Source: a virus
Virus record (IMG/VR): IMGVR_UViG_3300045988_166882
Length of the DNA stretch: 64,000 nucleotides
Strand: one strand, 5' to 3'
Positions 1 through 64,000 of the stretch are shown here, in pieces. Both the position numbers and the translations under genes were made by a program. Positions within the stretch are counted from its first letter, which is position 1, and each line of letters opens with the position of its first letter. The notes below the pieces were generated by a model, which saw only the letters and a program-made list of their open reading frames with translations, was not told where the DNA came from and did not search any database.

Positions 1-76
1 GGAGCCCATCCAGCCCGACGCCATCAACGCCTGCCTCGCCAAGTAAAATAGTCAAAACCGCAAGACAAATAGCACG

Positions 77-904
77 ATGAAAACGTACCGTATTAACCAA
101 TTCAAGACCAAGGAGGCCGTCATGGACGCCATCATCGAGGTCTTCAAACGCCGCGAGGATTGGACCGAAGCCGAGGGCCGCCGTACCGGCATCAATCCCG
201 AACCCACGTTCAAGGCCCAAAAGGCGTACGACCTGGCGTTCCAGTCGATGGGGGGTAATTCGTTCCGGCCAGGTGAATACCAAAAGTCGAAGCGCGAAAT
301 GGTCGATTACTTGAACAATATGGAGTCGCTGTTTCACGACGCCCGCCTTAAATGGTTCCGTTTCTACACCCAGCACACCTACCTCTCCACCGACGCCGGC
401 AAGAGTGAACGTGAAGCCCTCTTGAAAAAGATTAACGTTTACAACGCCGCCATCGAGGAGTTGACGAACCGTTTTTCCGGGGACCTCGCTGAATTTTTGG
501 AAGAAAACCGTAACTGCCCTGACTGGCGTGTGGCGCGGTATAGCGAGAACTCCGTAACGTTCGGGTTGGTGGATGCGGCCGATAATATCGACCAGCAGTC
601 GCTGCTGACGTTTTACATCGATCGCGGCGTTACCGGCAGCGACGAGCCTACGTTGGTAACCTCCATCCAGAATCAGGGGCGCTGGTCGTGTGAAGAGGTC
701 GGACCGCAGTACGTCCGATATGCATGGATGGGCCTACTGCTGTTGGACGACCGCCTCAAATCGCTTAAAGAGGCGATGGTAAGGTACGGGTCCGGCGTAA
801 GGGAAAACGCGACTGCCATCAGCACCGCCAATGTTAGACTGAGTAAAGTGGGTCTCGACGACTTTCAGGCCCGTTTCACCGAGTACGAACTCCAAAACTG
901 GTAA
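77..904 (+). CDS. hypothetical protein (275 aa)
   Basis: Long ATG ORF with no competing ORF. No motif recognised. Confidence 0.6.
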   Translation: MKTYRINQFKTKEAVMDAIIEVFKRREDWTEAEGRRTGINPEPTFKAQKAYDLAFQSMGGNSFRPGEYQKSKREMVDYLNNMESLFHDARLKWFRFYTQHTYLSTDAGKSEREALLKKINVYNAAIEELTNRFSGDLAEFLEENRNCPDWRVARYSENSVTFGLVDAADNIDQQSLLTFYIDRGVTGSDEPTLVTSIQNQGRWSCEEVGPQYVRYAWMGLLLLDDRLKSLKEAMVRYGSGVRENATAISTANVRLSKVGLDDFQARFTEYELQNW

Positions 905-907
905 ATC

Positions 908-1204
908 ATGAACGCAGAAACTATCGTCAACCTCTATATCATCAACGCTACCTCGAAAAGCGACCTTCGCGATATGGGTGATAAGCAGCGTCGGATGATT
1001 GAAGAACGCCGCCTGATGGCCGTGCGTGAGATGTTAGGCGCCAAATTGGCCCACATAACGGCTAACGGCCAGTGGCGTGAAGCAATAGCGGTCCTCGGTA
1101 TCACCCACCGCGAATCGGCAGAAAAGTGGTACGATTTGACCACTACGTTTGGCGACTTCGACCCTAACCGGATGATGTTCGAGAAAGTAGAAATTGAAGT
1201 TTAA
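908..1204 (+). CDS. hypothetical protein (98 aa)
   Basis: ATG ORF starting 4 nt after the upstream stop. No motif recognised. Confidence 0.55.
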   Translation: MNAETIVNLYIINATSKSDLRDMGDKQRRMIEERRLMAVREMLGAKLAHITANGQWREAIAVLGITHRESAEKWYDLTTTFGDFDPNRMMFEKVEIEV

Positions 1205-1223
1205 TCCCCTAATACAACGAATT

Positions 1224-1451
1224 ATGGCACCTAATCGAGTAACCCGCGCCACGGCCATGGCTACGGCCCGTGACTACGCTAAAAACCATTCCAAGGAGGC
1301 TCTCCGCGTTCAGGTAGCGCTGTACCGTGAGCAGGTAAAGTCGCTTAATCGCGCCAAGGCCAACGCCACCGACGAAGAAGTGAAACGGCTGACCGAGCGT
1401 ATAGCCGACACCCGTGAACTTTTGAGGGCATTCGAGAACGAGGCCAAATAA
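1224..1451 (+). CDS. hypothetical helical protein (75 aa)
   Basis: In-frame ATG at 1224 is preferred over the track start at 1194, which overlaps the upstream gene. The sequence is charged and coiled-coil-like. Confidence 0.45.
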   Translation: MAPNRVTRATAMATARDYAKNHSKEALRVQVALYREQVKSLNRAKANATDEEVKRLTERIADTRELLRAFENEAK

Positions 1452-1489
1452 CAACGCAAACCTTTTAATCACCAAATAGCAAAACGAAA

Positions 1490-2479
1490 ATGGAAAATCA
1501 AACTATCACGAGCGTTTTCAACGCCACCGCCCCGTTGGCCATCAACGCCGAAGCCTCAATCACCAAGACGCAGGTTCTGTTCCTGTACGCCGTCGCTGCT
1601 GCCGCCGCTGACCGCCCCTTCATCCCTAACGTCGACGAAGGCCCGCTGCCGTTCACGGGCGTTGACGAAGTGGCTGTACCTTACAGCGAGGTTCGTGTCT
1701 GGCTCGGCCAGATGCTGGACGCCAACCTGCTGATGCGGCGCGTGATGCCTATTCCTGACGGCGCAGACTTCGTTCGTGAAATCAAGCGCGTGTCGTACGA
1801 GTGTAGCGACGCCGGGCTGTTGGAGTTGTGCGTTGACGACGACACGCTTCACTTCACCGCCCTTGGTGTTGAGGCCATCGAAAAGTACGGCCCGGTGTTG
1901 GACGCTGAGTGGCTGGTGATCGAGCGCTCGGTCCTGAAAATCGTCAACAACCGCTACGGCCACTGCGGTATCGGCGTTGAGGAATGTACGCGCCACGTCC
2001 CCACGCTGAATCCGCGCGAACTGAAGAACCAGTTCGTGATGGTCGACAACGACCTCATGGGTGCTGTATACCGCCGCACCGACGGCCTGCTGCTGGTGAA
2101 CGTGTTCGGCGTTGGTACGTTCATCGTCGAACGCCTTGTGGCTATCAACACCGAAGTGTTGGCCACGTTGGCCGACGAAGGCTATCTCCAGCGTGACACC
2201 GAAGAAACCGTCAACGAGTACCACACGCGCTTCTCGGCCCTGTCGAAGGTCTACCAGCGCGAGCACGGCATTCCCGACGACGAAGAACCCGCCGAAGTCC
2301 CCGAAGACAACCCGATGGCGGCCTTGGCAGCGATGCTGGGTAAGCAACTCGGGAAGAAGGTAGGGCTGGCACGTATCGACGTCCCCAGGGACGGCAGCGC
2401 GCCTACGGTGGCCAATCTGGACGATAAGGTAGAGGAAGCCGCCGTGGTGATGGACGCCGAGGACAAACCCGTTTCGTAA
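1490..2479 (+). CDS. hypothetical protein with acidic C-terminal tail (329 aa)
   Basis: Long ATG ORF. The antisense 263-aa ORF looks like a shadow ORF. Followed by a terminator hairpin. Confidence 0.6.
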   Translation: MENQTITSVFNATAPLAINAEASITKTQVLFLYAVAAAAADRPFIPNVDEGPLPFTGVDEVAVPYSEVRVWLGQMLDANLLMRRVMPIPDGADFVREIKRVSYECSDAGLLELCVDDDTLHFTALGVEAIEKYGPVLDAEWLVIERSVLKIVNNRYGHCGIGVEECTRHVPTLNPRELKNQFVMVDNDLMGAVYRRTDGLLLVNVFGVGTFIVERLVAINTEVLATLADEGYLQRDTEETVNEYHTRFSALSKVYQREHGIPDDEEPAEVPEDNPMAALAAMLGKQLGKKVGLARIDVPRDGSAPTVANLDDKVEEAAVVMDAEDKPVS

Positions 2480-2503
2480 CCGCGCGTTGGCGTTGACGCT
2501 TTT

Positions 2504-2537
2504 AGCCGCTGGGGATTTAGGTCCTTGGCGGCTTTTT
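2504..2537 (+). terminator. rho-independent terminator candidate
   Basis: An 11-bp stem (AGCCGCTGGGG / CCTTGGCGGCT, 3 G-U pairs) is followed by TTTTT at 2533-2537. It lies just after the stop at 2479. Confidence 0.6.
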
Positions 2538-2619
2538 CGTTGGCACCCCCTTTCTTCCCCCTAATGGTTTCCCTCCTGCAACCTTCCTTTCCTTAACCCC
2601 CTATAATCCCCCTTTTCCG

Positions 2620-2651
2620 GTGTAAAGAGAAAAAGACACTTCTCTTTACAC
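2620..2651 (+). other. perfect 10-bp stem-loop in a long untranslated region
   Basis: GTGTAAAGAG (2620-2629) pairs with CTCTTTACAC (2642-2651) around a 12-nt A-rich loop. It directly follows a ~75-nt polypyrimidine tract. Confidence 0.5.
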
Positions 2652-2879
2652 TCAACGGGAGACTTTCCTTCTCCAGATAAATCTGTCGAAGACGTCTCCC
2701 GACGCGCACATACGTGCGCACACGTGCTTACGCACGAGAGAACACACGCAAGAAGCAAACGCCAAACATCTCAAATCGCCAAAACGCCGTCTCTCCAGCA
2801 CACACGCGCGTGTACAACCGCCAACAGCACTACGCAAAGACGCCAACGTTATTGAGGCTGAAAAACTCACAAACACGAA

Positions 2880-3071
2880 ATGGAATCAAACCCCCAACAC
2901 CCTGAAATCGATCATATGATCCAAGGCATGCAGCGTTTGGCGCAGAAATACGGAAAGCGAATCACAAATCGTCAACTCGATGTACGCTCGCTGACGGTAT
3001 GTTCACTCAACGGTTGGCGCCTTACGTTGGAACGAGTAGAAACCACCAACGAAAACTCCTCACGCCAATGA
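2880..3071 (+). CDS. hypothetical small protein (63 aa)
   Basis: ATG ORF whose TGA overlaps the next ATG (ATGA at 3068-3071), suggesting translational coupling. Confidence 0.4.
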   Translation: MESNPQHPEIDHMIQGMQRLAQKYGKRITNRQLDVRSLTVCSLNGWRLTLERVETTNENSSRQ

Positions 3072-3637
3072 AACGCTTAATTCGTCGCTTTGTAGAATGG
3101 CTCTGGAGCGAAGGCGTGGCGACGTTTTGTTCAACGATCGTCGCCACTGAACTGCGTCGCCGCTTCCCTGAAGAGTTCCGCAGCAAAACTCCTTGTCGCC
3201 CAGAGGTAATTCCCCAAGACGTTTACACCGCCGTCTTTCAACATCTACCAACTCCCGCCGATGTAATTCACGCCGATTACGGTGACTCCAACATCCACCA
3301 CGTCCGTACGTTCACCATCCAGCGACCTGGTCGTGGTGATTTTAGGATGGTGATGATAGCTGCGCGAATGCGTTTGGCGCCTGAACTACGGAGTGACGAA
3401 ATCTGTTGCGGAAGGTACGCTCACCTGTTGAACGTCGAGATTCACGGTTGGGGAAACGCACCGCGCAACACCCCCAACTACACACTGCAGTTTTCGCTGA
3501 TGCAGTATCGACTTCAAGGACCCAACGTCGGCGGTACAGTTCCGTATTGGCGGTTGGAGGTTGAAAAGCCCGCTGTCCTTCACCGCCACACTGAAGCGGT
3601 GTTGGAAGGCGTGGCTCGTGGATTATCAAATTTATGA
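3068..3637 (+). CDS. hypothetical protein (189 aa)
   Basis: Internal ATG (MKRLIRRF...) of track ORF 2999..3637, chosen because it forms an ATGA overlap with the upstream ORF. Confidence 0.5.
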   Translation: MKRLIRRFVEWLWSEGVATFCSTIVATELRRRFPEEFRSKTPCRPEVIPQDVYTAVFQHLPTPADVIHADYGDSNIHHVRTFTIQRPGRGDFRMVMIAARMRLAPELRSDEICCGRYAHLLNVEIHGWGNAPRNTPNYTLQFSLMQYRLQGPNVGGTVPYWRLEVEKPAVLHRHTEAVLEGVARGLSNL

Positions 3638-3641
3638 GACT

Positions 3642-3794
3642 ATGGCAGAATTCTTTCGCGTTGGCCGTTATTTCGACACCCAAGACGCCGAACGCACACG
3701 CACCGAGCAATTAGAGCGCCAAAAAGCAAGAGCAGCGCTATCTGGGGTCTACAATCCTTCGTCCCGGGATGAGACTTTACCAGTTCAACTATAA
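3642..3794 (+). CDS. hypothetical small protein (50 aa)
   Basis: ATG 5 nt after the upstream stop (MAEFFRVGRY...). Short, and its 3' end overlaps the next ORF by 26 nt. Confidence 0.3.
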   Translation: MAEFFRVGRYFDTQDAERTRTEQLERQKARAALSGVYNPSSRDETLPVQL

Positions 3795-4011
3795 GACCGG
3801 AGAATGTCGGGAGATTGGTACTGAACGGCGGTTGGAATTCGACCCCGTCAGCGGCAACAAGGTTACTCGTTCTGTGAAGGTCCAATACGACCCCGATTGC
3901 GTATATCTCCAGGCCCTCAACGAGCGAAACGCCATTCGTAAGTTAGTGAAGGCTGGATACATCAAAATGGTGAAACACGATGGTAAAGATCCACACGTCG
4001 AAGATCGATGA
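3769..4011 (+). CDS. hypothetical protein (80 aa)
   Basis: ATG ORF. No motif recognised. Confidence 0.45.
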   Translation: MRLYQFNYKTGECREIGTERRLEFDPVSGNKVTRSVKVQYDPDCVYLQALNERNAIRKLVKAGYIKMVKHDGKDPHVEDR

Positions 4012-4459
4012 AGCCCAAGAGCCAGCGAAGGCTCACAAAATACAACGCGGTTCCAACGGGCTACCGCTGTTTGGCGGTAAGCACGTTGAGGTGAAAGCCA
4101 AGCCCTACTCCGCTGAACGCAACGCCGACGATGGTGTTGATTACGATATGTCGCTGGCTGACTTTCTGGGTCAAGCGGAAGAACTCACCAAGAAAAAGCG
4201 TTTGAACGCCGTTTTTATCGAGTTAGGCGGTACGTTGGTCCCGTGGTACGCCATACGGTCGTTGAGCCGCACAGAGCGCTACGACGACGAACGCCAACGA
4301 TACCAGTACGGTATCATCGCCAACATCGACACCTTGGCGGCCGACGGCGACAATTTCGACGAGTGGTGGCTGGCGGAAGAAGCCCGCGACGAAGCGTGGA
4401 ACGCCCTACGTGACCAGTTAACAGAACTCGGTATCACAATCGTACAAGCAAAGGTCTAA
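3980..4459 (+). CDS. hypothetical protein (159 aa)
   Basis: ATG ORF overlapping the upstream gene by 32 nt. No motif recognised. Confidence 0.5.
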   Translation: MVKIHTSKIDEAQEPAKAHKIQRGSNGLPLFGGKHVEVKAKPYSAERNADDGVDYDMSLADFLGQAEELTKKKRLNAVFIELGGTLVPWYAIRSLSRTERYDDERQRYQYGIIANIDTLAADGDNFDEWWLAEEARDEAWNALRDQLTELGITIVQAKV

Positions 4460-4498
4460 ACAACCCTCATAATTATCAACAATCAAAATTATCGTACA

Positions 4499-4795
4499 AT
4501 GAAAGTGCAAGATTTTTACGGTGCGCTGGCCAAGAAGGCTGGTACCACCAAGGCTCAGGCGATTGAGTTCGTCCGCGCCCTCGAAGAGGTCCTCACCGAA
4601 GAGGTCCGTGACAAGGGTGAAACTATTCCGCTGGGTAAGGTCGGCAAGTTTGTCCTGAAGGACGTTCCGGCTCGTACCATGCGTAACCCCTTCACCGGGC
4701 AGGACATCGAGACTCGTGCCTACCGGACCATCCAGTTCAAAACGGCGTATGCCATGAGGGCCGACGCTGAAACCGCCAAAAAAGGCAAAAAGTAA
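4499..4795 (+). CDS. HU/IHF-family histone-like DNA-binding protein
   Basis: 98 aa. N-terminal helical segment plus the beta-arm signature PARTMRNPFTGQDIETRAYRTIQFK (RNPxTG motif of HU/IHF). Confidence 0.85.
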   Translation: MKVQDFYGALAKKAGTTKAQAIEFVRALEEVLTEEVRDKGETIPLGKVGKFVLKDVPARTMRNPFTGQDIETRAYRTIQFKTAYAMRADAETAKKGKK

Positions 4796-4840
4796 CCTGT
4801 AAAATAATTCATTTACTGGTATATTAGTTAGCTTTCGCAG

Positions 4841-4875
4841 TCCGTCAGGGAAGTGGTTTGCCCTGACGGATTTTT
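4841..4875 (+). terminator. rho-independent terminator
   Basis: Perfect 10-bp stem TCCGTCAGGG / CCCTGACGGA with a 10-nt loop, followed by TTTTT. Confidence 0.8.
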
Positions 4876-5531
4876 CGTTACTTTCGCGTCAACGTTATAC
4901 TACCTGAAACGAGGGAATGCTGACTTTCCATGCCAGTTAGTTTCGAGTTGCTATAAGCGAGTTTCTTTTCCAAAACAGGATCGGCCAACGCCGTGAAGGT
5001 TTGGTTGATCCAACTCTTAGCGTTCCCTCTACTTTAGCCAGAAGAGCGCTGGGGAGTCAAAGAGTGGCCACAATTTACTCCATACAGTATCTCGTTCCGA
5101 CCTCCGGGTCGGCTGGCACCAATACGGCTGGCCCGAAGCCGATCTCGATGAAACCAGCGGTGCGCACGCTGAGGGGCTACGAAGGATAGTAGCTGGGGTG
5201 AAATTCCCCGGTGAAGCCGGACGAAGTCGACGCCGATAGACAATAAAGAGCCTACGCTCACTCGGCTAATCGTTCTACAGACCACGACCTTCGCGGTCCG
5301 GCGAGGCCCTCCGTGGGTTGTGCGAGTAGAACGAGGGTATATCTCCACGGCTGGGGGGATCGGAGTTAGGCCTCCGTAAGGTGTAAGCCCTGACGCCAGC
5401 CAACGGGCCGCAAGGTCAAACAAATTGTCTCCAAGGCAGCAACGCAGACTTCCTCCATAGCGAGCGCCGGAGCGGAGGAGACAGACTCTAACTGGGGGAA
5501 GAGTATAAGCGATTCGTCGCGCCCCCTACGC
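4876..5531 (+). ncRNA. candidate large structured non-coding RNA / tRNA leader, family unknown
   Basis: About 650 nt with no credible ORF in six frames. It contains a dense series of GC-rich hairpins, some capped by UNCG or GNRA loops, and a 9-bp long-range pairing. It is bracketed by terminators and continuous with the tRNA. See findings. Confidence 0.35.
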
Positions 5532-5602
5532 TGATTCGTGGTGTAACGGTAACACACCAGATTTTGGTTCTGGCGTTGGAGGTTCGAATCCTTCCGGGTC
5601 AA
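5532..5602 (+). tRNA. tRNA-Gln (anticodon UUG)
   Basis: 71-nt cloverleaf folded by hand.
- Acceptor stem TGATTCG/CGGGTCA (2 G-U pairs; U1-A72 as in bacterial tRNA-Gln).
- D stem GTGT/ACAC with loop AACGGTA.
- Anticodon stem CCAGA/TCTGG with loop TTTTGGT.
- 4-nt variable loop.
- T arm GGAGG-TTCGAAT-CCTTC.
- CCA is not encoded. Confidence 0.9.
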
Positions 5603-5883
5603 CTCTAAGGGCTTTTCGCGAAGAGCCTACCGAAGATCGCTAACGCCGCTGGCTGCGCTTCGGGTCGTGATAACCGGAATCACGATGACGCCGCGGCAAC
5701 CATAACCCCGAAGGTCAGGGGTTCAAAGAAATTTCGTTCGTCATCGTTGTGGCAGTTCGCCCGCCCGGCCGGCATGGGGAAGATCAATAGGAACGGCAAC
5801 CGACGAGCGCGGGGCGCGAAATATCGCCCCGACCCTAAAAGTCTTAACAGACTTCCATCAATCAAAGGTTTAATTCACCCCGG

Positions 5884-5924
5884 ACCGCCCCACAGTAGCG
5901 ATACAGCGAGGCGGTTTTCTTTTA
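5884..5924 (+). terminator. terminator-like hairpin closing the tRNA/ncRNA region
   Basis: ACCGCC (5884-5889) pairs with GGCGGT (5910-5915), followed by TTTTCTTTT. The 20-nt loop is long, so this is a weak call. Confidence 0.4.
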
Positions 5925-5953
5925 CAACTATAAGGATGGAAAAGACTAATTAA

Positions 5954-6832
5954 ATGAAGATAGGAATAATATACAAATTAACCATTTTAGCGAAGTACAA
6001 GTTCTACGGACAACGCCCCTTTTATGTCGGTCAACACTGGGGAATGGAAGACTTTAACTCGTATTTTGGCGGAGGTACAATTTGGAACGATTTTCTGAAT
6101 GTCGTCAAAAAGGATTATCCGCTTCACTGGAAAAAGTTTGTTCGGCGTGAAATTTTATATCAAGGCGCGTGTGATCAACGTGCTTTGGACTTTCTCGAAC
6201 AGTATTACATAAAGCGCGAAATGGCGCATTATACCGAAGAGAAAGGCGGTTGCAACGTTTTACGTGGTACGGCGAATGCGTTTGGCGCTGGGAGTCCGAT
6301 GAAGGACGAAAATTGCAAAAGAAAGCAGGCTGAATCGTTGAAAAAGTATTATGATGAATACGGACATCCGTGTTTAGGTAAAAGGGCAACTCCCGAACTG
6401 CGTAAACGGTTGAGTGAAGCGCATCGAGGCAAGAAACTATCGCCAGAAACGGTTGAAAAGATACGTAAAGCCAACGCTGGAAAGAAACGAACGCCTGAAT
6501 TTTGTGAGTTGATGCGTGAAATGTGGCGTAAACGGAAAGAAGCGGGTTACGTGCCAAAGAATAGAGGGCGAAAAGTCCCCAGGGAAATAGTTGAAAAACG
6601 AGCCGCAGGGGTACGTAAATATTATGCCGAACACGCTTCATCGTTTTTAGGTAAACACCACACCGAGGCTACAAGGTTAAAAATTAGTGAAGCGAATAAA
6701 GGCAAGAAATTACCGCCTTTTTCAGCTGAAACGAAATTAAAGATGAGCCAATCAGCCAAAAAGGCGTGGGCAATTAGAAAACAACAAAATAATTACAATG
6801 CGTCGTTCGAATTATCTTGTAATGGACACTGA
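5954..6832 (+). CDS. GIY-YIG homing endonuclease with NUMOD3-like DNA-binding repeats (free-standing)
   Basis: N-terminal GIIYKLT...FYVGQH matches the GIY/YIG motifs. The C-terminal half has repeated helices ELRKRLSEAHRGKKLSPE, TVEKIRKANAGKKRTPE, EATRLKISEANKGKKLPP and ETKLKMSQSAKK. Visibly AT-richer than the flanks. Confidence 0.85.
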   Translation: MKIGIIYKLTILAKYKFYGQRPFYVGQHWGMEDFNSYFGGGTIWNDFLNVVKKDYPLHWKKFVRREILYQGACDQRALDFLEQYYIKREMAHYTEEKGGCNVLRGTANAFGAGSPMKDENCKRKQAESLKKYYDEYGHPCLGKRATPELRKRLSEAHRGKKLSPETVEKIRKANAGKKRTPEFCELMREMWRKRKEAGYVPKNRGRKVPREIVEKRAAGVRKYYAEHASSFLGKHHTEATRLKISEANKGKKLPPFSAETKLKMSQSAKKAWAIRKQQNNYNASFELSCNGH

Positions 6833-7466
6833 AACCGGGGGCCTGGACCCCGCACAGAACCCCATAACGTCGTTTGCAGCCGTTGTGCTGGACTTTAACA
6901 CCCTTAAAGAGGTAGACCGCTGGGAAACCTACGTAAAGCCGTACAACGATCTCCAAATAACGAAAGAATCCATCCAAAAGACGATGGTCAATATGGCCGA
7001 GGTGAACCGCGGTATGGACCTCAACGCCTTCATCGAAGCGTTCGGGCGGTTCTGTACCCAGAATTTCCCCGACGTGAAGGGTAAGGACCAACGGCGGTTG
7101 ATAGGCGTTGGCCACAACGTGATGTTCGACGTGGGGATGCTGGAGGCAGCGTTCTACTACTCGGCCTACTCCAAAAAGCAGACTCTGTTCACCTACATCC
7201 AAGACCAGACGCTGGACACGATGTACCTCTCCAAAATGATGTACGGCCTCGCGGGCGACGAGAAGATGACGTTAGGCGCCACGTGTGAACGCGCCGGCAT
7301 CCGCCTCACCGACGCTCACGGCGCGATGAACGACGTTGAAGCCACGGCCGAGTACTTCCGCTACTGTATCCAGCGTCTTCGTGCTACGGGCGACGTCTCG
7401 TCTTCTGCCGAGAAGAAGACTCGCCGCCGCGGGAACGAATTCTTCGAGTTCAAGTGCGCCAAGTAA
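6798..7466 (+). CDS. DEDDh (DnaQ-like) 3'-5' exonuclease
   Basis: Exo I VMDTETGGLD, Exo II GHNVMFDVGML, Exo III TDAHGAMNDVEAT. Confidence 0.8.
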   Translation: MRRSNYLVMDTETGGLDPAQNPITSFAAVVLDFNTLKEVDRWETYVKPYNDLQITKESIQKTMVNMAEVNRGMDLNAFIEAFGRFCTQNFPDVKGKDQRRLIGVGHNVMFDVGMLEAAFYYSAYSKKQTLFTYIQDQTLDTMYLSKMMYGLAGDEKMTLGATCERAGIRLTDAHGAMNDVEATAEYFRYCIQRLRATGDVSSSAEKKTRRRGNEFFEFKCAK

Positions 7467-7515
7467 CGACCGCCAACGTTATACACCGTGTCTAACAACA
7501 AAACCGTATAACAAA

Positions 7516-8217
7516 ATGGACAAGCAATCATTCATCACTGGCGTTAAGGCGTCGATCGCCGAAATCTTGGAGCGTTCCACGAATAAGTGGGTAAGCGTGC
7601 TGGAACCCGGAGCGTCGTTTGGCGCTATACTGGCCAAAAACGGTATCAGCCCCAAAATCACGCCGCCGCTTTTCGACGTTCTTACCGCCAACGGGCTGGT
7701 AGAGCGTTTGGGTGATAAGTCGGCGATTCGCTACCGCTATCAACCCCAAAACTCCACGACGCCCGATCTGGATAAGTTGGCCGAAAAGGTATTCGACGCC
7801 AACCAAGCCTACAACCGCCAAAAGAGCGTTTCCGGAAAGCAAAAACGTGTAACCCCCCCGCGGGAAGTCAACCAGAACGGACGGGCAGCGCGTTTTAAGG
7901 GCGATCTTCTGCCTCAGATTGGTGATTCGCGTTACGTACTTATGGACTGTGACACGGACGAAGGTATCAAAATCTCGATCGTCGAAGTGAAGATCGTCGC
8001 CGCCCGGCGTGAGATGGCCACGGGCCACTACTGGTTTGAGGCCGTGTATCGCTCCAAGGAAGATGGTGAAACGGGCTGCCTCGACGGTTTGAGTATTTCT
8101 GACCTGTACGTTTCAGCCGAAGCGGTGGCGCAGCGCCTGATCGCTCGCCAGATCAAATTCCGCGGTCCGCTGTTTCCAACTATAAAACCGGAAACCGTAA
8201 AACAAAATGGCAGATAA
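7516..8217 (+). CDS. hypothetical protein (233 aa)
   Basis: ATG at 7516 (MDKQSFITG...) is preferred. The track start at 7336 would overlap the exonuclease gene by 130 nt. Confidence 0.55.
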   Translation: MDKQSFITGVKASIAEILERSTNKWVSVLEPGASFGAILAKNGISPKITPPLFDVLTANGLVERLGDKSAIRYRYQPQNSTTPDLDKLAEKVFDANQAYNRQKSVSGKQKRVTPPREVNQNGRAARFKGDLLPQIGDSRYVLMDCDTDEGIKISIVEVKIVAARREMATGHYWFEAVYRSKEDGETGCLDGLSISDLYVSAEAVAQRLIARQIKFRGPLFPTIKPETVKQNGR

Positions 8218-8683
8218 CACACGCGTCGCTCAAACGCCCGAGGAGGTAGCAGCGACAAAACAGTACACCGAGCAGGACGAAAACCGTAAACTGGCCTTTT
8301 CCAAGGCTCTCGAACTGCTTCGTATTTTGGGCCTCGATGATTTGGAACGGGAGATGATAGCCCAGCGAACCTTCACTCGTACTGAGGTAGTCAAGAAAAC
8401 TACGCTTTCCCACCGCAAGGCTCTCGACGTGTTGGAAACGCTTCAGACGTTCGGCTACGTCGCGCTGCTCGATACCAACAAGACAAAATTCCGCTTCACC
8501 TTTAACGCCGATGACCGCGCAGCGGTTTATAAGGCCAAGATCATACAGTTAACCACGATTCTGGGAACGGCCATTGAGGGGTACAACGCCCTGCTCCTGA
8601 AGGACTACCCCAAGGACGTTTACGAACGTGAGACGCTGGAGATGGAACGCTACCTGACTAAAGCGTTGGAGTTGAAGAGATGA
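8207..8683 (+). CDS. hypothetical protein, possibly small terminase subunit (positional guess)
   Basis: 158 aa, with a helix-turn-helix-like central segment. It lies immediately upstream of the large terminase. No diagnostic motif, so the function is positional only. Confidence 0.45.
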   Translation: MADNTRVAQTPEEVAATKQYTEQDENRKLAFSKALELLRILGLDDLEREMIAQRTFTRTEVVKKTTLSHRKALDVLETLQTFGYVALLDTNKTKFRFTFNADDRAAVYKAKIIQLTTILGTAIEGYNALLLKDYPKDVYERETLEMERYLTKALELKR

Positions 8684-8704
8684 GTTTTGTTGTGTGACCC
8701 GGTG

Positions 8705-8734
8705 ACACCCAGAGGGATTTGCCCCTTTGGGTGT
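8705..8734 (+). terminator. stem-loop (terminator-like, weak T tract)
   Basis: 12-bp stem ACACCCAGAGGG / CCCTTTGGGTGT (one G-U pair) with a 6-nt loop. Confidence 0.45.
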
Positions 8735-8756
8735 TGCTATTAAAATACTTTGACGT

Positions 8757-11474
8757 ATGATGCCTCAAATTGCGATCCCGTCGTTGACGCACCGTTTGGC
8801 TTGTTTAGACCTCGTTGACGAGATAATCGAGGGTATGGACGAACGCGGCCTTAACGAGATGATGAGTGGCGATACACACGACGTTGACACGATATTTGAT
8901 GCTTTGATGATGGACACGTACCGGATTATGTATACTGGCGACGTGTCGATTGATTTTAAGCCCCGCTATGAAGAGAACGTCTCGGCCGTGGTTGAAGACA
9001 CCCTGCGGTGTGCCAATTTGACGTATTTCATCACCTCCGTCATCCCGGACTTCCAGCTGTCGTGGCACCACTTGGAGTGGGGTGAGTTAGTCCACAACCA
9101 CAAGAAATTGTGTATCAACGCAGCACGTGACCACGGGAAGTGTGAAGCCGTCGGAACCCCTGTCCGGATGTACGACGGAACTATCAAAAAGGTCGAAGAC
9201 GTTGTGGTTGGCGACTTGTTGATGGGCGTCGACTCTAAGCCCCGCCGCGTGGTTGCTACGCGCCGTGGCCACGATTCGATGATGTACCGTATCGACCAGT
9301 CGCGCGGTGATAGCTACACCGTCAACTCACGCCACATTTGTACGCTGATCGAGAAGGACCGCAACGGTTCCATCGCTACAGCGTCGAAGCGGATAGTGGA
9401 TATTGATATTCCGACGCTTTTAAGCAAGACCCCGAACTGGGTGAAGGAACGTTACCGCGGTTTCAAGGTGGCAGTGCAGTACCCCACGCGGCCCGTGGGG
9501 TTGGAACCATATTTTCTTGGGTACTGGTTAGGCGACGGCAACTCCAACAACCAGAAGATCACCACCGCCGACCCTGAAGTGTGTGAGTACTTACACTCTT
9601 ACGCCGAGCGCTTGGGGCTTCACTATGGCCAAAATGGTATGGTAGTGACACTTGGAATTGACGTTCGTGGCCGCGGTAAGCGTAACCCGCTGGAAAGGAT
9701 GCTCAAGGGTTACAACCTGCTCTACAATAAGCACATTCCGGAGCAGTACCTCGTCAACAGCGAAGAAGTTCGTCTTCAGGTGTTGGCTGGGTTGATCGAT
9801 TCCGACGGTAACTATTGGCAGGGCGGCTATCACTTCGGTAATACGAACTACCAGTTGGTGTGTGACGTGAAGAACTTGGCCGACAGCCTTGGCTTCTGTA
9901 CCCGAATGGGTGGTGGAACGCGGTATTGTAAAGCGTTAGGCCGCGACTATTCGTCGTGGTGCGTGACTATTTCTGGTGAACTGGACCGCATCCCAGTAAA
10001 GATCGCTCGTAAAAAGGTCCAAACCGACTGGGCCGCCAAGACGTCACACAAGGACTGGGGCACTATCGACGGCGTACACCCTACGGTGGTATCGTCGTTG
10101 AAGATCACGCCCGCGGGTGAAGGTGACTACATATCTATCACCACCGACGGCGACCACCGCTTCGTGCTGGGTGACGGTACGGTTACGCACAACTCGTTCT
10201 ATTTCTCCAACGCCTACGCCGCGTGGCAATTATACCGCTATAAGAAGCCGTCAACGACCCGTTACTCGAAGCGTCCCACGGTAGCGTCGTCGAATCGCGG
10301 CTTCTTGTTTTCGTTCTCACTCCAGCAGAGCGTTGACCTCTTGGAGATTCTGAAAGGAACCATCGAGGAAAACGAGATTTTGAAGGAACGCCTGCTACCC
10401 CAGTCCACGGCCAACAACTGGTCGGCTACCAATATCGTGTGCCGTAACGGCGCGCGTTTGACGGGTAAGGGTTTTGGGTCTTCGGTGCGTGGTGCTCACC
10501 CCTACTGGATTATCGTCGATGACGGCCTGAAGGACAACGTCATCTATTCCAGCCTCCAGCGAAATAAGTCTACCGACTATTTCCATTCCGTAATTATGAA
10601 TATGCTCGTACCCGGCGGCCAGATCGTTGTCGTCGGTACGCCGTTCCACGCCGAGGACCTTTACGGCGACCTCAAGACCAAGAACGGTTGGTTCGTGATC
10701 GAGTACCCAGCCATCTTCCCCGACGGGCGAATCCTTTGGCCGCAGCGTTGGTCGTTTAAGGACCTGATGGACAAAAAGGAGACCCAAGGCTCGATCATCT
10801 TCTCGCGTGAGAACCTTTGCCGCCCGATCACCAACGAATCGTCGATCTTCCCGATGGAAATCCTCACTCGGTCGTTGCTGCGTATGGAGAACTACACGTT
10901 GGTGGATTCACGCGAAGAGTTCCCCGTTAAGTTCTCCAAGGTAGTCGTGGGCTGTGACTTCGCTATGTCGGCCAACGTCGGTGCTGACTACGCCGTATTC
11001 AGCGTGTGGGGTATTGACGAACTGACCGACGAGCGTTGGCTGCTTCACCTGTGGCGTGAAAAGGGTGCCAAGTTCTTCGAACAGATGAACGTCCTGCGCC
11101 GTATCAACTCGCGTTTCCGGCCCGACCTGATCGTGATGGAGAACAACACCTTCCAGCAGATATTCGTCGAAACGGCCGACACTGAGGGTATGCCCGTGAT
11201 TGGCCACACTACGGGAATTGATAAGTACGACCTGAAGACGGGGTGGCCTCACCTGTCGACGCTATTCGAGCGGGGCAAAATCCACATCCCGGTGGGTAAC
11301 GTCTACTCTCAGCAGGTGAAAGACCTCATCTTCCAAGACCTCGGTTCAGTGGCCTTCACCGAAAAAGGCTTGGAAAGCGTGGGCAGCCACGACGATATTT
11401 CGTCGTCGTTCTGGTTGGCTGACTTGGCCGCTTCGCGTATGACTACGGGCTTTAAGTTTGATATGTTAGGTTAG
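8757..11474 (+). CDS. terL: terminase large subunit, interrupted by an intein
   Basis: Extein motifs:
- Walker A AARDHGK|S, split after K128.
- Walker B YWIIVDDG.
- Coupling motif VVVGTPFH.
- RNase-H-like nuclease acidic residues VVGCDFAMS and GSHDDISSS.
The extein is about 554 aa. The gene ends with TAG. Confidence 0.9.
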   Translation: MMPQIAIPSLTHRLACLDLVDEIIEGMDERGLNEMMSGDTHDVDTIFDALMMDTYRIMYTGDVSIDFKPRYEENVSAVVEDTLRCANLTYFITSVIPDFQLSWHHLEWGELVHNHKKLCINAARDHGKCEAVGTPVRMYDGTIKKVEDVVVGDLLMGVDSKPRRVVATRRGHDSMMYRIDQSRGDSYTVNSRHICTLIEKDRNGSIATASKRIVDIDIPTLLSKTPNWVKERYRGFKVAVQYPTRPVGLEPYFLGYWLGDGNSNNQKITTADPEVCEYLHSYAERLGLHYGQNGMVVTLGIDVRGRGKRNPLERMLKGYNLLYNKHIPEQYLVNSEEVRLQVLAGLIDSDGNYWQGGYHFGNTNYQLVCDVKNLADSLGFCTRMGGGTRYCKALGRDYSSWCVTISGELDRIPVKIARKKVQTDWAAKTSHKDWGTIDGVHPTVVSSLKITPAGEGDYISITTDGDHRFVLGDGTVTHNSFYFSNAYAAWQLYRYKKPSTTRYSKRPTVASSNRGFLFSFSLQQSVDLLEILKGTIEENEILKERLLPQSTANNWSATNIVCRNGARLTGKGFGSSVRGAHPYWIIVDDGLKDNVIYSSLQRNKSTDYFHSVIMNMLVPGGQIVVVGTPFHAEDLYGDLKTKNGWFVIEYPAIFPDGRILWPQRWSFKDLMDKKETQGSIIFSRENLCRPITNESSIFPMEILTRSLLRMENYTLVDSREEFPVKFSKVVVGCDFAMSANVGADYAVFSVWGIDELTDERWLLHLWREKGAKFFEQMNVLRRINSRFRPDLIVMENNTFQQIFVETADTEGMPVIGHTTGIDKYDLKTGWPHLSTLFERGKIHIPVGNVYSQQVKDLIFQDLGSVAFTEKGLESVGSHDDISSSFWLADLAASRMTTGFKFDMLG
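9141..10193 (+). mobile_element. intein (351 aa) with LAGLIDADG homing-endonuclease domain
   Basis: Begins at Cys (TGT 9141, CEAVGTPV). Has TVNSRHICT (block B), the two dodecapeptide motifs YFLGYWLGDGNS and LAGLIDSDGNY, and ends GTVTHN (AAC 10191-10193) followed by Ser+1. Confidence 0.85.
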
Positions 11475-11493
11475 CGCCATCGTTTTAGGTGAT

Positions 11494-12309
11494 ATGAAAA
11501 CTCTGATAGCACTATTCACCCGCGGTCGTATCGATCGCCAAAAGACCCTCCAACGGCTCACGCCTCAGGCGCGCCGCCGCGTGACGGTATTCTGTCACCC
11601 CGGCGAGTTGGCTGCTCACCAGCGTAACTGGGGCGGTGAGGTTGCCGCCATCGAGGAATACAGCACTGCGTGTCGCGGCGTGGGGGACATACGGGACTAC
11701 ATCGTTGTAGAGGCCCAAAAGCGGGGATTTGGCGGAGTCTTTTTCTTAGACGATAACGTGTCTTTCTCGCTGCGTTTAGACGATGCCAAGACCCCCGTGG
11801 TGGTAAACAACGACAATTTCACCGTCGAGGCCCAAGAATACATCTATTCGATGATGTTCGACTGGGTGGCGGAGCACTTGGACACCTACGCCGTCGCCGC
11901 GCTTTCGTATCGGCCCTTTAACCGCGACAAGGAACACGACGTACAAATCAACGGGCGATTCTTCTCCATTTGGGGACTGAACATCGCCCAGTACCTCAGC
12001 CAGCCCGTGAGGTTTCGCGATTGGCCTATCAAGGAAGACTTCGCCGTGGCTTGCGGTTTACGCCGCGCCGGGCTGGATAACGTGGTGTCGTACCAGTATT
12101 CGTTCGACAAGATGACCGGAGCCAACGCCGCTGGCGGTTGTTCCGTGTACCGCACTATCGAGAACTCCAACGCCGAGTCACAACGTTTAAGGGAAGAGTT
12201 CCCCGAATATATCACCCTTCGTACCAAGAAATGTACCAATTGGGGGGGTGAAATGAAGGACCGTGAAATGATTGAAGTTAAAATACACTTAAAAGGTTAC
12301 AAGAAATGA
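11494..12309 (+). CDS. GT-A-like (DxD) glycosyltransferase candidate, paralogue of 29682..30485
   Basis: Shares block order with the 29682 ORF:
- N-terminal strand LIALFTRGR vs FFVVSKNRP.
- Acidic turn FFLDDN vs VVMDDD.
- EDFAVACGL vs CDIDYSLKC.
- ANAAGGCSVY vs ANQGGGLQDVY.
Family assignment is not verified. Confidence 0.45.
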   Translation: MKTLIALFTRGRIDRQKTLQRLTPQARRRVTVFCHPGELAAHQRNWGGEVAAIEEYSTACRGVGDIRDYIVVEAQKRGFGGVFFLDDNVSFSLRLDDAKTPVVVNNDNFTVEAQEYIYSMMFDWVAEHLDTYAVAALSYRPFNRDKEHDVQINGRFFSIWGLNIAQYLSQPVRFRDWPIKEDFAVACGLRRAGLDNVVSYQYSFDKMTGANAAGGCSVYRTIENSNAESQRLREEFPEYITLRTKKCTNWGGEMKDREMIEVKIHLKGYKK

Positions 12310-12869
12310 TCGTAAAATTCAAGAAAGTACACCCCGACGCCGTACTGCCGCACTACGCTCACCCCGACGGTGAGGACAACGGACTGGACTTGGTTGCCGC
12401 AGCCGTTTTCGAGTCCGACGACTACATCGAGTACGACACAGGTATCGCCGTTGAAATCCCCAAGGGGTACTGCGGCCTGTTGGTCCCGAATTCACGTTGT
12501 TCGAAAAAGGACCTCGTGATGTGTAACGCGCCGGGTATCATCGACCCCGGATATCGCGGTACGATGCGTGCCCGCTACAAGAAGGTTTGGCACCTTCCGA
12601 CGCTGCTCCATAAGTTCCTCCGCAGCGTGTGTACGTTGTTCTCGAACGCCTTCGGTGAAATAGCCGGGTTGCGTGCACAGGAAATCAATTTCGACGTCAA
12701 GCAGTTTGAGGTCGGTGAGGTAGTGGCCCAGTTGGTTATCATCCCCGCGCCGCAGATCGAGGTTGAGGAAACTGACACGCTGACGCCTTCGATGCGTGAC
12801 ACCGCGGGGTTCGGTTCGACGGTAAAAGCGGTTCCCGAGAGCGAACGTGTTCAAAATGCCGAAAAATAG
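12306..12869 (+). CDS. dut: dUTP diphosphatase (trimeric dUTPase) with an internal insertion
   Basis: Motif I NGLDL, II PNSRCS, III GIIDPGYRG, IV GEVVAQLVI, V RDTAGFGST. About 40 extra residues sit between motifs III and IV. Confidence 0.85.
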   Translation: MIVKFKKVHPDAVLPHYAHPDGEDNGLDLVAAAVFESDDYIEYDTGIAVEIPKGYCGLLVPNSRCSKKDLVMCNAPGIIDPGYRGTMRARYKKVWHLPTLLHKFLRSVCTLFSNAFGEIAGLRAQEINFDVKQFEVGEVVAQLVIIPAPQIEVEETDTLTPSMRDTAGFGSTVKAVPESERVQNAEK

Positions 12870-12875
12870 AACGCC

Positions 12876-13046
12876 ATGGATCAACAACAATTACTGGCTC
12901 TTTTACTCGGAATAGGGTTCTTCTTCGTGATGCCGATTGCTCTTTTCCTGATCGGGTTGTCGAACGCTTCCTCAGATCGCCGTTTACGGCGTTATCGCGA
13001 AGAGTACAAACGAAAGTACGGATTTTATCCACCCGACGAATATTAA
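12876..13046 (+). CDS. small membrane protein (56 aa, below the ORF-track cutoff)
   Basis: ATG ORF MDQQQLLALLLGIGFFFVMPIALFLIGLSNASSDRRLRRYREEYKRKYGFYPPDEY. One clear hydrophobic helix plus a basic tail. It fills the gap between dut and the next gene. Confidence 0.4.
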   Translation: MDQQQLLALLLGIGFFFVMPIALFLIGLSNASSDRRLRRYREEYKRKYGFYPPDEY

Positions 13047-13050
13047 CAAA

Positions 13051-13638
13051 ATGAAAACGATCCTCCAACACAACCCCGCCAAACAGGACAACGTCGAAGC
13101 CATGGCCGACGCGCTGGTAGAGTCGATGCGCTTCGCTGACCCTACGGTTGATTATCCTGATATCTCCAAGGCCAAAGCCGACGACGGCGTTCCGGCCGAG
13201 TGGTTCCACAAGGCATACGCCGGCATTACCGGTACGTCGGAACTCACGGCCATTCTTCAGTACACGCAGCAGCGGATGATTTTTGACCAGATTGGAGAAA
13301 CGTTCCTCGGTATCGCCCTCACCGAGATGAAGCACTACGACCGATTAGGCGACTTCATCGACCATATCGGGGGCAGCGTATCGCGGCCCGTATTTTCGGC
13401 AGCCAAAGTGGACATTACGACCGAAAGCGCGGCCGAAGCCGTCCAGATCAACATCCGCGCCGAGCAGGACACCATCGCCGAGTACGAGAAACTCATTCAG
13501 CGTATTCAGGCCAACAACCCTACGCCGACCGTTACATCCACGCTGGCGGTTCAACTTATCAACAAAATCATCGCCGACGAGCGCGTCCACGTGCGGTTGT
13601 TGAGTGAATTGGCGATTATGATCGATGAAACGTTATGA
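13051..13638 (+). CDS. ferritin-like di-iron/di-manganese four-helix-bundle protein
   Basis: Ligand pattern E...ExxH...E...ExxH: SELTAILQY, EMKH, AEQDTIAEYE, ERVH. Resembles the Mn-catalase/CotJC/rubrerythrin-type ferritin-like fold. Confidence 0.65.
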   Translation: MKTILQHNPAKQDNVEAMADALVESMRFADPTVDYPDISKAKADDGVPAEWFHKAYAGITGTSELTAILQYTQQRMIFDQIGETFLGIALTEMKHYDRLGDFIDHIGGSVSRPVFSAAKVDITTESAAEAVQINIRAEQDTIAEYEKLIQRIQANNPTPTVTSTLAVQLINKIIADERVHVRLLSELAIMIDETL

Positions 13639-13931
13639 TATCCGCCACCGCTTACCGAAGGTGCCGTGCGCTGTTGCTGGCCGCGGTGAAGAATATCGAA
13701 GCCGAACGCCCAGGAGTTATCGCCTGGGCGTCTCGTCAAGAACGGTGGTGGGAAGTGTGCGTGAGTGACTACGCGCTCTACCGCAGCGAACAATTTGCGC
13801 TGATACGGTCGGTGTACCGTAAGGCCATTTATGCCGCTGGCGGCGGTAAGGTGATATTCTGCTACGCCAAGCCCGACGCCGAACGGTTGTACGAGTTGGA
13901 GTTGAAAGGTAATTTGGTGATGGATTGTTGA
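13635..13931 (+). CDS. hypothetical protein (98 aa)
   Basis: ATGA overlap with the upstream gene. No motif recognised. Confidence 0.5.
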   Translation: MISATAYRRCRALLLAAVKNIEAERPGVIAWASRQERWWEVCVSDYALYRSEQFALIRSVYRKAIYAAGGGKVIFCYAKPDAERLYELELKGNLVMDC

Positions 13932-13949
13932 AAAATTTCTTCAAATTCT

Positions 13950-13981
13950 CTTGGAGAATTCAAATTTTCGCCGTACCTTCG
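13950..13981 (+). promoter_or_regulatory. Bacteroidota-type promoter candidate (-33 CTTG / -7 TACCTTCG)
   Basis: CTTG (13950-13953), a 20-nt spacer, then TACCTTCG (13974-13981). It shares ATTCTCTTGG...AGAATTCA with the site at 23744. It lies in the intergenic gap upstream of ATG 14014. Confidence 0.4.
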
Positions 13982-14013
13982 CTCTTGGAAAGAATCGTAA
14001 AACAAAATTGGTT

Positions 14014-14841
14014 ATGGAAAACACTCAAGACATCAACTCAATCCTCGCGAAACTGAAGAAACTGCAGCGTCTGTACGAAGGCGCCAAGGCCATCAATTCT
14101 GAAGCCGAAGCCCAAAATGCTGCTGTTAAGATTCAGAACCTCCTCACCCAGTACAACCTTTCGATGGCTGATTTGGAAGCCGTGCCCGACAACGAGCAGA
14201 AGACCAACGTAACCGAAGAGCGCTTGGGTAGCGATTGGTGGCGTAAGTGCGGCGGCGCGTGGGACCAAGTCCTTATCGCTGGAATCTGTAAGTACAACTA
14301 CTGCTACGCTATCACAAGTCAGAGCGTGCGCTACCGTATCAACCGCAACGGCAACGAGGTACGCGAAAAGACTCAAAAGTACATCATCATCGGCGAACCT
14401 CAGAACGTCGAGGTCGTAAAGTGGCTGTTCAACATTTTGGCGGACCAATTGTATAAACTGGCGCTGAAACGTTACCAAGAGTACCTCAACGACGACGGTC
14501 AGGCCGTGATGCGTGTGTTCATGGGCGAAAAGCGGATGCACCGCGGTACGTTCTTGCGGTCGTATTTGACCGGAGCCGCCATTGGCGTTAAGGCCAAACT
14601 GAAGGAAGAGCGTGAACGCGAACTCCAAGCCCAAGTTCAGGTAAGCGCGCTGGTGCTTCGTACGGACCAGAAATTGAACGACTACGTGGCTGAGAATTAC
14701 AAGGACTTACGCTCGTCGCGTCCGGGACATATCGGTAGTGGCCACGCTATGGCGATGGGGCGTGAAGATGGCCGCAAGGTTAATATAACCCGCGGCGGTA
14801 TCGCTGCTTCGAATACCAACTCTAACCAGATAGCGCAATGA
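14014..14841 (+). CDS. DUF2786-like phage protein
   Basis: N-terminus ILAKLKKLQRLYEGAKAINSEAEAQNAAVKIQNLLTQYNL resembles the DUF2786 helical hairpin. ATG 14014 is preferred to the TTG at 13951. Confidence 0.55.
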   Translation: MENTQDINSILAKLKKLQRLYEGAKAINSEAEAQNAAVKIQNLLTQYNLSMADLEAVPDNEQKTNVTEERLGSDWWRKCGGAWDQVLIAGICKYNYCYAITSQSVRYRINRNGNEVREKTQKYIIIGEPQNVEVVKWLFNILADQLYKLALKRYQEYLNDDGQAVMRVFMGEKRMHRGTFLRSYLTGAAIGVKAKLKEERERELQAQVQVSALVLRTDQKLNDYVAENYKDLRSSRPGHIGSGHAMAMGREDGRKVNITRGGIAASNTNSNQIAQ

Positions 14842-15830
14842 AAATAAACCTCGTATTTGACGGGAATTTCCTGTACCACCTTTCGTTCTCGATCTTCTCG
14901 ACGTACTACCGCGGTCAAGATATGTGCGCTGTACTCGAAGACCGTGAAAAGCGTCAGGTGCTGATCCGCAAGTGCGTGATGAACCTTTGCGCCGCGGTAC
15001 GGCGTTTTGGTGATGACGTTGGTCGCGTGATAGTGGTCATCGACTCCCACTCGTGGCGCCGCGGCGTATACGACGACTACAAGTACGCCCTGACGCGGGT
15101 GAAAGAACCGTGGAGCGACGCATTCGTCGAAGTGTTGGGTGAGTTTGAAGCGTTGCTGCGTAAACGCGGGCTGATCGTTTCGCGTGTACCGGGCGCAGAG
15201 GGTGATGACCTGATTATGTTGTGGGCCTACGCGCTGGACGAACTCCCCGGCGAAGAAACCGTCATCCTCACGGCCGACAGCGACATCCGCCAGTTGATCA
15301 CGCCAACGGTTTCGGTATTCAACTACAACTCCAAGTTCATGAAATTCTACACCTTCCCCGGTAAGGAAGAGTTCTGGAACGAACGGCTGGATGCCGACAT
15401 TCAGGTCCTCGCCACCGAAGCGTTGGAGGTGTTGTTGTTTAAGGTGCTGATGGGCGATACGTCAGACAACATCCCCAAGGTTCGCCGCGGTTTTGGCGAA
15501 AAGGCGTTTGGCCGTTTCATCGAATCGCTGAAGCCGGAACTCAACGGCCGACTGGTATCGCCGTCGGCCTTCGAGGGGTACAGCAGTACCAAGTTGGCAC
15601 TTTGGATTCAGTCCAAGTTTGAGCGTTTCTTGGGCAGCCCGCTGACGACGGAAGAGGTAGGGCGCATCCTTTTCAACGTCCAGTTGACTTGGCTGTCGCC
15701 GTCGGTTTACGGCCCCAAGCAGGAAGACCTGCTGATGGCGATGACCGAAGAGGTAGCCAACACGAAGGACTCCTACAACTATAAAAAGGCGTATACGCTG
15801 GAAGACTTCTACGGAATGTTGATAAAGTGA
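14838..15830 (+). CDS. 5'-3' exonuclease / flap endonuclease (PIN-FEN family)
   Basis: DGNFLYH, VVIDSHSWRR, PGAEGDDLI, LTADSDIRQL and the H3TH segment LMGDTSDNIPKVRRGFG. Confidence 0.8.
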   Translation: MKINLVFDGNFLYHLSFSIFSTYYRGQDMCAVLEDREKRQVLIRKCVMNLCAAVRRFGDDVGRVIVVIDSHSWRRGVYDDYKYALTRVKEPWSDAFVEVLGEFEALLRKRGLIVSRVPGAEGDDLIMLWAYALDELPGEETVILTADSDIRQLITPTVSVFNYNSKFMKFYTFPGKEEFWNERLDADIQVLATEALEVLLFKVLMGDTSDNIPKVRRGFGEKAFGRFIESLKPELNGRLVSPSAFEGYSSTKLALWIQSKFERFLGSPLTTEEVGRILFNVQLTWLSPSVYGPKQEDLLMAMTEEVANTKDSYNYKKAYTLEDFYGMLIK

Positions 15831-15848
15831 TTAAAATCAAGATACGCT

Positions 15849-16049
15849 ATGAAGAAATGGATGTGGATTCTTATCACCGCGGTGGTCCTTGTGATTGCCG
15901 CGGTGGTGTACGCTCATGAGGCGAAGATTATCCACACGCTGGTAGCCATCTTCTCGTTTGTAGCGGGAGTAGTGGCTCACTGGGCGTGGGTAAAGTATTT
16001 GGCCGCGAAGGCCGTTAAACAGGACAACAACGATGGAAAACATTCGTGA
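15849..16049 (+). CDS. small two-helix membrane protein (66 aa)
   Basis: Two hydrophobic segments, WILITAVVLVIAAVVYA and LVAIFSFVAGVVAHWAWV. A holin-like or other membrane role cannot be told from sequence. Confidence 0.5.
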   Translation: MKKWMWILITAVVLVIAAVVYAHEAKIIHTLVAIFSFVAGVVAHWAWVKYLAAKAVKQDNNDGKHS

Positions 16050-16710
16050 CATCATCCTCGGCGCTCGTGCTCAGCGTCAGGATCACATGCTGAAAGGCTT
16101 CGCCCCGGTCCCTGAAGACATTGAGGAGGGTGAAAAGGTCGAGAAGGCCGACAACGTCTTTGAGAAGATGGCCGACGCCATCGAAAAGGCTGAGTCGGAC
16201 GACGCCGAGGAAGCCCTCCAAGGCGAGATTCAGAAATCGGACATCATGCAGGCCATCAGCGGTTACGGCTCGGAAATCAAGTTCAGCCGCTTGGGGAAGG
16301 AAATCAAGGCTAAACTGAAGGCTGATATTCTTCCGCCGTTGAACGCCAAACTGCAGGTCCTTACCGCCGAACTGGAAAGCCTTTTGGGTAACTGCGGCGG
16401 TGCGCCTACCGAAACCGTTCCGCCGTGGTATACGGCCGAGATCAAGATGGACGTTCCGTTCCGGCTGTTCAGCTGGGAAGAAACCAGTGACCGTGAAGCC
16501 CCTGCGCTGGCTGGTACGCTGGTCGACAACCAAACCGAAAACGCCGTAACGCCCGAAATGTACAAGTGCCGGCGTGACTACAACGAAAAGGTTCGTGACT
16601 ACGCCAACGTGGCTACCGATATCAAGGCGTGCGAGATTCTCGACACCAACCTCTCCGACAACGAACGTTACCAGCTGTCGCCTCGGCAGTTGACGATGTT
16701 CGGATTCTAA
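16033..16710 (+). CDS. hypothetical acidic protein (225 aa)
   Basis: ATG ORF. The long antisense ORF 16015..16878 is judged a shadow ORF. Confidence 0.55.
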   Translation: MENIRDIILGARAQRQDHMLKGFAPVPEDIEEGEKVEKADNVFEKMADAIEKAESDDAEEALQGEIQKSDIMQAISGYGSEIKFSRLGKEIKAKLKADILPPLNAKLQVLTAELESLLGNCGGAPTETVPPWYTAEIKMDVPFRLFSWEETSDREAPALAGTLVDNQTENAVTPEMYKCRRDYNEKVRDYANVATDIKACEILDTNLSDNERYQLSPRQLTMFGF

Positions 16711-16752
16711 ACCTCTTTTCTGTTTCCATTTTGTCAGGTTTGTTAGGACAGC

Positions 16753-16789
16753 GGCCCCGATTCGTAAGCGTTTCGGGGCCAACGTTTTT
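16753..16789 (+). terminator. rho-independent terminator
   Basis: Perfect 8-bp GC stem GGCCCCGA / TCGGGGCC with a 12-nt loop, then AACGTTTTT. Confidence 0.65.
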
Positions 16790-16795
16790 GAGCGT

Positions 16796-17110
16796 ATGGA
16801 CCGATGGAGATATTTCAAAATAGGTGATATCGTCACCGACCCCGAAGTGTGGGGAAAGACGATGTTCGTAATACGCACGCTGCACGGTAACGACTACTGC
16901 CCGCTGATCAGTGGCGAGTCCCTAAAACCGATCCGCGGTCGCCGTATAAGGGTAAACCTCGGCGTGGGGGAGACGCGTCTTGTAAACGCTCCTAAACGTC
17001 CGTTGATGAAGATTCCCGACGGTACGTTGGTGCGGTTAGCTGGAAAGAGCGTTGAAGCGCGGCGCGAATTGTTAATTAGAAGCTATCGTAAACAATATGG
17101 CAACGTTTGA
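16796..17110 (+). CDS. hypothetical protein (104 aa)
   Basis: ATG ORF after the terminator. No motif recognised. Confidence 0.5.
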   Translation: MDRWRYFKIGDIVTDPEVWGKTMFVIRTLHGNDYCPLISGESLKPIRGRRIRVNLGVGETRLVNAPKRPLMKIPDGTLVRLAGKSVEARRELLIRSYRKQYGNV

Positions 17111-18107
17111 CCATTATGCTTGGGCTGATAAACTACCCGACGCGTCGCTCGACGTGAGCGCAGAACACCACACGGAGTTCTTCCGGACGATGTTCGAGCG
17201 TCAGATGATATGGAAACGGCGGTTCTTAGATCAGGCTCCGCGCCCGTGGACTGAAGACCCCATACTACGCGACTACAAGTTTACCAACGTCTACCGCGAA
17301 CTGGACCGAAACTCCCAGTGGCAAATACGTAATATCCTACTCGATGACGGGTTGACGCTGGCGAATCTGGTGTGGAAGATGATGGTGTTCCGCTATTTCA
17401 ACAATCCCGCCACGTTCGAATACGCTCGCGAAAAGTACGGTTGGGGAGCCGGCATCCCGGATCACGACCAATACGACGAAGACCTCTTTGCCGAGATGAT
17501 AACGTCGTACCGCGCTACGGGTAACAATCCCTATACTACGGCGTATCTGATCAATTCGATGGCCACGCCCGGTAAGCCGCGCGACTACTGCTACACGCAC
17601 TTGGTCGTCCCGACGCTTCACCGTCGGTTAGGCGAACTGATGCGGACGGTGTTGACGGCTGACACTCCGGAGCAGATCATCAAGTTCCTTCAGAGCCTTC
17701 CTTCATCGGCGACGTTTATCGCTCACGAATTCTACCAAGACTTCACCTACATACCGCGTTACACCTATCGCCGTTTTATGCGTTTCACCCAAGACGACTA
17801 CACCAACGTCGGTCCCGGCGCGTCCATAGGGCTGCGGCTGGTGTTTCCGTCGTTGAAGTGCCAAATTGACGGTATCTACCGTTTGCGTGACGAAGCCCGC
17901 GAGGCTCTTCAGCAGTGTGGAGACTTTCCATACCTACATTGGGATCGCGCAGGGCGTTGCTACCGGGTGTCGCGCTGCGGCGACGTGACGCTTCATCAAG
18001 TTGAGATGTGGCTGTGTGAGTACCAGAAGTACTGGAAGATGAAGATCGGCGAAGGGAAGCAACGCTCAATCTTCGAACCGCGAACTCGTAAAATTGTAGG
18101 CCAATGA
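17097..18107 (+). CDS. candidate DNA thymidine-hypermodification enzyme (aGPT-Pplase / 5-hmdU-DNA-kinase helical-domain-like)
   Basis: N-terminal block RPWTEDPILRDYKFTNVYRELDRNSQW matches my recollection of the signature of the predicted alpha-glutamyl/putrescinyl-thymine pyrophosphorylase and 5-HMUDK helical-domain families. There is no P-loop. Not verified by search. Confidence 0.45.
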   Translation: MATFDHYAWADKLPDASLDVSAEHHTEFFRTMFERQMIWKRRFLDQAPRPWTEDPILRDYKFTNVYRELDRNSQWQIRNILLDDGLTLANLVWKMMVFRYFNNPATFEYAREKYGWGAGIPDHDQYDEDLFAEMITSYRATGNNPYTTAYLINSMATPGKPRDYCYTHLVVPTLHRRLGELMRTVLTADTPEQIIKFLQSLPSSATFIAHEFYQDFTYIPRYTYRRFMRFTQDDYTNVGPGASIGLRLVFPSLKCQIDGIYRLRDEAREALQQCGDFPYLHWDRAGRCYRVSRCGDVTLHQVEMWLCEYQKYWKMKIGEGKQRSIFEPRTRKIVGQ

Positions 18108-18427
18108 TCACGTTCCACACCCCGTTGGAAACGGGCGAGTTTATGGGCATCGACTTTCAGGTGATGGCCGATGACCTTTCAACCAGTGCCGCACGATTAG
18201 TAGTCGTCGGCACTTTCATATCACCCCTTACCGTTGAAGAGAAATCACACCTCCAAGACCTCGTTCACTTAATCCGCCGCGACGGTGAGTGGAACGGTTC
18301 GTATGACGACCAGACGGACTACTACTCATGGAACGGTCATCAGGTAGCAGTTTGGGGCGATATCATCCATCAGGCTATCATCATACGCAAGACGGCCCGC
18401 AACGACTTTTTGAATCTGTTGAGTTGA
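18104..18427 (+). CDS. hypothetical protein (107 aa)
   Basis: ATGA overlap with the upstream gene. Confidence 0.5.
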   Translation: MITFHTPLETGEFMGIDFQVMADDLSTSAARLVVVGTFISPLTVEEKSHLQDLVHLIRRDGEWNGSYDDQTDYYSWNGHQVAVWGDIIHQAIIIRKTARNDFLNLLS

Positions 18428-18464
18428 CAGCCAATTATAGCTTAACAAATCGCATAAAAACATT

Positions 18465-20225
18465 ATGTCCGGTGTAAAAGAAAGATTGGAATCGGTAGAA
18501 CGCGCCATGCAGGCTCTCACGATACGTAAATCGTTGTTGATGGAGCGAGCGTTGCGCAGCGACAACCCGTCCGACATACTCAAAGCCGCTGAGATATTCA
18601 ATCAGCAATCCAAGCCCGCTAACGTTGCTCCGAAGGCGTACCTGATCGACCCTTTGGAGTTCAATTCGTTTTTGGGCTATAAGGATAAGCCGTTTTCGCT
18701 TTCGTACGAAACGCTCCGCCGGATGAGCCGCACCCCCATCATCAACTCAATCCTCAAGACCCGTAAGAACCAGATAGCCGACTTCGCTGAACCGCAGGCC
18801 GACCGCTATTCGACGGGCTTCGTGATTCGCCGTAAGCCCAAGCACGGCCAAGAGCAGAAGATGGATTCACAGGACCGCAAGATCGCGTCTTCCATCACCG
18901 ACTTCATCCTCAACTGCGGCGATACCGCTACGTGGGACGGCGACGAGTTTGATGAGTTTATTCGTAAAATCGTTGACGACTCGTTGACGTTCGACCAGAT
19001 GACGTTCGAGTGTATCCGGAACCGCCGCGGCAAACTGGTACGCTTTCAGGCCGTGGACGCCGCTACGTTCCGTCTTGCGGAATCGTACTTCGACGGCGAG
19101 TACAACAACCCGTACTTCGACGGCGCCATGACCGACGATCGCCAAAATTGGGGTCCCAAGGTCGACGGCTATTATCCGGCCTACGTTCAGGTGTACCAAA
19201 CAGCCAAGGTGGCGCAGTTCTATCCGTGGGAGTTGTGCTTCGGTATTCGCAATCCGACCACGTCGATCTACGCCAACGGCTACGGCAACTCAGAGTTGGA
19301 AGAGTTGATCAACGTGGTCACGTCGATGCTTTGGGGTGATGAATACAACCGCCGTTTCTTCTCACAAGGTTCTGCGCCGAAGGGTCTGCTCCGCATCAAG
19401 GGTAACGTCAACGAGGCGTCACTCCAGCAGTTCAAGCAGCAGTGGCAGGCCATGATATCCGGCGTTATGCAGTCGTGGAAGACGCCCGTCGTTGAGGGCG
19501 ATATCGACTGGGTTGACCTCCAGAAGAACAACCGCGACATGGAGTACAACTCTTGGATGGAGTACCTGATCAAGATCGCGTGCGCCGTATTCTGTATTGA
19601 CCCCACGGAAATCGGCTGGGATATTTCACGCTCCAACGGCAGCGGCCTTACCTTCGGCGACGGCCAAAAGCAGCGCATGGAGCAATCGAAAGACAAGGGT
19701 CTCTACCCGATGCTGAAATTCATCCAGCGTAAGATCAACAAATTCATCGTCGAGCAGATCAACCCCGACTTCGAGTTTGTGTTCATGGGCCTCAACGGTA
19801 TGACCATCTCCGAGGAATTGGAGATGGACATCAAACGCCTCCAAGCCTTCCAGACCGTGGACGAGATTCGCGAGAAGTGGGACCTCCCGGCTATCGGCGA
19901 AGAAAAGGGTGGCGATACCATCGAGAACGCCGTCATCCAGCAAGCACTCAGCGCCAAGCAACAGCAGCAACAGGCGATGGGTGGTATGGGCGGCGGCAAC
20001 CCGTTCGAAGAGGCTGCGGGTATGGGTATGGAAGTCGCGGGTGGCCCGGCTGATGAACCTGTGGCTGGCGGCGAAGGTGAGGAAGACGATGAAGCGCAGG
20101 CCGGCAACCCGTTCGATCTCTACGCCCAAGGCGACGAAGAAGAAACTATGAAGGCCCGTGAGGCAAATCCGCTCGTGGCCGCATTCGATGAATACTTACA
20201 AAAAGCAATAAACCATGACGAGTAA
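18465..20225 (+). CDS. portal protein (probable)
   Basis: 586 aa. The central region (NGYGNSELEELINVVTSMLWGDEYNRRFFSQGSAPKGLLRIKG...WKTPVVEGDIDWVDL...KIACAVFCIDPTEIGW) resembles Phage_portal-type proteins. The C-terminal tail is acidic and Gln/Gly-rich. Confidence 0.65.
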   Translation: MSGVKERLESVERAMQALTIRKSLLMERALRSDNPSDILKAAEIFNQQSKPANVAPKAYLIDPLEFNSFLGYKDKPFSLSYETLRRMSRTPIINSILKTRKNQIADFAEPQADRYSTGFVIRRKPKHGQEQKMDSQDRKIASSITDFILNCGDTATWDGDEFDEFIRKIVDDSLTFDQMTFECIRNRRGKLVRFQAVDAATFRLAESYFDGEYNNPYFDGAMTDDRQNWGPKVDGYYPAYVQVYQTAKVAQFYPWELCFGIRNPTTSIYANGYGNSELEELINVVTSMLWGDEYNRRFFSQGSAPKGLLRIKGNVNEASLQQFKQQWQAMISGVMQSWKTPVVEGDIDWVDLQKNNRDMEYNSWMEYLIKIACAVFCIDPTEIGWDISRSNGSGLTFGDGQKQRMEQSKDKGLYPMLKFIQRKINKFIVEQINPDFEFVFMGLNGMTISEELEMDIKRLQAFQTVDEIREKWDLPAIGEEKGGDTIENAVIQQALSAKQQQQQAMGGMGGGNPFEEAAGMGMEVAGGPADEPVAGGEGEEDDEAQAGNPFDLYAQGDEEETMKAREANPLVAAFDEYLQKAINHDE

Positions 20226-20472
20226 CGAGAAGAACACCGCGCCCATCGTACAGCTGTTGGCTGACGCTATGCCCAAGCCTATCATCGACGCTTCTGGCGG
20301 CAGCGTGATCTACCGCGGCTATGCCCCCATTGGTACGGGTCAAGGTGAGGCCGGGTGGCGCATCGAGCGTGAGACCACCGCCAACGGCATCACCATCACC
20401 GAATACCCCATCGGCGACATGAGTTACAATTTCGTGTGGGCCGACCGCGCTACCTACGTATATTCACGCTAA
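20215..20472 (+). CDS. hypothetical protein (85 aa)
   Basis: ATG ORF overlapping the portal 3' end by 11 nt. Confidence 0.5.
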   Translation: MTSNEKNTAPIVQLLADAMPKPIIDASGGSVIYRGYAPIGTGQGEAGWRIERETTANGITITEYPIGDMSYNFVWADRATYVYSR

Positions 20473-20485
20473 ACCGAAACGCACA

Positions 20486-22108
20486 ATGGCAACTATTGAC
20501 GTCGGAACTGTAGCAGGTATATCCATCGGAACGACACCTCCGTCGAATCCGGCGATTATCTGGTACGACACCACCGACAAACTCCACAAGAACTACGACG
20601 CCTCACTCGGGCAGTGGATTCCGATGTCGCAGGCGATTGTGTCCGAAATAGGCGATTTTAACGACCTTATCAATAAAGCGAACCTTCCGGGCGGCTTACC
20701 TATCGCTGCGTTCTACAATGTCCTGAAACGCGACGCTGACGCCCAGTGGAACACCATGGTCTGGGTGGTGGGGCAAACGCGCATCCAGTACGTCGATAAA
20801 CTCAACAACATCATCGTTGAAGACTTGGCTGGTCAAGGTACTACGACGCAGTATGTGGCATCGACCAACTACTTCTTCGACAACATCGTCGCTACGTTCG
20901 ACCAAAAGACCTCGAAACTCAACTACACGTTCCAGCAACTGACCGACAATCCGGCCCTTGCAGACGTGTTGTACGGCATGCGGGTCATCAACAACATTCC
21001 TACGTTGGTGAAGCGGACGGTGAAGTCGCTGTTGTCTAATTCGAGTAAGAACTCGTTAGGGTTCGTCAATGGCTTGTACTTCGACTTCAGCGCAGCGATG
21101 AACGGCGTTATCGTCTCTGAACAGGCGGGCGATACCCAAGTCCCCGGCTACAAGCAATACAAGGCCGATTATGCAGCCATCGAAAAGGCTTTTGAGGACG
21201 TCAGCAAGATCATCAACGACTGGCAGAACGGGTCTCAACAGATGATCTTTGGCGCCAAGTTGATCGAGGTTAATCCCGTAACGGCTACGGTGGCCACGCC
21301 TCAGGACCTGACTACGCAGGACGATTTGAAGACGGCCCTCAACAAGATACAAGGCTGGTACAACCGTCTGAAATTGGCTACCGGCATGACCCTTTCGTCG
21401 GATTATGTCAAGGCACCATCTAAGACCCGTTATCCGCAAGGAGGCGATACCGTCCAGCAGGCAATAGCTATCCTTCATAAATTCGTTGAGGATTTTGACG
21501 GTAAGGCTACAAATGTCGTCGTTGGTGGTAGCGAAGGCGACTTCCCTGCCAGCCCTAACCCTTCGTATCAGATCAAGCCAACCGACAGCCTGTATCAGGC
21601 CGTTGCTAAGATCGTCAACAACTTGGCGTCGCTGTTTGGCGGTGGAGTGAGTGATGCAGCCTATTTGGCTGATAATTTCGTACGTACCCAGAGTATTCGC
21701 CCCAAAGCAGTCAACTCCCTGAAGATATCGGACGAACTCCACGACGCAATATTCTGTCACACGTACAATCCTGTTGATTGGAGCGGTGATGACACTACCA
21801 ACTTCATGCTGGAGCCGGGGTGTATGTTCGACGCTATCAATTCCCCGCTGACGCTCATCGACCCGGTTCTTTCTGAAGCGGACGTTTTCCCGCCTAAAAT
21901 GTGGGATACCTACGTGCGCATGAAATCGAACCAGACTTTCAAGGCCCCGACGGGTTCGGCTCTGGGCATCACCGTCAGCGCCGTTTATACGAATCAGTTA
22001 GGATCGGGCGACCGTAAACTTGTCCACGTTAGGTTCATTCCCGCGGCTCGCACTCCAACGACTGGTTTCTTCTTTGTTACGACGTATTTGTTTTCAAGTC
22101 AAGCCTAA
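20486..22108 (+). CDS. hypothetical structural (fibre-like) protein (540 aa)
   Basis: The N-terminus TPPSNPAIIWYDTTDKLHKNYDASLGQW resembles N-termini common in phage fibre and decoration proteins. The function call is weak. Confidence 0.5.
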   Translation: MATIDVGTVAGISIGTTPPSNPAIIWYDTTDKLHKNYDASLGQWIPMSQAIVSEIGDFNDLINKANLPGGLPIAAFYNVLKRDADAQWNTMVWVVGQTRIQYVDKLNNIIVEDLAGQGTTTQYVASTNYFFDNIVATFDQKTSKLNYTFQQLTDNPALADVLYGMRVINNIPTLVKRTVKSLLSNSSKNSLGFVNGLYFDFSAAMNGVIVSEQAGDTQVPGYKQYKADYAAIEKAFEDVSKIINDWQNGSQQMIFGAKLIEVNPVTATVATPQDLTTQDDLKTALNKIQGWYNRLKLATGMTLSSDYVKAPSKTRYPQGGDTVQQAIAILHKFVEDFDGKATNVVVGGSEGDFPASPNPSYQIKPTDSLYQAVAKIVNNLASLFGGGVSDAAYLADNFVRTQSIRPKAVNSLKISDELHDAIFCHTYNPVDWSGDDTTNFMLEPGCMFDAINSPLTLIDPVLSEADVFPPKMWDTYVRMKSNQTFKAPTGSALGITVSAVYTNQLGSGDRKLVHVRFIPAARTPTTGFFFVTTYLFSSQA

Positions 22109-22119
22109 AATGGTATCGT

Positions 22120-22689
22120 ATGTGCAAGGTGGTCTATTTAACATCCAAGCGTTTTAACGCCGAGGCCCGACGCTTCATCCAAGCGCTGGCTGCTGAGTTG
22201 CGTCGGCGGCGTATTGAAGTGGTCGTCGGCAACGCTTACGATGTTTGGAATTATTTCCGGCCACATCGCACCTACGGTATAGCCATGGCGGTGGACTTCT
22301 TCGCCGACCAGAAGGACGGGTGCAGTCTGACGCTGAACCGGGTTTGCCCGGCTTTAACGCGGGACTTTGCCTACAACCTTTCGAACCACTACGATATTTT
22401 GACGCCTCAAATTCGTTGGCGGTCGTTTCTGTTCGTTGATTCGTATGACCGTCAGTGGTATCGTTTCTTCAATCGCGTTAGTGCGGAGGTGAAACTCATA
22501 ATCTACCCCGCTACGCTTACCAGCGAGGGGGACATGGACGCCTACCTCAGTGCGCGTGACGGGATTATACGGGTATTTGCTGACGAAATTGTGAGGTGTC
22601 TTCGCTCTAATTACGATTACAACGCATATGCTCGCGCCGCCAAGGCCGCTCGTATACGTATTAACGAAAGAATGAAACACAATGGCTGA
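22120..22689 (+). CDS. hypothetical protein (189 aa)
   Basis: ATG ORF. Only a vague resemblance to the Amidase_3 topology, without the zinc ligands, so no function is assigned. Confidence 0.5.
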   Translation: MCKVVYLTSKRFNAEARRFIQALAAELRRRRIEVVVGNAYDVWNYFRPHRTYGIAMAVDFFADQKDGCSLTLNRVCPALTRDFAYNLSNHYDILTPQIRWRSFLFVDSYDRQWYRFFNRVSAEVKLIIYPATLTSEGDMDAYLSARDGIIRVFADEIVRCLRSNYDYNAYARAAKAARIRINERMKHNG

Positions 22690-23182
22690 CGGACTTTTCA
22701 TGACCACCATCTTCCCTGTAATTTCGCTTCTGTTCGGGGCGGGCGGTATTGGCTACGCCATTGTGGCGCGTATGCTGGATCGTAAGAAATACGATCAGGA
22801 AGTACGTTGTAGCCAAGCCGACGCTGACCTCAAAGGCGAAGAGTTCTGGAAAGGCCGTTATGATACGCTGATGGCCGAGTTGGACAAAAAGGAGTCGTGG
22901 TGGAAGGAACGCTACAACAACCTCTATCAAGAGGTTCAGAACGAACGTAAGTTATCCAACGAAATGATGACGAACTTTCGTAACGAACTCAACAAAATAC
23001 GTGACGAGTATGAGGCCCAGCGTCAGGCCGACCGCGATAAGTACAACCGCCTGATGGAAGAATTCCGCACTCAGGAGCGTGAAGCCAACAAGGCGGCGGA
23101 AGACTACAAGCGACGCATCAACGAACTCGAAGCCTCCATAACGGCCTACGAGGAGATGATCAAAAGCGGAAAACGGCCATGA
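22682..23182 (+). CDS. N-terminally anchored membrane protein with long coiled coil (166 aa)
   Basis: One TM helix (IFPVISLLFGAGGIGYAIVA) followed by about 120 aa of heptad-like charged sequence. Confidence 0.6.
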   Translation: MADGLFMTTIFPVISLLFGAGGIGYAIVARMLDRKKYDQEVRCSQADADLKGEEFWKGRYDTLMAELDKKESWWKERYNNLYQEVQNERKLSNEMMTNFRNELNKIRDEYEAQRQADRDKYNRLMEEFRTQEREANKAAEDYKRRINELEASITAYEEMIKSGKRP

Positions 23183-23736
23183 AAACAGCAGTGCAAATAA
23201 TTCTCGTTTTGGTGGCCCTAATTCTCGCGTTTTTATTCGGGCGAAGTACTTATACCCCTGAACCCCCTAAAGTCGTTGAAAGGTGGCGTACAAAGCACGA
23301 CACGGTCGAATACCGCGATACAGTAAAGGTTCCGGTCCCGAAAATCATCATCCGCGACACCACCATCTACCTACCGGGTGAAATCGACACCGCCGCGCTA
23401 CTGGCCGACTATCTGGCACGCAAGGAGTATCACCTCGACTTCTCCAACGACAGTATCGGCGAGTTCCGTGTCGACGCCACTGTCCAGTGTAACGCCATTA
23501 CGGAGGCCGTGTCTCACGTCAAGCCGCTGATCCGCATCCACGAGATAGAACACACCATTATCGACAAGCGAATACCCTTCATCCAAGGCTACGCCCAGAT
23601 AGGAACGTCCGTGGACTTTGGTACACAAAAGTTCTCCGCCGGAGCCGACTTTCGTCAACGCTTCATGGTTGGCGCTTCAGCTATAAGGGTTGAAGACCAG
23701 TGGGGGTATACGTTAGATTTTGGCATAAAATTTTGA
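23179..23736 (+). CDS. N-terminally anchored membrane protein (185 aa)
   Basis: ATGA overlap with the upstream gene. TM helix AVQIILVLVALILAFLF, with a beta-rich C-terminus. There is no lipobox Cys. Confidence 0.6.
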   Translation: MKTAVQIILVLVALILAFLFGRSTYTPEPPKVVERWRTKHDTVEYRDTVKVPVPKIIIRDTTIYLPGEIDTAALLADYLARKEYHLDFSNDSIGEFRVDATVQCNAITEAVSHVKPLIRIHEIEHTIIDKRIPFIQGYAQIGTSVDFGTQKFSAGADFRQRFMVGASAIRVEDQWGYTLDFGIKF

Positions 23737-23743
23737 CGATTCT

Positions 23744-23775
23744 CTTGGCAGTTTGGAGAAAATTCAGTACTTTTG
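23744..23775 (+). promoter_or_regulatory. Bacteroidota-type promoter candidate (-33 CTTG / -7 TACTTTTG)
   Basis: CTTG (23744-23747), a 20-nt spacer, then TACTTTTG (23768-23775), which is an exact TAnnTTTG. It shares ATTCTCTTGG...AGAAAATTCA with the site at 13950. Confidence 0.45.
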
Positions 23776-23808
23776 TAGTGGAAATGAAACTTATAAACCT
23801 ATAACACC

Positions 23809-25884
23809 ATGAAAGAAGTTATCAACTACGGCGAAGCACGTCGCCAGCAAATTCTTAAAGGGTTCACCAACGTCGAGGAGGTCGCGGACGAGCCGATCGA
23901 AAAAGCGCGTCACGGTGTCTACGCCGACAACGCTCAAAACCGTCGTCTGCAGCGCGTGGGACAGGAGTACGGTCAAGCCGCCAAGGAAGACCCCGAAGGT
24001 GAAGGCCAGGAGGGCGGTATGCCTGAGGGCAACGTCAGCCTCCAGAACCACGCTCGTCAGGCTTCAGAAGAGGCGCTGACGAAGGTCGCCAACGACCCGC
24101 AGGCTGACCCCGAAATGCGCAAGGTGGCTACCGCTGAATTGGAACGCCGCGGTGTAAGCGTTCGCGCCAAGAACAAGAACGGCGACACTTCGCTGCGTAA
24201 CGGGTTGGCTGACGGTGACGCCAAATCGGCTTCGACGTTCGAGGGCATGGGCTTCCGCCAGATGGACGATCAGGACCTCCAACAGTACGCCGGAGTTGAG
24301 GACGCTTCGCACGCCTTCATCAAGCAGATCGGCAGTGACGAAGACGGCTTCGACCTTGTGGTCACCAAGACCAGCGAGGGCTACCGCGTGGACAAATACC
24401 CTTACGCCGACGTGGACAATTTCGAGTCGGTGACGGTGAAGGAGATTGGCGACGTTGAGGGAGCCGCGTCTAAGTTTGGTGATCCCGATGCCAAGGGTAA
24501 GGGCGGCAAAGCCGACGCCGCATCGCTCGTTGACAGTTTCAACGCTATGGCTGAGGGCGATGCAGACTTCGACGCCAAGTCGTTCAAATCGTTCGTGAAG
24601 GAAAAAGGCGGTAAGGCCGTGAAGGAAATCGCCGACGCCATTCGTAAGATGCCCAGCGAGGCCGGGCAAAGCGATCTGGCTGACGACGAGATCGCCGACA
24701 TGATCGAGAATATGTTCGAGGAAGCCGGAACGCGCGTTCCGCGTGAGGCCAAGAAGGAACTCGACAACCTTCGCGGGTCGGGTGAAAGCGTTCTGGCCAA
24801 GTGGGACGCCTACACTTCGGAGTCGGGTGAAGACGATGACTTCAGCGCAGCGCTCGAAAGCCTCATCGACAACAAGGGCGAGGCTAAGGCCATCAAGGAA
24901 CTCGCTGCCGCTATCAAAACCTCCGGTCAAGGTGAGGCCGCTCAGAGCGATATCCTCGACGACGAAATCGCTGACGAAATCGCCAATATCTTCGAAGAGG
25001 CCGGAATCGACCTGTCGAAGAAAGGTCAAGCCGCGCTCGACAAGATGCGTGCTGACTCGGACGGCGACGGTAACGTGAGCAGCGCCGAAGGTCTGGTCCA
25101 GAGTTTCGACGACATGGCCGAAAACGACACCGACTTCGACACCGCAGGCTTCAAGTCCTTCGTGAAGCAGAAGGGTGACGCCGCGGCTATCAAGGAACTG
25201 GCCGCAGCCATGAAAGCAAACCCGGCTGATACCGGCGGTGCTCAGTCCGACGCTACGGACGACGAAATTGCCGACACCATCGCCAATATGTTTGAGATGG
25301 CTGGTGTGAAGGTATCGAAGGACGGCCAGAAGGAACTCGACGCGCTGATCGGCGGCGAGGAGGAAAGCGCCACCAAGCAGGGCGAAAAGGCCGACGCCGC
25401 AGCCAAGGCTGAAGTGAAGAGCGCTGAAAAGGGTGCTAAAGCCAAGGCCGACAAAGCCGCGAAGTCTTCGCCTGAGAAGGACAACGCCGCCGCCGACAAA
25501 TTCATCAAGAAAAGCGAAAACGGAGCCAACCCCTCTGAGTACGCCAAGATGATCTCCAAGAACCCCGAAGGTATCGCCCGCGTGCTGAAGGAAAGGATCG
25601 CTTCCGGCGACAAGGCCGCTAAACGCGCTGCTCTGAGTCTCACTTCGCTCATCGACCCGGAGTCCCGTGAGAAGGGTGTCGGCCAAGAACTCCTCAGCCA
25701 CCCCGAACTCAAGAAGATTGCCGACGAACGTGCCGCAGCGCACAAACTGCTGACGGGCGTGTCTTACGACGATATGGACACGTACAAGAAGAAGTCAGAC
25801 GAGCAAATTGAGATATTCAAACGTACCAACAAGGAGTTCGTCGACAAGTTCCTGGAGATTTACGGCGGTAACACCGAAGAGTAA
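23809..25884 (+). CDS. acidic Ala/Lys/Asp/Glu-rich protein with three tandem ~95-aa repeats (scaffold or internal/cargo protein candidate)
   Basis: 691 aa. The N-terminus carries the motif GVYADNAQNRRLQRVGQEY. Three repeats contain F[KD]SFVK[EQ]KG..A[VI]KE[IL]A.A[IM]K....QSD..DDEIAD.I.N[MI]FE.AG. The antisense 559-aa ORF is judged a shadow ORF. Confidence 0.7.
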   Translation: MKEVINYGEARRQQILKGFTNVEEVADEPIEKARHGVYADNAQNRRLQRVGQEYGQAAKEDPEGEGQEGGMPEGNVSLQNHARQASEEALTKVANDPQADPEMRKVATAELERRGVSVRAKNKNGDTSLRNGLADGDAKSASTFEGMGFRQMDDQDLQQYAGVEDASHAFIKQIGSDEDGFDLVVTKTSEGYRVDKYPYADVDNFESVTVKEIGDVEGAASKFGDPDAKGKGGKADAASLVDSFNAMAEGDADFDAKSFKSFVKEKGGKAVKEIADAIRKMPSEAGQSDLADDEIADMIENMFEEAGTRVPREAKKELDNLRGSGESVLAKWDAYTSESGEDDDFSAALESLIDNKGEAKAIKELAAAIKTSGQGEAAQSDILDDEIADEIANIFEEAGIDLSKKGQAALDKMRADSDGDGNVSSAEGLVQSFDDMAENDTDFDTAGFKSFVKQKGDAAAIKELAAAMKANPADTGGAQSDATDDEIADTIANMFEMAGVKVSKDGQKELDALIGGEEESATKQGEKADAAAKAEVKSAEKGAKAKADKAAKSSPEKDNAAADKFIKKSENGANPSEYAKMISKNPEGIARVLKERIASGDKAAKRAALSLTSLIDPESREKGVGQELLSHPELKKIADERAAAHKLLTGVSYDDMDTYKKKSDEQIEIFKRTNKEFVDKFLEIYGGNTEE
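24520..25365 (+). repeat. three in-frame tandem coding repeats (~280 bp each)
   Basis: Units start near 24520, 24790 and 25075 at the protein level. Units 1 and 3 align end to end. Unit 2 has a diverged N-terminal part. Confidence 0.7.
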
Positions 25885-26075
25885 TGCCCTACAACGCCAA
25901 ACATACCCACTTTCTGCCGTCGCCGTTCCCCACCGTTACTCAGTACGAAGATCGGTTCATCCGGGAATGGAACGCCAATAATGCCGCAGCGTTAGGTGAT
26001 GTACTGAAATACATCGCCGACGCTACGGCTACGGCGGTAAAAGAATTAAAAGAAGATGGCAAAAAGCAAGACTAA
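25884..26075 (+). CDS. hypothetical protein (63 aa)
   Basis: Start overlaps the upstream stop (TAATG). Confidence 0.4.
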   Translation: MPYNAKHTHFLPSPFPTVTQYEDRFIREWNANNAAALGDVLKYIADATATAVKELKEDGKKQD

Positions 26076-26304
26076 AACATTTGTATGGTGCGTTTTCTCT
26101 GAACAGTATGCGGAGTACAAAGACGGCTTTGGCACTCACGTCAACAAGGATGTAAAGGTACGTCGTCTGTTGGAGATTTTCTCTAACGAAGATGCTGCTC
26201 ATGAATACATTGCTGCTCAACCGTATCGTTTCTTTAATTATCGCCTTCCGAATCCGGAAAGCGCCATTATTGAAAAGCGCGAAGTCCTCACAAGCTACGA
26301 TTAA
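26056..26304 (+). CDS. hypothetical protein (82 aa)
   Basis: ATG ORF. No motif recognised. Confidence 0.45.
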   Translation: MAKSKTKTFVWCVFSEQYAEYKDGFGTHVNKDVKVRRLLEIFSNEDAAHEYIAAQPYRFFNYRLPNPESAIIEKREVLTSYD

Positions 26305-26313
26305 CAACGCGAA

Positions 26314-26592
26314 ATGGAACATTGTTTAACATCCACCGGAACCCCTACGCGGGCCGAAAAAGTGTTGGAGAATACGTTCAATGAAAGCGAGCCTATTGAG
26401 TACTTCTGCGAACTGAAATCCGGCGACTGGGTTATAATCCAGCTGGGGAGCCTCAAACTGGGGTATCATTACCGGAGCGGAGTTGTCAGCGAACGGAAAG
26501 ACGGTAGTATTGAAGTGAGGTCAGGAGGGCATCGTATTTTATTCAAACCGGGTAGCGAACACAGAATACGAAGATGCAAGTTGATGAAGTAA
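26314..26592 (+). CDS. hypothetical protein (92 aa)
   Basis: ATG ORF. No motif recognised. Confidence 0.45.
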   Translation: MEHCLTSTGTPTRAEKVLENTFNESEPIEYFCELKSGDWVIIQLGSLKLGYHYRSGVVSERKDGSIEVRSGGHRILFKPGSEHRIRRCKLMK

Positions 26593-27122
26593 CAAAGGCT
26601 TTTCACGAGGCCAGCCGATATCGCGCCGATCACTTACGTAAGGCCCTTGGTGGTTTTACGGAGAACGGCCTGATCGAAAAGGGCCGTTCAAAGAGCGGTC
26701 GCTACGCCAACACGGCTGAGAATCGAAGAAAGGGACGTGTTGGCATGCCTTATGAAAAGAAAGGCCGTGGACCAGCGCCACACCAGCGTCGAGATTCTGA
26801 ACATCGCCGAAACGGTACGTATATTCGTACGCTTACTGCAGGTGACGGGAACGAGGCTCTCGAAATAGGCGAAGACGGCGTTGCTCGTAATGATTTTTAC
26901 GACAACCAAGAAGTCGGCAAATACACCAAGAAATACGAAAAAGTCAACAACGGAGACAAGGTTCGTTATGGTAGTAGAATCTATACCGTTTACGCCACAA
27001 AGAACTTAACCGAAGGCGGGGTAACAACGCAATTCGTTCAATTCACTGGTAAGCCTTCTTACAGTGGTGCTCCGCGTGGAACGGGCAAGTGGGTTCCCCG
27101 AAAAGACGTCGAGAAACTATGA
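26574..27122 (+). CDS. hypothetical basic protein carrying the YANTAENRRKGRVG motif (182 aa)
   Basis: IEKGRSKSGRYANTAENRRKGRVGMPY aligns with IEKARHGVYADNAQNRRLQRVGQEY of the 23809 ORF. Confidence 0.5.
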   Translation: MQVDEVTKAFHEASRYRADHLRKALGGFTENGLIEKGRSKSGRYANTAENRRKGRVGMPYEKKGRGPAPHQRRDSEHRRNGTYIRTLTAGDGNEALEIGEDGVARNDFYDNQEVGKYTKKYEKVNNGDKVRYGSRIYTVYATKNLTEGGVTTQFVQFTGKPSYSGAPRGTGKWVPRKDVEKL

Positions 27123-28051
27123 TTTTCAACAATCGCCAAATAGACGACATGGTCGGCATTCTCCGGCGTTGGCAGTACCTGTTTATTGCCAAGCACGTCG
27201 GATTAGACTTTCTGACCCAGTCGGAGATCGACATCTTGGTGGCGTCAGGGGTCAACGTCGATAAGTACAAGAACACGAAAGGTATCATCGAACACGCTTT
27301 TCTGTTCGGTATCTTGGCTGAGGCACTCGGCGATCAACGCGCCAAGAAGATGAATTACAAGCAGTTTCTCCAGTACCTCAAATCAGGAAACTTCGTTCCG
27401 CTCACCGAGCAGGAGGAGAACGCGCTGAATTATCTCAAGAACCGCGCCTACACCGACATCACGTCGCTCGGAAACCGTATCGTTACCGGTACGCGCAACG
27501 CCATCCTCAAATCTAACTTTCGTCAGCAAGCCGCCATACGCCAGCAGATCAAAGATAAGGCCATGCAAGCCGTCCAACTGCGTAAGGGGGCGCGGTATAT
27601 AGCCAGCGAATTGGGGAACCTTACCCAAGACTGGGGACGCGATTGGCTGCGTATTGCGTACTACCTTCTGCACGAAGCCTACAACGTGGGCCGCTCGGAA
27701 AGTATCTACAAGCAGTATGGCCCCGACGCTATGGTGTATTTCGACGTATACCCCGGCGCGTGTGCCAAATGCCGCGAGTTGTACTTGGAGGACCCCGAAG
27801 ACCCTAATTCGAAGCCAAAACTGTTCCGCCTCGGAGACCTTATCGCCAACGGTAACAATATCGGCCGTAAGGTGGCTGAGTGGCTTCCTACGATCGACCC
27901 GACGCACCCCTACTGCCGCTGTACTATCAACCACGTACCGCCGGGGTACGAGTGGGACCCTGAAACACGCGCTTTCACCAAGCCTGTCAAGCGTCAGTTC
28001 AAGAACCCAAAGTTAAGGAACGTGAAACTCAACATTAAAGTAACAAAATAA
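27119..28051 (+). CDS. head morphogenesis protein, SPP1 gp7 / Mu F-like
   Basis: C-terminal LPTIDPTHPYCRCTINHVP carries the HPxCRC signature of the family. The start is taken at the ATGA overlap (27119) rather than track start 27089. Confidence 0.7.
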   Translation: MIFNNRQIDDMVGILRRWQYLFIAKHVGLDFLTQSEIDILVASGVNVDKYKNTKGIIEHAFLFGILAEALGDQRAKKMNYKQFLQYLKSGNFVPLTEQEENALNYLKNRAYTDITSLGNRIVTGTRNAILKSNFRQQAAIRQQIKDKAMQAVQLRKGARYIASELGNLTQDWGRDWLRIAYYLLHEAYNVGRSESIYKQYGPDAMVYFDVYPGACAKCRELYLEDPEDPNSKPKLFRLGDLIANGNNIGRKVAEWLPTIDPTHPYCRCTINHVPPGYEWDPETRAFTKPVKRQFKNPKLRNVKLNIKVTK

Positions 28052-29010
28052 TGAAAAACAAAATCGTACAAGACCCCCCGTTCACCATGCAGATCGAGCC
28101 GACCGAGGGTTGTAACTTGGGGTGTTCGTTCTGCGGCCTTCACGGCATGCGTGAAAAGGGTACCAAACCGTGGAATTTCATGACCGTCGAAACCGCCGAG
28201 CGTATCGCTTCTGAGGTAGCGCGTGTGGGCTGGAATTGCAAGTTCGTGTTCGCTATGCACGGCGAACCCACGCTCAACCCGGCGTTCATCGACATCGTGG
28301 CCACGTTCCGCAAGCACTTGCCGAAGGCCGTGTTCCATATGTACAGCAACGGCTACGCCATGAACCACGCCGACGACACCGAGGCTTACCTCGACCGCCT
28401 GTTCGGCGCTGGCATGAACGACATCTTGGTGGACTGCTACACCGCCAACGGCGACTGGAATTTCGTCGAGAAGATCGATGTCGATAAGTACAACGTCGTC
28501 ACGCTGGAACCGGGCGTTCCGTACTACTACCCCAAGCAGGGCCGTCGTATCTGCTTGCTGCCGCCCATCGCCCAGGACGATACCAACAAGATGACGCGGC
28601 GTCTGGCCAACCACTGCGGCGCGGCGTTCCCGCTCGACGATTCGTTCAACAACAAGCGTTGTACTTTCCCGTTCCGGGAACTGGACGTGCGCTGGAACGG
28701 TCAGGTCTGCTTGTGTTGTGACGACTTCCGCGGTGAGTACCCCATCGCCAACATCCACGACATGCCCATCGAAGACCTTTGGAACCACCCGCGCTTCCAC
28801 GCCGCTCGCGTGATGCTGTACAATAACGACCGCCGCTTCCGCCCGTGTCAGGGGTGTACGCACGTCAGCGTTCGCGTTGGCTTCCTGCCTGACAAGAAGG
28901 GTAAGCAGACGCTGCCGGCTATCACGCCCGAAATCCGCCGTATGGCTGAAGAGGTATCGAAGGACGGCCCCTGCGCCGAGAAGATTTACCGACGGCCATG
29001 GGAAAAATAA
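28051..29010 (+). CDS. radical SAM enzyme with C-terminal Cys-rich (SPASM/twitch-like) extension
   Basis: EPTEGCNLGCSFCG contains CxxxCxxC, and HGEPTLNP resembles the SAM-binding motif. C-terminal cysteines: CTFPF...CLCCDDF...CQGC. The start overlaps the MuF stop (TAATG). Confidence 0.85.
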   Translation: MKNKIVQDPPFTMQIEPTEGCNLGCSFCGLHGMREKGTKPWNFMTVETAERIASEVARVGWNCKFVFAMHGEPTLNPAFIDIVATFRKHLPKAVFHMYSNGYAMNHADDTEAYLDRLFGAGMNDILVDCYTANGDWNFVEKIDVDKYNVVTLEPGVPYYYPKQGRRICLLPPIAQDDTNKMTRRLANHCGAAFPLDDSFNNKRCTFPFRELDVRWNGQVCLCCDDFRGEYPIANIHDMPIEDLWNHPRFHAARVMLYNNDRRFRPCQGCTHVSVRVGFLPDKKGKQTLPAITPEIRRMAEEVSKDGPCAEKIYRRPWEK

Positions 29011-29678
29011 AGTACCTTTGTGTCGAGTCTCAAGCGGGTGATCTCCTGATGAGTGCTTGTCACGTTTTAGTAGCACCTGAATATGACGTTCGGGTGCTTA
29101 CTGTAGATAACGCCCCAAAGCCTTTGGCTGAGCAGCAGCGGTTGTACGATTTTCTGGGTATCGGGATGGACCGCTTGGACTTAGAGTTAGAAGATGTCCG
29201 TTGTGGCGATTTTAAGGCCCATTCTGCGGACTGCAACTACGAAGGCGTCTATACGTACCTTCGCGCGAAATACGGGAACGACGGACTTAATTTCGCCGAA
29301 CAAACGCTTCGCGATTACCTGCGTAAGTTTATGCGCCGCAACCCCGGTTACGTGATACTGGCGCCGCTGGGGTCGGGACACCCCTTCAACCAGTTCGTTC
29401 ACGATGTGGTGTTTGATACGGCGTCGGCGGCAGAATACTATCGCGACTTTCCATATTCGTACGTACCACGGGGTCGTGAACAGGTCAGGGTCCAGTGCTA
29501 CGGCGGCGAAACTTTACTGATGAAACGCCGAGTTCCGTGCGACGATATGTTCGACGTGAAGTGGGAACTGGCTATGCGCTTCTACCCGTCGTTATCGCCG
29601 ACGATACGCAAGTATCAGCGTTTTATAGAACAAAACCCGCCCGAAGAAATCTGGTACGAGGGCGATTTACCATTTTAA
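28998..29678 (+). CDS. hypothetical protein (226 aa)
   Basis: Overlaps the radical SAM gene by 13 nt. Only a faint LmbE/PIG-L-like topology (VILAPLGSGHPFNQFVHD), and the N-terminal metal motif is not conserved. No function is assigned. Confidence 0.5.
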   Translation: MGKIKYLCVESQAGDLLMSACHVLVAPEYDVRVLTVDNAPKPLAEQQRLYDFLGIGMDRLDLELEDVRCGDFKAHSADCNYEGVYTYLRAKYGNDGLNFAEQTLRDYLRKFMRRNPGYVILAPLGSGHPFNQFVHDVVFDTASAAEYYRDFPYSYVPRGREQVRVQCYGGETLLMKRRVPCDDMFDVKWELAMRFYPSLSPTIRKYQRFIEQNPPEEIWYEGDLPF

Positions 29679-29681
29679 GCT

Positions 29682-30485
29682 ATGGATTGTCAATTCTTCG
29701 TCGTGTCCAAGAACCGCCCCAAGTGCGTCACGACCAAATTGTTGGAAAAGGGCGGCGTCGACTACCACATCGTGGTCGAAAAGGAAGACGTTGAAAAGTA
29801 CGTCGAAGCAGGTCACGACCGTAAGCGGTTGATCGTACTACCAGCGTCGAACCGCGGCTACAGCTACGTGGTCAATTTCTGCAAGAACACCTACCTCCGC
29901 GCCGGGCGGCCTGTGGTGGTGATGGATGACGATATCGCCAACTTCTTCTACTCGATCGACGGCGAAGCCAAATGCGGCCTTTCGCTGAAGACCCCAGAAG
30001 AACTGTCAGAGTTCTTTGAAGAGTTCAACCGCGAAGTCATGGAGACCGACTTCGAGTACGGCACCATGGGCAAGAGCGCCTTCGACTGGAGTTGTACCGA
30101 CGTCAGCCCGCGTTTCAAGTACGGCGGTATCCCTCACCTCATCGTGTTCAAAGGGCTGCGGACGCTGGAGTTGGACTTTGACGAAAAGTTGGAGTTGAAG
30201 TGCGACATCGACTATTCGTTGAAGTGTATGTATCTGGGCATCGTCTACGCACGCTTCGTACGCTTCCTTCTCCAGAGTAAGATGAACAAGGAGGCAAATC
30301 AGGGCGGCGGCCTTCAAGACGTGTACGAGCGTCAGGAACGTGTTCAGCGTGCTCACAACATCATATTGAAGCGGTGGCCGCTGAACGCCCGTGTCGATGA
30401 CAAGAAGAAGCCCATCAACGGCGTACCGGAGTTACGTATTGTGTACAAGAAATTTGATATTGACTTTGATGCGGTGGAGGTGTAG
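29682..30485 (+). CDS. GT-A-like (DxD) glycosyltransferase candidate, paralogue of 11494..12309
   Basis: FFVVSKNRP...HIVVEKEDV...VVVMDDDIANF...ANQGGGLQDVY. See the entry at 11494. Family not verified. Confidence 0.45.
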   Translation: MDCQFFVVSKNRPKCVTTKLLEKGGVDYHIVVEKEDVEKYVEAGHDRKRLIVLPASNRGYSYVVNFCKNTYLRAGRPVVVMDDDIANFFYSIDGEAKCGLSLKTPEELSEFFEEFNREVMETDFEYGTMGKSAFDWSCTDVSPRFKYGGIPHLIVFKGLRTLELDFDEKLELKCDIDYSLKCMYLGIVYARFVRFLLQSKMNKEANQGGGLQDVYERQERVQRAHNIILKRWPLNARVDDKKKPINGVPELRIVYKKFDIDFDAVEV

Positions 30486-30520
30486 GATTCCAAGTATTTA
30501 TTTGGAAAACTGCACAACGT

Positions 30521-32269
30521 ATGTCAGACAATATCCAAAAAGCAAAGCACAACGTCGGCGATCATCATCCTACGCAACCGTGGGTGTGGACGGAGTACAA
30601 GCCCGGAAAGTTCAACTGGCGTGTCGACAAGAACGCCAAACCCAAGGACAACGCCGATACCGGTAAACAATCGACAGGCGGCGGCGCCACGAGCCTCGAA
30701 GAGTGGGCTAAGCGTACCACCGACGACAACCTGCTCAAAGTAGTAAACAACCCCAAAGGTAACGCGCAGTTGCGGCAGATTGCCTACAACGAACTGAAGT
30801 CACGTAACGCCGATCTTTTGCAGGTCGATACAAGCGGTACGTTGGCCACGCTGTTGAAGATGACCACCCAGCAGGACCCCGTGGCACCCACCAACGCCGC
30901 GGCTAAAGTAGACATCAACGACGGCGAGGGCGGAAACGACGACGGTGAAATCGTTGAAGACTGGTTCCTCAACCCTGACGACCCGCGCATTCAGAAGAAG
31001 TTCAACAAACTCCAAAGCCGTCAGGACCGTATTGCGTACGACCGCTTCGTCTACGCGATGAAGAAGAAGGACCCTGACTACCAGCCGCCTGTTGAGGTGA
31101 TGTACGACCTGAACCGCCAGTATCTGGAGTTCTTGGACAACAAGGAGCAGCGGTTCATGATCTCGGCTGGTGGTGCCGGTATCGGTAAATCGTACGGTTT
31201 CAAGAAAATCGCCGAACTGCTCAACAAGCGTCCGTTTGACGCCGAAACCGACGCGCCGGGCGATGGCGACTATGACTACGTTGAACTCGGTGACATCAAC
31301 TCCAAGAAGCAGCTGCTGGGCGTACTCAAAGCCCACAACGGCAAGATTCTTCTGTTCGACGATACCGACTCCGTTATCACCCGCGCCGACTTGGCTTCCA
31401 TCATGAAGAAGGCCACTTCCGCTTCAGGTAAGCGCGTGGTCGGAGACCCGGACGACGTCAAGTCGAATTTCGTATTCACGGGCCGTATCATCATCATGAC
31501 CAACAAGGACCTCGTGAACCTCGCCAAGAACGAGGATGCCAAGGCTATCATTTCGCGCGCTACGCTGACGTCGGAAGTCTACCTGACCGTTGACGAGACG
31601 ATCGAGGTTCTGAAGGACCGCTACGAAGACATGGACGTTCCCCAGCAGCCGCACCTCGATGACCCCGAAGAGGACAAGCAGGAACGTAAAGAACTGTTTG
31701 ACCTTATTGTCAAGAACAAGAATAAGATCGACCCTGCCAAGTTTACCACCCGTACCTTTGGCACCATCTTGTCGGAGAAGCGTTCTGCCGACCGCGCTAA
31801 CAAGCGCGCCAAGCAGGGCGGTCAGTGGACAAACCTGATCGGCAGCCAGCAAAAGGAGTGGGAACGCGCCGCCGTTCGTGCACTGACGAAGGGACTCGCG
31901 TACGAGGCCATTCAACCCGTCGAAACGTCGGATGATATCAGTAAGGCCGAAGCCCTGCTCAGCGACGCAGAATCGCTCGAAAAGGCCGATTTTACCGAAG
32001 AGCAGCGTGAGAAACTTGCCAAGAAGAAGGAGGCCCTCCCTGACGGCTCGTTCCCGATTCGTAACAAGTCCGACCTGAAGAACGCCATCCGTCTTGCTGG
32101 TAACGCCAAAAACCCCGAACGCGCTCGGCGCTGGATCAAACGCCGCGCCAAGTCGCTCGGTGCTGAGGATATGATCCCCGACACGTGGAAGGCTCAGACT
32201 ACTGACCTCGGTTCGCTGCCGGCTGACGACATGTCGATCGAAAAGGCTGAAACCCTCTTGTTCGGATAA
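30521..32269 (+). CDS. P-loop NTPase (AAA-like) with phage-type C-terminal DGSFPIRN...AIRLAGNAKNP motif
   Basis: Walker A ISAGGAGIGKSYG, Walker B KILLFDDTD, then GRIIIMTNK. The C-terminal LPDGSFPIRNKSDLKNAIRLAGNAKNPERARRWIKRRAKSLG resembles a short module I recall from actinophage capsid/protease-associated proteins. Confidence 0.65.
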   Translation: MSDNIQKAKHNVGDHHPTQPWVWTEYKPGKFNWRVDKNAKPKDNADTGKQSTGGGATSLEEWAKRTTDDNLLKVVNNPKGNAQLRQIAYNELKSRNADLLQVDTSGTLATLLKMTTQQDPVAPTNAAAKVDINDGEGGNDDGEIVEDWFLNPDDPRIQKKFNKLQSRQDRIAYDRFVYAMKKKDPDYQPPVEVMYDLNRQYLEFLDNKEQRFMISAGGAGIGKSYGFKKIAELLNKRPFDAETDAPGDGDYDYVELGDINSKKQLLGVLKAHNGKILLFDDTDSVITRADLASIMKKATSASGKRVVGDPDDVKSNFVFTGRIIIMTNKDLVNLAKNEDAKAIISRATLTSEVYLTVDETIEVLKDRYEDMDVPQQPHLDDPEEDKQERKELFDLIVKNKNKIDPAKFTTRTFGTILSEKRSADRANKRAKQGGQWTNLIGSQQKEWERAAVRALTKGLAYEAIQPVETSDDISKAEALLSDAESLEKADFTEEQREKLAKKKEALPDGSFPIRNKSDLKNAIRLAGNAKNPERARRWIKRRAKSLGAEDMIPDTWKAQTTDLGSLPADDMSIEKAETLLFG

Positions 32270-32272
32270 CCC

Positions 32273-34657
32273 ATGGACGAACTGAGAAAAGCGCTGGAAA
32301 CTTTCGCCCTCCGTAACGCCGAGGGCGAAGTTTCTGACGCCATGCTGGAGAAGGCGTGTGAGGCGTACAAGGTTCGTTCTTCAGAGTTCGTCGACGACTA
32401 CCAGTATAACCTGTACGTGGCGAAGTCCGTCTACGATCACCTCCATGGCGTCGATCAAGACCCTGAAATTTCAAAGGCTATCATGCCCGGCCAGACTAAG
32501 GTTGTCGATGGCGTGGTGTATATTTGGACGCTTACCCCTAACGCCAAAACGAAGTACGACTGGCGAGTTTACAAGAATCCTCAAGGTACACCCGTTGGAA
32601 AGGGTCCTTTTCGCTCTAAAGCCATATTAGAACGGCAGCAGAAGGAAGTGAACGAAATGTTCCCCGCCGACCCCTCTGAATTGACCTTCGTTCAGAAACT
32701 GGGCGGTTCTACGGGGGCTGAGTTGATGAAAGACGCCAAGGGCCGTGAGTTCGTCGTAAAGAGTTCTAAGAACACCACCCGCGGTCACATCGCAGCGGAG
32801 TACTACGCCGCGCAGGTATACAGCCTTTTGGGGTTGGACACGCCTGACTATGAAATGTACGACGACGGAACGGACCTCGTGTTGATATCGAATTACATGC
32901 GCGGCATGTCCGAACCTCAAGTTAAGGACTACGACACCATGGCTAAAGGCTTTGTCGTTGACGCCTTTTTGGCCAACTGGGATATTTACAAAAACGACAA
33001 CTGCTTGGTTGACGCCGCTGGTAAAGTCTACCGCGTCGACAACGGTAGTACGTTTGATTACCGTGCCCAAGGAGCCAAGAAGCCTTTTGGCAACCAAATC
33101 GACTGGGATAACATGGTGCGGTACAATTCCAGCGTGGTTGCCAACCTCAAGCCGCAGGACTTCATCGATCAGATTGACGCCCTGAAAGCCCGTAAAGACG
33201 AAGTATTGGCGTATTTTGACGCCGGAAGGCTCGGTTCCAAGCCGAAGATGCGCGCCATCATTGAGGCTCGTTTCAAAGACCTCGACCGCATCCGCGGTAT
33301 TTATGAGATAGAAGTACGTCGTACCAGCAGACAAGTTGCGCCCCGAACGCTCAAGTCTCCGGCAGATATGTACCGCGACTTCACCGAAGATGAGATCAAT
33401 GATTTTTGGAATAATCAGCCCGGAGCCGATTATTACCAAAAGTTACAACGTCACAGCGGCCATACGGGGTGGGAACTGCTCTCTACCATTTGTAGCGCTC
33501 GTGGCTTTGATGCGCGGCCTGATGTAGTCGACGACGCTACGTTCTTCGCCAAGGCTGCTCAGAATAAGTATCATATGTTCCGGGGAGTGGAACGTAACGG
33601 AACGGATAAAAACTACTACGCCGACGACTTCAAGTACAACGACGCTTGTTACTACGGAACTGTTGGTGTGTATGCTGAAGGAATCTATTTCCATGTGAAC
33701 GATTCGTCTAACGCCGACCGCACTCCATCCGGCTATCAGAAGACTTCGGCTTATCACAACGCTCGCGGTTACGCGGGTAGTGGTGCCATTATCGAGGCAG
33801 TTCTCGACGACAGCGCCAAGGTCATAACCGTTAATGACGCTCGTGAAGAGGTCAAGCAACTGTCTGCCGGTAATTCACCTGCTTTCCAAAAGGCAAAAAA
33901 AGAACTCGACGACGCCAAGGCCGAATACCAGCGCGTAACCGACGAACTCAACAACCTTACCGACACTACCGAAAAGAAGGTAAAGTCCGATATGCACTGG
34001 GACGACGCTTCGTACGTCGATATCCCGTTACAAATCGACCAGATTATCGACTGGGGTGCCATCGACGATGACGGCAACCCGGCATACATGAAGTTTGACG
34101 ACTTCATGGATAATCACCTAAAAGGCTGGATCAAGGCTAACGGCGGTACTATTACGGCCAAGGGTGGAGGCACCGACGACTACGTCATCAAGATGCCTAA
34201 CACCAACGAACGGTTCGTCTTTTCGCGCTTTCGGTACGAGAACGACGCTATCAAACGTAAGAACGCATTTGCGCGTCCGTACAACTATCCCGTTCGCCAG
34301 CTGAAGGAATGGATCATGCGCGAGCACTTCGGTAAAATTGAAGATGCCGTAAAGAGTGCCATCAACAACTTGGATGACGAAGTGAAACGTTTGCAGGGCG
34401 AACAGCGCAAGGCGTATGTCGATTACAAAGACAAGGACAACGCCATGAGCAAGTTGAGCGTAAACGCCGTTGGTGATCCTGATAAGGACATCTATGCTGC
34501 CATCTACAAGAACGTTCATAAGGACGGCGAAAAAGAAGCACTGGGCGTATACGCTGCTTTGAAGGGATATGACGCCCTTATTCAGCCTAACGGAAACGGT
34601 TCCGGTAACTCGTTCATGATCGTGTTGAATCGCTCTAAAATCATTACTCGTAAATAG
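32273..34657 (+). CDS. large multidomain protein: protein-kinase-like fold plus ADP-ribosyltransferase-like domain
   Basis: Kinase-like region: GGSTGAELMKDAKGREFVVKSS, AAEYYAAQVY, DAFLANWDIYKNDNCLVDAAGKVYRVDNGSTF (catalytic loop plus DxG-like). ART/PARP-like region: YHMFRGV, YYGTVGVYAEGIYFHV, GSGAIIEAVL. All by-eye calls. Confidence 0.55.
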   Translation: MDELRKALETFALRNAEGEVSDAMLEKACEAYKVRSSEFVDDYQYNLYVAKSVYDHLHGVDQDPEISKAIMPGQTKVVDGVVYIWTLTPNAKTKYDWRVYKNPQGTPVGKGPFRSKAILERQQKEVNEMFPADPSELTFVQKLGGSTGAELMKDAKGREFVVKSSKNTTRGHIAAEYYAAQVYSLLGLDTPDYEMYDDGTDLVLISNYMRGMSEPQVKDYDTMAKGFVVDAFLANWDIYKNDNCLVDAAGKVYRVDNGSTFDYRAQGAKKPFGNQIDWDNMVRYNSSVVANLKPQDFIDQIDALKARKDEVLAYFDAGRLGSKPKMRAIIEARFKDLDRIRGIYEIEVRRTSRQVAPRTLKSPADMYRDFTEDEINDFWNNQPGADYYQKLQRHSGHTGWELLSTICSARGFDARPDVVDDATFFAKAAQNKYHMFRGVERNGTDKNYYADDFKYNDACYYGTVGVYAEGIYFHVNDSSNADRTPSGYQKTSAYHNARGYAGSGAIIEAVLDDSAKVITVNDAREEVKQLSAGNSPAFQKAKKELDDAKAEYQRVTDELNNLTDTTEKKVKSDMHWDDASYVDIPLQIDQIIDWGAIDDDGNPAYMKFDDFMDNHLKGWIKANGGTITAKGGGTDDYVIKMPNTNERFVFSRFRYENDAIKRKNAFARPYNYPVRQLKEWIMREHFGKIEDAVKSAINNLDDEVKRLQGEQRKAYVDYKDKDNAMSKLSVNAVGDPDKDIYAAIYKNVHKDGEKEALGVYAALKGYDALIQPNGNGSGNSFMIVLNRSKIITRK

Positions 34658-34658
34658 T

Positions 34659-35075
34659 ATGAAAAAGGAACCCCAGTACGGAATAGCGCGCCTGCGAACG
34701 ACTTCGGTCGTTGGCGGTATGGCTTCACCGTACATCAATCGTAAACAACCTTCGGCGTTGATCCCCTTCAAGGGTGATCTCCCGATGCTGAACGACATCG
34801 ACACTCTCACGTTCCGTGAAGCTATCCGTGAGACGCTGTCGCTCGACGAACTTTCGTCAGAGTTTCAGCGTGTAGCCACCGAGGGTTATCGTATTGCCGT
34901 CATGGAAGAAGGATTCACCGCGTATCTTCGCGAGCGAGCCATAACGCCTGACGACTTTGTAAAATTAAGCAATCCCGAGAAATCGGACTATTTGCTGGAT
35001 TGGATGAATTTGAACTCATTAGGTTTGGAATCGCTTAAAATCACAATCCGCAATGGCAAAAATTACGTACAATAA
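34659..35075 (+). CDS. hypothetical protein (138 aa)
   Basis: ATG ORF starting 2 nt after the upstream stop. Confidence 0.5.
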   Translation: MKKEPQYGIARLRTTSVVGGMASPYINRKQPSALIPFKGDLPMLNDIDTLTFREAIRETLSLDELSSEFQRVATEGYRIAVMEEGFTAYLRERAITPDDFVKLSNPEKSDYLLDWMNLNSLGLESLKITIRNGKNYVQ

Positions 35076-35577
35076 TCCCGCGGCGTTCGCTATCAACGAC
35101 ACCGTGCGCGACCTCATCAGTAAGGTGGCCGATGATACCGCCAACCCCGAAATCGTCATCACCTCGACGCTCCGTACCCCTGAAGCGCAGGCCAAGGCTA
35201 TGGCCGACAACCTGTATGCCGGTAAACGTATCCGCTACCGTGCGCCGGGTGCAGCCGTTACCAAGGTCTTTGACGACAACTGCAAAAAGCAGGCCCGCTC
35301 CGAGGTCGAGAAACTGATGGTGGCTGAAATCGAACGCCAAGCCGCCATGGGGCAGCGTGTATCGCTTCACTGTACGACGGAGGCGTTGTACCGCCAGTGT
35401 AACATCATCGACCTTTCGATCTCGCAGATGAAGAACCCGCGTGACTTCACCAACGCTTTGGCTAAAGAGGAGAAGTGCCGTAAGATCATCACGCCGCTTG
35501 GCGACGTTAAGTATGAAAGCCCCAAGGTGTCTATCGACGGCAATGAAGCCGCGCTCCACGTCGAGATTTTGGCGTAA
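35053..35577 (+). CDS. M15/LAS-type zinc peptidase, endolysin candidate
   Basis: ITSTLRTPEAQ, SLH...IIDLS and ALHVEI parallel the xGxRTxxxQ / SxH...D / HVE ligand pattern of T5-type L-alanyl-D-glutamate peptidases. The H-to-D spacing is longer than usual. Confidence 0.5.
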   Translation: MAKITYNNPAAFAINDTVRDLISKVADDTANPEIVITSTLRTPEAQAKAMADNLYAGKRIRYRAPGAAVTKVFDDNCKKQARSEVEKLMVAEIERQAAMGQRVSLHCTTEALYRQCNIIDLSISQMKNPRDFTNALAKEEKCRKIITPLGDVKYESPKVSIDGNEAALHVEILA

Positions 35578-35613
35578 CAAGTATAATGTTAGAAACTTAT
35601 AAAATTTAAGAAT
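35574..35613 (+). promoter_or_regulatory. conserved intergenic element GTAACAAGTATAAT...AAATTTAAGA (late-promoter candidate)
   Basis: 14/14 identity with 54927-54940, and AAATTTAAGA is shared just before the ATG. A related ACAAGTATAA occurs at 38645. Confidence 0.4.
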
Positions 35614-37359
35614 ATGCCGAGTTTTGTAAATATGGCGTCGCTTACCAAGTTGACGTCGATTACGGGAAACGAAGAGTTTCAAGTCTCAGCTACCAACAAG
35701 ATTAGTTCAAGAGACATAGCTTCATTGGCGCTTACACAGCAATTACATGGTTTATCGGAGGTCACTATTGGATCACCAAAAATATCAAGTACCTCGTTGT
35801 TGCTGTCTGCCATAGCAGCACTTTACAGGCTTAGTAGCGACAATGGTAAAATACTTCCAATTTCCAACGGTATTGATAAGTTCGGAAATGTCGTTTTTTC
35901 CGGTACTAATGCAGTCGGGATATTATTCGATGTGAAGGCATCCAAATACTTTACCCGATCAGGAGTGACTGCCACTGCAATCTTCAACAGCGCGCAATGG
36001 ATTTCTTGGTTGCAAGACGGAGAGGCTCATGAGATGGACGGTGGTTCCGGTGTTGCCGATCCGATTCAGATTCACGACTTCGCCGAGGTCAGTGCTATCG
36101 ACAACTGGCCGACGCCTAAAGACGGTCTGATTATTCCGTTTGTTACGGATTCAGGCGTTCTGAATAAACCGGGGAACGAATCCGAGTACGTGGGCATCAT
36201 CATCTGCGAAGTAGATACCCAAAATACGGGCCGCGCCGAAGTAATTGCTTACGGATGTGGAACTGGTGCGTGCTATGTAGGATTACTGGATTATGCTTCG
36301 GTCAGTATCGAATGGATGGTAAACAAAATGTCGGTCGCTGGCAAAAAACTTAGCGCGTTTACCGGTACTGCAATCGGAAACTATATTCAGAGCATGGGAA
36401 ATGCTGGTGACTTATTTCCGTTCGTCACTGTAAACGCCAACAAGACTACCGCTAACCAGTTTCCGGCCAACGGTGCATGGAGTGGATTCGTCACCATTGG
36501 TGACGGGGGTGGTGTAAACATTATTGCTTTCAAAAGCACCACTGATCCGAATGCCGAGGTTTATGTCGGTCGTTGTAGTGGCGGCACTACCCAATGGACC
36601 CTCGTCGGTGGTGGTAGTGGTGGTGGTGGTGGACTGGACGTGATTAATGTTCCTATGGGCGGTGATATAGGCTCCATCATTGCTGGTGCAAACTGGAAAC
36701 AAACGGGAATGGAGGGAGAGATGAAAGCCGTTTTTGTCTTGGACCCTGCAAGTGTTGTTGGAGACTATTTTCCGAATCTTAAAAACGCTCAGACACTCGC
36801 AGGATTTGCTCAATGTGTCTATGACGGTTCAGACTATCAGTATTTCATAACCACCCTATTCCCGTATACAGACACATTACGCAATCTCTCAAAAGAGTAT
36901 GGGCGAATTCTTTCAGAAACTAACGGGGATGTTATCGACTATGAAGAATATCCGTATTGTGGAGAGGCCCCTATTCCCGGTTATTCTACTTTAGTGAACG
37001 TATGGCGTGGTCCTTTAGTGACAGATAGTACCGGGGTTATAAATTTTAACGCTGAGATACCTACATCTTCAAAGATATTGGTTGTCGCAAAACTGCGTAG
37101 CTCAACTGCTACAACAGCCAATGTCGTAGCGAATATCCCTATAACTTTTGTTGATGTAAATTCGACAGGCCAAGGAATTATACTCGACTACACAAACCTA
37201 CTCATAGGTAAAAACGGTGTTCCCGGTTCCATAAGGCTCATTTGTTCGTCTGTTATTACTGGAGCTACGGGTGTACAAGGTATGAATTTCGTGTTACAAG
37301 TGAGCAACGTATCAGATGTGTCTAATATTCTCGAAATAGCGATGTATAGCAATAGATAG
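35614..37359 (+). CDS. tail fibre / receptor-binding protein (expressed orientation)
   Basis: 581 aa, Ser/Thr/Gly/Asn-rich, with a Gly linker GGGSGGGGG. The C-terminal 252 aa are homologous to the inverted cassette 37844..38605. The locus is AT-richer than its neighbours. Ends with TAG. Confidence 0.6.
   Translation: MPSFVNMASLTKLTSITGNEEFQVSATNKISSRDIASLALTQQLHGLSEVTIGSPKISSTSLLLSAIAALYRLSSDNGKILPISNGIDKFGNVVFSGTNAVGILFDVKASKYFTRSGVTATAIFNSAQWISWLQDGEAHEMDGGSGVADPIQIHDFAEVSAIDNWPTPKDGLIIPFVTDSGVLNKPGNESEYVGIIICEVDTQNTGRAEVIAYGCGTGACYVGLLDYASVSIEWMVNKMSVAGKKLSAFTGTAIGNYIQSMGNAGDLFPFVTVNANKTTANQFPANGAWSGFVTIGDGGGVNIIAFKSTTDPNAEVYVGRCSGGTTQWTLVGGGSGGGGGLDVINVPMGGDIGSIIAGANWKQTGMEGEMKAVFVLDPASVVGDYFPNLKNAQTLAGFAQCVYDGSDYQYFITTLFPYTDTLRNLSKEYGRILSETNGDVIDYEEYPYCGEAPIPGYSTLVNVWRGPLVTDSTGVINFNAEIPTSSKILVVAKLRSSTATTANVVANIPITFVDVNSTGQGIILDYTNLLIGKNGVPGSIRLICSSVITGATGVQGMNFVLQVSNVSDVSNILEIAMYSNR
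36589..36600 (+). repeat. left arm of 12-nt imperfect inverted repeat (ACCCAATGGACC) at the constant/variable junction
   Basis: Encodes T-Q-W-T. Its partner at 38594..38605 reads ACCCAGTGGACC on the minus strand (11/12 identical), in the same codon phase. Confidence 0.55.
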
Positions 37360-37401
37360 ATTAACAGTGGTGCATCTTCGGGTGGAATAGCTCCCGGTAC
37401 A

Positions 37402-37809
37402 GTGATATTCAACGACGAATTTTCGTTTGATGGCTACACCAGCGCAAATCCCGGTCAGTTGTCTCTCTTACAACCTATTCCGTTAGGGTCCATAGTGACT
37501 TTCATAGGATCGTATTATTTTGGACTTCCCGCCGAAGAAATTTTACTTTCACCCGAAAGCCATACATGGTCATTTACAGTAGCTTTACCCACTGGAGCTT
37601 CCAGTGTCGCACACTATCTGAAAGACATGTTAGTCGTGCAAAATCCCGATACAAATTTGGTAGTAGACAGACAATCCGCGATGTACAAAATAGATGCCAA
37701 AAATCTCGTTAATGGCAAAATCAGTACAATAGATATGTACGCTACTGGAGTTCTGTTGTCTGATATGTATTTAACGATTGAGCAAATTATCTATGTTGCG
37801 CAGGTATAG
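37402..37809 (+). CDS. hypothetical protein (135 aa), possibly fibre chaperone or read-through extension
   Basis: No ATG start (GTG at 37402). It is in the same frame as the fibre gene and separated from it only by TAG (37357-37359) plus 14 sense codons. Confidence 0.4.
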   Translation: MIFNDEFSFDGYTSANPGQLSLLQPIPLGSIVTFIGSYYFGLPAEEILLSPESHTWSFTVALPTGASSVAHYLKDMLVVQNPDTNLVVDRQSAMYKIDAKNLVNGKISTIDMYATGVLLSDMYLTIEQIIYVAQV

Positions 37810-37813
37810 AATA

Positions 37814-37845
37814 AATCCCCCTCCTATTAAGAGGGGGATTTTCTT
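37814..37845. terminator. bidirectional rho-independent terminator between convergent genes
   Basis: Perfect 10-bp stem AATCCCCCTC / GAGGGGGATT with a 7-nt loop. T-rich on the + side (TTTCTT) and A-rich upstream (T-rich on the minus strand). Confidence 0.8.
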
Positions 37846-38533
37846 AGATATTGGCATACACACCTTTAATCCGCAAAATATCAGATGGATTACCTAAATT
37901 GTTTGATGTTACAACTACTTGTAATCCCTGAATCCCTTTCGCTCCTGTCACAACAGAAGCAACATTCAAACGGATTTGCCCGATATTAGTTCCGGACGCA
38001 ATACTTCGGGTGTTCAAATCCATAAGTGTTGCTGCTTGTACGGGATTAAAGAACGTTACAGGAATAGCCACTGATCGAATGTCAGCATTGGGACCAGCCG
38101 ATGATCTGAGTTCGGCGTCAATGAACATTGCCGTACTGTTGATGACCTCATAGTTAAAATTCACAATCATCAAACTCCCTGCTGATAATGCCAAGTCATA
38201 TTGATTGGCTATTTTGGTAAATCCGGGGATAGGGGATGCAAAGGTACCAATGGGGGTCAACATGGTCTCCATTACGTCACCGCTATTGTTCATCAGCACT
38301 TCTCCCCGGTAAGCGATCCGGCCTGATGTTTCCCATATTGTGAAGGTTAGTCCAATGTGTTGATAATCTCCGCCATCATACACACGCTGGGCATATCCAA
38401 CAATAGTAGATTCAGCCTGCGGAAAAGAAGCGTTTTTGATCTGAGGTAATTGATCGTATATATCGGATGACGGCTCTATGAATACAGGCACTATTTCGCC
38501 ATCCTTATCCCACGAGTGATTTTCAACAATCAT
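37844..38533 (-). CDS. alternative tail-fibre C-terminal cassette (only minus-strand gene), likely silent/5'-truncated in this orientation
   Basis: The 229-aa ORF aligns block by block with the C-terminus of 35614..37359. The homology continues 24 codons upstream of its ATG, up to position 38605, in an open frame with no start codon. Confidence 0.6.
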   Translation of the reverse strand: MIVENHSWDKDGEIVPVFIEPSSDIYDQLPQIKNASFPQAESTIVGYAQRVYDGGDYQHIGLTFTIWETSGRIAYRGEVLMNNSGDVMETMLTPIGTFASPIPGFTKIANQYDLALSAGSLMIVNFNYEVINSTAMFIDAELRSSAGPNADIRSVAIPVTFFNPVQAATLMDLNTRSIASGTNIGQIRLNVASVVTGAKGIQGLQVVVTSNNLGNPSDILRIKGVYANI

Positions 38534-38593
38534 CGTGATGGATTCATCCGACCCGATGTATATAGGGTCAACTGCCCCACCTCCGCCAACAGC

Positions 38594-38605
38594 GGTCCAC
38601 TGGGT
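38594..38605 (-). repeat. right arm of the inverted repeat (ACCCAGTGGACC on the minus strand)
   Basis: See 36589..36600. Homology between the two fibre copies starts exactly here. Confidence 0.55.
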
Positions 38606-38644
38606 GGGGACGTGTTTTGCCCCACGTCAACACGATTCGCCATT

Positions 38645-38654
38645 ACAAGTATAA
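38645..38654 (+). promoter_or_regulatory. ACAAGTATAA element upstream of the prohead protease gene
   Basis: Matches the core of the 35574 and 54927 elements. It lies 29 nt upstream of ATG 38683. Confidence 0.3.
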
Positions 38655-38682
38655 CGCTGATAACAGTACACTATCGTAAAAC

Positions 38683-40227
38683 ATGTTTAAGGACGATAAA
38701 TTCAATTTCTGGTGCCCTATCGGGCGCATCGAGAAGGCCACCGACGAAGCGGGTGAACCCGTTATGCGTATCGGCGGTATTGCCTCTACCATGGATAAGG
38801 ACGCCGATGGCGAATACCTCGATCCCACGGGGTTTGACATCGAGCCGCTGAAGAACTCCGGAATGGTTAACTGGCACCACCAAGCCAAGAACTCCCCAGC
38901 CGCTATTATCGGTGAGCCGTCGAAGGTCGAGTTGCGTCCTGAAGGTCTTTGGATCGAGAGCGACCTGTACGCTTCGTCGCCTATGGCTAATGAGGTCTAC
39001 GAACTGGCCAAAACTCTCGAAGAAGACAGCAAGACGCGCCGCTTGGGGTATTCCATCGAAGGAAAGGTTGTAAAGCGTGCTTCTAACGACAAGAAGTCGC
39101 CCCTCTACAACAAGATCGTTAAGGCCGTTATCACTGGCGTGGCCGTAACCCACATGCCCAAGAATCCTCATACGTTCGTCAACATCATAAAAGGCCAAAT
39201 CGACGCCGACGGCATTGAGGTCGATTTGGAGGAAGAGGACGACAACGCCGAACAGCGCGGTGGTGATACCGAGAAGAAGGCTCTTACTACGTCCAGTGGC
39301 GCAGCGTTGATGCCTGAGTCGGTCGACGGCCAACCGAAGAAAACGTTCTCGAAATCTTCCGTCATGGAATGTATCTTCCGCGACATTCCAAATATTACAA
39401 TACCGAACGCCCAAGAAGTGTACACTTTAATCAAAAACATATCGGTTATGAACAAACGCAAATCCATCACTTCCGAGGACATCGAGAAGGCATACGACGC
39501 TCTGGGGCTGAATCCCGAGGGTAAGGTTGCCGCCGATGCCGAAGACGTGCAAAAGGGTGACGACGCCGACGGCCAGATGGGTAAGGAAGACGAAACCCAC
39601 GACGACGAGCCGCGTCATAACGCCGCCAACATGAAAAATGCTAAGGCCGGCAAGAAGGAGGAATCCGAAGAGGAGACCGAAGACGACGACGAGGGCTTCG
39701 AGCAGTGCGACAAGAACGGAGCCAAGATGAAGAAGGCCGCCGACAACGACCTCATGAAGGCTATTCAGGGCATTGGTAACGACTTCAAGTCGTACATCAA
39801 AGCTACTGCCGTACTGGTGAACGATCTCCGTCAGAAACGCGCTGAGGACGCTAAACGTATCGCCGAACTCGAAGACGTCATCAAAGGCCAGACCGAGGTC
39901 ATCGAAGGCTTCTCTACCAAACTGGAACGCTACGGCAGCGAGGTTCCGCGCCCCAAGTCGCTGCGTTCGGCTACGGTGGTTGACCGCGCTTTCGCCAAGG
40001 GTGACACCAAAGGCGACATCGAGAAGGCCGACGGCATTACCCGTATCTCCATGACGGAGCATCCCAAGGCCGTTGCTTCGCTGCTCGATCAGGCGTCGTT
40101 CGCCAAGGGCTACGACAAGGAGTACGGTGACGCGCTTTTGGCGTTTGAGGCCAGGCCGGAAGACGGCGTTCCTTCGAACATCATCGCTCGTCTGAAGGCG
40201 GAAACCGGATACGAGATCGTGAAGTAG
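38683..40227 (+). CDS. prohead protease (HK97/U35-like) fused to an acidic scaffold-like C-terminal region
   Basis: The N-terminal ~170 aa (DKDADGEYLD..., VNWHHQ..., AAIIGEP, RLGYSIEGKV) look like a prohead serine protease. The C-terminal ~300 aa are acidic and coiled-coil-like. It lies directly upstream of the capsid gene. Confidence 0.7.
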   Translation: MFKDDKFNFWCPIGRIEKATDEAGEPVMRIGGIASTMDKDADGEYLDPTGFDIEPLKNSGMVNWHHQAKNSPAAIIGEPSKVELRPEGLWIESDLYASSPMANEVYELAKTLEEDSKTRRLGYSIEGKVVKRASNDKKSPLYNKIVKAVITGVAVTHMPKNPHTFVNIIKGQIDADGIEVDLEEEDDNAEQRGGDTEKKALTTSSGAALMPESVDGQPKKTFSKSSVMECIFRDIPNITIPNAQEVYTLIKNISVMNKRKSITSEDIEKAYDALGLNPEGKVAADAEDVQKGDDADGQMGKEDETHDDEPRHNAANMKNAKAGKKEESEEETEDDDEGFEQCDKNGAKMKKAADNDLMKAIQGIGNDFKSYIKATAVLVNDLRQKRAEDAKRIAELEDVIKGQTEVIEGFSTKLERYGSEVPRPKSLRSATVVDRAFAKGDTKGDIEKADGITRISMTEHPKAVASLLDQASFAKGYDKEYGDALLAFEARPEDGVPSNIIARLKAETGYEIVK

Positions 40228-40267
40228 AAACACCCAAACTATTCCATAACATAATCAATTCCAAATC

Positions 40268-41755
40268 ATGGACAGACTTTCTATCAATCTCGCCGACTAT
40301 GGCATCCAAGCGCGTGGTGCCCAGTACGGCTCGTCCAGTCAGGAAGAGGTCGCTGCGCTGAACAAAGCCCTCGAAGCCACCGACATCACGGGTCGTCAGA
40401 CGACGAACCTTACCGATGCCTCCGGTGCGCCGCTGAAGGTGGAGTCGCTGGAGCGTACTCTGAAGCACCTGACGTTCCGTGAGAGCGACATCGTTCTCTG
40501 GAAGAACCTGCCGAAAAAGGCCGCCTACAACACCGTTGAGGAGTACAACCAGTTGGCATCGTACGGTGCTGACCGCGGTGGCTTCACCAACGAAGGCGAA
40601 CTCCCCGACGAGGAAGACTCGATCTACATCCGTCGGGCTCAGCTGGTGAAATACCTCGGCGTCACCAAGTCGGTTACGCACCAGATGACCCTCGTCAACA
40701 CGATGGTGGGCAACATCATGGAGCGCACCATCAAAGACGGTACGCTGTGGATTCTCCGCAAGCTGAACAAGTCGCTGTACTACGGCAACTCGGACATCAT
40801 CCCGCAGGAGTTCAACGGTCTGCTGGCTCAGCAGCTGCAGTCGGACGCATGGAGCGGTCTGGACGCTTACCTCAACTCTGAGAACGTGATCGACCTTCGC
40901 GGTCGTGGCCTGACCGAGGACCCCATCGAGACGGCTGCCAACTCGATCGTCGAGAACTACGGCCTCGGAACCGAGCTGTATGCTCCCCCCGCCGTTCTTT
41001 CGGACTTCGTCAAGACGTTCTACGGCAACAAGTTCATCCAGCCCAACACCGCCCAGACCAGCGCCGGTATCATGGGTCAGCGCGTTCAGGCGTTCGACTC
41101 GCAGTTCGGCCGCATCGGCCTCAACTACGACGTCTTCTTCAAGAAGGCTCCGTTCAAGGTTGCTGGTGCTCAGTCGACGCATCCCAAGTCGCCCGCCGCT
41201 CCCGTATGGGACACCGCCGCTCCGGCTACGGTTGTTGCTGACGTGACGACCTCGAAGTTCAACTCGGAGGACGCTGGCAACTACATCTACGCTATCGCAG
41301 CCATCAACCGCCACGGCGAGTCGTCGCTGGTGGTGAACGAGACTCCGGTGGCCGTGACTGCGGGGTCGGTCGTTGACCTCAAGTTCTCGATCGTGGACAA
41401 CGCTCACCCGGCTACGGGTTATCGCGTGTACCGTTCGAAGAAGGGTGGCGACAAGAACAGCAAACTGTACCCGATCTTCGACATCTCGGTGGCTCAGCTG
41501 AAACTGGGTTACGCAGGGGCTGCCGGCGATCTGTGCCGCGATAACAACTACTTCCTGCCCGACTGCGATCAGGCCTTCCTGGTTCAGTTCGACAACGAAG
41601 TGATCGAGTTCGCTCAGCTGGCTCCGCTGATGAAGATGGACCTCGCGATTCTGTCGCCTGCGTACCGCTTCATGGTGCTGCTGTACGGTACGCCGTTCCT
41701 GTACGCGCCGAAGAAGTTGGTCCGCCTGATCAACATCGGACGCGCCTCCAACTAA
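40268..41755 (+). CDS. major capsid protein (HK97-fold, probable)
   Basis: 495 aa, directly after the protease/scaffold and followed by a strong hairpin. The N-terminal region resembles MCP families that carry a delta-like segment. The antisense 408-aa ORF is judged a shadow ORF. Confidence 0.7.
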   Translation: MDRLSINLADYGIQARGAQYGSSSQEEVAALNKALEATDITGRQTTNLTDASGAPLKVESLERTLKHLTFRESDIVLWKNLPKKAAYNTVEEYNQLASYGADRGGFTNEGELPDEEDSIYIRRAQLVKYLGVTKSVTHQMTLVNTMVGNIMERTIKDGTLWILRKLNKSLYYGNSDIIPQEFNGLLAQQLQSDAWSGLDAYLNSENVIDLRGRGLTEDPIETAANSIVENYGLGTELYAPPAVLSDFVKTFYGNKFIQPNTAQTSAGIMGQRVQAFDSQFGRIGLNYDVFFKKAPFKVAGAQSTHPKSPAAPVWDTAAPATVVADVTTSKFNSEDAGNYIYAIAAINRHGESSLVVNETPVAVTAGSVVDLKFSIVDNAHPATGYRVYRSKKGGDKNSKLYPIFDISVAQLKLGYAGAAGDLCRDNNYFLPDCDQAFLVQFDNEVIEFAQLAPLMKMDLAILSPAYRFMVLLYGTPFLYAPKKLVRLINIGRASN

Positions 41756-41773
41756 CGAAACAATCGTTCAACC

Positions 41774-41812
41774 GAGAAGCGGGGGTGGGGGTAGCCCCAT
41801 CTCCGCTTTCTC
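41774..41812 (+). terminator. strong stem-loop after the capsid gene (terminator/attenuator candidate)
   Basis: GAGAAGCGG...TGGGG-GTAG-CCCCA...CCGCTTTCTC, an imperfect ~16-bp stem. The T tract is weak. Confidence 0.5.
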
Positions 41813-41827
41813 ATTAAATCGTTTACA

Positions 41828-42211
41828 ATGAAACTGAAAACCACCAATGCGTCCCTGTACGGTTCGCGCCTCGCTGTCCCCGTTGACGGCACCATTCAAA
41901 TCGACCGCAACGGCGAGATCAACGTATCTGAAGCCTGCGCCAAACATCTGCTGACGCTGCCCGAATGGCAGGCCGTTGCAGGAAAGAAGGCTGAAAAGGC
42001 CGCCGAGGAGACCGCCGCCGAAGCCACGGCCGAGGATCAGGACAAGGTCGTCATTGACCAGATTCGCGCCATGTCGCTCGACGAGATGCTCGAGACCGCC
42101 GCCGAAGCAGGTTATCCTGAGGACGAGTTCAAGAAGTTCAAGAAGAACCCCAAATTGATGGCAGCCTATCTGGTGAAGAAATACAAGGCCGCTGTCACCT
42201 CTGAGGAGTAG
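41828..42211 (+). CDS. hypothetical virion-module protein (127 aa)
   Basis: ATG ORF between the capsid and neck genes, with an acidic, Ala-rich centre. Confidence 0.55.
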   Translation: MKLKTTNASLYGSRLAVPVDGTIQIDRNGEINVSEACAKHLLTLPEWQAVAGKKAEKAAEETAAEATAEDQDKVVIDQIRAMSLDEMLETAAEAGYPEDEFKKFKKNPKLMAAYLVKKYKAAVTSEE

Positions 42212-42251
42212 TTTCCTCGTCTCACCGTTACGACTCGCAAAACAGACCAAA

Positions 42252-43046
42252 ATGACTCTTCAATTAGACATCCTCTATAACAAGAACGAAGGCCTCGTGT
42301 TAAGCCCTTCGGAACTGGCTGAAAACTACCTTTTCGGCATTCCGATGTGTGCACCCGATGGCCAGCGCGTTTCGGAGTCTTCGATCAAGACCCAGATCAA
42401 GGTAGCGCAGGCGCAGGTAGAACACCTGTTGTCGGTGAAACTCAAAAAGCAGGTCATCGAAGAGAGCCGCGACTACATTCGCGAAGAGTGGAACAACTGG
42501 GGTTTCGTCCGCGCGATGTACCCCGTGGTCTGTATTCGTTCGTTGTGCGGTTTCATCAACTCTGTAATGCAGACCCGCTACCCCTCCGAGTGGCTTTCCA
42601 TCAAGAAGATCGCTTCTGTGGCCGTGTACCGTAATATCTCGCTGATCCCCAATTCGGGTTCCGGAAAGGGCGCCATCATGACGCAGAACTCGTACGTGTA
42701 CAACGGTATTGCCCCTAACTTGGGGTGGTTTGGTCAAAAGTACATCCCTAACTACTGGCGGTTGAAATACGTCACCGGGTGGGACGAAATACCCGCCGAC
42801 CTGTTGAACTTTATTGCCAAGGCAGCAGCGTTGAACGTGCTGGCAGTAATAGGCGATGTACTTTACGGCGTGGGCATGTCGTCGGTGAGTATCTCACTCG
42901 ATGGTGTGTCACAAAACACGCCGTTGACACGTTCGGCCCAAGGCGGCCTATTCGGCGGCCGCATCAAGTTATATCTGGACGAACTGAATCAACAACTGCC
43001 GAATCTGAAGAACCAATACCGCGGTATCGCGTTTGATGTACTGTAA
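42252..43046 (+). CDS. hypothetical head-tail connector-module protein (264 aa)
   Basis: Position only. Confidence 0.55.
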   Translation: MTLQLDILYNKNEGLVLSPSELAENYLFGIPMCAPDGQRVSESSIKTQIKVAQAQVEHLLSVKLKKQVIEESRDYIREEWNNWGFVRAMYPVVCIRSLCGFINSVMQTRYPSEWLSIKKIASVAVYRNISLIPNSGSGKGAIMTQNSYVYNGIAPNLGWFGQKYIPNYWRLKYVTGWDEIPADLLNFIAKAAALNVLAVIGDVLYGVGMSSVSISLDGVSQNTPLTRSAQGGLFGGRIKLYLDELNQQLPNLKNQYRGIAFDVL

Positions 43047-43879
43047 TGGCCAAAAAGCAATCCATACTGAGCGCGTCGCTCGTTGACACCCCACCCGTGA
43101 GCCTGACCCCCGCGCAACCGGGGCGTCCGGCCGTGGGCTGGGACGTCGGCCGTTTTGAACGCCTTATCTACGATCAGGGGTACGACGCCTACATCGACCG
43201 CGCCATGCGCTGCCCGTGCGTGGACAAGACCAGCGGTCAAGCCTCATCGACGTGCCAAAACTGCTACGGCCGAGGATGGTTCTTCGTCAATCGCCGTGAA
43301 ACGCGCCTCATAGCCCAGACCATGGGCAACCGCCGCAAGTACGAAGAGTGGAGCGAACTCAACATCGGCACCGCCGCTATCACGGCCCGTGCCGTTGATC
43401 GTATGGGGTTCATGGACCGCGTCGTGCTGTTGGACTTGGAGGGGTATTTCTCTGAGATACTCCGGCCGACTATCTACCGTAACGAACTGTTCGCTTACCC
43501 AGTGTACGAACCCTTGGAAGTGACCGACATCTTCCTTCATGTAGCCGACGGCGAACCGTTGCGGCCGCTTACTACGGCAGAGTTCCGCGTGGACAAGAAC
43601 AGGGTCGTTTTCAGCAAGGATTTGATCGGCATGGTAGAAAGTAACGACCCTAACGCTAAAGCCGGCAATTTGACCGTTTCTATTCGCTACAAGCACTACC
43701 CCGTCTATCACATAATCGACGTTGACCGCGAACTCATGCAAGTGCGCGAAGGTAAGCCCTGCGCCGTGGATCGCGGAGCGTTGACCGCTATGCCAGTGAA
43801 GGTCGTTGGCCGCAAGGCGGAGTACGTATTCCCGCCCATGCGCTACGGCGACGTCCCCTACGATAACACCGTGAAGTAA
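43046..43879 (+). CDS. hypothetical virion protein with CxC...CxxC zinc-ribbon-like motif (277 aa)
   Basis: MRCPCVDKTSGQASSTCQNCYGRGW. The start overlaps the upstream stop. Confidence 0.55.
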   Translation: MAKKQSILSASLVDTPPVSLTPAQPGRPAVGWDVGRFERLIYDQGYDAYIDRAMRCPCVDKTSGQASSTCQNCYGRGWFFVNRRETRLIAQTMGNRRKYEEWSELNIGTAAITARAVDRMGFMDRVVLLDLEGYFSEILRPTIYRNELFAYPVYEPLEVTDIFLHVADGEPLRPLTTAEFRVDKNRVVFSKDLIGMVESNDPNAKAGNLTVSIRYKHYPVYHIIDVDRELMQVREGKPCAVDRGALTAMPVKVVGRKAEYVFPPMRYGDVPYDNTVK

Positions 43880-44682
43880 TGGCACGGCCCATCAACATAG
43901 ACGTCACGGGTTTAGGAGCCCAGTTTGGACTCACCCAAGCCCAGATCGACGACCTGACCGAGTTGTGTGTTCAGGCCGTCACGGCAGCCGTCTATGCGAA
44001 TTGGCAGGCCCAAGCCAAGCAGGGACTCAATTCAACACGCCCCGAATACCTCCAAAATCTCAACATCATCGACCGTGGCCGCTTTGCCAAGTCGATCGTC
44101 CTCACGGGGGAACTACCAGTGATGCTGGAGGCCGGGGCAACCCCTTTCGACCAGAAGGAGTATTTCCAGCGGTCATCGCGTGTCCGCCACACCGTTCCCG
44201 TACTACGCAAAGACGGTACGGTACTGAAGCCCGGCGGCGATTGGTATCTGACTGTTCCGTTCCGCCATGGTACGCCCGGCACGGTTGGTCAGGCAGGATT
44301 CTCTGACGAAATGCCTCAAGAGGTTTACAACGTGGTACGCACGTTCGTTACCGGGCAGCGGTTACGCGCTTCGCAGATTCCTTCGCCGTACAACATACCG
44401 ACTACACGCCGTGCCGTGGCAGCTACTGACCGCTCGCCGGCATACGGGGCTTACCTGCGTAAGCACTCCATCTACGAGGGCATCACCAAGATGACTGGCG
44501 TGTACGCGCGTACCACCCAGAACATGTACGTTTCGTTCCGCCGGGCGTCAAAGAACAGCGATCCGCTGAGTTGGATATTCCCCGGTTTGGCCGCAAGACG
44601 GTTTGCCGACAAGGCCCTCGACCAGACGGACGTTGAAACCATAGTACATAACGAATCGGTTAATTTCTTGGAAAACTTATGA
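43879..44682 (+). CDS. hypothetical neck/tail-completion-module protein (267 aa)
   Basis: Position only. The start overlaps the upstream stop. Confidence 0.55.
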   Translation: MARPINIDVTGLGAQFGLTQAQIDDLTELCVQAVTAAVYANWQAQAKQGLNSTRPEYLQNLNIIDRGRFAKSIVLTGELPVMLEAGATPFDQKEYFQRSSRVRHTVPVLRKDGTVLKPGGDWYLTVPFRHGTPGTVGQAGFSDEMPQEVYNVVRTFVTGQRLRASQIPSPYNIPTTRRAVAATDRSPAYGAYLRKHSIYEGITKMTGVYARTTQNMYVSFRRASKNSDPLSWIFPGLAARRFADKALDQTDVETIVHNESVNFLENL

Positions 44683-45383
44683 AAGTAGACGCCATTATCT
44701 TGCCTGAAGTGATAATCGCCCGCGTGCTGAACGCCATCGTGAAGATGATACGCGACGATATCGCCATGACGCTACCCGCTGACGTCAAGAACACCATCCT
44801 GTATCAGCTGCTTGGCGCCAACGAAGACGACCAGCCTATCCACATGAACGCTTATAACTACTTCAAGCAGGCGGTCAAGATATTCTCTAACCCGGCGAAT
44901 TTGGAGGTCCATTTGGGATACAACGCTCAGGTAACTACAGCCCTCGCCGTTCATATCATTTTGCCCGGTGAACAAGCCTCTAATGCCCCGCTGGGTGAGG
45001 GGCAGGAGTGGGACGCTGACGCCGAGCAATTCATGTACACGCAGTGGATGGATGCGCAGTACCAGATTCTCATCACGTCGGATAATTCATCCGAGGCCAT
45101 GATTGCCTACAACGTGTTGAAATCCATGCTGCTGATGTACGCACCAAACCTCGACTTGGTAGGGTTACGCATCCCGCGGGTATCGGGCGGCGATATCATC
45201 CTCCAGCAGGACATCATCCCGCCAACCGTATTCCACAAAGCCCTCACGCTGGCGTTCAAATACGAGGTTACGGTTCCAACAAGATTGCGTGCCCAAGTCG
45301 TAAAGGCCATCAGCTACAATTATAACATTTGCGACCCGTTTGGCGGTGAAGTGATAATCCCCGGCGGCGATGAAACCGAATAA
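44679..45383 (+). CDS. hypothetical neck/tail-completion-module protein (234 aa)
   Basis: ATGA overlap with the upstream gene. Position only. Confidence 0.55.
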   Translation: MKVDAIILPEVIIARVLNAIVKMIRDDIAMTLPADVKNTILYQLLGANEDDQPIHMNAYNYFKQAVKIFSNPANLEVHLGYNAQVTTALAVHIILPGEQASNAPLGEGQEWDADAEQFMYTQWMDAQYQILITSDNSSEAMIAYNVLKSMLLMYAPNLDLVGLRIPRVSGGDIILQQDIIPPTVFHKALTLAFKYEVTVPTRLRAQVVKAISYNYNICDPFGGEVIIPGGDETE

Positions 45384-45412
45384 ATACCAAACTTTTCTAA
45401 ACATACAACATT

Positions 45413-47098
45413 ATGAGTACTGTGGTAACGATGAATGGCAAAACCTACGTTGAGCCGGGTTCGTACGCAATCACTGTCTACCAGCCTACTTCGGTAGTCA
45501 ACGTGGCCTCGTTTGGCCGCGTCATGATTATCGACACGGGCCTCTCTCAGGAGAAGGCAGGCGACGCGACGTACGAGTTCGCTGGCGGCGCGGGTATTGC
45601 CGGCGTTGACGCTTCCGGGCGCAAGGCCATTTACGCTTTCGAGAATTTCGAGGACTTCTCGGACTTTATGGGTGGCGGTATGATCACCGACATCGCTCAA
45701 AAGCTATTCACGCCGATCGACGGTGCGCTGGGTACGCCGCGTCTGTACTATACCCGTGCAGCCAAGACCACGCCTGCAACGTTGAGTATCGGCGCTGACA
45801 CCAATTCTATCGTCCTGACGTGTTTGAACGAAGGCGCGGTTGGTAACGGTGTAGCTGAAGGCGATATGAGCGAACTGTCGAACGGCACGCTGGAGAACCT
45901 CAAGGTGGGCTACGCCCTCGCGATTAAGGCAGGCGTTGATGACACGTCGAAATTCATCGTCACCATCTACCGAGGTAACTACCGCGGTACGGACGCTGCG
46001 GGTGAACCTTACGGCACCTATTCGCTGGCTGACGCTTACGGTGAGATGGTTGCCCAGTCGGGTGAGATTGGAACGTACGACGAACTTTACAACTGGTTGC
46101 TGACGTCGTCGATGGCCATGGCCAACTTCCGCCCGTCGAAGGGTGCAGGCTATGTAGGCACGACCGCGCTGAAAGTAACCGCTCCGGCACTGTTCGCTGG
46201 TGGCACCACGTCGTATAAGGGTTCGAAGGGCGAGAACGAATACTACCCCGACGTGCTGGAGGCTATCCGCGAGTTGGAGGTTACGTTCTTCCTGTGTACG
46301 GACTACGGTGTAGTCAACGGCGCCAAGGCTTCGTCCAACGGCAAACTGTTCACCTTCCTGAAGAACGACGCCAAGTTTGACGAGTTTATGTTTGTACCCG
46401 GCGGCGAAGGAAAGGCTGATCTGCTGACGACCAACACCATTACCCAGACTTCGCAGGCGCTGGCTGTACACTACAACGACGAGAAGGTCATCGTCACCCA
46501 CGGTTCGCCTACCGTACCGCGTAAGGACGGCAACGGCACCAAGAACCTGCCGTCGATCTATCTCGCTGCGGCTATCATGGGCCTGAACGCTGGTCTGGCT
46601 GCCCAGACTCCCGTTACGTTCAAGCGCGTGGGATACGACGCCTACGCCTACGATCTCACGTTCAGCGAGCGCGTGAAGGCCCTTCAGGCTGGTATTATGC
46701 ACGTTCGCGAGGTTTCGGGTTACTACCGCGTCAATCAGGGCATCACGTCGCTTCAGAACAACAAGCAGACCATCTCCGAGGACGGCCAGACCTTCGAATT
46801 GTCGATCGCTCTGATCAAGGCTCAGCTGAACAAGGAACTGATCCTCGAAGGCCAAACGCGCTTCACGGGTAACACGGCGGCTCAGGCTTCGCCCAACACC
46901 GTGAAGGACTTCACCGAAACCAAACTCACGTCGCTCGTGGCCAAGGTAGGTGATGACAACCTGATTATCTCGTGGAAGAACGTGAAGGTTTCGGCCCGCA
47001 ACGGCGACTACAAGGTAACGTACGACTTCGTCCCGAACGTTCCGGTCAACAAGACGTTCTTCGTCGGGAACATGCTCGACTATGTTTTCAACTCGTAA
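45413..47098 (+). CDS. tail sheath protein (probable)
   Basis: 561 aa. The N-terminus TYVEPGSYAITVYQP resembles the sheath PGVY-type start. It is immediately followed by a tube-sized gene, chaperones and a tape measure. Confidence 0.65.
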   Translation: MSTVVTMNGKTYVEPGSYAITVYQPTSVVNVASFGRVMIIDTGLSQEKAGDATYEFAGGAGIAGVDASGRKAIYAFENFEDFSDFMGGGMITDIAQKLFTPIDGALGTPRLYYTRAAKTTPATLSIGADTNSIVLTCLNEGAVGNGVAEGDMSELSNGTLENLKVGYALAIKAGVDDTSKFIVTIYRGNYRGTDAAGEPYGTYSLADAYGEMVAQSGEIGTYDELYNWLLTSSMAMANFRPSKGAGYVGTTALKVTAPALFAGGTTSYKGSKGENEYYPDVLEAIRELEVTFFLCTDYGVVNGAKASSNGKLFTFLKNDAKFDEFMFVPGGEGKADLLTTNTITQTSQALAVHYNDEKVIVTHGSPTVPRKDGNGTKNLPSIYLAAAIMGLNAGLAAQTPVTFKRVGYDAYAYDLTFSERVKALQAGIMHVREVSGYYRVNQGITSLQNNKQTISEDGQTFELSIALIKAQLNKELILEGQTRFTGNTAAQASPNTVKDFTETKLTSLVAKVGDDNLIISWKNVKVSARNGDYKVTYDFVPNVPVNKTFFVGNMLDYVFNS

Positions 47099-47117
47099 TT
47101 AAAGAAAGGAGCGCTAT

Positions 47118-47618
47118 ATGTCGAATAAGAAAGTAATGACTGCACCGCTGGCGATTATCCGCATCAACAGCGTTGCTGTCGGTAAGATGAAGAACGTCCG
47201 CATCACGGAGAACATCCGCCGCGGGCGGGTCGTCGGCCTCGGCAGCCTCACGCCCAGTGAGGTTCCGGCGGTGGAATGGAGCGGATCGCTGAGTTGCAGT
47301 TCGTACTCCATCAATTTCAACCGTCTGGCCAACGTGTCCAAGAAGGGAACCTTCCGCCAGACTACCAGCGTCGAAGAGTGGGCCAACGCCATCCTGCTTC
47401 AGGAAGAGGGCTTGGAGTTCGCTGTTCAGCGTAAGGTCAAAGACGGCGAAATCGACCCCGAAACCGGAATGGTTAAGGCCACCTACGAAACGTTCGCGCT
47501 GGTGAAAGGGGCGTTCGTTACCCGCGAGGGCTTTGACATCCAAGAGGGGCAGATCTCGGGACGTGATACCGAGTTTGAGTACACCAGCCCGATCCTCTTT
47601 GACGGTATCAGCGAGTAA
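47118..47618 (+). CDS. tail tube protein (probable)
   Basis: 166 aa, directly after the sheath. It is preceded by one of the few clear AGGAG ribosome-binding sites and followed by a terminator. Confidence 0.6.
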   Translation: MSNKKVMTAPLAIIRINSVAVGKMKNVRITENIRRGRVVGLGSLTPSEVPAVEWSGSLSCSSYSINFNRLANVSKKGTFRQTTSVEEWANAILLQEEGLEFAVQRKVKDGEIDPETGMVKATYETFALVKGAFVTREGFDIQEGQISGRDTEFEYTSPILFDGISE

Positions 47619-47648
47619 CGCCGCGTTATCTACCAACACCAAGTATAA

Positions 47649-47689
47649 AGAGAGTGCTACGGAAAGCCCGTGGTGCTCTCTTTATTGTT
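47649..47689 (+). terminator. rho-independent terminator
   Basis: 14-bp stem AGAGAGTGCTACGG / CCGTGGTGCTCTCT (3 G-U pairs) with a 5-nt loop, then TTTATTGTT. Confidence 0.65.
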
Positions 47690-47707
47690 AAACAAAAATA
47701 GTCTAAA

Positions 47708-48124
47708 ATGGAAGATTACAAACAACAACTTTCCGAGGTGAAAGCAGTCGAGTTCCGTGGTGCGAAACTCAACGTCAAGTTCCCTAACGTCGGCGAGATG
47801 ATCGACATCGAGAACCTCAAAACCGCATACTCTGGCGGACGCTACGGCGTTATGCTGGCCAGCGGTGTGAAGAGCATGATCTACGCCGTTGACGTGATCG
47901 ACGCCATGGCCTTCATCGAGATCAAACTCAAAGCCGTACGCAACATGCTGAACCTTCCTGAAGGGCAGTCGCTGATGAGCGTCGATTCGGGGCTGGCGTC
48001 GGAACTCACGGCTTGGTACAAGCAGCAAATCGCCCCGTGGTATAACTCGATGATGTCGAAACTGTATGAGGCAGGAAATGCCCAGCCGTCTCTCAACGCA
48101 AAGGGCGGAGCCGACGCTGAATGA
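47708..48124 (+). CDS. tail assembly chaperone candidate (138 aa)
   Basis: Position between the tube and tape measure genes. Confidence 0.5.
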   Translation: MEDYKQQLSEVKAVEFRGAKLNVKFPNVGEMIDIENLKTAYSGGRYGVMLASGVKSMIYAVDVIDAMAFIEIKLKAVRNMLNLPEGQSLMSVDSGLASELTAWYKQQIAPWYNSMMSKLYEAGNAQPSLNAKGGADAE

Positions 48125-48401
48125 CGTCATTGACCGTGGCGTCGAACGCTGGCTGAGTCAGTTCCCGATCGACCTTTGGTGGCGGAGGAAATACCGTATA
48201 GCCTACGGGTCTCCGCGTCACCGGGCGATGAGTTTCTTTGATCAGTTACGCGAGTACCGTGAAGAGGTGTTGCTGAAGCGTATCGCACAAGAGCAGTCAG
48301 AGCGTGAAATGATGGGCGACGACTACGATTCACGGGTTGTTAAACTGAGTCAAGAGGAGATCGACGAAGACTACGAGAATATCAACTTGGATGACTTTTA
48401 A
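48066..48401 (+). CDS. second chaperone-position ORF (111 aa), overlapping upstream ORF by 59 nt in the +1 frame
   Basis: Has its own ATG. Its frame is open only from 48054. Confidence 0.45.
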   Translation: MRQEMPSRLSTQRAEPTLNDVIDRGVERWLSQFPIDLWWRRKYRIAYGSPRHRAMSFFDQLREYREEVLLKRIAQEQSEREMMGDDYDSRVVKLSQEEIDEDYENINLDDF

Positions 48402-48412
48402 CGCAAATAACA

Positions 48413-50485
48413 ATGGCCGAAAGGGACATAACAGTTAACATCAACGGAAACGGCTCCGGCGGCACCAGCACTCCCCCGACGCCTCCCGAACCGCCTGCGA
48501 GTGGCGGCGATACGCGGTTGAGCGCGTCGGTGTCGGACTTGGTAAGCGAACTTCGCAGCGTGTTGTCCCAAGGCGGCGGCCCGGCGTTCGGCCAGAGTGG
48601 ATTCAAGGGTTATTTGGACGATGTCGGCCGGAGTATCGTCACCCAGCGTCAGGCAGAAATACGCAACCGATTCGACTTGGCTCGTGAGGAGAATTCGAGC
48701 CGTTACATGGAAGAGGTTAACCGCTTGGACGCTGAGCGTGAAGCGCGTGTTAACCAATATTCGTTCGCCCCTAACGGCACGCTGTTCAACCCCGAAGGTA
48801 AGCCGCTTCCGTCAGGCAAGACCATCGCTCAGGACCTCGATTCGTGGTACAACCCCCGGTTCCGGGCCATTGAAGAGCAATTTGCGCCGATTGACGAGCG
48901 TTTAGCCTCTGAAGAGGAAAGTGAGCGTGCCGCGGTAGAACGCGAAATGACGGACGCCCTGAAGGCCGTTGCGGAGGCGTTACGAACCGAGTCGCGTGAG
49001 AAGTCTTCAGGTAACGACGATTCCTACATGGGCCGCTTGCGTTTGCAGCGCAAGGAACTCACCGACGAAATGGAGCGGGCCGTGTCGCAAGACGACTACG
49101 TTGCCGCCCGCCGAAGGTTGCAGGAATTCGATCAACGCCAAAGCGCAGCCGGCAACGGCGATATCTTCGAAAACATCACCAACGCCCGCTTGGCCACTTC
49201 CGGCGCAGGCATGATAACCTCAGCCGCCAGCGGTAACATCACTGGCATGGGCATGGGGGCCGCTGGATTAGGAGCCGCCGCACTTGGCATTCCTATCGCA
49301 GGTATCATCGCCGGAGCGATCGTTGCTGCAATAGGGCAAACCGTCATAGCCACCACCAACCGCATTGAGTCCATGGGCGACATGGCCGCGATACGGGGAA
49401 TTTGGGGTGGTAATACCGGTAATGCCGCGCTCCGTAACGCTACCGCTACCGTCATCAACGCCCGTACTCAAGGAGCCTACGGCGAAGAAATCACCCGTAA
49501 ACAGCTGGGGCTGGAGGATGCCGAGTTTATGCAACGTGCGCTTGCCCTCATGACTACGTCTGGCGTGTTGGCTAACTGGGAGAACCGGACGTTCTACAGC
49601 TACGCCAACGAAAGCCAGTTCAATCTTCGCGAAGGCAGCGTTGCTCAGGCGTCCCGCTACGACCGCTATGGCTTGGAGGCCAACACGGCAATTTCGCGCT
49701 TGGCATACGAACTCGAACGCCTCAACGATGAAGGCGTGAATACCGGCATCGGCGGCGAGTTAGGATACATCCGGATGCAGGAGCGGTACGACATCCAGCA
49801 ACAGCTGATGGGGCGGTACTACGCGGCGTACAATCGACCGAACTACGAAGTGGCTAACGCTACTCAGGCCGCTTACTCTGCAGCTATGGACCCGCGGTTC
49901 ATTCAGGATAGCCGTTTGGGTGACGTTATCGCCAAGTTAGACTCCGCGCTGGGCAACCCGCAAAGCGAGAATATGCAGGCTATCTCGTTCGACGCCTTAC
50001 GGGAGTACGGCGCAGGGTTCGGACTGGATAAAATGAACAATTTCCAACTGCAGTACGTACTGAGCAATCCACAGAGTTTTGGCCTCAATGAGACCCAAAT
50101 AAACTCGATGGTGATTCAGCGTATCGCTGATATGGCCAATATCCCCAAAGACCAGCGTGGCGACATGAGCGCTCTGTTCGCTTCACCTGCGTTTATGAAT
50201 ATCATCCGCGGCGTTTTACCGAATTTGACCTACGACGAACTGGCTCAAACGTTGCCCGGTTTGGCTACGGGCGAAACGGCGCGTCAATACTCGCGGTCCA
50301 GTCAGGCTATGAAACAAGGGGCTACTGAATCGCATTATAGCATGCTTCAAAACATGAGCGACTACTCCGGATTTCGCACGGCCATTGGTAAACTGCTGAC
50401 AGCTACGGAGGAGTTCGCTACACAGTTAGGTAGCACGCTGGCAAATTACAACATAGAAGAAAACGAGGTTCACCCCGGTTCGTGA
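48413..50485 (+). CDS. tape measure protein
   Basis: 690 aa, helical, with a Gly/Ala-rich hydrophobic segment (GMGMGAAGLGAAALGIPIAGIIAGAIVAAIG). It sits in the canonical position. Confidence 0.7.
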   Translation: MAERDITVNINGNGSGGTSTPPTPPEPPASGGDTRLSASVSDLVSELRSVLSQGGGPAFGQSGFKGYLDDVGRSIVTQRQAEIRNRFDLAREENSSRYMEEVNRLDAEREARVNQYSFAPNGTLFNPEGKPLPSGKTIAQDLDSWYNPRFRAIEEQFAPIDERLASEEESERAAVEREMTDALKAVAEALRTESREKSSGNDDSYMGRLRLQRKELTDEMERAVSQDDYVAARRRLQEFDQRQSAAGNGDIFENITNARLATSGAGMITSAASGNITGMGMGAAGLGAAALGIPIAGIIAGAIVAAIGQTVIATTNRIESMGDMAAIRGIWGGNTGNAALRNATATVINARTQGAYGEEITRKQLGLEDAEFMQRALALMTTSGVLANWENRTFYSYANESQFNLREGSVAQASRYDRYGLEANTAISRLAYELERLNDEGVNTGIGGELGYIRMQERYDIQQQLMGRYYAAYNRPNYEVANATQAAYSAAMDPRFIQDSRLGDVIAKLDSALGNPQSENMQAISFDALREYGAGFGLDKMNNFQLQYVLSNPQSFGLNETQINSMVIQRIADMANIPKDQRGDMSALFASPAFMNIIRGVLPNLTYDELAQTLPGLATGETARQYSRSSQAMKQGATESHYSMLQNMSDYSGFRTAIGKLLTATEEFATQLGSTLANYNIEENEVHPGS

Positions 50486-51780
50486 TGATAGAAGTTAAGG
50501 GATATGTCGATATAATCCACGACCAGAAGAGCGTGGTAACCATGAAGGATTTCATAGCCTTCTACCACATTGACGAGATAACGCCAGAGAAGTTGTTCGA
50601 CGACAACCGTGACAACATCTTGGCGGCGATGTCGTTAGTCGATAAGTACACCTACATGTTCGAGCACGGCCTGACCGGGGTCTTGGACACTTTAACGGCC
50701 GATAAGTTGGACCCTGAAATGGCGTTGCCGCGGTTCGCTAAGATACGGGTGTACTACACCAACATTCGTCAAGAAGACGTTCTATACGTCAGTAACGTCA
50801 AAGCCAAGATCACTGACTACGCAAAATGGGCCGACGAGCAATTGCTCGAAATAACGGACTCAAACGGTTTCCGGAGCGAAGGTAACGTCGTAACGAAGGA
50901 ATATCGCAAAATGGCCCCTAACATTCGCGTGTGCGGGTGGTTTCGGGCCTTAGAGTTCCTGAACAGTGAACGGTCGGATGACATGAAGGCTTCAGCGCTG
51001 CGTGACATATCCCGTTACGTTGGCGCCATGACAGTAAACGTCGCTAAAAATGGCGGTAATTTCACGTTGAGTCTGCCGCACATCGCCATTGAGGAAACTA
51101 TTCGCGGTGAATCCGGTGTGTATGAAAATACCATCATAGCAGCCTCAATCGAAGAAAAGCCGTACTATAAAACGACTTTCGCTGATGACGTATCGCGGAA
51201 CGAAAACGACTATTTCAACTGGCTCATATCGCCAAACGATTTGATATTCCTCCGGTTTGAAAAAACCGTCGAGGAAATCAACTCCGACCTCACAAACCGT
51301 ACAGGCGAACCTCAGTTACGGGGCGACGTCTGGGATATGATCGGTTTGGTGGATTCGGTGTCTATTTCCACTGATTCGCAAGGCGCAGTTTCCAACGTCA
51401 GCGTCCGCGGTCGAGACCTGATGAAGCTACTGATCGATGACGGCTCGTTCTTCTTCCCGGTGGCTATGGATTTAGGCGCACGCGAACTCTTCGCTAACGC
51501 TTCAGGTATTTCGACTACCAACGCTGGCGACGGATTAGGCGTCCAGTTAAACTGTAAGACTGCCGTCAATCGCCTTTTAGGACGAAACGTCAACGGCGTT
51601 ATATTGCCTTTCATGGGTAATATGTACACCTTGGAATTTGTACTCAAAGAAGTTATAAACTGGCTTTCGAATATCGCCATCGCCCCAGACTACTTGTTCA
51701 CTCCGTGGGGTGATGACCGCACTACGATGGCCGATATTGAACCAGCAACGCCCGAAGACCCTAAAAAGAACGTGAAATGA
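50482..51780 (+). CDS. hypothetical distal tail/baseplate hub-module protein (432 aa)
   Basis: ATGA overlap with the tape measure gene. Position only. Confidence 0.55.
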   Translation: MMIEVKGYVDIIHDQKSVVTMKDFIAFYHIDEITPEKLFDDNRDNILAAMSLVDKYTYMFEHGLTGVLDTLTADKLDPEMALPRFAKIRVYYTNIRQEDVLYVSNVKAKITDYAKWADEQLLEITDSNGFRSEGNVVTKEYRKMAPNIRVCGWFRALEFLNSERSDDMKASALRDISRYVGAMTVNVAKNGGNFTLSLPHIAIEETIRGESGVYENTIIAASIEEKPYYKTTFADDVSRNENDYFNWLISPNDLIFLRFEKTVEEINSDLTNRTGEPQLRGDVWDMIGLVDSVSISTDSQGAVSNVSVRGRDLMKLLIDDGSFFFPVAMDLGARELFANASGISTTNAGDGLGVQLNCKTAVNRLLGRNVNGVILPFMGNMYTLEFVLKEVINWLSNIAIAPDYLFTPWGDDRTTMADIEPATPEDPKKNVK

Positions 51781-53612
51781 GTATCGGAACCGGACTTGTA
51801 CGTAAACTGGACCAAAAGGAAAACGAATACTGGGCCTTCAAAACGTGGGACCCTGAGTGGTGTGTGTACGGTCAATCACCCTCCGCGCCTCTTGTTATAA
51901 CCTCCATAGTCGGCAACCGAACGCTGTCCATGGACGGCAAGAACAAGAAGGAATTCCACCAAGGGTTGGATATTTCAATGCCCGTGGGCACGGCTATCTA
52001 CGCTCCGGGGTATTGCAAGTGCGTTCGCGTCAGCCGTACACCCAACAAACCCTCGGGAAACTACGTTTCGATAATCATGCCTGCATGGTGGTTTGGAAAC
52101 GTCGGCCCGTTCGGTCAGTTTGAAACAGCCAACTTGGCGAATAACGCCATATCGCGTAAGAAGTGGGCCGAAGACGCGGTGGCGTGCTATGCATACGCCA
52201 CGGTACGCTTTATGCATTTGAGTGAAATAGCCAACATCAGCGAAGGTGAATGGCTCGACCCCGGTACACTGTTAGGCAGATCAGGTAACACCGGGCGATC
52301 CACAGGTCCTCACCTCCATCTGGATTGTGCAGCCAACGGCGACTGGCTCAATCCGGCTCAAATGATGAGTAAGTGCTATTTCTCTATTTCAAAGAAGGAA
52401 TTCGCCCCTTACATCAATCCCTACGACCGCCGCCGATTCACCACCGACGTGGGATCAAAGCCCGTGCCCGACTACCAGTGGATGATGGACTTCACGCGCT
52501 ACAACCAAGTAGAAGTCCCGTTCGATTCCAAAGACACCGAGCCTATCATTCCCGAGGTTAAACTCGAAAGCCTTCAAGTCAAGCAGCGTTTGGCGCCCGG
52601 TATATGGCAAATCGTCAAACTAATCATTGACGAAAACGTGGCTCATCGACAGGTGTTCGATGGTACTATTACCAACCAAACAGGCTCGCTTCTCAACTGG
52701 TTCAACAAGGTTTGCCAAGAGCCGTTCGTTGAGTTTATGGGAGAAACTTGGGGTGATCAATACTACTTCATTGCCCGCCGCCCGCCTTTTGACCACGCCA
52801 GCGTGCTGAGGGCTTACAACTACGCGATGAGCGGTAGTGGCTTGTATCACGTGGTTCAGAAGGAGCAGGTCGTTGAAACGAATTTCACTCAAAGCGTTTC
52901 CAACGCTTACTCGTGGTACTACCTCCGGCCGCGCGTTTCGTTCGGCGGTAACGACGGTACGGTGTACTACATTCCAGCGGTATTCTTCCCGGAGATGGCG
53001 GCGTTATTCGGCGCTCGCGCTTGCCACGTTCAAAGTAACTACTACAACACCGTCAACGACGGAAAGGCTGACGTTGATAACGCCAGCGAAGAGATCAGCA
53101 AACAGGCGCGTGATAACTTCGCGAAGTCGTATCTTCAGATGATGCTCGATTTGAAGTACCTGATCGAAACGACGATCTATTTGCCTTTCACCCGTCAGGG
53201 GACCATCACCTTGTACGGCAACCGCCAGATCAAGCGCGGTACGTGGATGTATTTCGTCCCTACGCAGGAAATGTACTACGTTGACGCTGTGACGAATACT
53301 TTCCAAAGCGTCGGAAACCGCGTTTTCCGCTCGACCACATTACAGGTATCGCGCGGCATGAAGACAAGCCTGATAGACGGTACACGTCAAGATTTAGCTA
53401 TTATTGATAAGGCTGATGGTTACAATAAATTGAGTGGATATTTCGGCTTGGTTGACTTCGGTAAAACAAAAAGCGGGGCTGCGTACCCTGAAAAGTGGGA
53501 CGGCCTTATTGACGGGAAAACTACCTTCAATGAATGTATTGCTGACATCCACATCAATCAACATATTTTGAACATCCTGTGTAAAAAAGCCGGCTTTTTG
53601 CCCGGAAAATAG
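51777..53612 (+). CDS. tail/baseplate protein with M23 (LytM-type) peptidase domain
   Basis: HQGLDISMPVGTAIYAP and GNTGRSTGPHLHLD match the HxxxD and HxH motifs of M23 peptidases. Confidence 0.75.
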   Translation: MSIGTGLVRKLDQKENEYWAFKTWDPEWCVYGQSPSAPLVITSIVGNRTLSMDGKNKKEFHQGLDISMPVGTAIYAPGYCKCVRVSRTPNKPSGNYVSIIMPAWWFGNVGPFGQFETANLANNAISRKKWAEDAVACYAYATVRFMHLSEIANISEGEWLDPGTLLGRSGNTGRSTGPHLHLDCAANGDWLNPAQMMSKCYFSISKKEFAPYINPYDRRRFTTDVGSKPVPDYQWMMDFTRYNQVEVPFDSKDTEPIIPEVKLESLQVKQRLAPGIWQIVKLIIDENVAHRQVFDGTITNQTGSLLNWFNKVCQEPFVEFMGETWGDQYYFIARRPPFDHASVLRAYNYAMSGSGLYHVVQKEQVVETNFTQSVSNAYSWYYLRPRVSFGGNDGTVYYIPAVFFPEMAALFGARACHVQSNYYNTVNDGKADVDNASEEISKQARDNFAKSYLQMMLDLKYLIETTIYLPFTRQGTITLYGNRQIKRGTWMYFVPTQEMYYVDAVTNTFQSVGNRVFRSTTLQVSRGMKTSLIDGTRQDLAIIDKADGYNKLSGYFGLVDFGKTKSGAAYPEKWDGLIDGKTTFNECIADIHINQHILNILCKKAGFLPGK

Positions 53613-53615
53613 CCT

Positions 53616-54479
53616 ATGGAAACAAAAGACTACAAACGCACCCCTGCGCCATTCGGCGTACAGATGAATCACCTTCATATGGGATGCGGCGGTATAGGTT
53701 ATATCGTTATCCCTGAGGGAGGCGAGAACCGCGAACTATACATCCAGAACTGCATGAGGACCAACACCGTGTCTATTCAGGGCGGCGCAGGTAGGTCTAT
53801 TTACAACAACGTACCTATCCCCCCGTCGGTTCTCGAAGCGGTGGAGTTTCCCGTATCAATCGACGAGTTCGGGACCCCTGTGGTTTGGGTGCTGGACGAA
53901 TACAATCAGTGGCCTATCGTTGTAAATTCTTTGGACTTACGCAAGTTCAACCAGCAACAACCGGGTCAGCGTACTATGCGCAAGGAATCTAACGGAGTGG
54001 TTGCCGAGGTGAAGACCGACGCCTCTCAAGGTATCATCGACATCTACGTCGGCGGTACGGAGGACACCCCTGCCGAAATCAATATCCGAGTTCAGTCAGC
54101 CAACGTCGATTCCAAAGTGAACATCATTTCCGACGCCGATATCAGCGTATCGGGTGATAAGCACGTCGAGATCACTTCCGCAACCCGCGTAACGGCACAC
54201 ATAGTGAACGGCGTCGATACGGAGGCGGGAATTGAAGTAGTCCTTCAAGACGACGAATTGCAGTATACTACCAAGGGTGGCAAGTCGACGTTCATTGTGA
54301 AGGGTGAAAAGGCTTCGTTCAACGGCGGCTCAAACCGCGGCGTGGTAAATATCGCGCAAATCGAATCGCTGGTGCAGGCTCTCCAAAAAGACCTCCTGAT
54401 AGCCTCATCGGGTTCGAACCTTTCGAGTTGGATGGCCAGCGAAATGCCAAAGATGGAGGACAAGAAATTATCGCATTAA
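53616..54479 (+). CDS. hypothetical baseplate protein (287 aa; spike/hub position)
   Basis: Position only. The C-terminus is beta-rich and repetitive. Confidence 0.5.
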   Translation: METKDYKRTPAPFGVQMNHLHMGCGGIGYIVIPEGGENRELYIQNCMRTNTVSIQGGAGRSIYNNVPIPPSVLEAVEFPVSIDEFGTPVVWVLDEYNQWPIVVNSLDLRKFNQQQPGQRTMRKESNGVVAEVKTDASQGIIDIYVGGTEDTPAEINIRVQSANVDSKVNIISDADISVSGDKHVEITSATRVTAHIVNGVDTEAGIEVVLQDDELQYTTKGGKSTFIVKGEKASFNGGSNRGVVNIAQIESLVQALQKDLLIASSGSNLSSWMASEMPKMEDKKLSH

Positions 54480-54483
54480 CGCC

Positions 54484-54930
54484 ATGGGAAAGTTAGGAAT
54501 AGACCCCAAAATGGTTATCCGCGCTACGTGCAAGGACTACCTCGCCACGCTGCCTGAAGAAGAGGCTAACAGCTACGTTGACGACATGGAGCAGTCGGTT
54601 GGTGATTCTATCCAGCAAAAGATCGATGAAGCCGAAACGTGGCTCGAAGCCGCTGAAACATCAGGCACCAACGCCATCGAGGCGTCCACTTCGTTAGGCG
54701 TTCAGGCCGTATGCGCTGACCCTATGGCAGGTGTAGCGTCCACAGGCGTCATAGCGTCAGCCAAGTCCGGCGCAGCTACCGCCAAAGCGCAGGTGGCTAC
54801 CGGTAATGCCGCCATCCAGCAGGTTATACGTATCGTTGGTGGTTTCATGCTACCGCTTCCGGCCCCTGTAACCGCCGCGGCTCAAACTCTGGCGGCAGCC
54901 GACGCTGCGTTGTCGGCCATACCCGTGTAA
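54484..54930 (+). CDS. hypothetical Ala-rich protein (148 aa)
   Basis: ATG ORF. Its stop TAA is part of the conserved GTAACAAGTATAAT element. Confidence 0.5.
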   Translation: MGKLGIDPKMVIRATCKDYLATLPEEEANSYVDDMEQSVGDSIQQKIDEAETWLEAAETSGTNAIEASTSLGVQAVCADPMAGVASTGVIASAKSGAATAKAQVATGNAAIQQVIRIVGGFMLPLPAPVTAAAQTLAAADAALSAIPV

Positions 54931-54958
54931 CAAGTATAATTGATGTAAATTTAAGACG
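54927..54958 (+). promoter_or_regulatory. conserved intergenic element GTAACAAGTATAAT...AAATTTAAGA (second copy)
   Basis: Identical 14-mer and 10-mer to the 35574 element. It ends at ATG 54959. Confidence 0.4.
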
Positions 54959-55747
54959 ATGCCGACCATAGCAGGAACAGTTCTCAATAAAGCCAAAGGC
55001 GACTTTGCCAGCGCAACGAGCGACGCGCTTGTTACGATGGGGCGCGGGTTGGTACACGCTGTTGCGCCGGACGACTACGAGTACTACATGTGTACGTTGG
55101 AGTTGATAAGGTCAAGCGGTGAAACCGCGGCTTTCATGAACCTGCCTGTCATGCCCAGTAACATCACTGAAAGCCGGACATCGCTCACTACTATCACCAA
55201 GACCAACAACGTGGTGGTGTCGATGATTAACCCGTCGTTCAACCCCGTCGATATTTCGCTGCGTGGTACGTTCGGCCGCAAGTTGCGCGTCTCGTTCGGC
55301 CAGCAGCAGTTCAAGGATCAGGCTGAAGAAGGAGCCTCCATCCCGTTCTTCAATATCGGCATGTTTACGGGAGCCGCCGGAGTAGGCGATAACCGTACGA
55401 TGATTGCCAAAACGGGGTACGGCCTTACCAAGATGATGCAGAAAATCCTCACCGCGGCTACGAAGTTGGACCCTAACGGAAAGCCCTATCGGCTGGTGTT
55501 CACCAACCACGCCTTCAACACGGCGTACTACGTTGAGGTCGTTCAGGATAACTACTCGATGGACGAGAACAGCAACATGATCTGGAATTACTCGATCGAG
55601 TTGCGCGCCGTGGCCGCTTATACCACCATCAAGTCTCTCAACGACTTCTTGGGGCAGGTCATGAACCAATCGTTGAGTAGAAGTGTAACGCGGGTACTGG
55701 GACAGGTCAGTGATCTGCTCACGTGCGGTATCATGAATATGTTTTAG
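54959..55747 (+). CDS. hypothetical baseplate-module protein (262 aa)
   Basis: ATG ORF. Position only. Confidence 0.55.
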   Translation: MPTIAGTVLNKAKGDFASATSDALVTMGRGLVHAVAPDDYEYYMCTLELIRSSGETAAFMNLPVMPSNITESRTSLTTITKTNNVVVSMINPSFNPVDISLRGTFGRKLRVSFGQQQFKDQAEEGASIPFFNIGMFTGAAGVGDNRTMIAKTGYGLTKMMQKILTAATKLDPNGKPYRLVFTNHAFNTAYYVEVVQDNYSMDENSNMIWNYSIELRAVAAYTTIKSLNDFLGQVMNQSLSRSVTRVLGQVSDLLTCGIMNMF

Positions 55748-55749
55748 CC

Positions 55750-56751
55750 ATGCTGATTCCTGAATACATAATCCGATTTTCCAACGTGACGAAATATCGT
55801 TTGACGGACTTCTTGGAGCGATACCAAGACTTCTTCGACAACGATTACACGTCCATCGACCAGTATTTTTCGGGCCTCAGTGAAAGCGTCGATCATGACC
55901 GCCTGCGTCGTCTCCAGAAATTGCTCGCCGACTGCCGTGAGTTACAAGCCCAGTTCAAGAACTACGACAACCGCTTTGATAACTGCGGCTATTGGCTGCT
56001 GATGGAGTGGATCGACAACCTCGTTATGCAGGTCGAAAAGGTTACGAAGCTACCCAAGTTCCGGCGCACCACGCTGACGGCCCGAAACTACAAGCCCGTT
56101 ATTCAGGTCGAGTCGTCGATTGGCGCTCAGCGTACCATGGAGGACCTGTCCATAGCCATCCAATCGAACGGCATGGACCGCGTTTCGTGGGAGCAACTCA
56201 TGCTGGACAACGACCTCGAAGAAGACCAGTGGGAAATCGACGAGTTGAAGCCTGTAACGGCTATGGTGAATAACATCACGCCCGCCGCCGTGACTACTAT
56301 CTTGGAACCGCCTATCGGTGAACAGGTCTATGGCAAGGACATCGCCCGTAAGATCACCATCGAGGTTGAAGAGGAAGTGGCAACAAAGGCCGTTTTTCGG
56401 CGATCTGGCGACTCAACGACCGTCACCTCGGCCCGGCGTATAGGCGACCTTAAAATCGTTAAATACAAGGACAACATCGACCAAAAGGTGATGATCCTCA
56501 TGGGACTCAACCGCGGGACCGTACCCGACAACCCGTTGCTGGGTGTCGATCCTAACCTCACGGCCGGAGTCACCGCCGCTCAGTTGTCGCTACCTACGGT
56601 TCGCCGCCAGATGGTAGACACGTTCCTCCAGGACGATTTATTCGAGGCTGTTGATATGGTTTCCATCGAACAGAATCAGGACTCGCTGGTTTGTACGCTG
56701 GAGATTAAGACCAAGTACAATGACAAAGTGACCAAAAAAGTGAAGCTATGA
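55750..56751 (+). CDS. hypothetical baseplate-module protein (333 aa)
   Basis: ATG at 55750 (MLIPEYIIRF) is preferred to track start 55723, which overlaps the upstream gene. Confidence 0.55.
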   Translation: MLIPEYIIRFSNVTKYRLTDFLERYQDFFDNDYTSIDQYFSGLSESVDHDRLRRLQKLLADCRELQAQFKNYDNRFDNCGYWLLMEWIDNLVMQVEKVTKLPKFRRTTLTARNYKPVIQVESSIGAQRTMEDLSIAIQSNGMDRVSWEQLMLDNDLEEDQWEIDELKPVTAMVNNITPAAVTTILEPPIGEQVYGKDIARKITIEVEEEVATKAVFRRSGDSTTVTSARRIGDLKIVKYKDNIDQKVMILMGLNRGTVPDNPLLGVDPNLTAGVTAAQLSLPTVRRQMVDTFLQDDLFEAVDMVSIEQNQDSLVCTLEIKTKYNDKVTKKVKL

Positions 56752-58010
56752 TAACGCAGATAACGCCAATCGAGGAACTCAAGCAGATGTGGCTCGAAAT
56801 ATTTCTGAACAAGACCGACAAGGTTTCCGACGTGTCAGCCGAGTCGGTTTTGAACGCCATGGCCTACGCCGATTCCAAGATCGGCCAGAAGATCATGGTC
56901 AATCAGGCGGTGATCGAAGGTCACATATTCCCCGATACGGCAGCGGGCGAATACCTCGACGCCTTGGCTGCGCTACGTGGCGTGGCACCGCGCTTCGGAG
57001 CCGCTCCGGCAACGACCTACGTCCGTGTTATAGGCGACCCTGGTACGTTCTATCAGGCTGGTACGATGTTCACCTCAACGACCGGGTTGACGTTCGTTTC
57101 TACGGAAGACGTTACGATCGGTGGCGTCGATGAAAACACAGGCCGCGTGGTTGTAAACTCCCGGCTGGCGTATATCCCCGTTCGGTGTACGAAATCGGGT
57201 GCTGTTACCAACATCCCGCCGCTGTCGCTGAACCGCGTGAACCCTACGCCTCCCGGACACCAGAGTTGCACCAACGAGTACCAAGCCACCGGGGGTCGCG
57301 ATCAGGAAGACGACGAAACGTTCCGCATCCGCATCAAGGAAAGCGTGAACCAGTTGGCGATGAATACGCTGGCGCAGTTGGAGCAGGTACTGATGAAGAT
57401 CAACCCGCGTGTTCTGCGAGTACTCAAAGGCGGATACGGTGAATCGCAAACTACGGGTTCAGCCGCTGAAAGCCGCATCAACCTGACGGTGGTATCAGTT
57501 AACGGTCAAGACTTCACGCAAGAGGAATTTGATGAGATGTATTCACGCGCCGAGGAGTATTTGTGCCTCACCGACCTGTTGCGCGTTTCTATCGCCGGAG
57601 CGCGTTACCCCGCCATCAATCTGCGTAACGTCAACTGGCTGTTCGTTAACGTGGACTTCCGCGTTGATATCGACCCGGCGTACAATACCGACGACGTCCG
57701 CACCCAGATTCAACTCCAGATGAACAAACTGTTCGACTACCGTTTCTGGGAACCGGGCGACAAGGTAGAGTGGGAAGACATGCTGTACGTCGTCAAGAAC
57801 GTCGAAGGCGTGCGATACGTCCCCGATACGCACTTCAACCCCGGCTATGACATCAACGTCCCCGAATATACGCTGCCGCGGGTACGCAGTTTCGTGATGC
57901 GTGACTTGGACGGCAACGTGATACTCGACAACGGCGGAGTACTTTCCGAAGTGTTCTACCCGAACGTCGAAGACGCAAACTACCAAGCAACCGTGTTAAT
58001 GTCTATCTGA
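56748..58010 (+). CDS. baseplate J-like wedge protein (probable)
   Basis: 420 aa. The segment GEYLDALAALRGVAPRFGAAPATTYVRVIGDPGTFYQAGTMFTSTTGLTFVSTEDV resembles P2 gpJ/T4 gp6-type baseplate proteins. ATGA overlap with the upstream gene. Confidence 0.55.
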   Translation: MITQITPIEELKQMWLEIFLNKTDKVSDVSAESVLNAMAYADSKIGQKIMVNQAVIEGHIFPDTAAGEYLDALAALRGVAPRFGAAPATTYVRVIGDPGTFYQAGTMFTSTTGLTFVSTEDVTIGGVDENTGRVVVNSRLAYIPVRCTKSGAVTNIPPLSLNRVNPTPPGHQSCTNEYQATGGRDQEDDETFRIRIKESVNQLAMNTLAQLEQVLMKINPRVLRVLKGGYGESQTTGSAAESRINLTVVSVNGQDFTQEEFDEMYSRAEEYLCLTDLLRVSIAGARYPAINLRNVNWLFVNVDFRVDIDPAYNTDDVRTQIQLQMNKLFDYRFWEPGDKVEWEDMLYVVKNVEGVRYVPDTHFNPGYDINVPEYTLPRVRSFVMRDLDGNVILDNGGVLSEVFYPNVEDANYQATVLMSI

Positions 58011-58011
58011 T

Positions 58012-60138
58012 ATGAATCTCACTACCTCCATACGCAGCAAGGTCGTTGTTTCGCCATCGAACGAAGTGACGATCACCGCCGCGGCCAGTGGCAACTTGCC
58101 TGAAATCTACGAGGCAGAGATTCTCCAAGAGCCCAAGACCGTCAACAATACGCCGGGTGTCCAAGGCGACCTGATGATCAGTTTGGATAAGCCCCCCGCT
58201 GACGCTGCCCTTACCAGTGATGGCAGGCTCGTTTTAACGGTCAGCGACGGTGAAGAAGGTAAGTACCATCGCGACGACTCCGATTTGATGTACGACCGCG
58301 CTGAGGACCCTCAACTGAATAACGTCATGGCCGCAGTCGGCGACATGCTGCTGGTGGCTATCACGTGCGACATATCAGGGCGCGTTTCACTGGCTTCTTT
58401 CACTGAGGACCTCACGGGCGTGAGCGCTCCGGCGGATGTAGCGCGACTGTTCCGCGTGTCGGCCGACGGGCTGTTTTGGAGCGAATGGACCGAACTGACC
58501 AACGCCGCTCTTCAGGCCGCTGAACCCGTAACGGCCGACGGCATGATGTCGATCGAGGTACAATACATCCGCCAAGGAGGTTCCGCGCCTATCACCTTCA
58601 ATTCGATCACCTTCCAAGGTACGGTTGAACCGATTCAATTCGTTGCCCCTACGATTGACGAATCGATCTTTTCCGGCGTCGTTGGTTCGGAGCAAACCAA
58701 GCGTATCGAACGCAACCTGTTCAAGAAGTTGTATTACCGCGGCGTGATGGCCCAGTATGTAACACGCGGCGCTGATCGTAACTACGACGAAGACCGCGAC
58801 TACGTTTCGCTGTTTTCGACCGTGGGGCGTTTCTTCGCTATGATGGTATCGTTCGCCAAACGGTTCGAAAACATCTACAACGACTTCGACATGCTGCGCG
58901 AGTACGTTCGCCAGATCGGGTTGTATTTCGACGAAAAGAGCGTCACGCTGGAAGAACTCCAGTATCTTGCGTCGCACTACTATGACGAAATACGCAAGCG
59001 CGGTACGGCTATGGTATTTGCGCGGCGCGGCGACGGTCGGCCCTATAACGGCGAGTTTGTACGGCTGTTCGGTATCGAAGATAGCGACGAGTTGCTGACT
59101 GATAATCTCCCGGCGTCGAAGATGGGTTGGTGCTTGGGACAGGCGTCGCCATTGTACCGCGGCGTTGGAGGTTCTAACCAACTGAACAAAACACGTGAAA
59201 CGTCCCCCGACTTTGAGTCGTTGGATGACTTCGTGACCACGGGTAACGTTTCCATCGAAGAGATACCGGACCAGTATATCGTCGGTTACGACCGCGAAAA
59301 GAAGACTCCGGTCTACAAGAACAAGGTCTGCCTGAAGATCACGGGTGAAGGCGGCTTGGGCCGCGGCGATACCGCTACGCCTGTCGATGACCGCGTGTAC
59401 ACGGCCGACTGCAACCTTTCGTACGAAGTATCGTTTTGGATGAAGAGCGACGGTAAGGGAACGCTGAATTTTGGCGTTGAAGGTTTCAACATCTTCAAGA
59501 CCGCCCTGTCTACAGGTTTCATCCGCTTGGATTCGACGCAGGTAACGGACTACTTCGCCAACGAACTGCCACTTTCCGCCATACAAGCCAACACGTGGTA
59601 TCACGTCCGCGGTATCATCCACGCTTACAGCACGCAGCCCGTGACCGTAAACGCGCCAGGCCTGAATATCGCACCTCACTTGGGAACGCAGTTGTGCTAC
59701 AACAACTACTCTGTCGAGTACATTCTCCCGAAGATTCAACTCGGTGGCGGCGACTCAACGGCTACGCTTTACATCTGGGATTACAAGATACGCCCCCTCG
59801 TCTATGGCCGCAATATCCTCCCGCTGAAGGAAACGGGCCGCGTCGATGCTCGGTCCAACGGCTTCATCCAGTCACAGCGGTTGTTCTACATCTTCCTGAA
59901 GAATAACAACAACACGATGTCACAGGCCCAGCTGGAACGAATCGTGAATAAGTACCTAATTCCGTACGGATTCCAGCCTGTATTCGTGTACGGTACTACG
60001 CCTGTTAACACCTCATCAACGCCGTCGGAGTTTGTGCCGTATCTGGTATTGACGCCAAATTCAATTATCATAAACTCGAACGGTGAAAAGGGCCTTGTGG
60101 ACCTGAAGACCAACACCAACGCCATTAAAGTCGAATAG
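58012..60138 (+). CDS. hypothetical baseplate/tail-fibre-module protein (708 aa)
   Basis: Position only. The antisense 450-aa ORF is judged a shadow ORF. Confidence 0.55.
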   Translation: MNLTTSIRSKVVVSPSNEVTITAAASGNLPEIYEAEILQEPKTVNNTPGVQGDLMISLDKPPADAALTSDGRLVLTVSDGEEGKYHRDDSDLMYDRAEDPQLNNVMAAVGDMLLVAITCDISGRVSLASFTEDLTGVSAPADVARLFRVSADGLFWSEWTELTNAALQAAEPVTADGMMSIEVQYIRQGGSAPITFNSITFQGTVEPIQFVAPTIDESIFSGVVGSEQTKRIERNLFKKLYYRGVMAQYVTRGADRNYDEDRDYVSLFSTVGRFFAMMVSFAKRFENIYNDFDMLREYVRQIGLYFDEKSVTLEELQYLASHYYDEIRKRGTAMVFARRGDGRPYNGEFVRLFGIEDSDELLTDNLPASKMGWCLGQASPLYRGVGGSNQLNKTRETSPDFESLDDFVTTGNVSIEEIPDQYIVGYDREKKTPVYKNKVCLKITGEGGLGRGDTATPVDDRVYTADCNLSYEVSFWMKSDGKGTLNFGVEGFNIFKTALSTGFIRLDSTQVTDYFANELPLSAIQANTWYHVRGIIHAYSTQPVTVNAPGLNIAPHLGTQLCYNNYSVEYILPKIQLGGGDSTATLYIWDYKIRPLVYGRNILPLKETGRVDARSNGFIQSQRLFYIFLKNNNNTMSQAQLERIVNKYLIPYGFQPVFVYGTTPVNTSSTPSEFVPYLVLTPNSIIINSNGEKGLVDLKTNTNAIKVE

Positions 60139-60140
60139 AT

Positions 60141-61499
60141 ATGTCGAAATTGAAACTCTCACCGAACCTCTTCTTGGAGGTGGCCGAACTGGAGAACTTT
60201 CGTCGCCTGATGGTAGACGAAGGCTATAAGGCCGCGTTGCAGTCGCTGGTGAAAAACTTCGGAATTGCTCGCAATTCCGACTCTAATGCTTTTGAAGTCA
60301 CCGCCACTGGCGAGGAAAACACAATTTCTATCGCCCCCGGCACGGCATGGAACAAGGACTTTGATCGTATCATCAGCCGCGAAGCCGTTACGGCTCAGGC
60401 TATCCAATCGGACACCAAGACGTGGGTCATTCTTTCACGCGCCGTAACCAACTACGAGGCCGGAACGGTTTCGGTGACTACCGACGGCACGCTCACGGGC
60501 GTTGGCACTGAGTTTACGAAAGTGCTGCGCGGCGGCGACAACTTCCCGAATGCCGTCAAGTTCATCGACTCTACCAAGAACATCCTCAACTACGAGGTCA
60601 TCAACGTGGTTTCTGACACGTCGGCCGTCATCGCCGTTCCAGCCGTGGCTGAAAGCAACATGCGCTACGGCGTTATCGGGGCTTTCACGCCGGGCTTTGT
60701 CCCGTCGAACGCCAACGAACTCATCTACGAGTACGACTCTTTCCAGATTCGCATGGTCCAGTCGGACAACGCGCCCGACATTCAGGAGGGGTACGAGTTT
60801 ATCCTTGCGCAGTTGAACTGGGAAAGCGGTGATATGTCGATCGTCGATATGCGGAATTCGTACACGTTCAACACCGACCCCACGGAAGAAATTATCGCCG
60901 CTTCGACCAACATCGTCAGCGTCCTCAATATCGACCGTTACGGCGATATGCTGCGCATTGCGGTCGAAAACGGCTACACCGTCACGGGCTTCGAGATACG
61001 GGCGTCGGCTTTGCAGTTCCGCATCTTGGAGGGTAAGAACAACGTGCTGGGGCCGGTATCGGGTAACTCCGGCAGTATTCCCTCGTCGGCGTTTGCCGGT
61101 TGGACGCTGTTCAACCGCGCTACGGGTAAGGGCGTCCGCATCGTCGATAACGCCAATACGCTGTTGACGCTGGCGTCGTGGAGTGGAGACCTGTCGCTGG
61201 GCGAGGGGGACGATTTTGTGATCGTACCTGCGGTGGCCGACATCGAGTACCAACTGACCGCCGCCGGGGCTACTACATGGGAAGGCGTCCGCAGCACGGC
61301 CCGGTTCCCGGTTACGGACGTTCAGACTAATATCTTCGTACCGCTGAAAAGCGGTCAAACAACTCTCACGCTGCGCTACCGCGACATCGACGGACGCGCC
61401 GCAAGTGCCTTTAAGGCGTTCCCGCAGTCGGGGTATAAGGACCTCACCGACGGAATGTCAAAATTCTTAACCAACTCGGTATTGACTGTGAACCTATGA
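60141..61499 (+). CDS. hypothetical tail-fibre-module protein (452 aa)
   Basis: Position only. Confidence 0.55.
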   Translation: MSKLKLSPNLFLEVAELENFRRLMVDEGYKAALQSLVKNFGIARNSDSNAFEVTATGEENTISIAPGTAWNKDFDRIISREAVTAQAIQSDTKTWVILSRAVTNYEAGTVSVTTDGTLTGVGTEFTKVLRGGDNFPNAVKFIDSTKNILNYEVINVVSDTSAVIAVPAVAESNMRYGVIGAFTPGFVPSNANELIYEYDSFQIRMVQSDNAPDIQEGYEFILAQLNWESGDMSIVDMRNSYTFNTDPTEEIIAASTNIVSVLNIDRYGDMLRIAVENGYTVTGFEIRASALQFRILEGKNNVLGPVSGNSGSIPSSAFAGWTLFNRATGKGVRIVDNANTLLTLASWSGDLSLGEGDDFVIVPAVADIEYQLTAAGATTWEGVRSTARFPVTDVQTNIFVPLKSGQTTLTLRYRDIDGRAASAFKAFPQSGYKDLTDGMSKFLTNSVLTVNL

Positions 61500-62389
61500 T
61501 GTTGTATCTTACTGGCGCACCTAACTCGTTGATGGTATCTCCGGATGCGCCTCAAAATGACCCCCGCATGAGTTTGGGCGGCTACGTGAGTTCAACTCCC
61601 GTACCGAACGCCGCGTTGAACGTGCTGTTCGACCAGGTGTCGCTGCTCACGCTTCAGAACCGCCCGACCGAATGCATGGCGTTCGCCCTCATCAACAAGG
61701 CCGGGCAGCAGGTTTCGGACGTCGAAATCAAGATCGTTGGTGCTGACGATGACCTCTGTCAGTTTGAGGTAGCCGCCGTGGCAGTGAAAGACCTCCAGAT
61801 GGAATCGCTCCGCAATCGGTACTCGCTGCCCATTAACGCCAAATTCTACAACGCCGACTTTCGCCGCGCAGGCGTTCAGGTGACCATAGCTTCGCCCGCA
61901 GCCGTGGGTGAGGAGTTTGTATTAGAGCCGTTCAATATCGTCGTCAAATCGCCTAAAACTGCCGATTACGAGGGAACGTTCAATGCCGTTAAGGCGGCGT
62001 TCGAAGGTAGTTCGGTATGGCAGGTGGTTTACGTGAGTGAAAAGGTCTTCCGCATCGAGCGTAAGGACTACGAAGCTATCGACCCGTTCCCCGTAAGCGT
62101 CATGGCTGAAGAAGACGGCCGCATCCGCTTAGAATTCGACGGCGACTTCCGCAACGCCATCAACAACACGTTGTTGCTGGCCGAAACCATGGACACCGAC
62201 CAGTGCGTCGGGCTGTGGATCAAGCGTACAATCAAGGAAACGGCTCACAAAACCTGTGACCAACTGTTCGAAGAGTACGACGCAAAGGTCAAAGAAGAAA
62301 CTCTGGAACGTATTTCTCTTGTCGTCAATTATAACCTTGTTGACACTCGCGAATACAGCGACGAGTATAACGAACAAGAATATTCATAG
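61496..62389 (+). CDS. hypothetical tail-fibre-module protein (297 aa)
   Basis: ATGA overlap with the upstream gene. Position only. Confidence 0.55.
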   Translation: MMLYLTGAPNSLMVSPDAPQNDPRMSLGGYVSSTPVPNAALNVLFDQVSLLTLQNRPTECMAFALINKAGQQVSDVEIKIVGADDDLCQFEVAAVAVKDLQMESLRNRYSLPINAKFYNADFRRAGVQVTIASPAAVGEEFVLEPFNIVVKSPKTADYEGTFNAVKAAFEGSSVWQVVYVSEKVFRIERKDYEAIDPFPVSVMAEEDGRIRLEFDGDFRNAINNTLLLAETMDTDQCVGLWIKRTIKETAHKTCDQLFEEYDAKVKEETLERISLVVNYNLVDTREYSDEYNEQEYS

Positions 62390-62393
62390 TCCT

Positions 62394-63479
62394 ATGCCAC
62401 TTTCTTATAACGACGTCCGGAAACTCATCCTTTCTACCCTCGAAGAACGGCCTGAGGGGACCAAAGTACAGGTTCCCAACCAGCAAAACTACGAGTTGGC
62501 GCTGCTGGACTACGTTCAGGAACTGGAGACGTCGATGAGTACGTCTATCGTCGGTATCGCTGACGCTGATACGGACCCTATCGAACCGCCTTCGGCCCGC
62601 GTGGCATACTTGTCTCAGGTGGGAGTCAATTCAGCCATCGTGTACAAGAAGTTCGTCGATGCCCAGCTGAACCCTATAACGGTGACGACTGACACCGCGC
62701 ATGTGGCGTTCGTCACGCTGTTCTGGAATACCAACTACTGGCAGGTGCAGGCGGTGATGATTCCGGTGTTTGAGGGCGGCGGCGGTGAGGCCGCGGGAGC
62801 CGTACGATTCGACATCGCCCAAACGCTCAGTGCGCTTCAACAAGAGCAGGCCCGCGCCAACATCGACGCCGCGTCGAAGGAAAGCGTTGACGAACTCGCT
62901 TCGGTGGTCTACACCCAGTACACCGACCTGACGTTCCAAGTAGTTCCCGACCTCTTCGAAAACGACGTTGAAACCGAGGTAACGCTGAGTTGGGAGGCTA
63001 AGTTCAACGACCAGCCCGTAACGCCCGATTCACTCGAAGTGCGCAAAGGCGAAGCCGTTCTCACTACCGATCCTGCGCTCACGAGTATCACCGACCATAT
63101 CAGCGCTACGCAGGAGTATGAAATCACGGCTGTCGTAAAGGGTATCACCAAGACAGCTACCGCGACGGCCAGTGCTTACGACCGTATGTACTTCGGTTCT
63201 TCGCCGAAGAGCAGTATCGAGTCGGAAGATGTTCTGGCGATGTATCAGCAGCCGATCAAGCCTTCGCCGGCAGGAGACGTTACGGTGGACGTCGGCGCTA
63301 ACGAGTACATGTGGCTGTGTGTTCCTGCCAATATGACCATCAACAACGTGACCTCCGGCGGCTTCGACGTACCGATGGCCATGCCGGTATCGGTGATGGT
63401 CGAGGGTAAAGGCTATTACAACTGCTACCGCAGTGCAGGTCCGTTTGCTGCGGGTCGTTTTAACGGTGTAATTTCATAG
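62394..63479 (+). CDS. hypothetical tail-fibre-module protein (361 aa)
   Basis: ATG at 62394 (MPLSYNDVRK) is preferred to track start 62256, which overlaps the upstream gene by 134 nt. GAGTATAAC lies about 25 nt upstream. Confidence 0.5.
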   Translation: MPLSYNDVRKLILSTLEERPEGTKVQVPNQQNYELALLDYVQELETSMSTSIVGIADADTDPIEPPSARVAYLSQVGVNSAIVYKKFVDAQLNPITVTTDTAHVAFVTLFWNTNYWQVQAVMIPVFEGGGGEAAGAVRFDIAQTLSALQQEQARANIDAASKESVDELASVVYTQYTDLTFQVVPDLFENDVETEVTLSWEAKFNDQPVTPDSLEVRKGEAVLTTDPALTSITDHISATQEYEITAVVKGITKTATATASAYDRMYFGSSPKSSIESEDVLAMYQQPIKPSPAGDVTVDVGANEYMWLCVPANMTINNVTSGGFDVPMAMPVSVMVEGKGYYNCYRSAGPFAAGRFNGVIS

Positions 63480-63483
63480 CAAC

Positions 63484-63711
63484 ATGGCTGAGATCAATAT
63501 CTACGGACTTCTAACCTCCAAAACGTCTGACGGTAAGTTGGCGCGTTCGGAGCAAATTTTTGACGAAACCGAACAAAAGTTTCAAAGCGATATTAACGCC
63601 GCGAGCGTTCGTTCGGATTCGGTGCGCGGCGTTGAGGTGGTGGAGGAAGCCCCCATGAAAAATGACAACATTTTGTACATCGAGGTAAAACCTGATGCTG
63701 ATGGCCAGTAG
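63484..63711 (+). CDS. hypothetical protein (75 aa)
   Basis: ATG ORF. Confidence 0.45.
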   Translation: MAEINIYGLLTSKTSDGKLARSEQIFDETEQKFQSDINAASVRSDSVRGVEVVEEAPMKNDNILYIEVKPDADGQ

Positions 63712-63979
63712 GAAAATAACGGATTTGGTTTTGAACGGTCGCCAACTGTTGACGTCCGCCAAGATCAACCGTGTTATCTTCAATGGCAAAGTAATTTGGC
63801 CCCCTCAACCGGGCGAACCTACCATACAGCGAGTCGTGTTGAACGGCGAAGTGCTGTATTCACACTCTGCCGAAAAGCCTTATTTGGAGGTTGAAAAGTT
63901 GGTCGTCTGGCTTACACAGGACAACAACTGGTTCGGTCAAAATAACGTACACACAAACACTTCGTTTAACGTGGAATAA
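63695..63979 (+). CDS. hypothetical protein (94 aa)
   Basis: ATG ORF overlapping the upstream gene by 17 nt. Confidence 0.45.
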   Translation: MLMASRKITDLVLNGRQLLTSAKINRVIFNGKVIWPPQPGEPTIQRVVLNGEVLYSHSAEKPYLEVEKLVVWLTQDNNWFGQNNVHTNTSFNVE

Positions 63980-64000
63980 TCCACATACAAAAAAAAAAAT

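Follow-up and report, generated by a model that had tools for sequence, protein, structure and literature searches.

The locus analyzed here raises the question of what is encoded by more than one kilobase of phage DNA that carries no conserved open reading frame (ORF) and yet encloses a tRNA gene. The window, that is, the whole 64,000-nucleotide stretch examined (IMG/VR record IMGVR_UViG_3300045988_166882), encodes portal, major head and terminase proteins, which places the locus in a phage. The ORF-free gap spans positions 4796–5953 (1158 nt) between an HU-like gene (4499–4795, Pfam Bac_DNA_binding) and a free-standing + strand homing-endonuclease ORF (5954–6832, Pfam NUMOD3, with an N-terminus that looks GIY-YIG-like by eye), and the window has no larger non-coding stretch on its + strand; the one longer run free of + strand ORFs (37810–38515) carries a minus-strand ORF. 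Its GC content is 0.57–0.61 against ~0.53 nearby, and only short, unconserved ORFs are found in it, consistent with the claim of an initial annotation that ~1 kb here lacks a plausible ORF. Translation of the region is ruled out because the relatives differ from one another by insertions and deletions of 1, 2 and 4 nt; frame-breaking changes of this kind dispose of a coding reading of the frame across the invariant core described below, and also of a 68-residue ORF at 5747–5953, which in addition has no start codon. The homing-endonuclease ORF occurs in only 6 of the 22 IMG/VR relatives, the junction always following ...TTTTACA, and is an insertion directly 3′ of the terminator of the unit, outside the RNA.

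The comparison rests on 49 related loci (22 from IMG/VR and 27 from metagenomes), all from gut phages of ~100 kb where assembled, and in 49/49 of them an ORF-free unit of 600–1160 nt with tRNA-Gln occupies the same position. The group is one of uncultivated human-gut phages sharing a conserved non-coding unit of ~1 kb. The tRNA-Gln (anticodon UUG, 5532–5603, + strand; predicted by ARAGORN and scoring 61.2 bits with the Rfam tRNA model, CCA not encoded) lies within the unit and not at its edge, as had been noticed from the window alone; it is present in all relatives, and its acceptor stems vary by lineage yet remain complementary. With 48 of 72 columns invariant, it is less conserved than the two blocks of an invariant core found just upstream on the + strand (5426–5486) in all 49 loci. 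Over 36 distinct units, block 1 (5426–5453, 28 nt) is invariant in 28/28 columns and block 2 (5460–5486, 27 nt) in 24/27, the sole change in either being one 3-nt deletion in locus L167, and the blocks are joined by a variable linker of 6–8 nt. Since in the flanking exonuclease and HU genes the identity between lineages at fourfold-degenerate sites is only 0.44–0.73, the invariant blocks must be under strong selection. Inside the core, UGUCUCC (5426–5432) is complementary to GGAGACA (5476–5482), forming a candidate pairing, and a pairing proposed previously between 5451–5456 and 5474–5479 also lies in invariant sequence.

The core runs into an H-type pseudoknot (5485–5526, + strand), in which stem S1 is formed by ACUCU (5485–5489) and AGAGU (5500–5504), stem S2 by GGGGG (5494–5498) and CCCCC (5522–5526), and loop 3 by the invariant AUAA (5505–5508) together with a UNCG hairpin, S3 (5509–5520). 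Across the relatives 99.5% of the cells are paired, 6 of the 16 pairs show a compensatory change and none of 500 shuffles was as good, while slid controls reach 43–62% pairing; the covariation of S1 comes from one sequence, L130. The pseudoknot is separated from position 1 of the tRNA by a spacer of 4–6 nt (5527–5531 in the window), and core, pseudoknot and tRNA co-occur in 49/49 loci. The AGTATAA at 5502–5508, previously suggested as a start signal, overlaps the 3′ strand of the S1 stem and the A-rich loop, and is not a promoter. An alternative in which AGAGU would pair 3′ of the tRNA, corresponding to a helix P2, is not conserved. A 17-nt complementarity between the pseudoknot (5509–5525) and a downstream hairpin (5811–5827) is treated as chance, because it is not kept in the relatives.

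The distribution of the unit is narrow. An exact-pattern scan with the core recovered from viral contigs the same 22 loci plus 2 chance matches, and from metagenomes 27 further loci of the same clade; 34 other metagenome stretches, which gave no match to the core-region profile (nhmmer, E ≤ 1e-5), are likely chance matches. The same scan of 185,579 bacterial genomes found the unit absent, with 7 chance matches in GC-rich sequence (21-mers), and nhmmer searches with four module profiles gave no match in 56 more distant related loci. In a blastn search against 50,697 phage records the tRNA-Gln alone was matched, in Bacteroides and Phocaeicola phages, where it forms part of an ordinary array where annotated (LoVEphage), and tblastn with the neighboring exonuclease revealed no close cultured relative. 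More distant relatives, with an exonuclease ~50% identical, are without the unit and carry tRNA-Gln, where present, tightly between ORFs, so that the flanks are dispensable for tRNA-Gln expression in general. Dispersed copies of the modules, which the idea of a miniature mobile element would predict, are absent. The sequence diversity available is that of one phage genus-level clade, and the covariation statistics are modest because one or two lineage splits account for many of the compensatory changes.

The limits of the unit on the + strand are set by two intrinsic terminators, both expected from the initial annotation and both missed by a simple terminator scanner owing to their loop or stem geometry. 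The upstream one (4841–4875), belonging to the HU-like gene and marking the 5′ limit, has a 10-bp perfect stem with a 10-nt loop (4841–4870) followed by T5; it is kept in all relatives, with C/T–G/A changes that preserve pairing, and its loop interior is inverted in L012. The one ending the unit (5885–5923) consists of an imperfect 11-pair stem (5885–5914) and the T-run UUUUCUUUU, is 100% paired with 2 compensatory pairs among the relatives, and has its interior inverted in L020. Between the upstream terminator and the first conserved helix lies a promoter-like motif, CAACGTTAT-N5-CTGAAA (4890–4909, + strand), with 15 of 20 columns invariant. The + strand of the window has three exact copies of CAACGTTAT (2844, 4890 and 7474), all intergenic, and the − strand has none; the copies are kept at the three orthologous sites in most of the 12 relatives examined while the surrounding sequence varies. 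The copy at 4890 is likely a promoter, from which transcription probably starts just before 4911. Another proposed start signal, TTTG-N18-TACTTTCG, did not hold up, its TTTG falling in the terminator loop, which is altered or inverted in relatives.

Downstream of the predicted start, the 5′ part of the unit is built of domains that are gained or lost across the relatives as whole, helix-closed units, the leader ranging from ~230 nt in the shortest to ~700 nt in the expanded forms. Domain A (4911–5029, + strand) is closed by a 12-bp long-range helix (4911–4922/5018–5029), which contains and extends a pairing of 4911–4919 with 5021–5029 recognized earlier by hand; it is found in 46/49 loci, with a shorter, interrupted form in the L009 type, and compensatory changes occur at two positions, position 5 being GC, AU, UA or GU and position 11 CG or UA across lineages. 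Its interior holds a conserved U-rich string, UUCUUUUCC, and the hairpin at 4978–5011 is an insert present, without variation, in the lineage of the window only. A resemblance of GAGGAAAC... and ...ACAGAC to RNase P was rejected, as the strand pairs locally and no RNase P model matches. Domain A2 (5037–5117, + strand), an optional three-way junction closed by GCCAG/CUGGC, occurs in about a third of the distinct sequences and includes the hairpin 5097–5112, which had been noted before and is retained in relatives; RNAalifold predicts 20 pairs in A2, 4 of them with compensatory change, all from the divergent L022 lineage. The lineage-specific expansion A3 (5125–5341, + strand), with CGGCUGG repeats at its boundaries, occurs, at 98% identity, only in the closest relatives, which make up 25% of the distinct sequences, and is a single-copy segment, not a dispersed repeat; in L001 a different helix-closed arm replaces 5176–5215. 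The four helices proposed within 5125–5210 belong to this module and are without variation.

Domain B (5342–5417, + strand) pairs GGCUGG (5349–5354) with CCAGCC (5396–5401) around a helix of UUAGGC (5366–5371) and GCCCUGA (5387–5393), and a possible extra stem between UCUCC (5342–5346) and GGGGA (5355–5359) would make it a pseudoknot. In this domain 92.5% of cells are paired with 3 compensatory pairs, 1 of 500 shuffles was as good, and sliding the partners by 1–3 columns as a control lowers the pairing to 17–43%; the domain is missing in the L019 and L009 lineages. At its end stands an optional GNRA hairpin (5406–5417), which had been proposed as a helix; relatives keep it, showing one compensatory pair and a loop of GAAA or GUUA. 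A neighboring candidate, 5374–5381, has a stem of just 2 bp.

On the 3′ side of the tRNA, a variable linker D (5604–5734, + strand) forms hairpins at 5610–5627, 5664–5686 and 5706–5721 in the lineage of the window; other lineages have instead a ~70-nt two-hairpin module (CCCCC/GGGGG closure plus a U-run) or none, and the linker can be aligned in about half of the distinct sequences. The helix proposed at 5666–5684 falls in a module confined to the closest relatives and shows no variation. Domain E (5735–5884, + strand) is closed by CGUUCGUC (5735–5742) pairing with GACGAGCG (5802–5809), has an invariant interior, GUUGUGGCAGUUCGCCC ... CAAUAGGAACGGCAAC, and carries two hairpins, 5810–5831 and 5839–5854. 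The former, also on the list of helices drawn up from the window, is kept with one compensatory pair, and the latter is represented in other lineages by different complementary sequences. Overall 99% of cells in domain E are paired, and its compensatory pairs, 3 in the closing helix and the one in hairpin 5810–5831, stem mostly from one lineage split. Together with the terminator the domain measures ~190 nt. It is absent in L010 and L181 and replaced by another trailer in L009, L011 and L144, which makes it either dispensable or a unit in its own right. The universally conserved RNA is a ~230-nt 5′ leader, as seen in the shortest relatives, and a ~190-nt 3′ domain that some relatives lack, while much of the length of the copy in the window is lineage-specific expansion (5125–5341, 4978–5011 and 5604–5734), the first of these alone making up about a third of it.

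What kind of RNA this is was approached by folding energy and by searches of RNA families. For 4876–5531 the minimum-free-energy z-score comes to −0.58 (+ strand) and +0.22 (− strand), and for 5118–5350 to −0.29, no better than shuffled sequence, so that the impression of a hairpin-dense region is not borne out by energy. The window (4700–6100) and three shorter relatives (L019, L009 and L004) were searched by cmscan against Rfam 15, at the gathering threshold and then at E ≤ 10 with relaxed filters, and returned the tRNA only, plus sub-threshold noise. In these searches the GOLLD, ROOL, RNase P, tmRNA and riboswitch models gave no match, the only signal from intron models was a group-II-D1D4-1 fragment in the window, scoring 15 bits (E 8.7) where the threshold is 35, with nothing in the relatives, and ARAGORN found no tmRNA. 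A search of the 64-kb window for antisense targets of the conserved segments yielded 14 matches of at least 11 nt against ~16 expected, which is the chance level.

Evidence for a functional RNA comes instead from comparison. Compensatory changes, which the initial annotation had proposed as a test of its structured RNA, are present in the closing helix of domain A, in A2 and B, in the pseudoknot, in domain E and in the terminator; together with the invariant blocks and the gain and loss of helix-closed domains they argue that the region is a functional RNA rather than a random spacer, and the G–U pairs, GNRA and UNCG loops, tRNA and both terminators all assign it to the + strand. The region is a conserved, selected, structured non-coding RNA of the + strand with a tRNA inside. 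That much of the large structured RNA originally envisaged stands; a single conserved fold of ~1 kb is not supported. Comparison of the relatives establishes the boundaries of the unit, its conservation, selection and strand, several helices, the pseudoknot and the modular architecture. As judged by profile searches, the folded segments match no described RNA family, and the unit is a candidate family absent from current RNA libraries.

It is probable, in our judgment, that the locus is a self-contained non-coding transcription unit of the phage, from which tRNA processing would free tRNA-Gln and two structured RNAs; where transcription begins, how the transcript is processed, how stable the resulting RNAs are and whether they act in trans are the parts of this model that we infer. 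Transcription would start from the phage-type promoter CAACGTTAT (4890–4909), after the terminator of the preceding gene, and proceed for ~1 kb to the terminator at 5885–5923. The primary transcript would then comprise a 5′ RNA (4911–5526), tRNA-Gln(UUG) and a structured 3′ RNA (5735–5923), the universal parts of the 5′ RNA being the helix-closed domain, the two invariant blocks and the pseudoknot, with expansion domains in some lineages. The ordinary tRNA-maturation enzymes of the host are assumed to take the tRNA as their signal for cutting; with cleavage by RNase P at 5531/5532 and by the 3′ maturation activity after 5603, a functional tRNA-Gln would come free, as would a folded RNA from each side of it. 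The 5′ RNA would finish with the A-rich, triple-type pseudoknot 5 nt from the cut and the 3′ RNA with the terminator hairpin, and both ends would be suited to withstand 3′ exonucleases. Because the core and pseudoknot are more conserved than the tRNA and always directly adjoin it, they are probably the functional center of the unit, most likely a platform binding a protein or the translation or tRNA machinery during infection. A long processed tRNA precursor is compatible with all the findings and forms part of this explanation.

The proposed use of a tRNA as a cutting signal is worth comparing with other systems. In MALAT1/mascRNA and in bacterial tRNA-spacer small RNAs such as 3′ETS-leuZ, a tRNA or tRNA-like fold serves as the RNase P/Z cutting signal that frees a separate functional RNA, and a triple-helical structure shields the 3′ end that the RNase P cut leaves on MALAT1. 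The A-rich pseudoknot 5 nt upstream of the predicted cut would parallel this triple helix, with processing and protection assumed by analogy, although sequence and organism are unrelated. Closer to phages, the small stable species 1 and 2 RNAs of T4 (rnaC and rnaD) are reportedly co-transcribed with tRNAs and freed by tRNA-processing enzymes, and the T4 tRNA region is said to house the GIY-YIG homing endonuclease SegB. The present locus shares with them a homing endonuclease nearby and, in the model proposed, the release of RNAs from a tRNA transcript, but differs in that its RNAs are larger and modular, with an invariant core and pseudoknot, and in that the blastn search of phage records disclosed no sequence similarity beyond the tRNA.

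A narrower role, which we consider rather unlikely, is that leader and trailer serve tRNA-Gln in cis and nothing else, influencing the pre-tRNA in its timing, folding, processing or stability, for instance through modulation of RNase P access by the pseudoknot 5 nt upstream, and that the flanks have no function after cleavage. The constant attachment of core and pseudoknot to the tRNA, at a fixed distance of 4–6 nt and in every one of the 49 loci, would be explained in this way, as would the loss of the 3′ domain from some lineages. Against it, other phages, including the distant relatives, express tRNA-Gln from compact genes without such flanks, 55 invariant nucleotides and expansions up to 700 nt far exceed the needs of known tRNA leaders, and the core is not specially complementary to the tRNA, 346 of 500 shuffles binding it at least as well. 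A self-cleaving ribozyme aiding tRNA processing, either HDV-like, as are the theta ribozymes of gut phages, or of a new type, is improbable. It is suggested by the extreme invariance over ~55 nt, typical of catalytic cores, and by the CPEB3 model, which gave on the GC-rich pseudoknot the sole Rfam signal apart from the tRNA (window, 16.8 bits; L019, 20.6 bits with E 0.007; L004, 20.5 bits with E 0.009), in a setting where minimal HDV-like ribozymes of gut phages are known to adjoin tRNAs (PMC10879173). These scores are, however, far under the family threshold of 35 bits, and Rfam reported no other HDV-like family besides CPEB3. The would-be 5′ strand of P2, AGAGU, pairs upstream with ACUCU (with the compensatory change in L130) and not downstream, which makes the fold a simple H-type pseudoknot rather than a nested double one, in which that strand would join the 3′ terminal strand and L3 would join J1/4, and the hairpin aligned to P3/L3 cannot provide an active-site loop because its loop varies from 2 to 6 nt and bears a large insertion in L001. 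Theta ribozymes, moreover, have their cleavage site no more than 5 nt to either side of the tRNA 3′ end (PMC10879173), whereas the element here is 5′ of the tRNA; no P1/P2/P3 arrangement was seen by eye in the first 60–110 nt 3′ of the tRNA in four lineages, and hammerhead, twister, pistol, hatchet and hairpin models gave no match in the window or relatives.

The resemblance to the tRNA-linked giant ornate phage RNAs that form multimeric RNA cages, GOLLD and ROOL, had led to the suggestion of possible membership in one of these classes. GOLLD has a less conserved 5′ region, a conserved 3′ region and sometimes tRNAs in the linker between them, both classes lie near tRNA islands, their profiles being those of Rfam, and ROOL, found in phages and prophages, has a complex pseudoknotted structure without known protein partner or function (PMC12286853). 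The present unit is likewise phage-borne, about 1 kb in length and pseudoknotted, with peripheral helix-closed domains, and shares with GOLLD a variable 5′ part, a tRNA in mid-unit and a conserved 3′ part. A divergent member of either class is nevertheless very improbable: the Rfam profiles of both went unmatched even at E ≤ 10 with relaxed filters, in the window and three relatives, and the universally conserved part is small (~230 nt plus ~190 nt). Conservation in the unit is highest directly 5′ of the tRNA, in a core much smaller than that of GOLLD, and at least 5 loci lack the 3′ domain or have another in its place, whereas that of GOLLD is universally conserved; ROOL, for its part, has no enclosed tRNA set at a constant spacing from an invariant core, and the present unit is confined to a single gut-phage clade. 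Scarcely credible, finally, is a DNA-level element, such as a replication origin, packaging site or homing-endonuclease target, or a remnant of decayed genes or of a tRNA array. DNA-metabolism genes (HU-like and DEDDh exonuclease) surround the unit, the terminase lies 2.8 kb downstream, the mobile endonuclease gene inserts at the 3′ edge, and related gut phages have tRNA arrays near the terminase. But the region is GC-rich, without iterons, other origin-like repeats or an AT-rich tract; the promoter-like motif and terminator bound it, and compensatory changes including G–U pairs make sense only as + strand RNA. An endonuclease target would account for tens of bases next to 5924–5953, not for 1 kb. 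Decay, also raised in the initial annotation in the form of a degenerated protein gene, is contradicted by the invariant blocks, and decay of a tRNA array also by the lack of weak tRNA-like matches at E ≤ 10 besides the real tRNA.

Beyond the transcription unit with a tRNA as its cutting signal, which we prefer, a more far-reaching possibility may be put forward tentatively, namely that the locus represents an undescribed class of ornate phage RNA with an embedded functional tRNA, in which the core and triple-type pseudoknot are the active center and the flanking RNAs act in trans. Such a center may be catalytic, or may specifically dock the ribosome, a tRNA enzyme or a host defense nuclease, and the flanking RNAs, beyond being by-products of processing, possibly form higher-order assemblies by analogy to GOLLD and ROOL. 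These two are among the least understood RNAs, and their tie to tRNAs is unexplained. The present unit offers a compact, bounded case, with a likely promoter, a terminator and a constant spacing between the tRNA and the invariant core with its pseudoknot, and its relatives constitute a natural "deletion series", with leaders from 230 to 700 nt and a 3′ domain that is present, swapped or absent, so that it can be tested directly how a phage tRNA relates to the ornate RNAs beside it. Were the unit no more than an elaborate pre-tRNA, the strong selection acting on the flanks of the tRNA would by itself make it an unusual case.

The roughly 1-kb gap proposed from the sequence proved genuine: positions 4796–5953 on the + strand, bounded 5′ by an HU-like gene (4499–4795) and 3′ by a NUMOD3 homing-endonuclease ORF (5954–6832), hold just short, unconserved ORFs; no other non-coding stretch of the window is as long. 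Translation of the region is ruled out by indels of 1, 2 and 4 nt among the relatives. The gap contains a tRNA-Gln(UUG) (5532–5603) and two terminators, the upstream one (4841–4875) with a perfect 10-bp stem and a T5 run, and the downstream one (5885–5923) with an imperfect stem and a U-run. GC content is 0.57–0.61 in the unit, versus ~0.53 in its surroundings. The unusual hairpin density noted in the initial annotation is not reflected in folding energies (z-scores of −0.58 on the + strand and +0.22 on the − strand; −0.29 for 5118–5350). In two related loci, a terminator interior is exactly inverted (reverse-complemented) with the stem kept, at the orthologue of 4851–4860 in one (L012) and at that of 5892–5907 in the other (L020); these look like hairpin-flip events, one at each terminator.

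With the HU-like and exonuclease proteins as anchors, 22 related loci were recovered from IMG/VR, and an 18-nt core pattern retrieved 27 further metagenome loci, all with an ORF-free unit of 600–1160 nt and the tRNA-Gln in the same place. In more distant relatives (exonuclease ~50% identical), the unit is absent, the gap upstream of the exonuclease is below 380 nt, and the tRNA-Gln, where present, is squeezed tightly between ORFs. Because of this absence, and because the core was found neither in 185,579 bacterial genomes nor in deposited phage records, the unit is clade-specific. The related contigs are ~100 kb and of human-gut origin wherever the source is named; no close cultured phage was found, the best tblastn identity being ~31% with the neighbouring exonuclease as the query. 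The window itself derives from a tailed phage with hypermodified DNA, encoding a portal, a head protease, a major head protein, a large terminase with an intein (8757–11474; Hint and LAGLIDADG homing endonuclease by Pfam) and a hypermodification set (11494–12309, 12306–12869, 17097–18107, 28051–29010 and 29682–30485) comprising two TET-associated glycosyltransferases, a 5-hmdU DNA kinase, a radical-SAM/SPASM protein and a dUTPase/dCTP-deaminase-like protein; thymidine or cytosine is probably modified. Its long ORFs are tightly packed and nearly all on the + strand, the sole sizeable minus-strand ORF (37844–38533; 229 aa) having no Pfam match.

Alignments of the related loci revealed that the unit is modular. 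Its universal parts are a promoter-like motif (4890–4909), domain A with its closing helix (4911–4922/5018–5029), a core of invariant blocks 1 (5426–5453) and 2 (5460–5486) separated by a variable linker of 6–8 nt, and a pseudoknot (5485–5526) followed, after a spacer of 4–6 nt, by the tRNA. Optional parts, each restricted to certain lineages, are one hairpin (4978–5011), domain A2 (5037–5117), expansion A3 (5125–5341), domain B (5342–5401), another hairpin (5406–5417), linker D (5604–5734), of which at least three unrelated versions exist, and domain E (5735–5884), missing in L010 and L181 and different in three other loci (L009, L011 and L144). Optional modules are gained or lost as units, each closed by its own helix; in one locus (L001) an A3 arm is exchanged for another helix-closed arm, and the leader measures ~230 nt in the shortest relatives versus ~620 nt in the window. 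No second copy of any module was found elsewhere in these genomes. The free-standing NUMOD3 gene, with a GIY-YIG-like N-terminus, occurs in just 6 of the 22 relatives, always inserted directly after the RNA terminator; L010 and L181 have a ~100-aa ORF and a NUMOD3 gene in place of the 3′ RNA domain.

Identity at fourfold-degenerate sites between the window and other lineages is 0.60–0.73 in the exonuclease gene and 0.44–0.59 in the HU gene. Against this background the core blocks are under strong selection: across 36 distinct units, 28 of 28 columns in block 1 and 24 of 27 in block 2 show no variation, and a single contig's 3-nt deletion accounts for the only difference. Invariant columns number 48 of 72 in the tRNA and 66 of 150 in domain E. 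Compensatory support for the structure is solid but not deep, since the changes are few and often come from one or two lineage splits. The H-type pseudoknot is composed of stems S1 (ACUCU/AGAGU) and S2 (GGGGG/CCCCC), with an invariant AUAA as well as hairpin S3 in its third loop: pairing holds in 99.5% of cells, versus 43–62% in slid controls, and two-sided changes affect 6 of 16 pairs, a result matched by 0 of 500 shuffles. The AGTATAA previously taken for a start signal belongs to this fold. In the 12-pair closing helix of domain A, one position varies as GC/AU/UA/GU and another as CG/UA. Three compensatory pairs were found in domain B (equalled by 1 of 500 shuffles), four in domain A2, every one from a single divergent lineage, three in the closing helix of domain E, one in hairpin 5810–5831 and two in the downstream terminator, and at hairpin 5839–5854 other complementary sequences substitute in other lineages.

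Two short strings recur among the modules. The pentamer GGCAG lies in the core (5445–5449, AAGGCAGCAA), in the 3′ domain (5751–5755, GUUGUGGCAGUUCG) and, as GUGGCAG, in a linker hairpin loop of other lineages (e.g., L004); its sites are conserved and apparently unpaired in all three modules, and it is possibly a recurring motif for protein binding. GUAUAAG stands just 5′ of a helix 3′ strand in both the tRNA-proximal pseudoknot (5503–5508) and domain B (5383–5387; GUGUAAG in the window), and structural paralogy between these pseudoknot-like modules is possible.

The window has three exact copies of CAACGTTAT on its + strand (2844, 4890 and 7474) and none on the − strand. A near-copy lies at 16780; the sites of the motif CAACGTTAT(A/T) (2844–2863, 4890–4909, 7474–7482 and 16780–16788) are confined to + strand intergenic spacers. 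Among 12 relatives examined, most retain CAACGTTAT at the three orthologous spacers amid diverging flanks, with a variant differing by 1 nt in L010 at the site of the RNA unit; YG(A/U)AA follows 4–6 nt downstream. The motif is most simply a promoter, probably of a phage class unlike the sigma-70 or Bacteroidetes consensus, and the RNA would then start just before helix 4911–4922. The TTTG-N18-TACTTTCG start signal suggested earlier is unconserved. The site at 2844 ends a second ORF-free stretch (2480–2880), which contains an extremely C-/T-rich low-complexity tract (~2545–2615), a hairpin (~2622–2650) and a CA-rich tract, with strong strand skew.

The conserved RNA falls in no described family. 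At curated thresholds Rfam 15 detects the tRNA alone, and at E ≤ 10 it gives no GOLLD, ROOL, RNase P or tmRNA match; the likeness to GOLLD and ROOL lies in context and layout only, namely a phage-borne, tRNA-linked, pseudoknotted RNA with the tRNA mid-unit (PMC12286853), and membership is improbable. A single group II intron-model match (15 bits, E 8.7, threshold 35) was treated as noise. A ribozyme is similarly improbable: the HDV-like CPEB3 model, the only self-cleaving ribozyme matched at E ≤ 10, recurs weakly on the pseudoknot (16.8–20.6 bits against a threshold of 35; best E 0.007), but the topology does not agree: the strand that ought to pair downstream as P2 has its partner upstream, and the hairpin corresponding to the active-site loop varies and accommodates a long insertion. 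Theta ribozymes are located at tRNA 3′ ends (PMC10879173), whereas the element here lies 5′ of the tRNA. A DNA element also receives little weight from us.

The initial annotation was right that a structured RNA exists here, but overstated its size and the family to which it was likely to belong: what is conserved comprises a ~230-nt leader plus a separable ~190-nt 3′ domain, enlarged to ~1 kb in the window's lineage. The core and pseudoknot, always joined to the tRNA with constant spacing, are likely the functional centre. That the flanks serve tRNA control only, in cis, seems to us rather unlikely; we favor, with some confidence, a processed multi-RNA transcription unit. In such a unit, the tRNA would be at once a product and the cutting signal of a single ~1-kb transcript, from which RNase P and 3′ processing would free tRNA-Gln, a 5′ structured RNA that ends in the A-rich pseudoknot and a 3′ structured RNA that ends in the terminator hairpin.

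Follow-up and report, generated by a model that had tools for sequence, protein, structure and literature searches.

A free-standing PF18723 protein in a ~100-kb phage genome and a probable variant route to modified thymine

Results

The PF18723 gene and its genomic neighbourhood

The window, a stretch of 64,000 nucleotides of viral DNA, was analysed together with the whole closed genome of about 100 kb, which we assembled from near-identical contigs. One of these contigs, L015, is from the same phage species (DnaB 100% identical in amino acids; 96.5% nucleotide identity over the 4 kb that overlap with the window). The genes discussed here are listed in Table 1. The PF18723 gene starts with ATG, its stop codon lies within the coordinates given, and its start site is kept in homologues. 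It is located between the TerL and portal genes, beside the latter and near the packaging genes. In three relatives (L060-L062), the order FEN, two ORFs, the 104-aa ORF, PF18723, one ORF and portal was kept at 56-62% identity. PF18723 is a core gene of this phage family, which is abundant in metagenomes; the identical protein was found on 16 contigs, and close clusters contained hundreds of member sequences. A megablast search of 14-22 kb against GenBank phages gave no match. The portal protein shares about 41% identity with portals of the SPO1 group, which makes the phage distantly related to that group.

Table 1. Genes of the PF18723 locus and of the predicted modification pathway
Feature	Position	Strand	Evidence or remark
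TAGT-1, GT-A glycosyltransferase, TET-associated/JGT-like	11494..12309	+	PF20691 2.9e-13; phrog_842 4.6e-28
dUTPase-family protein, trimeric type with insertion	12306..12869	+	PF00692 1.1e-9; phrog_135 2.7e-29
Ferritin-like di-iron protein	13051..13638	+	PF00210 9.5e-7
Conserved 104-aa ORF	16796..17110	+	stop overlaps PF18723 start by 14 nt
PF18723 protein (HMUDK_hel, aGPT-Pplase clade 1)	17097..18107	+	336 aa, free-standing, all-alpha, HhH-glycosylase-like
Radical SAM enzyme with SPASM domain	28051..29010	+	PF04055 1.3e-15; PF13186 2.6e-12
226-aa protein	28998..29678	+	between radical SAM and TAGT-2 genes; overlaps radical SAM stop
TAGT-2, very divergent GT-A glycosyltransferase	29682..30485	+	PF20691 1.3e-13; phrog_842 1.8e-18
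794-aa family-core protein	32273..34657	+	protein-kinase-like fold domain, ~aa 135-330
SPO1 gp29-type dUMP hydroxymethylase, predicted	L015:14718-15935 (window-equivalent ~74.1-75.3 kb)		PF00303 5e-22

The 104-aa ORF occupies the same position in L060-L062 and had no Pfam or PHROG match. It shares 45% identity (E=8e-27) with the syntenic ORF of L060, whose PF18723 protein is 62% identical to ours. Because of the 14-nt overlap, this ORF and the PF18723 gene are probably translationally coupled. The dUTPase gene is kept beside TerL in L060-L062, and Ferritin/Rubrerythrin matches were found at the same position, beside the dUTPase, in L061 and L062. The dUTPase, the di-iron protein and the radical SAM enzyme had all been named in the first-pass annotation, and each had a Pfam match. 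We considered an analogy between the dUTPase and the dTTPase gp18 of phage 15599 and rejected it, since gp18 is of the dimeric all-alpha type and the protein here is of the trimeric type.

The two GT-A-like proteins had been described as paralogues. Both belong to PF20691, but they had no pairwise similarity in BLASTP (E=0.45); since they are linked only through the shared profile, they are not recent paralogues. The GT-A motifs read from the two sequences are DDN/EDF and DDD, the last being that of TAGT-2. TAGT-1 is variable among the relatives (present in L060, absent from the L061 and L062 loci) and is an accessory candidate for a 5-hm-pyrimidine DNA glycosyltransferase. The radical SAM protein, whose gene is also in L060, carries CxxxCxxC at aa 20-27, matched BtrN (1.7e-8) and anSME (2.5e-6) in the PDB, and is a possible tailoring enzyme. 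The 226-aa protein that follows it had no Pfam or PHROG match. In L060, a protein of 219 aa comes after the radical SAM gene and resembles the 226-aa protein in size and position only.

Family, conserved residues and fold

The ORF had been assigned, from a hallmark block, to two related families, the alpha-glutamyl/putrescinyl-thymine pyrophosphorylases and the helical domain of 5-hmdU DNA kinases. The HMM search proved the assignment right (PF18723, E=6.9e-50; score 170.4 bits, cutoff 25), with the match spanning aa 25-320 and profile positions 4-279 of 281. The two families are one family with two names: PF18723 is the aG/PT-PPlase paralogue that SP10 gp186 carries in fusion with its kinase domain. 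A family HMM built in this analysis scored 383 bits on the ORF and phrog_2396 matched at E=6.6e-47; the NCBIfam search gave no match. The ORF is thus a member of PF18723. In a set of 5.8 billion proteins, 673 homologues were found at E<=1e-5, all with PF18723 only, and 3,056 PF18723 cluster representatives were found at E<=1e-3. This is a large orphan family of more than 3,000 clusters at 50% identity with no assigned activity, and no PF18723 protein with demonstrated activity is described in the literature.

The hallmark block RPWTEDPILRDYKFTNVYRELDRNSQW is at aa 49-75 and includes N64, R67 and D70. We computed conservation over 139 divergent PF18723 members (at most 50% mutual identity). R35, N64, R67, D70, R99, F207, E211, D215 and G239-P-G241 were near-invariant, as was Y312, and the C-terminal residues E303, C307, E308 and K311 were conserved in 93%, 99%, 98% and 99% of the members. 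The ORF has all hallmarks of the family, each residue being 86-100% conserved: the F-T-N-V-Y-R-E-L-D block, the G-P-G hairpin (HhH-like, G239-P240-G241), and the putative catalytic motif E-x3-C-E-x2-K-Y (E303-x3-C307-E308-x2-K311-Y312).

The AF2 model of the protein (pLDDT 87.8) matched SP10 gp186 in a Foldseek search of BFVD (E=7e-15, TM 0.76). The PhiW-14 paralogue was found at 1.7e-6, and phiRSL1, PhiW-14 and "Pplase1 clade 1" entries at 1e-11 to 6e-5. PaMx11 gp50 is also a homologue (E=1e-18). The SP10 gp186 C-terminal domain, PaMx11 gp50 and the Nachito "clade 1" protein share with the ORF the family, the length, the all-alpha fold (TM 0.63-0.76) and the invariant residues including E-x3-C-E-x2-K-Y, but PF18723 proteins of cultured phages are only 24-29% identical to it. 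According to the literature, M6 gp55, PhiW-14 gp72 and ViI gp160 are further clade 1 proteins or second aG/PT-PPlase paralogues.

Relation to the amino-acid:DNA transferases

The amino-acid:DNA transferases (AADTs; PF18724, also Pplase2 or PUGT) include PaMx11 gp46, M6 gp51, ViI gp247, PhiW-14 gp109 and phage 15599 Pplase2. PF18724 had no match to the ORF at E<=1, while gp46 itself matched at 1.6e-27, and the PF18723 family HMM failed to detect gp46. BLASTP of the ORF protein against gp46 gave E=0.29. Neither with the ORF nor with the 139-member profile (probability 0.2) was hhalign against gp46 significant, and it was used solely for the alignment register. A search of the PDB with the profile of the ORF (A1) gave no match. 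The sequence thus places the ORF outside the characterised AADT clade.

Nevertheless, E303 and C307 fell on E243 and C247 of gp46 in the BLASTP, MAFFT and hhalign alignments. Cys247 of gp46 contacts the flipped base, and mutation of the Cys or the Glu inactivates M6 gp51 and ViI gp247. Among 350,542 PDB chains, the top Foldseek match of the model was gp46/PUGT (8z2m), a weak one (E=0.29, TM 0.41/0.47), followed by HhH-GPD glycosylases. A BFVD protein named "Amino acid:DNA transferase" matched with probability 1.00, E=0.015 and TM 0.46. AADTs and the ORF are alike in the helical HhH glycosylase-like superfamily and in a Glu-x3-Cys dyad on the equivalent C-terminal helix, and by analogy base flipping and Cys addition to C6 are presumably common to both. 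They differ in the N-terminal hallmark block and the C-E-x2-K-Y motif, which only PF18723 has, and the TM scores are only 0.41-0.47. PF18723 is probably an HhH, DNA-glycosylase-like sister family of the AADTs that shares their Glu-x3-Cys dyad.

A predicted dUMP hydroxymethylase

As the first-pass annotation had stated, neither a ThyA-like gene nor a P-loop hmdU kinase is in the window. It proposed a look at the rest of the genome, and of the two genes the ThyA-like one was found there, about 10 kb past the window end; the P-loop kinase was not. The ThyA-like gene was read from L015 (96.5% identical to the window over the 4-kb overlap), not from the contig of the window itself. It adjoins genes for a DnaE polymerase and an HD 5'-nucleotidase, and it lies about 43 kb from the PF18723 gene round the circular map and 57 kb the other way. 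Its core is 46.7% identical to SPO1 gp29 (7e-45), SP8 and SP10 were also matched, and the match to PaMx11 gp51 had an E-value of 3e-38. The dUMP hydroxymethylases of SPO1, SP8 and SP10 are its nearest cultured relatives. The protein scored 127 bits against the PaMx11 hydroxymethylase and 63 bits against the best true thymidylate synthase in the PDB. The catalytic Cys is present, and the residue that selects between uracil and cytosine is Asn, in contrast to the Asp of the CMP hydroxymethylase MilA. On the strength of this Asn and of the nearest relatives, a dCMP hydroxymethylase was rejected. Judged from its closest relatives rather than from a decisive residue, the protein is predicted to be a hydroxymethylase and not a true thymidylate synthase.

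The ThyA-like gene is a core gene of the family, with 643 homologues on contigs of the same size class, and it shares a 103,105-bp contig with the PF18723 representative P0005. In cultured phages, the genus counts for ThyA-like and PF18723 matches were nearly identical. The first-pass suggestion that the phage probably carries a modified thymine is supported by the predicted SPO1 gp29-type hydroxymethylase in the same ~100-kb genome.

Absence of the canonical kinase, AADT and dioxygenase

When every ORF of the ~100-kb genome was searched by phmmer --max, with PaMx11 gp49 and the Nachito kinase as queries, no P-loop 5-hmdU kinase was found (best E about 1). A Walker-A scan and Pfam over the whole genome found DnaB, RecA, UvrD, Rad50 and one AAA+-like protein, and no 5-HMUDK. 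A 189-aa ORF with GDDVVGKS upstream of the window was considered as a hidden kinase and is not kinase-like. The 582-aa P-loop protein at 30521..32269 (phrog_1250) was likewise rejected as a small-molecule kinase, since by eye its Walker A, Walker B and sensor-1-like motifs are AAA+-like. A very divergent or non-homologous kinase may be present in the genome.

No gp46-like ORF was found in the genome (the best match, E=0.019, was to an antisense fragment of 55 aa), and PF18724 had no match anywhere in its ~100 kb. There was no Pfam match to a TET/JBP (5mYOX) dioxygenase in any gene of the genome and no C5-methyltransferase; a TET/JBP-based route to 5hmU or 5hmC was rejected on these grounds. 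The first-pass annotation had predicted a gene set arranged differently from the published clusters, and this was an understatement, as the entire genome lacks both the kinase and the AADT.

Of the proteins of this genome, the 794-aa protein alone was found to have a kinase fold. Its AF2 model (pLDDT 86) matched AmiN, CtkA, protein kinases and PI3K/PI4K with Foldseek probability 1.00, and K163, E176 and D256-N257-G258 are invariant. No Pfam domain was found in 164 homologues, and nothing links the kinase fold to DNA. A role as a stand-in for the missing 5-hmdU DNA kinase would be speculative on the basis of this model, and an injected effector is more likely.

Discussion

Comparison with known systems

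PF18723 accompanies thymidine hypermodification in every classical system. In SP10, PaMx11 and Nachito, as in this phage, genes for a dUMP hydroxymethylase of the SPO1 type and for an HD nucleotidase are found alongside it. In cultured phages, a P-loop 5-hmdU kinase accompanies PF18723 almost one-to-one and is usually adjacent or fused, and an AADT is also present except in SP10, whereas this genome has neither. Compared with canonical hypermodification (Lee 2018, 2021), the hydroxymethylase is present here as a predicted gene, and the P-loop 5-HMUDK and the AADT are absent. The genes of Acinetobacter phage nACB2 are scattered, and a search of 40 kb surrounding its kinase gene found no PF18723 gene.

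Among published gene sets, the closest is the module of marine podoviruses, which also has TS-like, PF18723, HD/YfbR-type nucleotidase and phrog_842 glycosyltransferase genes, with no kinase or AADT reported. Those phages are small, with the genes clustered near PolA, whereas ours is a ~100-kb SPO1-like myovirus with dispersed genes, two divergent glycosyltransferases and a radical SAM/SPASM enzyme; both systems are known from genes alone. The SPO1 pathway to 5-hmU (gp29, dUTPase, nucleotidase) also corresponds to what is found here. However, the SPO1 group keeps plain 5-hmU and is absent among the PF18723 matches listed; PF18723, two TAGTs and a radical SAM enzyme come in addition to the SPO1 set in our phage, and thus further processing is implied. 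The base J/5mYOX-TAGT systems (Pyle et al., bioRxiv 10.1101/2023.12.21.572611) have JGT-like TAGT GT-A proteins like the two found here, and metagenomic contigs that combine GT-A and ThyS form a class already recognised. These systems differ from our phage in the TET/JBP dioxygenase and C5-methyltransferase, which it does not have, and in the PF18723 enzyme, which it adds; here the ThyA-like enzyme would be expected to supply the hydroxymethyl base at the nucleotide level, ahead of replication.

The gene set is a variant of the known hypermodification system. Since 5-hmU, the precursor, appears to be made and the usual kinase and transferase partners are missing, the phage probably has non-standard DNA, to which a variant route would lead.

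A proposed pathway

The explanation that we favour, and in which as a whole we have reasonable but limited confidence, is a catalytically competent free-standing PF18723 enzyme that would most likely act after replication on 5-hmdU of the phage's own DNA. We infer the label of thymidine-hypermodification enzyme from the genomic context and the conserved catalytic residues, and we predict substrate, chemistry, step order and final base as follows. The dUTPase would supply dUMP, the SPO1 gp29-type hydroxymethylase would convert it to 5-hmdUMP, the HD 5'-nucleotidase would help to skew the nucleotide pool, and the phage DnaE polymerase would put 5-hmdU in place of T. The PF18723 enzyme would flip out 5-hmdU and Cys307 would add to C6, with Glu303, as acid or metal ligand, helping the C5 substituent to leave. 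The exocyclic methylene could then be captured by a nucleophile, or reduced. The two JGT-like GT-A enzymes would glycosylate 5-hmdU in a base-J-like way, and the radical SAM/SPASM enzyme would tailor the product. Points against this explanation include the following: M6 gp55 is dispensable for the synthesis of glycinyl-thymidine in vitro, and known hypermodification chemistry requires phosphorylated 5-hmdU, for which no P-loop 5-HMUDK is detectable here.

A more specific proposal, which we offer only tentatively, is that widespread ~100-kb uncultured SPO1-like phages hypermodify thymidine independently of a P-loop kinase, with PF18723 as the sole catalyst that forms the C5-methylene. It might act directly on 5-hmdU DNA, or after activation by the kinase-fold 794-aa protein. 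Together with the two JGT-like glycosyltransferases and the radical SAM/SPASM enzyme, this might give an undescribed thymine derivative, e.g. a glycosylated, base-J-like or further tailored 5-hmU.

As PF18723 is core in these phages without the kinase and the AADT, they are a natural minimal system for finding its function. A modified thymine, if present, would affect restriction resistance, evasion of host defence, and the behaviour of the DNA in sequencing and on nanopores. Cys-dependent transferases of DNA C5 groups and JGT-like DNA glycosyltransferases are in development as DNA-labelling tools, and a use in biotechnology is possible.

Alternative explanations

The most probable of the alternatives, though still unlikely, is that PF18723 restores thymine. 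In that case the Cys-C6/exocyclic-methylene chemistry of the AADTs plus a hydride would turn leftover (activated) 5-hmdU into T before packaging; in this phage, the TAGTs would glycosylate part of the 5-hmdU, and the remainder would go back to T. Virion DNA of SP10, PhiW-14, M6 and ViI contains no 5-hmdU, which is converted at the polymer level to the hypermodified base or to T, and the enzyme of the T-forming branch has been unassigned in the literature since the 1980s. All four of these phages have PF18723, while SPO1 and SP8, which keep 5-hmU, are absent among the matches listed; likewise, among the matches listed, Bacillus-phage records number 6 for PF18723 and 37 for the hydroxymethylase. 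The DNA of phage 15599 holds dT plus dapT. M6 gp51 with borohydride gives thymidine from 5-PmdU, so the AADT intermediate is reducible. That M6 gp55 is unneeded in the hypermodification branch and that the PF18723 gene adjoins the portal gene, near the packaging genes, would fit as well. However, no binding motif for a hydride donor (NAD(P)H, flavin or folate) was detected in the ORF, whose Pfam content is PF18723 alone. As SP10 lacks a second paralogue, glutamyl transfer would in that case also fall to its PF18723 domain. Restoration here would need an activating kinase, which is absent, and we did not find the idea stated in the literature consulted.

We give still less weight to PF18723 as a non-catalytic DNA-binding module that recognises modified bases and targets partners to 5-hmdU DNA, these being, in this phage, the TAGTs or the 794-aa protein and, in others, the P-loop kinase. 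The Pfam name "kinase helical domain" and the HhH-type DNA-binding fold suggest such a module. SP10 gp186 and a few long representatives (P0210, P0260, P0269) are fusions of PF18723 with the kinase, the two genes adjoin each other in PaMx11 and Nachito, and the dispensability of M6 gp55 in vitro is also consistent with it. But the near-invariance of Glu303, Cys307, Glu308, Lys311 and several Arg, Asp and Asn residues in the 139 members is active-site-like, and the E303/C307 dyad coincides with the catalytic residues of AADTs. Moreover, the kinase domain of SP10 gp186 is active without the C-terminal PF18723 domain, so PF18723 is not just an accessory of the kinase, and in this phage family it belongs to the core genes in the absence of any P-loop kinase.

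Canonical DNA has the lower probability again. The ThyA-like protein would then be an ordinary thymidylate synthase, PF18723 an HhH repair-type glycosylase or an anti-host enzyme, and the TAGT and radical SAM proteins would act on targets other than DNA, such as virion proteins or host glycans. In databases, homologues of the ThyA-like protein do go by the name "thymidylate synthase", the modification genes are scattered, TAGT-2 and the radical SAM gene lie within the virion-gene region, and the radical SAM/SPASM protein resembles sugar and peptide maturases. The bit scores and nearest cultured relatives of the ThyA-like protein argue against this, and so does its distribution in cultured phages, which mirrors that of PF18723. 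Furthermore, characterised TAGT members act on 5-hm-pyrimidines of DNA and their family resembles the base-J glucosyltransferase, and in place of a catalytic Asp pattern of the glycosylase type, which was not identified, the conserved dyad of PF18723 is Glu/Cys.

Finally, there is next to no chance that the ORF is a small terminase subunit, in spite of its position between TerL and portal, a phrog_800 "terminase small subunit" match (E=1e-6 on aa 139-315) and GenBank records that label some PF18723 homologues or neighbours in this way: the partial phrog_800 match, at profile positions 323-473 of 511, would correspond to that portion of kinase-PF18723 fusions which is PF18723, the Pfam and structural matches over the full length point to PF18723, and the label is an annotation artefact that traces to PaMx11 gp49, the P-loop 5-hmdU kinase adjoining gp50, which RefSeq names "terminase small subunit".

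PF18723 membership of the window ORF

The first-pass annotation had flagged a block in the 336-aa ORF product (residues 49-75) as the hallmark of two related families, and had read the gene as a candidate thymidine-hypermodification enzyme. The block was borne out by Pfam: the product matches PF18723 ("5-hmdU DNA kinase, helical domain"; 5-hmdU, 5-hydroxymethyl-deoxyuridine) over its full length (E=6.9e-50, profile positions 4-279 of 281), at 170 bits compared with a cutoff of 25 bits. In the same Pfam scan, PaMx11 gp50 (5.6e-41) and the "clade 1" protein of Bacillus phage Nachito (1.7e-49) are also PF18723, while PaMx11 gp46 is PF18724 "ADDT" (1.6e-27), the amino-acid:DNA transferase (AADT). 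Pairwise comparison shows homology of the window ORF to gp50 (27% identity, E=1e-18) but none detectable to gp46 (BLASTP E=0.29). Based on these scans and homologies, it is a member of the uncharacterised paralogue family and not an AADT.

The names in the literature need some care. PhiW-14, ViI, and M6 each encode two aG/PT-PPlase paralogues, and the only one in SP10 is fused to the kinase C-terminus (gp186C) (Lee et al. 2018, PMC5889632). The "clade 2" proteins M6 gp51, ViI gp247, PaMx11 gp46, and PhiW-14 gp109 are AADTs, which displace the phosphate of 5-phosphomethyl-dU via an essential cysteine and a neighbouring glutamate; M6 gp55 is dispensable for this reaction (Lee et al. 2021, PMC8989533). 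The clade numbers are swapped between the two papers.

In PHROGs, the window ORF matched phrog_2396 (function unknown, 6.6e-47) and, weakly and partially, phrog_800 "terminase small subunit"; an NCBIfam search gave no match. In PaMx11 the P-loop 5-hmdU kinase gp49, gp50, and the dUMP hydroxymethylase gp51 are encoded in this order, and the phrog_800 match is explained by a RefSeq error, gp49 being annotated there as "terminase small subunit". This label is carried by biochemically characterised 5-hmdU DNA kinases from PaMx11-like and SP10 phages in GenBank NC_028770.1, NC_026594.1, NC_019487.1, and other records (L001:6420-6989), and it has spread into phrog_800.

The window ORF has 673 close homologues. 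PF18723 is large, with 3,056 representatives at 50% clustering (1,242 with E<=1e-10), mostly free-standing proteins of 300-350 aa, with N-terminal extensions in a few. The gene adds a new, divergent member to a known family that is functionally an orphan.

Conserved residues and predicted fold

A local alignment covering 139 divergent members shows as near-invariant R35, N64, R67, D70, R99, F207, E211, D215, G239-P240-G241, G245, E303 (93%), C307 (99%), E308 (98%), K311 (99%), and Y312. When gp46 joins a separate alignment of PF18723 proteins from three phage lineages, P240, E303, and C307 are the only invariant positions; E303/C307 fall on gp46 E243/C247 in BLASTP, MAFFT, and hhalign alike. 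In the gp46-DNA crystal structure Cys247 turns to the flipped-out target nucleoside (PMC11472151), and the equivalent cysteine is essential in the M6, ViI, and phage 15599 enzymes. By its residues, the window ORF product resembles an enzyme, with catalytic residues of the AADT type. In SP10 the kinase domain works without the PF18723 domain attached to it, which together with this conservation argues against a purely accessory role.

The AlphaFold model (27 homologues; pLDDT 87.8, pTM 0.87) is confident and almost all-alpha. No sequence-detectable relative was found in the PDB. The best of 350,542 PDB chains for the model was gp46/PUGT 8z2m, a weak match (E=0.29, TM 0.41-0.47), followed by DUF2419 and HhH-GPD glycosylases. 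Among viral predicted structures, SP10 gp186 (E=7e-15, TM 0.76), the PhiW-14 paralogue (1.7e-6), and several "Pplase1 clade 1" proteins matched, and an "Amino acid:DNA transferase domain" protein reached only E=0.015.

Genome reconstruction and the ThyA-like gene

The window is from a tailed-phage genome with almost every gene on the + strand, and an identical PF18723 protein is encoded by 16 metagenomic contigs, the longest 101 kb. We extended the window by looking up its terminal genes and by walking along IMG/VR relatives, with a 100%-identical DnaB as anchor; one further walking step overlapped the upstream extension and closed a circle of ~100 kb.

Features of the window and related contigs (window coordinates unless a contig is named; L015 and L063, near-identical strains; L061 and L062, relatives)
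Feature	Coordinates	Strand	Remarks
tRNA-Gln	5532-5603		anticodon TTG
Homing-endonuclease-like gene	5954-6832		NUMOD3
TerL	8757-11474		905 aa in total
TAGT glycosyltransferase 1	11494-12309		PF20691, phrog_842
dUTPase	12306-12869		
Ferritin-like protein	13051-13638		
104-aa ORF	16796-17110		no database match
PF18723 gene	17097-18107	+	ATG start, 336 aa
Radical SAM/SPASM enzyme	28051-29010		
TAGT glycosyltransferase 2	29682-30485		PF20691, phrog_842
P-loop protein	30521-32269		582 aa; phrog_1250, function unknown
Kinase-fold protein	32273-34657		794 aa
Fibre-like protein	35614-37359	+	581 aa
Hairpin	37813-37841		
Protein similar to the C-terminus of the fibre-like protein	37844-38533	-	229 aa
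ThyA-like protein	L015:14718-15935		405 aa; window-equivalent about 74.1-75.3 kb
DnaE, intact	L015:15937-19497		1186 aa
DnaE, split	L063:5220-9218		564 aa and 947 aa
Sequestin	L061:4028-4285; L062:1753-2988		PF21825; L062 also with a weak Tad2-like match

The first-pass annotation saw neither a ThyA-like hydroxymethylase nor a kinase in the window and pointed to the rest of the genome for both. A ThyA-like gene was found there, read from a strain 96.5% identical in nucleotides to the window over a 4-kb overlap. Among cultured phages, its product is closest to the dUMP hydroxymethylases of SPO1, SP8, SP82G, and SP10, all 5-hmU phages (SPO1 gp29, 46.7% identity, 7e-45), and it matches PaMx11 gp51 at 3e-38. 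The catalytic cysteine is retained, and the pyrimidine selector is Asn, compared with Asp in the CMP hydroxymethylase MilA. Homologues number 643 on contigs of matching size class, the synteny is repeated on an independent contig, and a 103,105-bp contig carries both this gene and a 62%-identical PF18723 homologue. From this distribution, the ThyA-like gene is a core gene of the phage family.

Downstream of the window lie genes for a DEAD-box helicase, DnaB, primase, three unknowns, the ThyA-like protein, a DnaE-type polymerase, an HD/YfbR-like 5'-deoxynucleotidase, and RecA-, Mre11-, Rad50-, and UvrD-like proteins (Pfam), with a RuvC-like gene read from sequence. The dUTPase, di-iron (ferritin-like), and radical SAM genes reported earlier are all present; the auxiliary-cluster region of the radical SAM/SPASM enzyme is nearest to BtrN and anSME. 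The two GT-A-like genes are likewise present as PF20691 members, but they have no pairwise similarity (E=0.45) and are not recent paralogues.

A gene set without P-loop kinase or AADT

No P-loop 5-hmdU kinase was found among all ORFs of the closed genome (phmmer at maximum sensitivity with two different kinases, best E about 1), no ORF matched gp46 as phmmer query, and there is one PF18723 gene. Pfam scans or precomputed matches, covering most of the genes and with every stretch outside the obviously structural block included, revealed no TET/JBP dioxygenase, C5-methyltransferase, or PLP or FAD tailoring enzyme. The kinase (411 + 28 records) accompanies PF18723 (453 records) almost one-to-one in cultured phages, with matching genus counts; therefore, a genome lacking this kinase breaks with the cultured pattern.

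The only kinase-fold protein found is the 794-aa protein, whose 164 homologues are confined to this phage family and have no Pfam domain. A protein-kinase-like domain is confidently modelled, matching APH-type/protein kinases in Foldseek at probability 1.00 (AmiN amicoumacin kinase, H. pylori CtkA, eukaryotic-type kinases, PI3K/PI4K), and the catalytic Lys, Glu, and DNG motif do not vary. Its C-terminal half looks ART-like by eye.

Unlike known thymidine-hypermodification systems, this gene set has JGT-like glycosyltransferases in place of a P-loop kinase and an AADT, in agreement with the earlier view that it is arranged differently from published clusters. The closest published precedent for a kinase-less set is the HTVC023P-type pelagiphage module, which combines TS with aG/PT-PPlase1 and sometimes adds a 5'-deoxynucleotidase along with a phrog_842-type glucosyltransferase (PMC9599517). 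In metagenomes the phage GT-A family, a structural relative of the base-J glucosyltransferase, accompanies ThyS or 5mYOX genes (bioRxiv 10.1101/2023.12.21.572611).

Proposed pathway

In the best-supported reading, T would be replaced by 5-hmdU ahead of replication via an SPO1-type pathway, the PF18723 enzyme would act with Cys307/Glu303 chemistry analogous to that of AADTs, the JGT-like GT-A enzymes would add sugars, and the radical SAM/SPASM enzyme may tailor the product. In an attractive alternative, PF18723 would convert 5-hmdU to thymine at polymer level, an unassigned step known from SP10, PhiW-14, M6, and ViI. With the SPO1 gp29-type ThyA-like gene in the genome, the proposal of a modified thymine and a thymidine-hypermodification gene is supported in this refined form. 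The family and the general idea were already known; an abundant phage family with such a kinase-less core offers a clean system for a long-open question.

Gene neighbourhood and other features

Relatives (56-62% identity, contigs of 103-117 kb) keep the gene order FEN exonuclease, two ORFs, small ORF, PF18723, small ORF, portal; the TAGT and radical SAM genes are present in some and missing from others. Thus the conserved core consists of PF18723 and the hydroxymethylase, with the glycosyltransferases as accessory genes. The 104-aa ORF is conserved across the phage family (45% identity, 8e-27 in a distant relative), unlike the small ORF 3' of PF18723. Its 14-nt overlap with the PF18723 start codon suggests that its product is a functionally coupled partner protein. 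The nearest cultured relatives of the portal are from a 103-kb Chryseobacterium phage (40.7%) and SPO1-group Herelleviridae (about 41%).

Distant relatives encode the anti-defence-type protein Sequestin in the same neighbourhood, and L062 has a weak Tad2-like match; the region from TerL to the FEN exonuclease may be a variable counter-defence island. The intein that interrupts TerL combines a Hint domain and a LAGLIDADG homing endonuclease; this insertion is also seen in relatives, including the 942-aa TerL of L062. The DnaE-type polymerase is broken into two ORFs with a weak Intein_splicing match in one strain and intact in the 96%-identical strain L015, suggesting that the phage population is polymorphic for a mobile intein or homing element. 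The tRNA-Gln gene lies just 5' of the NUMOD3 gene, whose product varies from 282 to 292 aa by strain.

Directly 3' of TAGT-2, in the virion-gene region, the 582-aa P-loop protein has a Walker A (GGAGIGKS), a Walker-B-like (LLFDD), and a sensor-1-like (MTN) motif. The sole clear - strand gene encodes a 229-aa protein similar to the C-terminal 227 aa of the fibre-like protein (33% identity, E=3e-31). Crossover-type inverted repeats and an invertase were sought for this layout and none was found. The two genes converge on a hairpin in a low-GC patch (GC 0.445), an arrangement that resembles an alternative or switchable receptor-binding tip.

Follow-up and report, generated by a model that had tools for sequence, protein, structure and literature searches.

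The window, that is, the whole stretch of 64,000 nt analyzed here (IMG/VR virus record IMGVR_UViG_3300045988_166882), stems from a phage of an uncultured lineage of ∼100 kb, which is very common. Three closely spaced genes follow that of a putative head protein and are in turn followed by two large putative cargo proteins showing a weak P-loop match:

27089..28051, + strand: upstream protein, putative MuF-like head protein (320 aa; TAATG overlap with the start of the radical SAM gene)
28051..29010, + strand: ORF1, radical SAM enzyme (rSAM) with a predicted twitch-type auxiliary Fe-S domain, BtrN-like (319 aa)
28998..29678, + strand: ORF2, LmbE/PIG-L-fold protein with degenerate catalytic motifs (226 aa)
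29682..30485, + strand: ORF3, TAGT-family (TET-associated) glycosyltransferase 2 (TAGT2; 267 aa)

The last A of the upstream stop codon TAA (28049-28051) is the first base of the rSAM start codon ATG at 28051. The rSAM gene, with its stop codon ending at 29010, and ORF2, starting with ATG at 28998, overlap by 13 nt, and between the stop codon of ORF2 (29676-29678) and the ATG of ORF3 at 29682 lies a gap of 3 nt (gct); the gap on the 3′ side of TAGT2 is 35 nt. The three ORFs, all on the + strand, and their TAATG, 13-nt, and 3-nt junctions exactly match the original prediction. Its labels for the radical SAM and glycosyltransferase (GT) genes also proved right, and the middle gene, which it had listed as unknown, could be resolved as encoding an LmbE fold, the catalytic residues of which are lost in the clade of the window. 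In public gene calls, ORF2 starts at an internal ATG (209 aa). Because the N-terminus (MGK..K.L.I) and the subsequent motif are kept in divergent homologs, the start giving 226 aa, and hence the overlap of 13 nt, is to be preferred.

The product of ORF1 scored above the gathering thresholds of both Pfam Radical_SAM (PF04055; 1.3e-15, 58.4 bits versus a cut-off of 29.5) and Pfam SPASM (2.6e-12, 47.3 bits versus a cut-off of 21.5). The CX3CX2C motif (C21/C25/C28, within CNLGCSFC), from which a canonical radical SAM cluster had been proposed, was invariant in 26 homologs, as were just five cysteine residues of the C-terminal part (C204, C222, C223, C266, and C269). When compared with the PDB by sequence, the best match was BtrN (1.7e-8; 19% identity), and C204, C222, C266, and C269 lined up with the cysteines of its auxiliary cluster, which substantiates the earlier view of a Cys-rich extension reminiscent of SPASM/twitch domains. 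SPASM domains contain seven to eight cysteines and two auxiliary clusters, twitch domains approximately four cysteines and one cluster. As the invariant C-terminal cysteines number five, and four of them align with those of the BtrN auxiliary cluster, the auxiliary domain is, judged from sequence, twitch-like rather than a full SPASM domain. The AF2 model (pLDDT 80) also had BtrN as its best Foldseek match (4m7t; E = 4e-13, TM 0.79 of target), followed by DesII, BlsE, and SpeY, which are sugar- or cyclitol-acting twitch enzymes. A glycinylthymine isomerase of the M6 gp53 type, which is SPL-like, was rejected as a candidate: no SPL was among the top 50 structural matches, and no aGPT-Pplase or PLP enzyme was encoded by the scanned ORFs. 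The rSAM is regarded as working like BtrN but is not classed as a member of that family; its gene lies in a phage DNA-modification cluster, whereas the BtrN family belongs to the butirosin/2-DOS (aminoglycoside) cluster. Its own family is essentially viral (among 185,579 species genomes, the single match turned out to be a contig from the same phage), and its dN/dS is ∼0.03.

ORF3 was borne out as encoding a GT of the TAGT family of DNA-base glycosyltransferases (Pfam PF20691; 1.3e-13, 51.8 bits versus a cut-off of 27.5), and it matched phrog_842, annotated as beta-glucosyl-HMC-alpha-glucosyltransferase (1.8e-18). Residues R12, D82-D83-D84, and D175 agree with positions conserved across 40 family sequences, and dN/dS ranged between 0.02 and 0.04. 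For characterized members of the TAGT family, DNA is the acceptor (PMC13390438, PMC8256090). Phage TET-associated GTs transfer Glc or GlcNAc to hydroxymethylated DNA bases, and GlcNAc transfer to DNA was demonstrated for TAGT-family relatives, which makes a deacetylase a chemically sensible partner (PMC8256090).

The ORF2 product itself had no Pfam match in the profile search. However, its AF2 model (pLDDT 91) best matched the teicoplanin GlcNAc-pseudoaglycone deacetylase (2xad; E = 7e-7, TM 0.58), far above generic Rossmann matches. Homologs of ORF2 gave near full-length matches to the PIG-L family of Pfam, albeit below threshold (19.9 and 15.7 bits versus a cut-off of 28.2), and the family profile matched only Dbv21 in the PDB, weakly (E = 2). 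In LmbE/PIG-L proteins, (A/P)H(P/S)DD and HPxH are the metal-binding and catalytic motifs. While 121 of 129 members of the ORF2 family retain PHSDD/GHPFH/FPHSY, the window protein carries SQAGD/GHPFN/FPYSY at these positions. Its dN/dS was 0.12-0.26, compared with 0.02-0.06 in the motif-retaining clades; both the loss of catalytic residues and the relaxed constraint are limited to the phage clade of the window. ORF2 thus shares the fold of LmbE/PIG-L proteins but is predicted to lack deacetylase activity and is, in this clade, most likely a non-catalytic partner, a scaffold, or a vestige under moderate selection.

Further genes in the window point to DNA modification, the ferritin-like one being a possible member of the pathway:

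11494..12309, + strand: TAGT-family glycosyltransferase 1 (TAGT1; Pfam TAGT 2.4e-14; phrog_842 4.6e-28)
12306..12869, + strand: dUTPase/dCTP-deaminase-like protein (Pfam dUTPase 2.4e-11, DCD 1.4e-4; phrog_135 2.7e-29)
13051..13638, + strand: ferritin/rubrerythrin-like protein (Pfam Ferritin 3.1e-8, Rubrerythrin 6e-5)
17097..18107, + strand: 5-hmdU DNA kinase (HMUDK), a marker of thymidine hypermodification (Pfam HMUDK_hel 6.9e-50)

TAGT1 and TAGT2 could not be aligned by BLASTP and represent distinct subfamilies; the presence of two divergent GTs in one genome suggests mono- and then di-glycosylation. Just outside the window, the same phage genome encodes a ThyA-family protein of 405 aa (L092, 7601-8818). 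Its best match in the PDB was MilA, a hydroxymethylase of pyrimidines, and Asn occupies the position that determines specificity for uracil or cytosine, a hydroxymethylase and a methylase being indistinguishable from sequence. Neither the window ORFs scanned nor the precomputed Pfam calls of flanking loci contained a TET/JBP dioxygenase (TET_JBP); the hydroxymethyl group would instead probably derive from the ThyA homolog, with the dUTPase-like protein probably supplying dUMP. An aGPT-Pplase-type transferase was found neither by Pfam in the scanned ORFs nor in the precomputed annotations, and the scanned ORFs also lacked PLP, FAD, and acetyltransferase genes.

Co-occurrence was counted across 34 non-redundant rSAM lineages. 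In 31 of them, a TAGT or LmbE-like gene lies within 3 kb of that for the rSAM, while only a minority (5/34) have exactly this trio; the expectation that the trio recurs across phages thus holds for rSAM-TAGT or rSAM-LmbE-like pairs rather than for the complete arrangement. Neither a cultured phage nor a paper with this module was found. HMUDK is present in the locus of 14 of the 34 lineages and within 3 kb in 7. It directly adjoins the rSAM gene within L079-L088 (including L079-L080 and L086), where compact HMUDK-TAGT-rSAM-ThyA-like clusters occur, and the order TAGT-rSAM-kinase-ThyA was observed in replication modules of ∼50-kb phages. Each pair of the three genes also occurs in fused form, namely, TAGT::rSAM (L079/P0253 and P0265), LmbE::TAGT (L040, L048, and L074), and rSAM::LmbE (P0251). 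In the relatives L050, L054, and L056, an rSAM paralog is encoded immediately upstream of TAGT1, with the identical 13-nt overlap. The dUTPase-like gene is syntenic with TAGT1 and rSAM in L056, L068, L077, L083, and L087, and the block of TAGT1, dUTPase-like, and ferritin-like genes is kept in L056, L068, and L077.

That the trio resides in a late, virion-assembly unit had been taken to set it apart from nucleotide metabolism, which turned out to be misleading: TAGT1 and the dUTPase-like gene directly follow the terminase gene and HMUDK directly precedes that of the portal, so these, too, lie among structural genes. In unrelated phages, the rSAM-TAGT pair is part of a replication/nucleotide-metabolism module, beside a ThyA homolog. 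The MuF-like label of the upstream protein was not confirmed, as neither the window protein nor 10 divergent homologs matched any Pfam (including Phage_Mu_F) or PHROG family; the C-terminal THPYCRC (HPYCRC) motif is its sole support. The gene lies 5′ of the rSAM and LmbE-like genes in 17/17 of the ∼100-kb lineage, and some relatives of the protein contain an intein.

The HMUDK/TAGT/ThyA-like context, the linkage of rSAM to TAGT and LmbE-like genes, and the gene fusions strongly support one of the roles originally considered, a step in DNA base hypermodification; we regard it as likely that the trio belongs to a post-replicative, 5-hmdU-based pathway of this kind and does not modify virion proteins. 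The ThyA homolog would make hm-dUMP, the dUMP being supplied with help of the dUTPase-like enzyme, and 5-hmdU would then enter the DNA. TAGT1 would probably attach the first sugar to 5-hmdU and TAGT2 a second or alternative one, both with UDP-hexose or UDP-HexNAc as the donor. The BtrN-like twitch rSAM would abstract H from a carbinol carbon in the sugar attached to DNA, resulting in a keto-sugar or an epimer, and a metal-dependent deacetylase of the LmbE type would, in most related phages, unmask the amine of an N-acetyl-hexosamine; its counterpart in the window clade, devoid of the metal ligands and the catalytic base, would most likely not take part in catalysis. What we infer here comprises the identities of the acceptor base and of the sugar, the sequence of the reactions, the type of rSAM reaction, and the choice between tailoring on DNA and on the donor. 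Tailoring after transfer is favored because characterized LmbE-family enzymes use GlcNAc already joined to an aglycone. The product may then be a new class of DNA base, a 5-hmdU-linked sugar remodeled on the DNA by a BtrN-like rSAM and, in most lineages, an LmbE-type deacetylase, to a keto-, epimerized, or amino-sugar, a proposal we make tentatively.

Several points count against the hypermodification route. In most relatives, a 480-aa protein takes the position of TAGT2, the ThyA homolog could be an ordinary thymidylate synthase, and with a degenerate deacetylase the trio in the window may work as a duo. The hydroxyl required by a GT is also the one that HMUDK activates, the substrates of BtrN and DesII are free small molecules and not polymers, and peptides are very frequent substrates of SPASM/twitch enzymes.

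In line with another role considered originally, tailoring of a sugar donor, the rSAM (in relatives, together with the deacetylase) might also remodel a nucleotide-sugar before its transfer by TAGT, so that the base is hypermodified without radical chemistry on DNA. The structural neighbors DesII and BlsE use nucleotide-linked sugars, and a GT-rSAM fusion is equally suited to substrate channeling. However, known LmbE-family enzymes deacetylate aglycone-attached GlcNAc, not UDP-GlcNAc; BtrN, the protein closest in fold, does not belong to the nucleotide-sugar enzymes; and a scan of ∼45 ORFs revealed neither a nucleotidyltransferase nor any other NDP-sugar gene, which renders such donor tailoring unlikely. 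We consider it quite improbable that the rSAM acts directly on a pyrimidine side chain, for example, on HMUDK-phosphorylated 5-hmdU, to form a C-C or rearranged linkage, with glycosylation being separate. Radical SAM chemistry of this sort has a precedent in the thymidine hypermodification by M6 gp53 (PMC8989533), HMUDK adjoins the rSAM gene in L079-L080 and L086, and no aGPT-Pplase to consume the kinase product was found. Yet, the BtrN/twitch lineage differs from the SPL-like gp53, the constant partner within 3 kb is a GT or sugar deacetylase (31/34) rather than the kinase (7/34), and the rSAM is fused to both the GT and the deacetylase.

Glycosylation or cross-linking of a head, MuF, or cargo protein during assembly, another role suggested originally, would fit the location of the trio inside the structural block, overlapping the putative head gene upstream, and anSME and many RiPP maturases with SPASM/twitch domains indeed act on peptides. 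Against this, characterized TAGT members use DNA (PMC13390438, PMC8256090). Moreover, the other DNA-modification genes likewise lie within the structural block, no precursor-peptide-like ORF is evident, and in other phages the rSAM family is found beside ThyA-like, HMUDK, and replication genes, which leaves this role unsupported and very unlikely. Remodeling of a host surface glycan by the GT, the deacetylase-like protein, and the rSAM, for example, for superinfection exclusion, is hardly credible: despite the frequency of GT and PIG-L deacetylase pairs in cell-envelope pathways, no signal peptide or membrane segment is evident in the translations, HMUDK and ThyA-like genes are linked to those considered here, and the rSAM family is absent from bacterial genomes.

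The favored 5-hmdU-based hypermodification resembles that of thymidine in M6, ViI, PhiW-14, and SP10 (Lee et al, 2018, 2021; PMC5889632, PMC8989533) in having a 5-hmdU DNA kinase and a ThyA-family enzyme and in being post-replicative, and at least the M6 pathway also in the involvement of a radical SAM enzyme (M6 gp53; PMC8989533). Unlike in these phages, GTs and a sugar deacetylase-fold protein were found instead of aGPT-Pplase, PLP, FAD, and acetyltransferase genes, the rSAM is BtrN/twitch-type and not SPL-like as gp53, and the predicted appendage is a sugar rather than an amino acid. TAGT-family GTs are shared with the TAGT and T-even glucosyltransferase systems (T6 second-glucose GT; metavirome TET-associated GTs; PMC8256090, PMC13390438), but here they occur with HMUDK and a uracil-type ThyA homolog (hmU), rather than with C5-MT/TET or dCMP hydroxymethylase (hmC), and their coupling or fusion to the rSAM and the LmbE-fold protein is not known from any described system. 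As in kinetoplastid base J (beta-glucosyl-hydroxymethyluracil), glycosylated 5-hmU is predicted to form the core of the DNA modification, except that hmU would probably originate from a nucleotide-level ThyA homolog and not from JBP oxidation, that the GT families differ, and that the sugar would be tailored further.

The same three enzyme classes come together in the 2-deoxystreptamine pathway, as BtrM (GT), BtrD (PIG-L deacetylase), and BtrN (twitch rSAM dehydrogenase), the latter being the closest solved relative of the rSAM; TunD/TunE/TunB of tunicamycin offer a parallel, and the fold of ORF2 is that of natural-product GlcNAc deacetylases. In contrast to the Btr enzymes, the predicted substrate is a DNA-linked sugar in a virus and not a free small molecule; identity to BtrN is 19%, no aminotransferase was found, and the deacetylase is degenerate in the window clade. 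A sugar decoration of the phage's own DNA that a radical enzyme then remodels, the most likely role of the trio, would be a modification chemistry so far undescribed. If remodeling on the DNA holds true, DNA would for the first time be the substrate of radical-SAM carbohydrate chemistry and of sugar N-deacetylation, in an abundant uncultured phage lineage and in several unrelated phage groups.

The three genes lie on the plus strand at the positions originally predicted, and their junctions read as claimed: a TAATG shared with the upstream gene, a 13-nt overlap between ORF1 and ORF2, and a 3-nt gap before ORF3. The next gene follows after 35 nt.

28051-29010, plus strand: ORF1, 319 aa, radical SAM enzyme (rSAM)
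28998-29678, plus strand: ORF2, 226 aa, predicted LmbE-fold protein
29682-30485, plus strand: ORF3, 267 aa, glycosyltransferase (TAGT2)

In public gene calls, ORF2 starts at an internal ATG, which yields a protein of 209 aa. The N-terminus (MGK..K.L.I) and the motif directly following it are kept in homologues down to 24-40% identity, which favors the 226-aa start and with it the overlap. Scans for promoters and terminators, and for a Bacteroidetes -33/-7 pattern, gave no above-chance signal inside the trio block. Thus, the idea of a single late transcript derives solely from gene spacing, on which basis co-transcription is plausible. The 320-aa product of the upstream gene (27089-28051) had been taken for a MuF-like head protein, an assignment not confirmed by Pfam and PHROGs searches with the window protein or by Pfam searches with its homologues; "MuF-like" is, therefore, used only as a putative label. 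The window copy is intein-free. In three of the fetched viral loci with relatives (handles beginning with L; L015 7971-10001, L035 8240-9946, and L072 7237-9237), an intein (Intein_splicing plus DUF559 endonuclease) at about residue 265-285, near a conserved HPxCRC motif, extends the gene product to 568-676 aa.

The assignment of ORF1 as rSAM held: it has the canonical CX3CX2C motif and a C-terminal SPASM-type domain, with both Pfam matches above threshold. Only five C-terminal cysteines are invariant among 26 homologues. BtrN has a single auxiliary cluster, and its four ligands align with C204, C222, C266, and C269. BtrN is also the top PDB sequence match (1.7e-8) and by far the top structural match (E=4e-13, 79% of BtrN covered) of the AlphaFold2 model (pLDDT 80), followed by anSME, EpeE, PqqE, DesII, MoaA, BlsE, and SpeY. 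The shared cluster ligands and the structural match to BtrN identify rSAM, at the level of sequence and model, as a twitch-type enzyme; its closest characterized relatives act on sugars, cyclitols, or peptide side chains by oxidation, epimerization, or other tailoring. The extra invariant Cys223, beside a cluster ligand, is a speculative candidate for a hydrogen donor, by analogy to rSAM epimerases. In two representatives of the rSAM family, P0259 and P0388, an intein with an HNH domain splits the protein exactly within the invariant auxiliary-cluster motif CCDDF (between CC and DDF), which argues that this site is functionally critical. The only rSAM so far shown to be active in DNA hypermodification, gp53 of phage M6 (PMC8989533), is SPL-like and has no relation to the window rSAM.

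That ORF3 is a glycosyltransferase was likewise corroborated by matches to Pfam TAGT (TET-associated glycosyltransferase; 1.3e-13) and PHROG 842. The protein retains the residues conserved among 40 TAGT family members and is under strong purifying selection (approximate dN/dS 0.02-0.04). TAGT members, characterized or assigned, place sugars onto hydroxymethylated bases, or onto a first sugar, of phage DNA (PMC13390438, PMC8256090). To survey the relatives, 80 viral loci were fetched and annotated by iterated local HMMs; clustering at 80% identity gave 34 rSAM lineages. In 12 of these, a protein of ∼480 aa (X480) is encoded within 3 kb instead of TAGT2. It occupies the TAGT2-equivalent position in L003 (11619-13067) and 32 other loci, that is, in most relatives. 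Neither Pfam, PHROGs, nor a profile search against the PDB identified X480; its invariant stretch NGFIIEAxLNGxYPV appears GT-B-like by eye only. One rSAM representative, P0261 (709 aa), carries an N-terminal domain weakly similar to X480 (hhalign probability 51%).

ORF2 of the window had no match in Pfam, PHROGs, or NCBIfam, and its identity was reached via divergent homologues, initially picked up by neighboring-gene analysis and later by a family profile (201 clusters), and via a structure model. In the divergent homologues, the motifs PHSDD, GHPFH, and FPHSY are invariant and mirror the LmbE/PIG-L deacetylase signature (AHPDD and HPxH). Two homologues gave sub-threshold, near full-length matches to Pfam PIG-L, and one family member is named LmbE-family deacetylase by JGI. 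The sole PDB match of the ORF2 profile was the LmbE-family protein Dbv21, at a nonsignificant score. The ORF2 model (pLDDT 91) had a clear top structural match, teicoplanin GlcNAc-pseudoaglycone deacetylase (E=7e-7, TM 0.58). An iterated ORF2 profile also matched TAGT2, but this match was discounted because ORF2::TAGT2 fusion proteins had contaminated the profile; a divergent TAGT paralogue was rejected, as the fold is that of LmbE.

All catalytic-type residues are kept in 121 of 129 ORF2 family representatives and lost only in the eight members of the window clade, where the motifs read SQAGD or PHAGD, GHPFN, and FPYSY. With dS near saturation (0.6-1.1), which renders all dN/dS values approximate, ORF2 of the window clade has a dN/dS of 0.12-0.26 versus about 0.03 for the flanking rSAM and TAGT2; in the motif-keeping clades it is 0.02-0.06, a constraint at least as strong as that of rSAM. 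As motif loss and raised dN/dS coincide in the window clade alone, its ORF2 is an LmbE-fold protein very probably inactive as a deacetylase but still maintained, possibly as a scaffold.

The rSAM family comprises 270 clusters at 90% identity, and 285 clusters at 50% identity and E ≤ 1e-30; the assembly collection contains the exact window protein in 1059 indexed blocks. Among 185,579 species genomes, the only match was this phage itself, as a contig placed in a Bacteroidales MAG by binning. The family is thus large and essentially viral. Co-occurrence of the predicted trio was confirmed in part: both TAGT and an LmbE-like gene accompany rSAM in only 5 of the 34 lineages, but one or the other does so in 31. 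TAGT lies within 3 kb of rSAM in 19 lineages; the LmbE-like gene is found in 17, all belonging to the ∼100-kb lineage and always after the putative MuF-like gene. In ∼50-kb phages, overlapping TAGT and rSAM genes sit inside the replication module and adjoin a small nucleotide-kinase-like gene and a ThyA homologue. Other phages have a compact cluster of 5-hmdU DNA kinase (HMUDK), TAGT, rSAM, and a ThyA homologue with the uracil-type Asn. All three pairwise fusions exist as single ORFs: TAGT::rSAM (L079/P0253 and P0265), LmbE::TAGT (L040, L048, and L074), and rSAM::LmbE (P0251; hhalign probability 100%). Linkage in unrelated phages together with these fusions argues, about as strongly as genomic evidence can, for a shared pathway of the three proteins that is linked to 5-hmdU DNA. 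In L040, the fusion gene is flanked by two rSAM genes. Contig IMGVR_UViG_3300035510_000313 (L043 and L056) carries two rSAM paralogues, one with an LmbE-like partner and the other with a TAGT1-like one.

Further genes of this phage concern DNA modification. HMUDK (17097-18107; HMUDK_hel 6.9e-50) directly precedes the portal gene, whose product shares ∼41% identity with the portals of SPO1-like phages and a Chryseobacterium phage; hmU-DNA is classically known from SPO1 and SP8. TAGT1 (11494-12309), the second TAGT and a very divergent one, directly follows the large terminase gene (8757-11474, C-terminal Terminase_6C match), which is interrupted by a LAGLIDADG homing-endonuclease intein (Hom_end_hint 3e-12, Hom_end, and LAGLIDADG_3). 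The window also encodes dUTPase/dCTP-deaminase-like and ferritin-like proteins. TAGT1, the dUTPase-like gene, and the ferritin/rubrerythrin-like gene form a block (11494-13638) that is syntenic across lineages including L056, L068, and L077, and in some has an rSAM paralogue in front of it; the ferritin-like protein, which may be a di-iron protein, is a possible further component of the modification pathway. A 405-aa ThyA-family protein is encoded ∼13 kb beyond the window on a contig of this phage. Its closest solved relative is the pyrimidine hydroxymethylase MilA. Where MilA carries the Asp that specifies cytosine, this protein has the Asn of thymidylate synthase. The genome walk ended at this gene; an aminotransferase or another tailoring gene may lie in the remaining ∼12 kb of the ∼100-kb genome. 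The original prediction had used the trio's position in the structural block as an argument against nucleotide metabolism. As HMUDK, TAGT1, and the dUTPase-like gene are also scattered through the structural region, this argument loses its force.

The chemistry of the module, which we infer in its entirety, would start with the synthesis of hm-dUMP and its incorporation into DNA. TAGT enzymes would then add a sugar to the hydroxymethyl group or to a sugar already present on it; GlcNAc transfer to DNA has been demonstrated for related metavirome glycosyltransferases (PMC8256090). In most lineages, the LmbE-type enzyme would deacetylate a HexNAc, and the twitch rSAM would abstract a carbinol hydrogen on the sugar, leading to oxidation or epimerization. 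In the biosynthesis of aminoglycosides (BtrM/BtrD/BtrN) and tunicamycin (TunD/TunE/TunB), enzymes of these three classes work together, which is the closest functional analogy of the trio. HMUDK activates the same hydroxyl that a glycosyltransferase would use, and no aGPT-Pplase was found in the ORFs scanned; the kinase may instead target only part of the sites, or the sugar, or it may supply a phosphodiester linkage. Possibly, the sugar donor is remodeled before transfer. Because characterized LmbE enzymes act after glycosyl transfer, tailoring on DNA is favored, short of proof. Direct base chemistry by rSAM is another possibility. Modification of virion proteins, an option of the original prediction, is poorly supported; the same holds for remodeling of the host envelope.

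Several other regions of the window stand out. ARAGORN and Rfam both call a tRNA-Gln gene (anticodon TTG, 5532-5603); a homing-endonuclease-like ORF with NUMOD3 (5954-6832) comes after it. A very acidic 691-aa protein (23809-25884) contains three long repeats at the protein level (..KSFVK.KG...IKE.A.A.K......QSD..DDEIAD.I.NMFE.AG..) and is a possible scaffold or internal protein; its region has a high GC content (0.58) and an AT skew of 0.255, and TRF detected no DNA tandem repeat in it. Downstream of the trio, a 582-aa protein (30521-32269), putatively labeled cargo in the original prediction, shows a weak P-loop/AAA_30 signal and matches phrog_1250; in relatives (L001, L043, and L074), multiple paralogues of it surround the MuF-like gene. 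A variable cassette (35614-38533), with GC down to 0.445, holds the window's only clear minus-strand gene (37844-38533). At this position, relatives that are otherwise near-identical (L006, L007, and L008) encode a protein of 291, 387, or 574 aa; the cassette may be a hot spot for receptor-binding or accessory genes.

Against GenBank phages, neither megablast with the region nor tblastn with ORF2 and TAGT2 gave a match; tblastn with rSAM gave only N-terminal, motif-level matches to Campylobacter phage rSAMs, judged uninformative. Thus, no module member was found among 50,697 GenBank phage records, and no cultured phage was found to carry any of the three proteins at full length. In the literature, covered incompletely, no paper was found that places LmbE-type or twitch rSAM enzymes in DNA hypermodification.

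Whether phage DNA resists restriction enzymes, CRISPR nucleases, and type IV systems depends on its hypermodifications, which have also yielded useful enzymology. To our knowledge, all characterized 5-hmdU pathways append amino acids or polyamines via aGPT-Pplases, and all characterized DNA glycosylations end at plain hexoses, GlcNAc, or arabinose. The module, which appears widespread, predicts a third branch, in which a DNA glycosyltransferase is combined with natural-product-style sugar tailoring by a twitch rSAM and an LmbE deacetylase; it would add a new enzymatic branch to phage DNA hypermodification, with a chemistry that we infer. It provides concrete, clonable candidates for new DNA chemistry, including natural fusion proteins, and a deacetylase very probably inactivated in nature that is usable as a comparison. 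Sequencing and restriction-based assays may give abnormal results with the DNA of these abundant phages.
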